This document shows positions 1 through 18,397 of a stretch of DNA of 18,397 bases, in pieces. The stretch spans positions 1 to 18,397 of the forward strand of contig JBBSVW010000054.1 in the NCBI GenBank assembly GCA_038046605.1. The letters are read 5' to 3'. This stretch comes from Candidatus Micrarchaeota archaeon. Lineage in GTDB: Archaea > Micrarchaeota > Micrarchaeia > Norongarragalinales > SBBD01. Each line of letters begins with the position of its first letter. Position 1 is the first letter of the stretch. The translations under genes and the position numbers were made by a program. Below the pieces are notes generated by a model that was not told the DNA's origin, ran no database searches, and saw only the letters and a list, made by a program, of their open reading frames with translations.

Positions 1-254
1 TGCCCAAATTTTCGCCTATTCATTTTCCCCTGGACCATCGGGCGGCGCATTCCCATGAAAATTCCGCCTGCAAGGGTTGCAACTGCGATGTGAAACGGGA
101 TGCTAACTCTTTTAGCGAATTCAGCCTCTTTCAATGCGCGGTCCTCGTGCATTTCCCTTAGGTGGATTAATTTGGTTAGATTTGGAAAAAGATCCGGATT
201 GGCTTTAATTGCCCCAATATATTTTTCCGGATTTTCCTTGCTTATTATTTCCAT
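1..254 (-). CDS. Hypothetical protein, 3' end beyond the left window edge
   Basis: Hand translation from ATG at 254 gives MEIISKENPEKYIGAIKANPDLFPNLTKLIHLREMHEDRALKEAEFAKRVSIPFHIAVATLAGGIFMGMRRPMVQGKMNRRKFG..., open to position 1. It starts 23 nt after the rio1 stop on the same strand and is not in the ORF track. Confidence 0.65.
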   Translation of the reverse strand, partial: MEIISKENPEKYIGAIKANPDLFPNLTKLIHLREMHEDRALKEAEFAKRVSIPFHIAVATLAGGIFMGMRRPMVQGKMNRRKFG

Positions 255-277
255 GGGATTGCTGTAATTATTGCATA

Positions 278-1057
278 CTAGGATATTGCATCGATTTCGC
301 CCTTAATATATTCAAGCGCAATCTCCTCGCTGATGCCTGCGCCGATTTTCCTGAAGAACTTGAGCAGGTTGTGAATGTCATTTCTTAGGAACTGGCTCGC
401 CTGTGGATGGTGCGTCAAAACCGCCTGCCCAACATCGATGATGTATGGCTCATCATGGAAATTGATGATGTTGTACTCGCTCAAATCCACGTGCACAATC
501 CCCGCCTCATGCATCCTCCTCATATTCTCGAGGATTTTCAATACTGTTCCCATGGGGTCCAAAATCTCCGCCTCAATAAGCAGTTCTGAAGGGACGCCTT
601 CCTCCCCTAGGAATTCCATGACTACCACATTATCCTTGCACTTGACTGGCCTTGGCGCCCTCACCCCTGCCTTGTTCACAAGCTTCAGGTTAGCAAATTC
701 CTTTTTTGCAAAAATCCTAACCATCTCCCTTTTGTTCCCCGGCATGTTAAACCTTTTATCGCCCTCCAGGTACTGCGCACGCTTTTGGAACGAGGGCCCC
801 TCGAATTTGAAGATTTTCACGGCAAGGTATTCCTTTTCCCCTCCATCCGCTGCATCCTTTGTTGCGCGGTAAACCGCCGCCTCCTTGCCATGCGCAATTG
901 GGAAATCAAGCGATGAAAATACGCCCTTGATCATCAATTCCTTCAGGGTGCGTATGGTGACATCGTCAAACACCCTCTCGGAGAATTTGGTCTGCCCTTC
1001 CTTGATCATCTTGACCTCGCGGTCTGGGCGCTTTTTTGTGCTTAGTTTCATTGCCAT
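278..1057 (-). CDS. rio1: RIO1-family atypical Ser/Thr kinase/ATPase (small-subunit ribosome biogenesis)
   Basis: RIO1 motifs: xxGKEAAVY P-loop, AVKIFK, KEFANL, VVMEFLG, catalytic IVHVDLSEYNI and metal-binding IIDVGQAV..HP. No N-terminal winged helix of the RIO2 type. SD-like GGGAGGT just upstream. Confidence 0.93.
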   Translation of the reverse strand: MAMKLSTKKRPDREVKMIKEGQTKFSERVFDDVTIRTLKELMIKGVFSSLDFPIAHGKEAAVYRATKDAADGGEKEYLAVKIFKFEGPSFQKRAQYLEGDKRFNMPGNKREMVRIFAKKEFANLKLVNKAGVRAPRPVKCKDNVVVMEFLGEEGVPSELLIEAEILDPMGTVLKILENMRRMHEAGIVHVDLSEYNIINFHDEPYIIDVGQAVLTHHPQASQFLRNDIHNLLKFFRKIGAGISEEIALEYIKGEIDAIS

Positions 1058-1509
1058 TCTGTTAACCTCCCTTTGTGTTCTATTATTTTTCCCAATGTTG
1101 CATTATGGAATGGAAACTCTGATGGTTTGGCTCTTCTTCCAGTGCCCAAATCATAATGAAGCTTGTAATCGGCTCCAGCAAAAGGCAGCAAATCCTTTGC
1201 GAACCTTTTCAGACATTTCAAAACCATTGTTTTTTGGGGGGCAGTTAGTGTTTCATCTTCCCGTATGCCTGCGATTGTTTGCGGCCCATGTCTCATCTCC
1301 ACCCTCTTGATATCCTGCCTTATTGCGCCCCAGATCTCGATTGAATTTGGTTCGGCGCCAATGCCTTCCTCCATCCTCCTGGCCTGGGCTGCAAAATGGC
1401 TTGGTGCAAATATAAGTACATTCTTTTTATTAGGTCGGATAGTCATGATGAATGGGATAAAGGGGCCATCTACGCCAGTTACCCTTTCCGTATTCCCAAC
1501 TATCCTCAT
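1048..1509 (-). CDS. Hypothetical protein (153 aa)
   Basis: Fills the gap between endonuclease IV (1-nt spacing) and rio1 (10-nt overlap), which suggests an operon. No recognisable motif. Confidence 0.7.
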   Translation of the reverse strand: MRIVGNTERVTGVDGPFIPFIMTIRPNKKNVLIFAPSHFAAQARRMEEGIGAEPNSIEIWGAIRQDIKRVEMRHGPQTIAGIREDETLTAPQKTMVLKCLKRFAKDLLPFAGADYKLHYDLGTGRRAKPSEFPFHNATLGKIIEHKGRLTEWQ

Positions 1510-1510
1510 T

Positions 1511-2353
1511 TTAACCGCCTAATAATTTTGTGTAAATTTTCTGCATCTCCAGCGCATCATTCTCAATTTCCGGCGATTCGCAAATAATTGTTCCGGAGCA
1601 GCCCTTTTCAACAAGCGCTGCCGCAAGCAAGGAAAAATCCGGGTCCTTCACGCTTATTGGCAGATGATTTTTCTCCCCTTTTTCCGAATACGCGATCCCC
1701 TCAAAATGCACGTGCAATGTTTGGAGGTATTTTTTCCCGAACGATCCCGCAATTTCAAGTTTTTCCAAAAAATCGCCTTTTGTTCTGAGGCATCCATTCC
1801 CCCTCGCGTGCAAATGCCCAAAATCAATGCATGGGTTCACCTTTTCCATCCCGAACTCATTTGCAAGGGTGAAATTCTCCTCAAGCGTTCCGAACTGCGC
1901 GACCTTGCCCATGGTTTCAAGTGCAATTTGGGTGTTTTGAATTTTTTTCGCTTTTAGCTCATCAAGGATCATCCCTATCTGTGCCTTCATTTCCTCCATT
2001 GCCTGCTTCTTATCAATTTTACCGTAAAATGCCGGATGCACAACAATCCTCCTCGCGCCAGCAATACTTCCGATTTTACAGCTATCGACAATCCGCTTCC
2101 GGCTTGCAACCCTCTTTTCCTTTTCCACCGAGAGCAGGTTAATGTAATAGGGCGCGTGAATGGAAAGCGAAATTTTATTTTTTTCAGCAGCCTTCCGAAC
2201 CTCGAGCGCTTTTTCCTCCTTCATCTGCACCCCGTACACGAATTCCATCTCCATTGCATGCAGCCCAAGCTCATTCACGCATTCGATTCCCGAAATGGCA
2301 TCCCTCTCCTTAAGCCTTAATGGGATTCCCGCAGTCCCAAAAATAATTGGCAT
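1511..2353 (-). CDS. nfo: Archaeal endonuclease IV / AP endonuclease family 2 (TIM barrel)
   Basis: Metal-ligand motifs SIHAPYYINL, VVHP, LETMGK..FG, CIDFGHLHAR, HVHF, GEKNHL and IICESP. Confidence 0.9.
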   Translation of the reverse strand: MPIIFGTAGIPLRLKERDAISGIECVNELGLHAMEMEFVYGVQMKEEKALEVRKAAEKNKISLSIHAPYYINLLSVEKEKRVASRKRIVDSCKIGSIAGARRIVVHPAFYGKIDKKQAMEEMKAQIGMILDELKAKKIQNTQIALETMGKVAQFGTLEENFTLANEFGMEKVNPCIDFGHLHARGNGCLRTKGDFLEKLEIAGSFGKKYLQTLHVHFEGIAYSEKGEKNHLPISVKDPDFSLLAAALVEKGCSGTIICESPEIENDALEMQKIYTKLLGG

Positions 2354-2443
2354 AAATTATTGCCTTCAACCTTTTGTTGGCAAATTCACTGCGTTTGATA
2401 ATAAATAGGCTTCTTTCCGCCCTAATGCGCGATCCCCCTTCTC

Positions 2444-2462
2444 ACAAAAAGGTATTTAATTC
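2444..2462 (+). promoter_or_regulatory. Putative BRE/TATA promoter for the MBL-fold hydrolase
   Basis: Purine run AAAAAGG followed by TATTTAATT about 30 nt upstream of the ATG at 2492, in a divergent intergenic region. Confidence 0.4.
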
Positions 2463-2491
2463 TGCTTGGGGATGTTGTTAGCGGGGTAAAA

Positions 2492-3169
2492 ATGGTAACA
2501 CTCAAATACCTTGGGCATTCATCTTTCGAAGTAGCGCTTGGCTCCAAAACAATCCTGTTTGATCCGTGGTTAAATCCAAGCCCAAAAGAGGAGCAAAGGC
2601 TCCTTGCTCCCGCTCATACTGCCGAGGGCGTCAAGAAAGCCGACCTTGTCATGATATCCCATGAGCACTTCGACCATTTCGATCCCGCTGATGTCAAGCG
2701 CATATATGAAAAGACCTTCACTCACATGGTTGCGCCGCAAAACGTTTTCGAGCAATTGTCAATTCCGCAGAGCCGGCGGGTTGTTGCATACGTTGGGGAT
2801 GAATTCAATTACCAGGGAATTGACATCAAAGTAGTTGAGGCAAGGCATCCCCAATCCTCCGGCGCTGTTGGCTACATAATTTCTGATGGGAACCAAAGCG
2901 TGTATTTTGCCGGTGACACTTACGATTTCTTTGGCCTTTCAAAAATCCAGGCGGATGTAGCGCTTCTCCCAATTGGCGGAACTTACACAATGGATATGAT
3001 CGGCGCACTTTCGGCGCTTTCAAAGATGCGCGTTAAGCATATGATCCCAATGCACTACAACACCTTTGGAAACATCAAGGCAAACCCATACGAGTTCCAG
3101 AAGAGGGCGATGAAGGATTCAAAGGTTCAAGTGCATGTGCTTGACATTGGCGAAACAATAGAGCTTTAG
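2492..3169 (+). CDS. Metallo-beta-lactamase-fold metal-dependent hydrolase (UPF0173/UlaG-like)
   Basis: Motifs LGHSSF, FDPW, SHEHFDH (HxHxDH), YFAGDT, LPIGGxYTM and IPMHYNTF. Confidence 0.9.
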   Translation: MVTLKYLGHSSFEVALGSKTILFDPWLNPSPKEEQRLLAPAHTAEGVKKADLVMISHEHFDHFDPADVKRIYEKTFTHMVAPQNVFEQLSIPQSRRVVAYVGDEFNYQGIDIKVVEARHPQSSGAVGYIISDGNQSVYFAGDTYDFFGLSKIQADVALLPIGGTYTMDMIGALSALSKMRVKHMIPMHYNTFGNIKANPYEFQKRAMKDSKVQVHVLDIGETIEL

Positions 3170-3243
3170 TTAGTGGCAAAATTCCCGCCTGAATCCGTTT
3201 AATCCCCTTAACCTCATGGGCCCATAATTAGTTATTTGTGCCT

Positions 3244-3366
3244 CTAAAACCTGTATTCGTCGGGCTGCTTTGGCTTGCTTCTTTTAGGGTAGCTCATGAA
3301 CCAGATTATTATCACCATTGCAAGTGCCAAAATCACGGTTGTTTGGGAATCCAGGAAATCGCCCAT
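3244..3366 (-). CDS. Small single-pass membrane peptide (40 aa)
   Basis: Translates as MGDFLDSQTTVILALAMVIIIWFMSYPKRSKPKQPDEYRF*: a hydrophobic helix followed by a basic tail. A TATA-like TTTATATT lies about 22-29 nt upstream on the minus strand, which fits a leaderless transcript. Below the ORF-track cutoff. Confidence 0.6.
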   Translation of the reverse strand: MGDFLDSQTTVILALAMVIIIWFMSYPKRSKPKQPDEYRF

Positions 3367-3377
3367 GGAAAATTAAC

Positions 3378-3396
3378 TCTCGCTACGAATATAAAT
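3378..3396. repeat. Direct repeat copy 1, TCTCGCTACGAATATAAAT (TATA-containing)
   Basis: 18/19 identical to 3518-3536, offset by 140 bp. Confidence 0.9.
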
Positions 3397-3510
3397 GACA
3401 AGCCCAAGGGGGCACATCCCCCTTGCTCCAGATTCCCCAAGAATCTGGGCATGCCCAGAACCTCCGGTTCTGGGGCATAGTCTTGTCGGACTCCCAAACC
3501 CCCTGTTGGG
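3397..3510. ncRNA. Candidate structured RNA or palindromic element (four-way junction plus an extra hairpin)
   Basis: Closing stem GACAAG(3397-3402)/CTTGTC(3482-3487) encloses three hairpins: CAAGGGGG/CCCCCTTG (3405-3425), CCAGATTC/GAATCTGG (3428-3448) and ATGCCCAGAACC/GGTTCTGGGGCAT (3451-3478). A weaker hairpin lies at 3493-3510. The structure is seen directly; expression and strand are inferred. Confidence 0.5.
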
Positions 3511-3517
3511 CTTCTGT

Positions 3518-3536
3518 TCTCGCTACGTATATAAAT
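3518..3536. repeat. Direct repeat copy 2, TCTCGCTACGTATATAAAT; likely bidirectional TATA box
   Basis: 18/19 identical to 3378-3396. TATATAAA on + sits about 21-29 nt before ATG 3557. TTTATATA on - points into the structured element. Confidence 0.85.
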
Positions 3537-3556
3537 CATGGCTGCGTCTCCTTTTC

Positions 3557-4699
3557 ATGCCGCAGCCGCAGATGAAAAAGGAGCTAAAGAGGATCGGAAA
3601 GGATGCGCCAAAGGCCCTTATGCCCTACAAGCAAGACTATACCGGCTGGATGATTGGAGCCCTTGTTCTGATTGCCATCATTGCTATTGCACTGTATTTG
3701 AATGCTAACCAAAAATCCCCAAATCCTTCCCCAACTGCTGCTCCAACCCTAACTTCAACTCTAGTGCCAACCAAGCAATCCACTCCAACGCCATTTGCAA
3801 CTGCAACCCCAACCGATGAGCCAATTCCAACAATCACAAGGCTGGAAATTTCGAAGTGCGGGACGATCAAGGAAAGCATCACGCTCCAAAATGATCTTGA
3901 GTCCCAGGGGACGTGCCTAACTATTGCATCCCAGGGCGTCACTATTGATTGCAATGGATTCAAGATTACCGGAAAAACCGCCGAAAATTCGAGCGCAATT
4001 TATTCCGAATTTGCAAAAACTTCAGTTAAAAATTGCGTCATCTCCTCGTACGAACTAGGAATTAGGCTCTTCAAGGCCGATTCGAGCACTCTTGAGGATA
4101 ACGTTTTAACCGCAAACATTGGGGGCATGCTATTGCAACAAAGTAGCGGCTTGAAAATCCTGCGCAACCAATTCTACAACAGCTCCGAGGGCGCAATCAT
4201 CCTAAACAGCGTTGAAAAGAGCGCACTCGAGGGCAATTTCATCGACCAAAGCACGCGCTATGGCATCCAGGTGGTGGGCTCAAGCGACAACACCCTTAAG
4301 GGCAACCTGATCTACCGCAATAAATTTGGAATCCAGCTTTCGGGTTCCAGCAATAACCTCATTTTAGCAAACAATGTGAGCTTCAATTCCGCGGGAATCA
4401 AGATCACCTCGCGCTCCAGCGGCAACCGCATCGAGGGCAATTATGTCCTTGATAACCAAGGAGTTGGCCTTCATGTGCTTGATTCATTCGAAACCGTTAT
4501 CAAGGGAAACACGTTTTCTGGAAATGAATATGGGATCAACATGTTGGATTGGATAACCAATCTTGAGGACAATTATGCATGCGGCAACAGCATAATGGAT
4601 ATATACTGCGAGGCCTCCCAGAATGCAACAGGCAACATCTGCGAGCAAAGGCTTACCGCGTGCGGCTTTGATTGTGTAAGAAAATGCAAAACGGATTAG
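3557..4699 (+). CDS. Membrane-anchored right-handed parallel beta-helix (NosD/PbH1/CASH-type) surface protein
   Basis: Basic N-terminus, TM helix WMIGALVLIAIIAIALYL, Pro/Thr linker, CGTI..LQNDL..GTCLTI..GVTIDCNGFKITG cap, repeated N-x-x-GI-x-L-x-x-S-x-x-N-x-I/L-x-x-N coils and a Cys-rich C-terminus. I moved the start from the track's 3395 to 3557 (3572 is an alternative) because the upstream part is the hairpin element and a TATA precedes 3557. Confidence 0.85.
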   Translation: MPQPQMKKELKRIGKDAPKALMPYKQDYTGWMIGALVLIAIIAIALYLNANQKSPNPSPTAAPTLTSTLVPTKQSTPTPFATATPTDEPIPTITRLEISKCGTIKESITLQNDLESQGTCLTIASQGVTIDCNGFKITGKTAENSSAIYSEFAKTSVKNCVISSYELGIRLFKADSSTLEDNVLTANIGGMLLQQSSGLKILRNQFYNSSEGAIILNSVEKSALEGNFIDQSTRYGIQVVGSSDNTLKGNLIYRNKFGIQLSGSSNNLILANNVSFNSAGIKITSRSSGNRIEGNYVLDNQGVGLHVLDSFETVIKGNTFSGNEYGINMLDWITNLEDNYACGNSIMDIYCEASQNATGNICEQRLTACGFDCVRKCKTD

Positions 4700-4836
4700 A
4701 TGACGATTTGCCCGCTGCAAGGGGGAAAACCAATTCCATCCTGTGCGAACTTTGCGGCTCAACAATGGTCCAAGCCGGCGGCTGCTTTATTTGCATGAAA
4801 TGCGGGCAGAAGAAGTGCAATACGGATATTACGTAA
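4684..4836 (+). CDS. Small stand-alone zinc-ribbon protein (50 aa)
   Basis: Translates as MQNGLDDDLPAARGKTNSILCELCGSTMVQAGGCFICMKCGQKKCNTDIT*, with CxxCG-x8-CxxCxxCG-x3-C. Overlaps the upstream gene end by 16 nt. Not in the ORF track. Confidence 0.75.
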   Translation: MQNGLDDDLPAARGKTNSILCELCGSTMVQAGGCFICMKCGQKKCNTDIT

Positions 4837-4840
4837 CCTC

Positions 4841-4877
4841 CGACACAATGAGGGGGCTAAGCCCCCTACTTGTGTCG
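4841..4877. terminator. Strong hairpin between convergent genes (possible bidirectional terminator or REP-like element)
   Basis: CGACACAA-tg-AGGGGGC-taa-GCCCCCT-ac-TTGTGTCG gives 8-bp and 7-bp perfect stems, starting 4 nt after the zinc-ribbon stop. Confidence 0.5.
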
Positions 4878-4936
4878 CTTCTACCCCCCTATTTAGCTCT
4901 GCGAATTTATCAGAATTAGCGATTTGCGTTTTTTCA

Positions 4937-5635
4937 TTAGCGAAGCGATTCCCAAAGGATTTCCGCACGGGAATCGACTTCAATTCCTTTTTCCGATATG
5001 GTAAAAGGCCTAACGCTCTTGTCGTTGTCCGTTCCCCTCATCTTCCTAACAAAAATCGAGCGGTGGGGCGGGAAGAAATACATCAGCACAACCCCATCGC
5101 ACAAGAACTCCTCCACCCCGAACCTGGAAAGATCATCCTTTTTCCCGGAGGTTTCGCAGGTTAGTAGGGTGGTCACATCCATTTTCCTAAGCTCCTCGAT
5201 AAGCGAATACATGGCGTACCTGATCTTGGAGGAATCATCAAGCCAGAGGGAAAACGCCGTAATTGAATCAATCACAAGGCGCTTTACTTTCATCTCCTTT
5301 GCCTTTTCAATTATCCTTCTCGTCTGCCCTTCTATGTCATCCTTCATGCCAAGCGAAGGCTCGAATTTGTATATTTTAAGCATGTCCTCCTTTTCCAGCG
5401 AAAGCAGGTCCCATTTGAATCGCTGCATGTTCCACCACATATTGTGCGGGCCTTCCTCGAGTGTTATGTACGCCCCTTTTTCCCCGTACAATTTTGCGCC
5501 GTTATATAGGTATTGCATGCAAAGTATGCTCTTCCCAGCTCCTGGCCCCCCGGAGATGAGTATGCTCGAACTTTCCGGGAACCCCCCTTCTATCAATTCG
5601 TCTAGGCCAGGTATTCCCGATTTAACGCGGTTCAT
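4937..5635 (-). CDS. KaiC/GvpD/RAD55-family RecA-like ATPase (single domain)
   Basis: RVKSGIPGLDELIEGG start, Walker A GGPGAGKS, YITLEE, Walker B RLVIDS, EEFLCDGV and KMRGT. GGGGAG SD upstream. Confidence 0.92.
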   Translation of the reverse strand: MNRVKSGIPGLDELIEGGFPESSSILISGGPGAGKSILCMQYLYNGAKLYGEKGAYITLEEGPHNMWWNMQRFKWDLLSLEKEDMLKIYKFEPSLGMKDDIEGQTRRIIEKAKEMKVKRLVIDSITAFSLWLDDSSKIRYAMYSLIEELRKMDVTTLLTCETSGKKDDLSRFGVEEFLCDGVVLMYFFPPHRSIFVRKMRGTDNDKSVRPFTISEKGIEVDSRAEILWESLR

Positions 5636-5644
5636 GTTGCTCCC

Positions 5645-6172
5645 CTAAAATTCAGGCTTTTTGATCCTTACCTTAAGTACCATCAGGATGGCTGTAATTA
5701 TCATTGCAAAAGGCGAAAGCCCCCTTGCGAAATGGAAGACCAGGACTAGAAGCATCGCCGCCGCCGGAATTGGCAGCCCAAAATATACCCCTTCCTCCTT
5801 TTGGATGTTGAATGCCGCAAGCCGGATCAGCCCGGCGCACACGTAGCAAAGTGAAAAAACCAGCGCCATGGGTGAATAATTGCCCGAAAGCACAATAGCC
5901 GCTGGCGCCACCCCAAATGAAATTATGTCGGCAAGGGAATCAAGCTCCCTGCCAAATTCATTCCCCTTGCGGGTATCCCTGGCCACCTGCCCGTCGAGAT
6001 AATCAAATGCGGCTGAGATGAATACGAAAACCACAGCTGCAACCGGATTGGAGGAGAGGGCATAGTAGATTGAAAGGAATCCGGAGGCGCCATTTGCCAG
6101 GGTCAGGAAATCCTTCGCTTCAAGCGACTCAACCGCATCGTGTAGCATAATACGGGGTAATGGTTTTGGCAT
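5645..6172 (-). CDS. pssA: CDP-alcohol phosphatidyltransferase, PssA/archaetidylserine synthase-like
   Basis: Signature DYLDGQVARxxxxGNEFGRELDSLAD followed by ISFGVAPA, IRLAAFN and FxGLPIPAAA, as in PssA-type enzymes. Multiple TM helices. Confidence 0.82.
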   Translation of the reverse strand: MPKPLPRIMLHDAVESLEAKDFLTLANGASGFLSIYYALSSNPVAAVVFVFISAAFDYLDGQVARDTRKGNEFGRELDSLADIISFGVAPAAIVLSGNYSPMALVFSLCYVCAGLIRLAAFNIQKEEGVYFGLPIPAAAMLLVLVFHFARGLSPFAMIITAILMVLKVRIKKPEF

Positions 6173-6190
6173 TAAAAAGGCTTACTTACG

Positions 6191-6946
6191 CTAAGCAAGC
6201 CCAAGCCTTGCGATTCTTTTCTTTTGGGCAACAAATGCTTTTTCATATTCCAATGCTCCCCGATCCATCAATTTGTGCGCAAGCTCATTTGCCTGCAATG
6301 AATTATTATCGGACAAATAATAGAGGTGGGAAAATTCCCTTCTAAGGAGTGCGAGGAGAGCGCCACGTTCCAATTTCCTTGCAAATTTGCTTGCAATGCG
6401 CCGTATCTGGGTAAAGTCGATAAGAAGCCCGCTTCCTCTTTTATCCACTATCATGTTCTGGTAGAGGTGGCCTTGAAGGTAGCCGGCTGCATGCAGCTTC
6501 CCAAGCGCTCTTGCGATCCCAAAAAACGTCCCCTCCTTCTTTTGGATTGGTACCGAATCATCAAACAAGTAATCCGAAAGAGGCCTGCATCCGCGTTTCC
6601 AGAGGGTAAGGTAGCTTGTGCCTTTGGGAGTCCTTATCATCGCAAATGGCGTTTCGACCACGGATGCATGCAAATCCGCGGCTTTTTGCATCGCTTTGAA
6701 ATTCCTTTCCTTGGGCAGGAATACCGGATCCATTTCCCGCCTCATTTTCCCTGTCACATGGCGCACCGCAAGAAGGCGGCCATTCAATTCGTGCACGTTT
6801 ACTAACGGATGCTGCCCCACCTGCTTTTTGGGCTTTTCACTTAGCGCTTTAAGTATTCCATCCGGTGATGTTTTTTCCCAGTGCAATACCTCCATTTCAC
6901 CTATTCTGGAGGTTTTCCATCTTATTGGCATACGATGTTTTACCAT
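6191..6946 (-). CDS. Divergent protein-kinase-like (Kdo/WaaP/Bud32-like fold) protein with a degenerate catalytic loop
   Basis: LLAVR (beta3), ERNF (alphaC), VETPFA, LGKLHAAGYLQGHLYQN and LLIDF appear in protein-kinase-like order, but the HGD loop reads QGH. Confidence 0.65.
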   Translation of the reverse strand: MVKHRMPIRWKTSRIGEMEVLHWEKTSPDGILKALSEKPKKQVGQHPLVNVHELNGRLLAVRHVTGKMRREMDPVFLPKERNFKAMQKAADLHASVVETPFAMIRTPKGTSYLTLWKRGCRPLSDYLFDDSVPIQKKEGTFFGIARALGKLHAAGYLQGHLYQNMIVDKRGSGLLIDFTQIRRIASKFARKLERGALLALLRREFSHLYYLSDNNSLQANELAHKLMDRGALEYEKAFVAQKKRIARLGLA

Positions 6947-7056
6947 TTTTGGGATTAATATTGGCTCCGCCCTTCCTTGGCACTCTTAAAAAACCCTTTT
7001 CAGTATAATCTATCCGGGCCTTACCGAAAAAAATGAAAGTTCGATTCGGGCTTGTA

Positions 7057-7153
7057 TTTGAACCTTTTCTTTCTCCTTCAGAAAGATTTGCCCTCCGGAA
7101 AAGAAAGATGGCAATTTGCCTTGAGGATAGAGTGGAAAAGGTTTGGAAAAGAA
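7057..7153 (+). other. tRNA intron at position 9/10 (97 nt, long hairpin)
   Basis: Terminal stem 7057-7070/7134-7147 (14 pairs including G.U) and inner TTGCC/GGCAA. Relaxed BHB: GGG/CTC outer helix, AA|G bulge, CTTG/AAAG core (3 bp plus G.A), TA|T at the 5' site. Confidence 0.72.
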
Positions 7154-7175
7154 GCTCAGCCTGGTCAGAGCGCCA

Positions 7176-7221
7176 ATGGACTATTAGGAGCGCTTCAAAC
7201 AAAACTAACTGTCCCGTGCAA
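7176..7221 (+). other. tRNA intron at position 29/30 (46 nt)
   Basis: Core helix GCGC(7170-7173)/GTGC(7216-7219), bulges CA|A and AA|G, outer helix AGA/TCT, inner GGAC/GTCC after a T.C mismatch. Confidence 0.85.
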
Positions 7222-7229
7222 GTCTTATA

Positions 7230-7266
7230 TGACGATATTGCAAAGCGCAATATTGCTCTCTAGGTG
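7230..7266 (+). other. tRNA intron at canonical position 37/38 (37 nt)
   Basis: Strict BHB: core CTTA(7224-7227)/TAGG(7261-7264), bulges TA|T and TG|A, flanking GA/TC and a CGATATTGC/GCAATATTG stem. Confidence 0.9.
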
Positions 7267-7302
7267 AACTGGATGTCCCGGGTTCAAATCCCGGCAGGCC
7301 CA

Positions 7303-7309
7303 TTTTTCT
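7303..7309 (+). terminator. Oligo-T tract after the tRNA
   Basis: TTTTTCT immediately after discriminator A7302, as expected for an archaeal terminator. Confidence 0.45.
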
Positions 7310-7330
7310 AATCAATTAGCCGGCGCTCTA

Positions 7331-8500
7331 TTATTTCTCCTCCAAAACTTCCTTGTAGAGCTCCTCATAACCTTTAGCCGAAAGGTCCCAGGTGAAATTG
7401 GTTTCGCACCTTTTCCTTGCATTTGCGCCCATTCTTCTTCTTGCCTTCTCATCCCTAAGCAATTTGAGCATGCTCTCCTTGATTTGCGAAGCATTCCGGC
7501 TTTCAAAGAGGAATCCGGATTCCTCCTGGATGATTTCAGGTATGCCCCCGATTTTTGTCCCAATAACCGGCTTTCCACTTGCCATCGCCTCGCAAAAGAC
7601 CATGCCAAAGGGTTCCCATACGCTAGCCAGCGCGAAGAATTCGCTTGCCGCGTAAAGTTCCGTCATGTCGGATTCAGGCATTTTTTCGGTGATGAAAATC
7701 ACGTCCTTCCCAAGCCCCAAATCCGAGGCATATTTTTTCAAATAGCCCTCAAGCGGGCCTTTGCCCAAAATTACGAGCGTCACATCCTTTTCCTCCTTGA
7801 CAACATCCGCAAAGGCCTTTAGAAGGTAAACAAAGCCCTTTTGGACCTGGAGCCTTGCAATTGAAAGGATGATCCTATCCTCGCCAAGGTTGTATTTCTT
7901 CCTGATATTCCCTTCCTTGTTTTTGGGGTTGTAAAGCACAGTATCGACTCCATTGTAAATTACGCGCTTTATGGCGGTCACATCCCTTGGGGCGGTTAAT
8001 TCCAGGGTATCCCTGCTGACCCCCGCAAGCGCGTGGACCGCCCGCATTGTCTGCCTTCCTAGTACGTCATCGTAAAGATTGCCAAATGTATCTGTTGCCC
8101 AGTCAATGCCCGTCAATCTGGCGTTGTGCAGTGTGAGGCCAATTGTTTTGCCTCCCAATCGCTTGATTAGTGCAACATCTAGGAGGGTGTAAAAAAACCT
8201 ATTGTGCATGTGGAAAATGTCGTGCTTGGGAATTTCCTTAATGAGTTCGGTTAGAAAAAGCGGCGAAACCGGCGCCGGTGGGGGCACCGGATAGGGCGTT
8301 TGGTAGAATACCTTGCAGGGGATGCGCTTGACCTTGATCCCATCCAGCTCCTCGTAAATGGGGGTGTTTGGCACCTGTGCGGTTAGGACGGTGACATCGT
8401 GCTTTTTTGCAAGCCTTCTGGAAACCTCCAACACATGCTTTTCCGTCCCTCCCAGGTAGGGGTGAAAGAATGGATTCAACATACATATATTCATTTGCAA
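7331..8500 (-). CDS. Glycosyltransferase family 4 (GT-B fold)
   Basis: FHPYLGGTE, LTLHN, VIYNGVD, IARLQVQKG, ILGKGPL and the EPFGMVFCEAMASGKPVI..IGGIPEII (E-x7-E) motif. Confidence 0.93.
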   Translation of the reverse strand: MQMNICMLNPFFHPYLGGTEKHVLEVSRRLAKKHDVTVLTAQVPNTPIYEELDGIKVKRIPCKVFYQTPYPVPPPAPVSPLFLTELIKEIPKHDIFHMHNRFFYTLLDVALIKRLGGKTIGLTLHNARLTGIDWATDTFGNLYDDVLGRQTMRAVHALAGVSRDTLELTAPRDVTAIKRVIYNGVDTVLYNPKNKEGNIRKKYNLGEDRIILSIARLQVQKGFVYLLKAFADVVKEEKDVTLVILGKGPLEGYLKKYASDLGLGKDVIFITEKMPESDMTELYAASEFFALASVWEPFGMVFCEAMASGKPVIGTKIGGIPEIIQEESGFLFESRNASQIKESMLKLLRDEKARRRMGANARKRCETNFTWDLSAKGYEELYKEVLEEK

Positions 8501-8562
8501 ATCACTGTTTCAATGGGCTGCATTGGCACGCTTGCATAATTATCTCATCATCAAGTGGGCGG

Positions 8563-8733
8563 TCAAATTTTTAATAACATTTCCCGCAATACTTCCTGAG
8601 AGGTTGCAAAGTAGATGTTGTGCCGCTTGAGCTCATCAAGGAATTCCCATAAAGAGACGCCAGCTTTGGCAGCAGCTGCCCATGCTGTGAGATATCCTTT
8701 CTGATATTCCCGTAATGCGACCTTAATTTTCAT
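8563..8733 (-). CDS. UPF0175-family small HTH protein (predicted antitoxin type), possibly truncated
   Basis: ALREYQKGYLTAWAAAAKAGVSLWEFLDELKRHNI fits the UPF0175 pattern. ATG at 8733 (track uses TTG 8745), with an in-frame stop just upstream. Confidence 0.65.
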   Translation of the reverse strand: MKIKVALREYQKGYLTAWAAAAKAGVSLWEFLDELKRHNIYFATSQEVLREMLLKI

Positions 8734-8820
8734 TTCTCCAACCAACTAAAGCAAAGAAGCGCAACTATAAGAATATATTGCAAGAGCTGAAGCTAATAAC
8801 ATATTTGTAAGGTGAACTAG

Positions 8821-9087
8821 TCAGCCCTTCATGCTCTCCAGCTCGCTCATGAGGTTCCAGATCATTGTCCTTGCGTGCATTGGGAGATTGATGTCGCTTG
8901 AGACCTCATCAAGGGTGTAGATGACACTTCCAATTGCCAGGTCCGGATCGGTCCCCCCTTTAAGCTTTTGCTGCGCATTCTGGAGGTTTGACCTTACATT
9001 CCTTGGGATGGACGTATCCGTGACCATGAGTTCAAGCATCTGTGAAATTTTCTCCAGCTCCGACTTGTCGATTGGCATTTTAACCAC
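8821..9087 (-). CDS. UPF0147-family archaeal protein
   Basis: DTSIPRNVR and LDEVSSDINLPMHARTMIWNLMSELE are characteristic. Start is GTG 9087 or ATG 9078. Confidence 0.9.
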   Translation of the reverse strand: MVKMPIDKSELEKISQMLELMVTDTSIPRNVRSNLQNAQQKLKGGTDPDLAIGSVIYTLDEVSSDINLPMHARTMIWNLMSELESMKG

Positions 9088-9264
9088 ATTTTCCCCTAAA
9101 AGAATAAGTAGTATTCCTTATCCGAAATGAATTATTAAACCCTATGAAAAAAGCAAATTGTCGGGCAAATTATTGCAATTATTGAAATTGCGGATAAAAA
9201 ATTGCGCCAAAATCAATTCCTATCCTACTCCCCCCAAATCCCAATGGCCTAATCAATCAGCAGT

Positions 9265-10491
9265 TCAATATTTTATTATCAATTTATCCCCGATGCTTGC
9301 AATGCTCTCAAATCCAAAATCAATCTTTTGCCCTTTTTGCGTTTGCACAATAAGCGCCTCGGAATCCCTATTGACGCCCGTAATTTTGCCCAAAAAGCCG
9401 CCTATTTCAGTGTAAACCTCCTTGCCCTCCAATTTCATTGCGGAAATGATATTTCGCTTGAACTGCTTTGCCAGGTATATCACAAGGTACATGATTGCAA
9501 TTGTAAGCACTAGGGAATAGAAGAAATCCGCAAAGCTGATATTGCCAATCACCCACTCCGCGGCATTATTTGCAATCATCCAGAATAGCACCACTGCTGA
9601 AAACGAAACCGCAAAGCCAGGGAGCTTGTATCCCTTCTTGTCATTCCAGGTTTCGAGGAAGTTGCCCCCGATCAATAGGATGAGCGCTATTGGGAAAAGC
9701 AATAGGAAATCCTTAAGCGCAAAAGCTATGATTTTGGCGATATTGCCAACTCCCACCGCCTGCAATTCGGAAACCCTGGCAATTGCCAAATAGATTGATA
9801 TGATGATGAACGCTGCGGATGCAAAAAGGAAGATGAAGCTGACCCGCTCAACGGAAAATTCAGCCCTTGCAAATCTCCTAAGGATCGCTTCTTCCACCCC
9901 AAATCCCTTCAAAATGAGGTAGGCGCCAAAAATCCCAAAGAAAAAGCGCACTCCCGCCTCCTGGAATAGGAAGGTGAGCAATAATAGCAAACCCGGAATT
10001 CCAAACACAATCCTGGCAAACTGGGGCTCCTTCAATTTTTCCAATAGCACGAAATAGGTCTTCTCCAATTCCTTGCTCTGCTTGACGATGAGGGTTTTGA
10101 CCGAATTGACCTTCACCCTGCTTTGTATGAGCGGCAATACCTGCTCATCAGATGCCCCATCTGAAACGAATATGCATGCTTCAGGCTTGAAATCATCAAT
10201 GATTTTTTCCAATTGCTTGACAACCTCCCTATCGGCGTAATACCCAAGCCTTGCGCTTCCGGTGATTGTTGCAACCTCTGCTGTATAACCCTGCTTTTTG
10301 AGATCGTCGTACGTCTTAACCGCCTGGAAGATTGTATTGCCATCGGTATCCCCTGGATCTGCGAGTGAAAATTTGGTTGCCGCATCGATATTGCGCTTCC
10401 TTCCAATGACCGGCCCTTTCATCCTGGCCTTTTCATACAAATCATTGTCCACATCTACGCACAAAACCAGCAGGCGCTTTGCATCGGGCAT
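9265..10491 (-). CDS. DUF373-family membrane protein with a C-terminal PRC-barrel-like extension
   Basis: LVLCVDVDNDL, PVIGR, ADPGDTDGN, SDGASDEQVLPLIQSR and VKQSKELEKTYF, then several TM helices. The C-terminus LEGKEVYTEIGGFLGKI...IASIGDKLII resembles a PRC barrel. GGGAG SD upstream. Confidence 0.88.
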   Translation of the reverse strand: MPDAKRLLVLCVDVDNDLYEKARMKGPVIGRKRNIDAATKFSLADPGDTDGNTIFQAVKTYDDLKKQGYTAEVATITGSARLGYYADREVVKQLEKIIDDFKPEACIFVSDGASDEQVLPLIQSRVKVNSVKTLIVKQSKELEKTYFVLLEKLKEPQFARIVFGIPGLLLLLTFLFQEAGVRFFFGIFGAYLILKGFGVEEAILRRFARAEFSVERVSFIFLFASAAFIIISIYLAIARVSELQAVGVGNIAKIIAFALKDFLLLFPIALILLIGGNFLETWNDKKGYKLPGFAVSFSAVVLFWMIANNAAEWVIGNISFADFFYSLVLTIAIMYLVIYLAKQFKRNIISAMKLEGKEVYTEIGGFLGKITGVNRDSEALIVQTQKGQKIDFGFESIASIGDKLIIKY

Positions 10492-10576
10492 ATTTTACTC
10501 CCTTTACTACGGAAAACTATTTGTTTGGGGTTTGGAGGTTTAAATAAGCAGTATTTTGAGGCAAATTTCAATTAAT

Positions 10577-13500
10577 TTAAGGCCCTCTTAGGATTGAAAG
10601 GTCGTCAGCTACAGATCCATCGTATGTGGGTTGGTTTGAAGTAATTGGTGGGGTTGGCTTAACAAACATGGGGCTTCCCTTCAAGCTCCAGAATCGACCC
10701 TGAACATTTGTGCCAGAGATCAATTTTGCGTATATTGTCCTATCCTTCACTTCGCTGATGGGAAGGTAAGCTTGTGCCGTGCCGTCTGCTTTTATTGAAG
10801 TGGGTGCGTGACCTCCTGCATTCGTTTCCGAAACACCAACAAAAAGCTGAGCCTCCAAGAATGGCTTTTTGCTCCAAGCCCCAATCTTTGCCTTATCCAA
10901 TCCGATGATATTTACGCATATGTATTTGTGAACGGCCGGGTCGTATTGGTATTGGGCGACGCCGTTTACAATTGTGATTTGGTCCGTATTTGCACATTTA
11001 TCCGTATTGGTTTTTACGCCTGATACCACTATGGACGGGATCAGCTCCTTTGCGCTAAAAGTAGTTTGTGTGACGGGAGGATTGGTTATGTAATCGGGTG
11101 TTGGCGGGCCGTATACTTCGGGTGTGGGCGGACCAAATGGTGTGCTATAATCCATATCCGCAAGGCTCATCGCAGTTTGTGGAAATTGAATGGTGGCATC
11201 GGTTCCTTCTGAAGCAGCATCGCTTTCCGCCCCCCCCTTAGCAAAGCTTTGGACATTTTCCGTTTGCTCAACTGTAACGGGTATCTTCTTGCCCTCTATT
11301 GTTATTTCCGATGGCGCGGATTCATCCAAAAGGAAGCGCATTTGCGCCTTGATTATTTCAAGGGATGTTTTCATTACCTCATCCCCATACGGGCTTTCAA
11401 TGCAAAGCTCTCCCTCGGTTGCCCCCAATATTCTGGTCGAATCCAATGAACCTGATTTTATGGGGTCGCATGACTGGACGTTGCTTGCAACGATGATGCT
11501 TAGTTTCCTGCTATCTGGGCTTAATTGAATCCAGCTAGTTGCTTTGTTTATTTTCTGCTTATTGATTGCCCCTTGGATTGCTTTCAAATCGATCCCGAAT
11601 TTTGCGCATCCATTCTCGTACTCTTTATTGTCAACGAAAATGATTTCACTTTCGGATTGCTTTTTAAGCTCAATCCAGCAGGATGTGACTTTTATCGCTT
11701 TCTTATCCTCCTTGTCCTCGATAATAAGTTCCTTGAGGGGCTTTTCTCCTTCCGTGAATATCTTTAGCTTGTCATCAGTTAGATCAAGCGGATACTTGTT
11801 CATCGTGAATAGGTTGGGCTTTCCTGGATCATCAACGGCAACCGTTGTTTTATCTCCATCCTTGATTAGGTAGAAATACTGCGGCGCCTTTTTGTCCTCA
11901 AACCTAATTGGCGCAAACTTCCCTGATCCGGAAGCTCCCTGCGAATCCGGCCCAGTTACCGTCGTTGGCGTTGCATCTGATACCTTCTTTCCGCCAACCC
12001 AATCCGAAAGTGAGATTAGCCCACCGGCGCCTCCGGTGGAGAGTGCATCCCCAATCTTATAGCGCTCCAAAACAAAGCCCGCACTTTCCCCCTGCGCTGC
12101 CGCCTTGTAGAGCACATCTACATCGAGCCCGTCCAAATCCACAATCGGCCTCGTGTAGCTGATGCGCGGGCTGTAAAGCGAATCCCCAAGCAATTTCCTC
12201 ATTATTAGGGTTTTTAGAAGATCGTAATTGCCCGTTGCAAAGATTGCCTCATAATTGTTAGCCACTTCGGAATCGCAAGCAGCCCTTGCAAATTGCTCTT
12301 GCGTCATCGCCCAGAATTCCCCTCCGGAAATGGAGTTGTCGCAGTGCGTATCGCCTGCATAGCATTCATAATTGCTTGTTCCGGAAATTTTTCCGGTGCA
12401 AATATCCATCCAGCCCTTTGCTCCTCCGCACGCCTTGTATTGCGCCTTGTCGGCGGCATAATCCGCAAGCGTCCGCGCAAGTGCGTCGGCAAAGCGCCTT
12501 GCGGCATACTCCCCAAAGCCCGCATAATCGAGGCGTTGGACCGTTATAGATTCGGCAAGGCTTCCATCCCCATCAATCAGTTCTCCTTTTACAATTTCCT
12601 TTTCAGCATCCAGGATATCCTTATTGCAATAGTCCTTCCCCTGGCATTTGTTTGCAACCTCATCTTCGTTTACGTCGGCTTTCTCGATATCGGTTAACGC
12701 ATTCCCAATAACATCCAAGGTGGCGTTTGATGAGATGATTTCAGCATATGGCAATTTCATATCCTTCAACGGATAGGTTTGCGATTTGACAAGGTTCAGG
12801 CTAAGCTTGTTTGCCGCATCATCCTTCTTTGCAAGATTCAATTCCGAGTAATAAAGTTTATCCAATTTGCCTGCAGCCCTGGACAAATCAAGTGATGATC
12901 CCGAAACCTTTGCCAGGTTGCTGTTTGGGATATTATTCAAAATGTAGAATGGTTCTTTTGTGATTGTATTGGGGGTAGTATCCGTTGTCTGGGTGGATAA
13001 TCTCGAAATCACATTCGTACCTGCGGGCACCTTTTGCAAAGCGTACTTGTTCCATGTGTCATCAATTACGAATTTAATCCTGATAACAAATGCCTGCCCT
13101 GATTGGGGGAAATTAACTGAAAGCGTTTGAATTGCCTCGGGTTCGTCCTTTTCTGAAATCCCGCCAAACCTAAGGCGCACATTCCCATTCTCATCAAGGT
13201 CATATTTCATCTTCTTGGGATCGTTGGTCAAAACGAATGTTGCAAACCTTGGCGCCGTCAGGAAAACTTCGCTAAGTGCCTGCAGCCCGCCGACTATGAA
13301 TCCATCGGGCCCTTGCTTATCAACATAGATGGCGGAAAGATATTCGTCTTTTGTTCCTGCCTTATTGATCAAAAGCTGCGTTGGTGAGCCAGAATAAAGA
13401 GCATAATCGTTTACAAGCGTGAATGCTATCCCATTCACCGGCAGGAAGGGTGAGAGATGCACTTCGCATGTGTAACCGCCGCCGTTATCCTTGCAAAGGT

Positions 13501-16500
13501 TAGGATCCTGTGCGCCTGAGAATGTTCCGCCCATGCCATATTGTTGATTAAATTGTTGGTAATATCCACTAGTTCTTTGATCATTGATATTGAACTGTGA
13601 TTGCGTCGGGTTAAATCCGCCGCCATAAACTCCTTGGGGCGCAAGCCCGCCGGGAACCCTTCCAAATTGCATCATGTTGGGCCCCACCTGGATTTTGTAT
13701 GCGCTGCTGTATGCAATCTGCGCGCTCTTTCCGGAACTTGGGTCAAAGAAGCTCACGGTGCTCTTTGCCAAATAACCCACAAAGCGCTGCGCAAAATAGT
13801 TCAAATTCTTGTACCTGCAGGCGGCTTCCGGATCGCCAACAATCACAACCCCCCTAACCGATGTGCGGGTTGGATCCCTGTAATTGTAAACTCCGGGCTG
13901 GCCAAATTTGAATGAGTAGGATTGGCCTGGCTTTATCACATCCTTGCTAAATAGCAGCTTGCTTGATATGAGCTTGTCATCGCCGGTTGCAAAGGATGCA
14001 ACCCCGTGATATTTGCCATCCATATTGATCCATGTGAGCGTCGAATTCGCATCGATCCGGATGCTTGCCGGCTCAAAACCAAGGTCGGTTATTAAAACCG
14101 TGTTGCTGGAGCCGGATAGGGATTTCTTTGGCCCAATAACCTTTGCCTGAACGGTTTCGGTTGCAGCGCCAGAAATTGTTATCAGAACCCTTCCGGTTTG
14201 CAGCTGGGTTTTATTCAGGCCAACGGAAACCTGGGTGTTATTTGCAACATAAGCTACCGTATCGGTGTAATATGGGTGCGCGTTGTAATCGGCCTTGATG
14301 AATATCGATTTTGTCGACCTATAGGTATCGCAATCCACCTCCACGAAATTATTAATCCTAAGGTTTGCATTTGGCTCCGAGCTTCGGATTTCGCAATCAT
14401 ACGTTGAGCTGTTGCCAACCAGGTAGGCAATCGAGTAATATAGGTCGTTCTTTTCCAGGTCCTCCGTGAGCTCAATTGCAAAATTCTCCGGAAGGTCGGG
14501 ATATTGCGAAAATGCCTCGCACGCATTTGCCACGCAGAATTTCCCTCCTCCGCACTCCTCATCTGTGGTGCATGAAACCTTGCAATAATTATTCCTGCAA
14601 ACCTTCCCATCAGCGCAATCCCCATCCTTTGTGCATTCGGGAACGATGCATGATTTGGTTGAGGGATCGCAAATGTATCCGGTGTCACAAGGATTATCCT
14701 GAGAGCATGCGATCTTTTCGCATTTATCCTCTACGCATTCATAGCCGGCGCTGCAGGGGTTGGCATTTGTGCAGGTGCTTGGCTGGCAAGCGCCGCTTAC
14801 GCATTCCTCATCATCGTCGCAATCATTTGAATTAGTGCAAACCTCCCCCGGCGGAACCGATGGCCTTGGGGACACTGTCGGGGCAGGTGAGGGCGAAGGA
14901 ACGCGCTTCTTGCAAACCGCCCCCGCATCAAAATCGCAGAAATCGCCGGTTTTGCATTGGGCATCGCTAAGGCACACCTTATCGAGCACTTCGCAATTCA
15001 CTTTTGTTGTAATTTTCAAATTCGCATGCGCTCCTCCAGCCTGCGAATCAAAACTCAAATCGCAAAATGTGCCTTGCTTTGTGGGATTTAGCACAAGTTC
15101 CTTTGTTCCCTTTCCCTTTAGTGAAAATGTCGCCTGGTTGCCATTTGCAATTACCCCATCGCCCATTATTTCGAGGCACGAGCTTTTTGCCAGCACATAA
15201 ATATCCGCAGAAAGGAGGTTGGTAATTTCAACGCTTCCGCCATCGCAAGTGAGTGTGAGGGCGTCCGAGCTGGATTCAAGGAAATCATTAAGCCTTGAAG
15301 TGATCTGCTTTTCAGAAGGCTTGAACCCTTCGCGTTTTGCAACAATTGTGAATGTGCCAGTGCTTAGCGGGTGCACTTGCTTGAAAACATATTTGCCATC
15401 CCTTCCGGAATTGTCATTTCCATTTCCAATAATTGATTCGGGCGTGTTCCCCTCAAAAACTGAGCTTTCGTCCTCCTCAATTGAAACCGTTGCATCGCTA
15501 ACCGGCTCGCCATCAAGCGCATTCGAGAGAATGACCGTAATCCGCCCATCCTCATTTGCCTGCAAATCAATTGGTGAAACGCCCATTTCAAATTCATTTT
15601 CACCTGTAATCTGAACGGTGCTCTTCAATGTGTGAATAACCCCCGAAGCATCCCCGAATTCGAGCATCACTTTTGAGAAGGCGGATGGGAGTTTGCCCTT
15701 TGCAGAAATATCCCCGCTAACCGCGCTGCCCTCTCCAAAACCTTCCACATCGAATGTGTATTCGGCGGAGCCACTGGCATCCCCGCTTGAATCGGCAAAA
15801 TTGAATGCATTGAATATGATTTCATCATCATCTGAAATTTTGAAATACGGCGCATCAAAGGCCTTCAATGCGCGCCCAGAAATAAATGCCTTGAACGGCT
15901 CGCCAGTTGTTGCAGAAAAGCCCTTTGCAACCTTTGCCTGCGCCTTCCCGAAAAGCATGGACATGCAAATGCCACCTTTGCAGGAGAATTTGTCCTCGGT
16001 CACCTTGAATGTTGTCCCATTGAGCGCAGCATAGCACGAATCCTTATCTGCGTTTTTCTCCTCGCTTCCAAGGCCGGCATCCTCCGGAACCCTCGTGAAT
16101 ATTTTGCCTGCAGCCGCATATCCCCTATATTCAAAACTTACGCTGCTTCCTGATTTTGCCTCCGGTTTCACAAACACTTTTACGATGATGCCCTTGGTAC
16201 CCGCCTGCTTTTTGTACTCGTAATTGAGCCACTTGGATAGAGAATCGGATGAATCGCTGTCCCCGGAAATGTCGGATGTGCAATCGGCTGAGGGCTTGTA
16301 TGTGATTCCCTTTGTTATGATTGCATCGGATGGCTTTTCATAGCCCGAAATTGCCGCATAATCCTCATCCGCGGATCCGAAGCCGCTTCCCGAAACCTTA
16401 AGGAAAATCCCCCCCTTTTCGCTTCCTTGCGGGATGTTTAAGGTGAATTTTGCCAAATAATAAGAGCCCCTTATGAGGGATGGGATTGCTGTCGAGTATA

Positions 16501-18397
16501 CTGCATTTTCAGATGGGTTCGCAAGGCCATCGAAAGTAACAACCAATTCGTTCTTGAGAGAAGCGGGGATTACTGATGATTCGAGCGTTTTTGCCTCCTC
16601 AAATTCAACTGTGAAATCCTCCGTTGTGAGCGGCAAATAGCCATTGGCATTGATTTTGAAATAAACATTCTTGTTTGCTGGTACCTTGATTTCGCATGTG
16701 CCATTCAACAATTGGCAAGAGCCATCCGGGATTTCCGAATCATCATCCCTAAGGAATGCTGCCACTTTGCCTGTAGCGCCCACCGCTTTTTGCGTTGTTG
16801 CATCCTTCAACCTGATTATTGCGGTGCCTTTTGGCTGGTCAAGGCGGATTACGATTTCCTTTTCCTCCCCGACTGCGAGCGCAAAAGAGGATGAAATCCC
16901 TGCCACTCCATGCGCGCTTGCCTTCAATATGTATTTTGCCTCGGCATCAAAAAGCTCGAGTGGAATCCCTGAAAATTTGGCGCTCCCATCCTCGAGGGTG
17001 GTTTTTTCAGCCAATCCCAGGAAAAAGCCGTTTTCCGTGTGAATGTTGACCTTTGCGCCTGGCACTAAATTCCCGTCGTAATCGATGACAATCGCCAACA
17101 ATTTGCCGCTATTGTCCTCGTTTATTGCCACCAATTCGATGTTCCTAGGCTCGCCCGCAATCAAATCGATGGCAATTGCCGGAAGGAATGTTTCCTTGTA
17201 AATTGTCGCATAGGCGGGTGAATCCGTTGAGAAAGTTGCAATTCCGTCCATATCCGTAATTTGGGATGATAGCCTGGCATTAGTTTCCTGATTGTAGAAT
17301 TTGACCTGCGCATCCTCCACTGGCGATTCATCCTTATCCTTAACAATAATTGTGAGGTTGTAATCCTCCCCAATCTCCTTGGTTTTAAGCTGCACGGAAA
17401 ATTCAAGCGGTGTTTTTGAGGTTAATAGCTGGGGATCAGATGATCCATCGTACGGAAGCAAAGTATTCGAATCGCGAGGCTCTGCCACTATATATACTTT
17501 TGAACCTACGGCATCCACTTCACCAAAAACCGCCTTACCGGCTTCATATGTTCTGCTAGAATCTATTAGTGCATCAGTTGATGCCAAAAATAGGCTCACA
17601 ACCGCATCAACCGGATTGCCTTCCTCATCCTTAACGGTAACTTGCACTTCGCCCCTGGGAATATCTGGCTCGATATCGCCATCATCCAAATCCTCGTTTT
17701 TCTTGAGGCTGATTGTTTTCGTCCTCTCCTTTGCGGCAACAATTGTGGGGGTTGCGCTTTGATAGCCTGTTTTTGAGACCGTAAGGCTAAGCTGCGAATC
17801 AATGCTATCCGCAATCAAAATGGCGCTTCCGGAAGCATCTGAAACAACAGTTTCGTAATCGCCGCTTTGCGAATCAAGATATGATACGGTTGCCCCACTT
17901 AGCGGCACACCATTGTTATCCGTAACTTTTAGGGTGATCCTGACCTTGGTTTTCCCATCCGGCCCATCCCCTTCTGCCTGCAAGGATGCGGTTATTTCAG
18001 GTGTGCTTTTCCCGACTAGGAATTTTTGCTCAAAAGGCGTATAGCCCTCCTCATCCACAACTATTTTTCCCTCCTTCCCAAGTGGCACTCCCTGGAAAAT
18101 TGCAACCCCGTTCTTTCCCGAATTCACGGTTTTGAACAGCTTTCCATCAACGAATAGGGAAACGGGTATATCCGCAATAGGCGCGCCCGATACCTCAACT
18201 CCCACTTTTATTGTTGTGGTGGCTGGCGTTAGCGCCATGAACGCGAAAATGCCTCCGCCTACAATTAGCAAAAGAAGTGCGATGAAGAATGGAAAGGAGG
18301 GTATTCCGCGCGTTTCAATAGGGGTAACAAACCAGTCATAGACGGGAATGTGCGCCTGTTGCTGCAAATAATCGCATAAGTTATAGTATGACTCCTC
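10577..18397 (-). CDS. Giant (>2,600 aa) membrane-anchored modular surface protein, 5' end beyond the right edge
   Basis: The frame stays open past the track's TTG 18367 to the edge (EESYYNLCDYLQQQAHIPVYDWFVTPIETRGIPSFPFF...). It has an N-terminal TM helix, tandem carboxypeptidase-regulatory/Ig-like repeats (V.D..G.P...A.V, T...G.A.F, K.GY), six Cys-rich repeats, a cupredoxin-like domain and low-complexity segments. Confidence 0.9.
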   Translation of the reverse strand, partial: EESYYNLCDYLQQQAHIPVYDWFVTPIETRGIPSFPFFIALLLLIVGGGIFAFMALTPATTTIKVGVEVSGAPIADIPVSLFVDGKLFKTVNSGKNGVAIFQGVPLGKEGKIVVDEEGYTPFEQKFLVGKSTPEITASLQAEGDGPDGKTKVRITLKVTDNNGVPLSGATVSYLDSQSGDYETVVSDASGSAILIADSIDSQLSLTVSKTGYQSATPTIVAAKERTKTISLKKNEDLDDGDIEPDIPRGEVQVTVKDEEGNPVDAVVSLFLASTDALIDSSRTYEAGKAVFGEVDAVGSKVYIVAEPRDSNTLLPYDGSSDPQLLTSKTPLEFSVQLKTKEIGEDYNLTIIVKDKDESPVEDAQVKFYNQETNARLSSQITDMDGIATFSTDSPAYATIYKETFLPAIAIDLIAGEPRNIELVAINEDNSGKLLAIVIDYDGNLVPGAKVNIHTENGFFLGLAEKTTLEDGSAKFSGIPLELFDAEAKYILKASAHGVAGISSSFALAVGEEKEIVIRLDQPKGTAIIRLKDATTQKAVGATGKVAAFLRDDDSEIPDGSCQLLNGTCEIKVPANKNVYFKINANGYLPLTTEDFTVEFEEAKTLESSVIPASLKNELVVTFDGLANPSENAVYSTAIPSLIRGSYYLAKFTLNIPQGSEKGGIFLKVSGSGFGSADEDYAAISGYEKPSDAIITKGITYKPSADCTSDISGDSDSSDSLSKWLNYEYKKQAGTKGIIVKVFVKPEAKSGSSVSFEYRGYAAAGKIFTRVPEDAGLGSEEKNADKDSCYAALNGTTFKVTEDKFSCKGGICMSMLFGKAQAKVAKGFSATTGEPFKAFISGRALKAFDAPYFKISDDDEIIFNAFNFADSSGDASGSAEYTFDVEGFGEGSAVSGDISAKGKLPSAFSKVMLEFGDASGVIHTLKSTVQITGENEFEMGVSPIDLQANEDGRITVILSNALDGEPVSDATVSIEEDESSVFEGNTPESIIGNGNDNSGRDGKYVFKQVHPLSTGTFTIVAKREGFKPSEKQITSRLNDFLESSSDALTLTCDGGSVEITNLLSADIYVLAKSSCLEIMGDGVIANGNQATFSLKGKGTKELVLNPTKQGTFCDLSFDSQAGGAHANLKITTKVNCEVLDKVCLSDAQCKTGDFCDFDAGAVCKKRVPSPSPAPTVSPRPSVPPGEVCTNSNDCDDDEECVSGACQPSTCTNANPCSAGYECVEDKCEKIACSQDNPCDTGYICDPSTKSCIVPECTKDGDCADGKVCRNNYCKVSCTTDEECGGGKFCVANACEAFSQYPDLPENFAIELTEDLEKNDLYYSIAYLVGNSSTYDCEIRSSEPNANLRINNFVEVDCDTYRSTKSIFIKADYNAHPYYTDTVAYVANNTQVSVGLNKTQLQTGRVLITISGAATETVQAKVIGPKKSLSGSSNTVLITDLGFEPASIRIDANSTLTWINMDGKYHGVASFATGDDKLISSKLLFSKDVIKPGQSYSFKFGQPGVYNYRDPTRTSVRGVVIVGDPEAACRYKNLNYFAQRFVGYLAKSTVSFFDPSSGKSAQIAYSSAYKIQVGPNMMQFGRVPGGLAPQGVYGGGFNPTQSQFNINDQRTSGYYQQFNQQYGMGGTFSGAQDPNLCKDNGGGYTCEVHLSPFLPVNGIAFTLVNDYALYSGSPTQLLINKAGTKDEYLSAIYVDKQGPDGFIVGGLQALSEVFLTAPRFATFVLTNDPKKMKYDLDENGNVRLRFGGISEKDEPEAIQTLSVNFPQSGQAFVIRIKFVIDDTWNKYALQKVPAGTNVISRLSTQTTDTTPNTITKEPFYILNNIPNSNLAKVSGSSLDLSRAAGKLDKLYYSELNLAKKDDAANKLSLNLVKSQTYPLKDMKLPYAEIISSNATLDVIGNALTDIEKADVNEDEVANKCQGKDYCNKDILDAEKEIVKGELIDGDGSLAESITVQRLDYAGFGEYAARRFADALARTLADYAADKAQYKACGGAKGWMDICTGKISGTSNYECYAGDTHCDNSISGGEFWAMTQEQFARAACDSEVANNYEAIFATGNYDLLKTLIMRKLLGDSLYSPRISYTRPIVDLDGLDVDVLYKAAAQGESAGFVLERYKIGDALSTGGAGGLISLSDWVGGKKVSDATPTTVTGPDSQGASGSGKFAPIRFEDKKAPQYFYLIKDGDKTTVAVDDPGKPNLFTMNKYPLDLTDDKLKIFTEGEKPLKELIIEDKEDKKAIKVTSCWIELKKQSESEIIFVDNKEYENGCAKFGIDLKAIQGAINKQKINKATSWIQLSPDSRKLSIIVASNVQSCDPIKSGSLDSTRILGATEGELCIESPYGDEVMKTSLEIIKAQMRFLLDESAPSEITIEGKKIPVTVEQTENVQSFAKGGAESDAASEGTDATIQFPQTAMSLADMDYSTPFGPPTPEVYGPPTPDYITNPPVTQTTFSAKELIPSIVVSGVKTNTDKCANTDQITIVNGVAQYQYDPAVHKYICVNIIGLDKAKIGAWSKKPFLEAQLFVGVSETNAGGHAPTSIKADGTAQAYLPISEVKDRTIYAKLISGTNVQGRFWSLKGSPMFVKPTPPITSNQPTYDGSVADDLSILRGP
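14515..14980 (-). repeat. Six Cys-rich protein repeats C-x5-C-x5-C-x(4-7)-C within the giant CDS
   Basis: CLSDAQCKTGDFCDFDAGAVC, CTNSNDCDDDEECVSGAC, CTNANPCSAGYECVEDKC, CSQDNPCDTGYICDPSTKSC, CTKDGDCADGKVCRNNYC and CTTDEECGGGKFCVANAC. A Pro/Ser linker follows the first copy. Coordinates are approximate. Confidence 0.9.

Follow-up and report, generated by a model that had tools for sequence, protein, structure and literature searches.

Within the 18,397-nt stretch of DNA analysed here, contig JBBSVW010000054.1 of an ultrasmall, uncultivated Candidatus Micrarchaeota archaeon (hereafter the window), positions 7048-7302 of the plus strand are very probably a functional gene for tRNA-Ile(UAU), the decoder of AUA, in which three introns would each be cut at a BHB motif by a single epsilon2 endonuclease and the exons joined by RtcB. 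The division of the gene into four exons by three introns is confirmed, and 180 of its 255 nucleotides are intervening sequence (Table 1).

Table 1. Parts of the tRNA-Ile(UAU) locus; coordinates are positions of the window, and tRNA positions are those of the mature molecule.
Feature	Coordinates	Strand	Length	Description
Exon 1	7048..7056	+	9 nt	tRNA positions 1-9: 5' acceptor strand, U8, A9; pairs with 7295-7301
Intron 1	7057..7153	+	97 nt	tRNA position 9/10; relaxed BHB
Intron 1 core	7059..7120	+		copy of the repeat that occurs within or next to tRNA genes of the genus; nhmmer E 2.1e-17
Exon 2	7154..7175	+	22 nt	tRNA positions 10-29: D arm, G26, start of the anticodon stem
Intron 2	7176..7221	+	46 nt	tRNA position 29/30; near-strict BHB
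Exon 3	7222..7229	+	8 nt	tRNA positions 30-37; anticodon TAT at 7226-7228
Intron 3	7230..7266	+	37 nt	canonical tRNA position 37/38; strict 3-4-3 BHB
Exon 4	7267..7302	+	36 nt	tRNA positions 38-73: 3' anticodon stem, variable loop, T arm, 3' acceptor strand, discriminator A
Upstream block	7033..7042	+	10 nt	kept in the three closest same-genus orthologues (L002, L003, L004), by eye
Five-T run	7303..7307	+		immediately 3' of the discriminator

The mature tRNA and its place in decoding

A sequence-only reading of this locus had claimed that exons of 9, 22, 8 and 36 nt join into a paired 75-nt cloverleaf. Its coordinates proved exact, and the spliced product has the expected identity: ARAGORN calls the coordinate-joined 75-mer tRNA-Ile(tat), with all four stems paired and one G.U in the acceptor stem. 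The anticodon UAU lies in a 7-nt loop with U33 and A37 (7224-7229 plus 7267), and CCA is not encoded at the end of exon 4. Two of the junctions can be placed at either of two neighbouring sites (8/9 or 9/10, and 28/29 or 29/30) with an identical product, and for these the BHB geometry points to 9/10 and 29/30. No convincing TATA-like box was found at the usual distance upstream of the gene; the conserved upstream block is a possible leader or promoter-proximal element. Archaeal transcription ends at T runs, and the five-T run behind exon 4 is likely to act as the transcription stop.

ARAGORN and Infernal with RF00005, the two scanners used, both miss this gene, as had been anticipated for standard scanners. 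On the raw locus ARAGORN makes no call with its intron mode either on or off, the window as a whole has no Rfam match at gathering score, and the locus is absent from the 24 RF00005 matches that Infernal returns for the genome at E<=1. At a permissive Rfam threshold, the T-arm and acceptor half of the raw locus appears as a weak match to the tmRNA model (17.4 bits) and the T-arm half also as mascRNA-like, next to lncRNA, snoRNA and sRNA matches at chance level. A C/D-box RNA within the intron was considered and rejected, the sR60 match reaching only 12 bits (E 8.1). In the whole genome, which is 90.7% complete, 21 tRNA genes are found by ARAGORN and 15 by the Rfam tRNA model above its cut-off, many of its tRNA genes being hidden.

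The codon concerned is common: ATA accounts for 4,857 codons in 513 long open reading frames, equal to 22.8% of the isoleucine codons or 16.9 per 1000 codons, and it is present at least once in 508 of these frames. With 23% of the isoleucine codons being ATA, tRNA-Ile(UAU) is needed. The alternative CAU route to AUA decoding requires TiaS, and the TiaS_FLD domain (PF08489) has no match in the genome and none above cut-off in any of the 68 genomes of the order, with all four archaeal controls positive. An intact tRNA-Ile(UAU) elsewhere had been named as the finding that would speak against the locus; beyond the generic T arm, no other locus in the genome matches the mature tRNA, and there is no Ile tRNA whatever among ARAGORN's calls for the genome. 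At 90.7% completeness, the absence of TiaS or of a second gene from this single genome is no proof, and it is the order-wide absence of TiaS that carries the point. According to the accessible text of PMC3239211, tRNA-Ile(UAU) is present in the ARMAN lineages, with tRNA-Ile(CAU) and TiaS absent. The only decoder found for a codon used in nearly every gene is therefore invisible to ARAGORN and to the Rfam tRNA model. As an AUA decoder can be hidden from scanners in this way, gene calls and statements on "missing tRNAs" for Micrarchaeota MAGs are unreliable unless multi-intron genes are searched for.

Splice junctions and splicing enzymes

That every junction falls at the cut point of a BHB-like motif had likewise been claimed, and this holds, with a strict motif at 37/38, a near-strict one at 29/30 and a relaxed 5' site at 9/10. 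Each of the three introns has its two predicted cut sites in bulges, one on either strand of a 4-bp helix, with the cut expected after the second bulge base. The central helix of intron 1 (7051-7054 with 7148-7151) has three of four pairs and one G.A, and is accompanied by an outer helix (7048-7050 with 7155-7157), a 3' bulge at 7152-7154 and an inner helix of at least 10 pairs starting from 7057/7147; its 5' bulge measures only 2 nt, because the first intron base pairs. In intron 2 all four central pairs form (7170-7173 with 7216-7219, one of them G.U), with bulges at 7174-7176 and 7220-7222, an outer helix of 7167-7169 with 7223-7225, and an inner helix of 7178-7181 with 7211-7214 that is preceded by one T.C mismatch at the first inner pair. 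Intron 3 also has four of four central pairs (7224-7227 with 7261-7264) and bulges at 7228-7230 and 7265-7267; its inner helix (7231-7232 with 7259-7260) is followed by a 7-bp hairpin, 7235-7241 with 7247-7253.

This geometry is rare by chance. When intervals of the same lengths were placed at random in the genome and scored on the central, outer and inner helix, the observed helix values were reached by 0 of 200,000 placements for intron 1, by 27 for intron 2 and by 127 for intron 3. Comparison with relatives adds to this. Covariation, including a full double change in G014, is seen in the central helix of intron 2, whose inner helix is of different sequence yet paired in G003, G005, G008 and G010. 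In intron 3 the central helix varies on its intron strand and still has four of four pairs in 19 of 21 orthologues (three of four in G014 and G036).

None of the three motifs lies fully within the minimum-energy fold of the whole precursor (nearest-neighbour model), which contains 5 of 14 motif pairs for intron 1, 4 of 11 for intron 2 and 0 of 8 for intron 3; enforcing the motifs costs 11.0, 4.9 and 10.7 kcal/mol over that fold. Bases 31-33 are drawn into the motif of intron 2 and are required by that of intron 3 as well, so that the two compete for positions 32-33, and the two strands of the D stem are borrowed by the motifs of introns 1 and 2. Because of these shared bases the three motifs cannot form all at once, and splicing would have to be stepwise with refolding.

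The sequence-only reading had also supposed a broad-specificity splicing endonuclease. Typing of endA agrees with this, as the sole EndA is of the epsilon2 type. It is encoded by a single open reading frame of 388 aa (G000:C20:292-1458) with the Pfam domain order N, N, C, C, and no second EndA gene was found in the genome. Among solved structures the best match is 4fz2 (E 3.5e-126; residues 14-388 here aligned with 15-387 there), the ARMAN-2 epsilon2 enzyme, and the protein is closest to the EndA proteins of MAGs labelled Norongarragalinales. The catalytic triad Y236, H251 and K282 is aligned with, and identical to, the ARMAN-2 residues named in the available portion of PMC3488258, and R275 and D357 likewise align with residues named there; D357 is conserved and is required for dimer formation of the ARMAN-2 enzyme. 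The specificity loop GTYK..H occurs in both proteins, and K161 of ARMAN-2 corresponds to K162 here, so that the broad-specificity lysine is kept. These features match those of an epsilon2-type three-unit enzyme, in which one polypeptide has a pseudo-unit at the N terminus, then the catalytic alpha unit, and a beta-like unit at the C terminus. The ARMAN-2 EndA was shown in vitro to cut relaxed motifs as well as strict ones (PMC3239211, in the part available). RtcB is encoded at G000:C28:21742-23046 (E 2.4e-171). The published link between epsilon2 endonucleases and disrupted tRNA genes is hereby extended from ARMAN-2 to another order, and to genes with three introns, or with four or five in sister species.

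In the proposed route of expression, a primary transcript would carry the introns at 9/10, 29/30 and 37/38, and a single epsilon2-type endonuclease would cut each of them at its BHB motif, step by step and with refolding between the steps. RtcB would then ligate the exons, CCA would be added afterwards, and the mature tRNA-Ile(UAU) would be aminoacylated and read AUA. Taken together, the interpretation given in the sequence-only reading is supported.

Alternatively, the gene may be real and its introns removed by another route, either as self-splicing group I or II introns or through trans-joining of separate pieces. Group I introns are known from archaea, Micrarchaeota among them (PMC6125680, as far as its accessible part goes). 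However, the introns at this locus, with their 37-97 nt, are far under ribozyme size, Rfam detects neither a ribozyme core nor any other family at gathering score across the window, the pieces are collinear on one strand within 255 nt, and all three junctions fit the endonuclease motif. Membership of the group I or II introns is rejected on the size and the Rfam result, and I consider removal by any such route extremely improbable.

Orthologues and the repeat in intron 1

A spliced-alignment search over 28 fetched loci yielded 25 orthologues, the locus described here included; the three loci left out are another tRNA with the repeat (L009), a gene cut by a contig end (L010) and a poor alignment (L030). 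After in-silico splicing all 25 give tRNA-Ile(tat). The same mature tRNA is found in 24 related genomes with 1 to 5 introns, and its exons are identical in 69-75 of 75-76 columns within the family. Seven of the orthologues have one intron, ten have two, the gene here has three, six have four, and one (G006) has five. The four-intron count for G012 and the positions of the second intron in G021, G011 and G024 are script output alone, and for G006 the 53/54 boundary scores four of four central pairs, while the 59/60 motif was read by eye from the sequence. The intron at 37/38 is present in every one of the 25, and the eight bases of exon 3 are invariant among them. Ten of the 21 cloverleaf pairs vary, seven of them with compensatory double changes, and 416 of 420 cells hold standard pairs, counts which lean towards the cloverleaf because the orthologue alignments were fitted to the mature sequence of the gene here; 6-67 and 7-66 of the acceptor stem are among the pairs with compensatory double changes. 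The Rfam tRNA model (gathering score 29) recognizes all seven tested orthologues that have one or two introns, at 39.7-56.5 bits.

Allowing three deletions opens a large search space, and exons 1 and 3 are merely 9 and 8 nt long, so one could suppose that the cloverleaf was assembled from unrelated sequence by means of six free boundaries. The comparative data already refute such a chance fit, the probability of which is practically nil: the same mature sequence recurs in 24 other genomes that differ in intron content, exons 1 and 2, or 1 to 3, are contiguous in relatives where Rfam scores them as tRNA, the stems covary, and the junction geometry is rare under random placement.

Exons and introns have diverged to very different degrees. 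Against the six orthologues from the same genus, the exons of the gene here are identical in 73-75 of 76 columns, and exon 2 is identical or nearly so, whereas identity amounts to 12-81 of 97 columns in intron 1, 19-28 of 52-194 in intron 2 and 19-27 of 37-38 in intron 3. Among relatives the introns vary in sequence, length and presence; within the genus, intron 1 measures 97, 92, 94, 86, 31, 30 and 30 nt, and intron 2 ranges from 46 to 194 nt. This pattern bears on the two frames that are open at the locus in this genome, at 7033-7263 on the plus strand (76 aa) and at 6897-7250 on the minus strand (117 aa), either of which might be taken for a protein-coding gene. However, the same-genus orthologues differ here by indels that are not multiples of three (intron 1 being 30-97 nt long and intron 2 46-194 nt), the plus frame in L002 stops after about 30 codons (by eye), and conservation is concentrated in the four tRNA exons rather than along a frame, which leaves the protein-coding explanation a negligible probability.

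Intron 1 belongs to a genus-restricted repeat that is found in and beside tRNA genes. Its core recurs in sister Ile genes, within their introns at 29/30 and 53/54, as well as in further tRNA genes of G001-G004 and G006, and copies read by eye also lie just outside tRNA genes, in both orientations. Searching with the three introns by blastn-short gave no second copy in the genome; diverged copies were detected only with an nhmmer profile built from 15 repeat copies, the one in intron 1 included. These occur at 30 further places in the genome, 15 of which are within 250 nt of a detectable tRNA, a zone that makes up 1.1% of the genome. The repeat thereby shows what characterizes transposing tRNA-intron families, namely sequence common to different genes and positions.

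Could such a copy have disabled the gene, leaving a decaying relic of a former tRNA-Ile(UAU) gene that is no longer spliced to a working tRNA? In favour of this are the relaxed 5' splice site of intron 1, the 11 kcal/mol by which its motif lies above the minimum-energy fold, and the fact that the repeat, being present outside tRNA genes as well, behaves like an inserted element. However, the same insertion sits at the same site in G001, G006 and G002 (70-81 of 97 columns identical) with exons that are identical in 73-75 of 76 columns, and G003, G004 and G005 carry a different intron of 30-31 nt at the exact site with the same 3' bulge and outer helix. Moreover, no other AUA decoder and no TiaS were found, yet ATA is used in 508 of the 513 long frames, and the epsilon2 enzyme is documented to cut relaxed motifs (PMC3239211, accessible portion). 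I therefore regard a relic as very unlikely, and a functional gene remains the preferred reading.

A single orthologous gene with one, two, three, four and five introns in one order, several of them from one repeat family, offers a compact system for studying intron gain. As a tentative explanation, which I consider plausible rather than probable, a structured repeat of about 55-65 nt may integrate as DNA within tRNA genes or right next to them, in either orientation, and be tolerated as an intron where its ends complete a BHB motif; the orthologous tRNA-Ile(UAU) genes would then form a time series of element-driven intron gain, permitted by the epsilon2 endonuclease. Under this reading the series would run from one intron in other families through two in sister genera and three here to four or five in sister species. 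If true, repeat insertion would answer, in one lineage, how archaeal tRNA introns arrive, a question left open by a 2026 study of Asgard archaea in the portion of the preprint available (bioRxiv 10.64898/2026.10.13.758758).

Comparison with known systems

The novelty of these observations is modest, as disrupted tRNAs, tRNA-Ile(UAU) and the epsilon2 EndA have been published for ARMAN-2, and up to five introns per gene for Asgard archaea. No paper was found on a Micrarchaeota tRNA gene with at least three introns, but the supplementary tables of PMC3239211, PMC5829648 and PMC11291895 may list such genes.

A close parallel is ARMAN-2 (Candidatus Micrarchaeum acidiphilum; Fujishima et al. 2011, PMC3239211, and Hirata et al. 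2012, PMC3488258, both as partly accessible). It belongs to the same phylum and shares the isoacceptor, the decoding strategy (a UAU anticodon and no TiaS) and the three-unit type of endonuclease; both 37/38 introns are canonical with a strict motif, and both genomes hold many disrupted tRNA genes. However, the ARMAN-2 gene is described with one 25-nt intron, at 37/38 (accessible text of PMC3239211), whereas the gene here is interrupted at 9/10 and 29/30 as well, by introns that exceed the one of ARMAN-2 in length (37-97 nt over all three). In vitro cleavage has been demonstrated for ARMAN-2, while the present gene is known from its sequence.

Three-intron tRNA genes and transposing intron families were reportedly described for the Thermoproteales by Sugahara and co-workers in 2008 and by Fujishima and co-workers in 2010. 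As in the present case, single genes have as many as three BHB introns, at non-canonical positions, the endonuclease is of broad specificity, and related intron sequences occur in different tRNA genes and positions. The Thermoproteales are, however, of another phylum and use an (alpha-beta)2 endonuclease rather than the epsilon2 type, and the shared repeat of the genus studied here also occurs just outside tRNA genes, in both orientations.

The nuclear tRNA-Ile(UAU) gene of the red alga Cyanidioschyzon merolae is likewise interrupted by three introns. They have hBHBh' motifs, one lies at 37/38, and their stepwise removal was shown by RT-PCR, with the 37/38 intron leaving last (PMC3728597, in its available part). 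The competing motifs lead to the same prediction for the gene here. The C. merolae gene is eukaryotic, though, and its other introns lie in the D stem and the T loop instead of at 9/10 and 29/30; its expression and splicing intermediates have been shown, whereas the evidence on the archaeal gene comes from its sequence.

According to the accessible parts of PMC11291895 and bioRxiv 10.64898/2026.10.13.758758, most tRNA genes of Asgard archaea are interrupted, many of the introns are missed by annotation, and D-arm insertions are overlooked. Up to five introns are reported there in one gene, as in the G006 orthologue, and the statement of the sequence-only reading that three-intron tRNAs are mainly known from Thermoproteales does not stand in view of these reports. 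The Asgard archaea are another lineage with another endonuclease, and in the genus studied here it is one repeat family that supplies many of the introns.

A tRNA-Ile(UAU) gene in four exons

The exons and introns of the gene lie exactly where the sequence-only reading had placed them (window 6900-7450), and the introns, 97, 46 and 37 nt long, account for 180 of the 255 nt of the locus. Joined by coordinates, the exons are identified by ARAGORN as a tRNA-Ile(tat) of 75 bases with every stem paired, which bears out the fully paired cloverleaf claimed earlier. Two scanners, ARAGORN and Rfam, also miss the gene, in line with that reading's prediction for standard scanners: ARAGORN reports no tRNA in the raw locus with intron mode on or off, Rfam at its gathering score finds no family anywhere in the whole window, and the 24 RF00005 matches in the genome (E<=1) do not include the locus. 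Rfam detects only the 3' half of the raw locus, as a weak match to the tmRNA model. Five Ts directly follow the discriminator, and CCA is not encoded at the 3' end (window 6900-7450 inspected).

The surrounding genes are ordinary and lie throughout on the minus strand (4937-8500). The ten-base block immediately upstream of the gene is retained in the three closest orthologues, and a purine-rich short word resembling it is found ahead of other tRNA-like genes in this genome. Several tRNA genes in different genomes are followed by a palindrome of G and C runs, which is absent 3' of the tRNA-Ile(UAU) gene in the window; the palindrome may act as a terminator hairpin or belong to another repeat.

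Coordinates of the gene, its splice motifs and neighbours in the window, and of related elements elsewhere (G000, this genome; C, contig; L003 and L007, loci in relatives)
Feature	Position	Strand	Remark
Upstream block	7033-7042		ten bases
Exon 1	7048-7056	+	5' acceptor strand (7 nt), then U8, A9
Exon 2	7154-7175	+	whole D arm, G26, anticodon-stem bases 1-3
Exon 3	7222-7229	+	final two stem bases, six loop bases; TAT at 7226-7228
Exon 4	7267-7302	+	A38, 3' anticodon-stem strand, 5-nt variable loop, T arm, 3' acceptor strand, discriminator A
Intron 1, outer helix	7048-7050 with 7155-7157	+	regular
Intron 1, 3' bulge	7152-7154	+	regular
Intron 2, outer helix	7167-7169 with 7223-7225	+	
Intron 2, central helix	7170-7173 with 7216-7219	+	4/4 pairs
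Intron 2, bulges	7174-7176 and 7220-7222	+	
Intron 3, central helix	7224-7227 with 7261-7264	+	4/4 pairs
Intron 3, bulges	7228-7230 and 7265-7267	+	
KaiC-like ATPase gene	4937-5635	minus	neighbour
CDP-alcohol phosphatidyltransferase gene	5645-6172	minus	neighbour
251-aa ORF	6191-6946	minus	neighbour, without Pfam family
GT4 glycosyltransferase gene	7331-8500	minus	neighbour
tRNA-Val(CAC)-like gene	G000 C61 ~9001-9245		introns at 37/38 and T loop
Clusters of intron-repeat copies	G000 C26 ~14229-14800; C27 ~6070-6330 and ~20990-21260		2-3 diverged copies each
Second repeat family	G000 C26 ~14447-14540; C27 ~6095-6150; C61 ~9140-9215		
G/C-run palindrome	G000 C61 ~9246-9275; C26 ~14720-14745; L003 and L007		in L003 and L007 just 3' of tRNA

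If an intact tRNA-Ile(UAU) elsewhere supplied the function, this locus could be silent. However, no second locus in the genome matches the mature sequence, a generic T arm excepted, and ARAGORN finds no isoleucine tRNA anywhere in it. TiaS (PF08489), the enzyme of the alternative CAU route, has no match in this genome and none above cut-off in the 68 genomes of the order, while it is detected in all four archaeal controls. ATA is in use, at 16.9 per 1000 codons (22.8% of isoleucine codons) and in 508 of the 513 ORFs of at least 300 codons. With no TiaS and no other AUA decoder found, a silent locus is therefore very unlikely. The combination of a UAU-type tRNA without detectable TiaS is like that of the ARMAN lineages, which PMC3239211 describes as having tRNA-Ile(UAU) and lacking tRNA-Ile(CAU) and TiaS.

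Orthologues with one to five introns

The 271-nt locus was searched by BLAST against 40 relatives; together with follow-up fetches this gave 28 loci, and a script made a spliced alignment of the mature sequence to each. I left out a different tRNA carrying the intron-1 repeat (L009), a locus cut by a contig end (L010) and a poorly aligned one (L030). After in-silico splicing, all 25 retained loci, this gene counted, are tRNA-Ile(tat) by ARAGORN. Seven genomes, from two other families of the order, have a single intron between tRNA positions 37 and 38 (37/38). Ten have two; among these are the four from sister genera of the same family, with introns at 29/30 or 30/31 and at 37/38. Three are found only in this gene, four in six genomes (five of the same genus; four carry the additional intron at 59/60, G001 carries it at 53/54), and five in one, G006. 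Thus the sister-species orthologues (L002, L003, L004, L015, L016, L017) exceed this gene in intron number; L003 (G006 contig C17; gene at about 1501-1905 of the locus) has introns at 9/10, 29/30, 37/38 and 53/54 and a 23-nt T-loop intron. Where the 9/10 or 29/30 intron is missing, the flanking exons are contiguous. All seven intron-poor orthologues tested are recognised by the Rfam tRNA model (gathering score 29), those with one intron at 51-56.5 bits and those with two at 39.7-46.3.

The cloverleaf might have arisen by chance, and two open frames overlap the locus, which would allow a protein-coding reading. Against the six same-genus orthologues, the exons are identical in 73-75 of 76 aligned columns, intron 1 in 12-81 of 97, intron 2 in 19-28 of 52-194 and intron 3 in 19-27 of 37-38, and intron length differences within the genus are not multiples of three. 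The 20 distinct mature sequences differ at 10 of the 21 stem pairs, with compensatory double changes at 7, and standard pairs occupy 416 of 420 cells in an alignment that was fitted to this gene and somewhat favours the structure. As exons are conserved, introns vary and stems covary among the orthologues, both chance and the overlapping frames are ruled out. The three-intron gene is thus confirmed as real, and its interpretation in the sequence-only reading is supported.

The 37/38 intron occurs in all 25 orthologues and also in published ARMAN-2; loop bases 32-35, two of which belong to the anticodon, are always paired with the 3' end of this intron. One may speculate that its universal retention points to a step that depends on the intron, for instance modification of the anticodon.

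Splice motifs and the splicing endonuclease

A script scored all junctions of 21 orthologues for the strict 3-4-3 bulge-helix-bulge (BHB) geometry, with the cut set after the second bulge base. The earlier claim that each junction falls at a BHB cut point holds with strict geometry for intron 3 and, with one inner mismatch, for intron 2; intron 1 is relaxed and irregular on its 5' side. For intron 3 the anticodon stem serves as outer helix, and a two-pair inner helix leads into a 7-bp hairpin; relatives differ in the intron strand of the central helix, and still 19 of 21 orthologues keep 4/4 pairs, with 3/4 in G014 and G036. The inner helix of intron 2 continues with four pairs beyond its mismatch, and pairing there is kept in G003, G005, G008 and G010 in very different sequences. 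G014 carries a full double change in the central helix, and in G009 the geometry is shifted one base downstream, to 30/31. In intron 1 the 5' bulge has two bases because the first intron base pairs, the central helix consists of G.A and three pairs (G002 and G004 have G.U there instead), and the inner helix has at least 10 pairs. Among 200,000 random same-length intervals of the genome, 0, 27 and 127 reach the values observed for introns 1, 2 and 3. The fourth intron at 59/60 in four sister orthologues also has a strict motif.

A nearest-neighbour model of the whole precursor favours the acceptor stem, the T arm and separate intron hairpins, and forcing the motifs of introns 1, 2 and 3 costs 11.0, 4.9 and 10.7 kcal/mol. 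The motifs of introns 2 and 3 cannot coexist, because positions 31-33 and 32-35 overlap. The three introns would be removed stepwise, with the precursor refolding between steps; such stepwise splicing has been demonstrated by experiment in Cyanidioschyzon merolae, whose tRNA-Ile(UAU) also has three introns (PMC3728597).

RtcB and a sole splicing endonuclease are encoded in the genome (1.64 Mb, 106 contigs, 90.7% complete). The endonuclease, EndA (C20:292-1458), has 388 aa, and its single frame contains two Pfam domains of the N-terminal type and two of the catalytic type. Among solved structures, its best relative is 4fz2 (E 3.5e-126, residues 14 to 388 aligned), the ARMAN-2 epsilon2 enzyme in apo form (PMC12397907). 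Aligned to 4fz2, EndA keeps residues named in PMC3488258: the catalytic Y236, H251 and K282, R275, D357, the C-terminal tryptophan (W385, W384 in ARMAN-2) and the specificity-loop lysine (K162, K161 in ARMAN-2). An epsilon2-type enzyme cleaves strict and relaxed motifs (PMC3239211), and the typing of endA points to the broad-specificity enzyme proposed from the sequence. In named assemblies, the nearest EndA genes (85-89% identity) belong to MAGs that carry the label Candidatus Norongarragalinales or Candidatus Micrarchaeota; the best 80 of 120 related stretches are mostly labelled Micrarchaeota.

A repeat that supplies introns, and precedents for the gene

BLAST matches to the core of intron 1 (7059-7120) occur in five of the six other genomes of the genus (3, 0, 1, 8, 1 and 2 matches), and are absent from the 4 genomes in the family's other genera. 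I classified by eye ten fetched copies outside the Ile genes. Five are intervening sequences within other tRNA genes, three in the same orientation and two reversed, the latter apparently in the same tRNA gene of two genomes; four lie 2-3 bases beyond a tRNA 5' or 3' end and one upstream of a protein gene. Some extragenic copies are 2-3 bases 3' of the discriminator, others reversed and two bases before the 5' end, e.g. by an uninterrupted tRNA-Leu(CAG). The copies outside tRNA coding sequence include L033, L037, L032, L035 and L038 (G002:C25, C73, C3, C42 and C59). In sister Ile genes, introns 2 and 4 consist of related copies. A search of this genome with a profile built from 15 copies gives 30 further places with diverged copies (E<=1); 15 of them lie within 250 nt of a tRNA visible to ARAGORN or Rfam, DNA that makes up 1.1% of the genome, and several of the remainder lie within tRNA-like genes missed by both. 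The T-loop introns come from a second, distinct repeat family, seen in both orientations, to which the 59/60 introns (L004, L015, L016, L017) belong.

The tRNA-Val(CAC)-like gene on C61, recognised by eye, is called neither by ARAGORN nor by RF00005 at E<=1. The clustered copies on C26 and C27 separate D-arm, T-arm and acceptor pieces that are recognisable by eye, and these clusters are probably additional multi-intron tRNA genes hidden from scanners.

All elements of the three-intron gene have precedent. ARMAN-2 is described as combining an epsilon2 enzyme with heavily disrupted tRNA genes (56% disrupted), and as many as five intervening sequences per gene are reported for Asgard archaea (preprint 10.64898/2026.10.13.758758). 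New are a tRNA-Ile(UAU) gene with three introns in a second order of Micrarchaeota, its four- and five-intron sister genes, and an intron-supplying repeat restricted to one genus. A literature search returned no paper describing a Micrarchaeota tRNA gene with at least three introns; supplementary ARMAN and Methanopyrus tRNA tables may hold cases. The main value lies in annotation and in a model for intron gain. The intron-1 repeat resembles the intron transposition reported for Thermoproteales, and contrasts with the Asgard study, in which no general route of arrival emerged.

Follow-up and report, generated by a model that had tools for sequence, protein, structure and literature searches.

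A tRNA-Ile(UAU) gene in Micrarchaeota with a probable protein-spliced intron between positions 9 and 10

The DNA examined here, referred to as the window, comprises nucleotides 1-18,397 of a contig (JBBSVW010000054.1, assembly GCA_038046605.1) from a Candidatus Micrarchaeota archaeon, read along its forward strand. Comparison of its sequence confirms that nucleotides 7048-7302 are a gene for tRNA-Ile(UAU), in which four exons are separated by three introns. Very probably, all three are protein-spliced BHB introns, the first being a 97-nt segment (7057-7153) that interrupts the tRNA between positions 9 and 10. This is how the original prediction had read that segment, and the reading is supported. 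A cloverleaf appears once the segment and the other two introns are removed, its flanks are contiguous in relatives elsewhere, and congeners keep the site with unrelated interiors in it.

What is new here is a degenerate copy of tRNA positions 1-10, which lies upstream of the gene at the predicted start of transcription.

The gene and its detection

The starting point was a matter of pairing. The 3' acceptor strand CAGGCCC (7295-7301) finds no partner in the seven nucleotides that immediately precede the D-arm, but it does find one in nucleotides 7048-7054. The sequence proved to be as described. Here, 7048-7054 form six Watson-Crick pairs and one G-U pair with 7295-7301, and the D-arm starts at G7154. 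Two further introns, at 29/30 and at 37/38, were found in addition to the one predicted. When all three are removed (Table 1), ARAGORN calls the product tRNA-Ile(tat), with a perfect cloverleaf and all stems intact. CCA is absent from the DNA at the end of exon 4, and the discriminator is followed by a run of T.

On the window as it stands, ARAGORN reports no gene. Rfam at gathering scores likewise gives no match in the window, and in E-value mode it returns only chance-level matches over 6960-7340. The Rfam tRNA model has 24 matches in the whole genome, none of them at 7048-7302. A split (trans-spliced) or permuted tRNA gene was considered and rejected, all four exons being collinear on one strand within 255 nt.

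Contigs of two studies match 7007-7123, 7054-7292, and 7102-7325 with zero differences, and both junctions of intron 1 are included in these matches. The arrangement is therefore no assembly artefact, since contigs of two studies are identical across it. An intron-less DNA form of the gene does not occur among the contigs of these two studies. Among RNA runs, none was found to contain the locus.

Table 1. Features of the tRNA-Ile(UAU) gene, its upstream region, and related loci in other genes and genomes
Feature	Location	Strand	Basis or remarks
Predicted TATA box TTAAAAAA	6986-6993	+	Conserved as TTAWAAA across all 7 congeners; constant spacing of about 22 nt to the copy below
Degenerate copy ("B") of tRNA positions 1-10	7016-7025	+	Lies 32 nt ahead of exon 1, where transcription is predicted to begin
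Invariant 10-mer ATGAAAGTTC in the leader	7033-7042	+	Identical in 8 of 8 orthologues
Exon 1, tRNA positions 1-9	7048-7056	+	Sequence GGGCTTGTA; pairs with 7295-7301
Intron 1, 97 nt, site 9/10	7057-7153	+	Relaxed BHB; tail AAGAA invariant
Exon 2, positions 10-29 (D-arm and anticodon stem 5' strand)	7154-7175	+	Call on spliced product, alignment
Intron 2, 46 nt, site 29/30	7176-7221	+	BHB central helix 4/4, outer 3, inner 4
Exon 3, positions 30-37, with anticodon TAT	7222-7229	+	Call on spliced product, alignment
Intron 3, 37 nt, canonical site 37/38	7230-7266	+	BHB central helix 4/4, outer 3, inner 2
Exon 4, positions 38-73 (T-arm, 3' acceptor strand, discriminator A7302)	7267-7302	+	Sequence
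T-run, likely terminator (putative function)	7303-7307	+	Abuts the discriminator
Best relative of intron 1 in the same genome	G000 C26:14606-14694		E 2.4e-5; just past a GTC anticodon
Further relatives of intron 1 in the same genome	G000 C27:21162-21233, C57:9954-9998, C26:14269-14332, and others		In D-arms and anticodon stems
Congener tRNA-Ile(UAU) loci with four inserts	L002, L004, L016, L102, L103		
tRNA-Arg(CCU) loci with a 9/10 insert	L128-L136, L140, L141		In G279, G232, G236, G376, G116, G160, G230, G348, G347, G007, and G218

The splicing motif of the first intron

The original prediction held that the inserted DNA folds into a long hairpin, and it does so through a 14-bp basal helix that joins intron nucleotides 1-14 to nucleotides 78-91. 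Folded alone, the intron has a minimum free energy of -28.7 kcal/mol (z = -2.09); five of 200 shuffled sequences fold equally well.

The standard BHB geometry has a central helix of 4 bp, with the cuts two nucleotides to the 3' side of it. With a cut at 9/10, the central helix is formed by positions 4-7 and the four bases preceding the last two intron bases, and the outer helix by G1-G3 with C11-U12-C13. At the junction 7056|7154, this register gives three of four central pairs, three outer pairs, and eight inner pairs. The 8/9 register gives two of four, none, and eight, respectively. Thus, the earlier statement that a BHB-like core exists in the 9/10 register and not at 8/9 is borne out, and it extends to all seven genomes of the genus. 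There, the 9/10 register has a central helix of 3/4 in five genomes and of 4/4 in G002 and G004, with a 3-bp outer helix in every one; the 8/9 register has 0-2 of 4 central pairs and never an outer helix.

The motif is, of course, a relaxed one. G7 lacks a central-helix partner in five of the seven genomes, and in several of the seven the 5' bulge has two nucleotides rather than three. A scan that tolerates a bulge of 2-4 nt found 33 of 23,596 junction pairs (0.14%) within 7046-7303 that reach at least three central, three outer, and four inner pairs. In a stricter scan that requires a 3-nt bulge, the 9/10 junction falls outside the 40 best candidates of the region.

Minimum free energy folds, moreover, do not contain the bulged register. 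In them, positions 1-6 form an unbroken 6-bp helix, the opposite strand of which consists of the last two intron bases followed by G10-C13. Two registers are possible because the repeat AAG-AAG spans the boundary between intron tail and exon; we infer that the splicing enzyme picks the bulged register over this helix. For the 9/10 BHB to form, moreover, acceptor stem and D-stem must both be open.

Because an A stands on both sides, cuts at 8/9 and at 9/10 would yield an identical mature tRNA. The assignment to 9/10 is accordingly one of geometry, and it follows from the standard placement of the cuts given above. By its sequence, the feature fits an archaeal protein-spliced BHB intron, with a relaxed motif at the junctions and a cloverleaf that is restored on its removal.

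Introns that bear C/D-box sRNAs are found in tRNA-Trp of some Euryarchaeota. The original prediction had seen no C/D boxes here, which agrees with Rfam: its best match there, sR60, reaches 12 bits where the gathering score is 50 (E 5.6). The idea of an sRNA-bearing intron was rejected; no Rfam family reaches its gathering score, and the sR60 match straddles the intron-exon border.

Orthologues in the genus and the order

A DNA search covered 41 genomes of the order, and the regions found were then compared. All seven genomes of the genus, together with one metagenome variant, carry an insert of 30-97 nt at the same 9/10 site. The inserts fall into a long class (97, 92, 86, and 94 nt in G000, the genome of the window, and in G001, G002, and G006) and a short class (30 nt in both G003 and G004, 31 nt in G005). 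The metagenome variant (L108), with a 95-nt insert, came from a pattern scan that gave 23 matches. Eighteen of these were unrelated, having no D-arm within 250 nt, four were duplicates of sequences already in hand, and one was a new distinct orthologue.

A spliced alignment against the mature sequence of the window's gene, made without reference to any motif, also places an insert at the 9/10 site in all eight orthologues. Every one of the eight spliced products is called tRNA-Ile(tat) by ARAGORN. Exon mismatches relative to the window number two in G002 and zero in the other seven, and exon 1 is unchanged throughout. The intron tail AAGAA before G10 is likewise common to all eight; the base preceding it varies. 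Interiors of the long and short classes do not align with one another. The basal helix of the intron 1 hairpin is maintained by differing sequences, with changes on both strands as judged by eye.

Comparison with intron-less alleles had been proposed as a check, and such alleles exist. In nine orthologues of other genera, four from the same family (G007-G010) and five from the same order (G014, G016, G020, G032, and G039), positions 1-9 run into the D-arm without interruption. In G032, the nine bases of this contiguous 5' end are identical to exon 1 of the window.

Intron 2, at 29/30, is shared with the congeners and with several other genera. The inserts per tRNA-Ile(UAU) gene total three in G000, four in G001-G005, and five in G006 and the metagenome variant. 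Two of the five lie in the T-arm in both G006 (L003:1520-1924) and L108.

The 9/10 site elsewhere in Micrarchaeota

A motif resembling exon 1, followed by one resembling the D-arm at a distance of 12-42 nt, was sought in 401 genomes. Seventeen contain the pattern; a reversed control gave none. Three of the matches (G099, G144, and G217) were set aside as a promoter or leader motif ahead of an uninterrupted tRNA, and two are short-class congeners.

One match is the tRNA-Ile(UAU) gene of G012 (L139:139-520), a genome that belongs to the order but to another family. Its intron at 9/10 measures 37 nt and has a tail that pairs perfectly with positions 4-7. As other genera of the window's own family have no intron at this site, its presence in G012 represents either independent gains or an old gain followed by losses.

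The remaining 11 matches belong to a second gene, assigned as tRNA-Arg(CCU), with an insert of 17-32 nt at 9/10. Removal of the insert makes ARAGORN call tRNA-Arg(cct) in five of them (G279, G116, G230, G347, and G007). The other six have further introns and are miscalled or uncalled by ARAGORN; by eye, they share the same exon 2. In G230, the 9/10 intron is the sole intron of the gene. The intron tails of G012 and of the tRNA-Arg genes that were inspected form, again by eye, all four central pairs of the 9/10 register, and A-N stands between that helix and G10.

To judge from these sequences, then, the 9/10 site is not unique to the window, but recurs in two tRNA families and in several families of Micrarchaeota. 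Both tRNAs begin with GGG and have GCUC as the 5' strand of the D-stem. This, in turn, means that the outer helix of a 9/10 motif is built in, which may explain why the site has been reused.

Within the window's own genome, a heuristic census for other displaced 5' exons ahead of a canonical D-arm found none but that of the window's gene. The census combined a T-arm, perfect acceptor pairing, and a D-arm, and so a tRNA escapes it if the acceptor stem is imperfect or the T-stem holds an intron. It gave 655 raw and 78 filtered candidates, 77 of which were judged by eye to be chance.

Intron bodies and their families

BLAST of the three introns against their own genome returned only self-matches. 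A profile built from the four long-class introns found similar stretches of about 90 nt in other tRNA genes of the genome, at other positions (Table 1). Further, the 29/30 and 53/54 introns of the congeners' tRNA-Ile(UAU) genes resemble intron 1, and the 5' half of intron 1 has copies at several other loci of G001-G004 and G006.

Sequence comparison thus indicates that sister species can have unrelated intron bodies, two in all, at one and the same splice site, and that the family of the long body occupies many sites.

A second intron family, with a common GC-rich hairpin core, was observed in the T-loops of several tRNA genes of the genome (G000 C75:677-784, C30:1682-1883, C75:7250-7418, and C9 near 23167). 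In congeners, it is also present in the T-loop of the tRNA-Ile(UAU) gene.

The host genome and its need for the gene

The genome (1.64 Mb in 106 contigs, 90.7% complete) is archaeal in the neighbourhood of the gene, with RIO1, KaiC, DUF373, and CDP-alcohol phosphatidyltransferase genes in the window. The nearest relatives of the DUF373 protein all come from Micrarchaeota assemblies, some of them labelled Norongarragalinales. The window also holds a 251-aa open frame without a Pfam match (6191-6946, minus strand), flanked by the CDP-alcohol phosphatidyltransferase gene on one side and the tRNA gene on the other. There is no space for such a frame in G003 and G004, where the coding frame upstream stops about 130 nt before the tRNA gene. 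A giant open frame (10577-18397, minus strand, more than 2,596 aa) runs past the end of the window. Its CarboxypepD_reg, Big_1, macroglobulin-like, and cupredoxin domains make it look like a large surface protein.

For processing, the genome encodes one splicing endonuclease (EndA) of 388 aa and of the epsilon2 type, a full-length match to the ARMAN-2 enzyme 4fz2 (E 3.5e-126). It also encodes the RtcB ligase (569 bits) and the RNase P RNA (88.6 bits; gathering score, 84). Judged by gene content, the host thus has the epsilon2-type EndA and the RtcB that BHB splicing at relaxed motifs requires.

The gene should also be needed. ATA is a common codon: a crude six-frame count, confined to open frames that are at least 300 codons long, gives 5,562 ATA among 325,267 codons. 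In this 90.7% complete genome, BLAST of the spliced product finds no second tRNA-Ile(UAU), only 7048-7302 itself and a T-arm match in another tRNA. A contiguous UAU anticodon arm in a tRNA context occurs nowhere in it. The TiaS domain PF08489 has no match in the same 90.7%, and was matched in four of four archaeal control genomes. By gene content, therefore, the tRNA-Ile(UAU) gene is probably the genome's only AUA decoder; a second decoder or TiaS could lie in the missing 9% or so.

The upstream copy

The copy of positions 1-10 lies about 22 nt downstream of the TATA box, a spacing that is about constant in the seven aligned genomes. Archaeal promoter spacing is the basis both for the promoter role of 6986-6993 and for the placement of the start site. 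From the sequence, the copy's first G is the predicted first base of the transcript. By eye, the mature 5' ends of other tRNA genes, both in this genome and in sister genera, stand at that distance from the TATA box.

The first six bases of the copy, GGGCCT (GGGTCT in G001), are maintained in all eight orthologues between variable flanks. In three congeners and the metagenome variant, the copy reads GGGCCTGCAG, which differs from the tRNA 5' end of relatives at position 8 only. Its complementarity to the 3' acceptor strand extends over 6-7 of 7 positions. When the precursor is folded from the copy onward, the copy pairs with the 3' acceptor strand with a probability of 0.83-0.99 in the seven genomes, and exon 1 does so with a probability of 0.00. 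In these folds, exon 1 sits in a helix with the intron tail and C11-C13. Folded without the copy, the precursor has exon 1 paired with the 3' acceptor strand.

Between copy and exon 1 lies the invariant 10-mer ATGAAAGTTC. It occurs three times in the genome against about three expected by chance, so it is no general motif of tRNA leaders. A leader hairpin was considered as a conserved structure and discarded, being strong in five of eight orthologues and weak or absent in three. A separate observation concerns L127 (G144), where an acceptor-like 9-mer stands 15 nt upstream of an uninterrupted tRNA-Ile(GAU); this may be another copy of a 5' end.

How such a copy is to be understood is more subtle. 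By analogy, it may be a scar, that is, the direct repeat of a tRNA 5' terminus that the Caldiarchaeum integration model predicts (PMC3293823). In that model, as in the present case, an intron-bearing tRNA gene has been reconstituted and has one tRNA terminus directly repeated beside it. Here, however, the repeated stretch spans only about 10 nt and stands 16-24 nt from exon 1, with no integrase or element remnant between them. The arrangement is common to all eight orthologues and so is an old one, not one that is polymorphic in a population.

Alternatively, the copy might be a working decoy, a proposal that comes from the folding models and that we consider rather unlikely. Nucleotides 7016-7021 would pair with the 3' acceptor strand and thereby free 7048-7054 for the weak 9/10 BHB. 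After splicing, the true 5' strand would displace the decoy, which RNase P would then remove. No upstream copy was found in the 60-90 nt of upstream flank of 12 genes with a strict 9/10 BHB (the tRNA-Arg genes and the G012 tRNA-Ile), and a decoy is therefore not generally required for 9/10 introns. If the proposal were true, the decoy would be a case of leader-assisted splicing, serving an intron that, but for the leader, would be in competition with the acceptor stem. Scar or decoy alike, the copy would be a rare footprint of the arrival of an intron by duplication of the tRNA 5' terminus.

Proposed processing and alternative readings

Gene anatomy, conservation, motif, and enzyme genes can be read from the DNA, and they suggest a course of processing in which the cleavage itself, the exact bond, and the order of steps are inferred. 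In the precursor, G1-G3 would pair with C11-U12-C13 as the outer helix, and C4-U5-U6 with the AAG of the intron tail as the central helix; the fourth pair, G7-N, would usually be a mismatch. The 3' bulge would comprise the last two intron bases and G10, and the 5' bulge U8, A9, and the first intron base. The long hairpin would close intron 1. The epsilon2-type endonuclease would then cut in both bulges, and RtcB would ligate A9 to G10. The 29/30 and 37/38 introns would be excised likewise, after which RNase P would trim a leader of about 32 nt and CCA would be added. Once excised, intron 1 might persist as a circular RNA, as the original prediction suggested.

Two alternatives move the splice junctions. 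A cut at 8/9, with the same mature tRNA, is quite improbable. The motif-free alignment is blind to the choice, its gap having happened to fall at 8/9, and the unpaired G7 of most genomes lets the 5' bulge be read as G7-U8-A9. Against this, the standard geometry leaves the 8/9 register with its poor central helix and no outer helix in all seven genomes, and the inspected 9/10 introns of tRNA-Arg(CCU) and G012 have, by eye, their perfect 4-bp central helix in the 9/10 register. It is less probable still that the mature 5' acceptor strand comes from 7016-7022 rather than 7048-7054, by way of a longer intron or an extra intron in the acceptor stem. The copy does stand exactly at the start predicted from the conserved TATA box, and it has the complementarity to the 3' acceptor strand, and the folding probabilities, given above. 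However, U8 is replaced by A in the copy of the window and is also absent in five of the seven other orthologues, and in three of eight the copy's position 7 is a T opposite C66; these two features argue that it cannot be a functional 5' exon. Nucleotides 7048-7056, moreover, are invariant in the eight orthologues and equal the contiguous 5' end in G032. A search by hand gave no BHB register that would join the copy with either exon 1 or the D-arm. Positions 4-6 pair with the invariant intron tail as they stand in exon 1 (C-T-T), and do not in the copy (C-C-T).

The other alternatives deny that a tRNA is made. In one, which we hold to be very improbable, a pseudogene in decay carries an insert that is never removed, either junk DNA or the scar of a mobile element. 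Such a view would account for a gene that is invisible to standard tools, for an intron 1 that resembles a repeated, low-complexity intron family, and for the relic of a 5' end upstream. It is hard to reconcile with exons that stay near-invariant over eight orthologues while the introns turn over, with BHB motifs at three of three junctions, with a predicted promoter and a T-run that are in place, and with a genome in which ATA codons are common and neither another tRNA-Ile(UAU) gene nor TiaS was found. The chance that the region instead codes for protein is next to nil. Two frames are indeed open, one of 76 aa (7033-7263, plus strand) and one of 117 aa (6897-7250, minus strand), and the invariant 10-mer starts with ATG. 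Neither frame has a Pfam match at E <= 0.1, and the plus-strand frame, as read by eye, ends after 38 codons in G003. The insert lengths of the orthologues (97, 92, 86, 30, 30, 31, 94, and 95) differ by numbers that are not multiples of three. A tRNA-Ile(UAU) gene with three protein-spliced introns is thus the preferred reading.

Comparison with known systems

The closest known system is that of ARMAN-2 (Candidatus Micrarchaeum acidiphilum), which belongs to the same phylum and has the same type of endonuclease (Fujishima 2011, PMC3239211; Hirata 2012, PMC3488258; a structure paper of 2025, PMC12397907). Of its tRNA genes, 56% are given as disrupted (PMC3239211), and its epsilon2 endonuclease cuts relaxed BHBs at non-canonical sites in vitro (PMC3239211). 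Similar, too, are relaxed or strict BHB introns at non-canonical sites, several of them per gene, and an intron-bearing tRNA-Ile(UAU). The positions named in the main text for ARMAN-2, however, are 37/38, 53/54, and 59/60, with no 9/10, and the intron described here is at the boundary of acceptor stem and D-arm. The ARMAN-2 substrates assayed, as described there, had introns of 13-25 nt, against 97 nt here.

The review text of PMC4090602 names intron sites at 3/4, 20/21, 22/23, 25/26, 29/30, 30/31, 45/46, 53/54, 56/57, and 59/60, "etc." An intron at 9/10 is not among the positions named in these review passages, and no statement of one was found in the other texts consulted. From the same review come the Thermoproteales, with multi-intron tRNA genes that include a 3/4 intron and with "intron transposition" (Sugahara 2008, Fujishima 2010, cited in PMC4090602). 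As described there, they too have BHB introns at many positions, and the exon pairing of their 5'-proximal introns competes with the acceptor stem. The similar intron sequences found here at different sites and in different tRNA genes agree with "intron transposition" in the sense of that account (PMC4090602). The Thermoproteales belong to another phylum, however, and have an (alpha-beta)2 endonuclease, as the review has it, rather than the epsilon2 type found here.

The maximum number of introns per archaeal tRNA gene is given as three, by tRNAscan-SE 2.0 (PMC8450103) and by two reviews. G001-G006 and the metagenome variant, with four or five inserts, exceed it. The five inserts of G006 and the metagenome variant equal the maximum reported for Asgard archaea in a 2026 preprint. 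As described there, Asgard archaea are alike also in that standard tools miss inserts in or near the D-arm, and in that gains are repeated and lineage-specific, at BHB-compatible sites; a few inserts are mentioned for the "acceptor stem and junctions." They differ in phylum and in a median insert length, stated there, of 22-23 nt.

Significance

The sequence evidence supports the view that the element is an ordinary archaeal protein-spliced tRNA intron, in a phylum known for such introns, at an unusual site. That ARAGORN and Rfam miss what is probably the sole AUA decoder of the genome means that the tRNA sets of Micrarchaeota look incomplete for a technical reason. If the proposed splicing is correct, the range of sites expected of the archaeal endonuclease would extend to the junction of acceptor stem and D-arm, where the motif competes with two stems of the tRNA itself. 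Two unrelated bodies at one site, together with a relic copy of the 5' end, would then provide material on how tRNA introns arrive and are exchanged.
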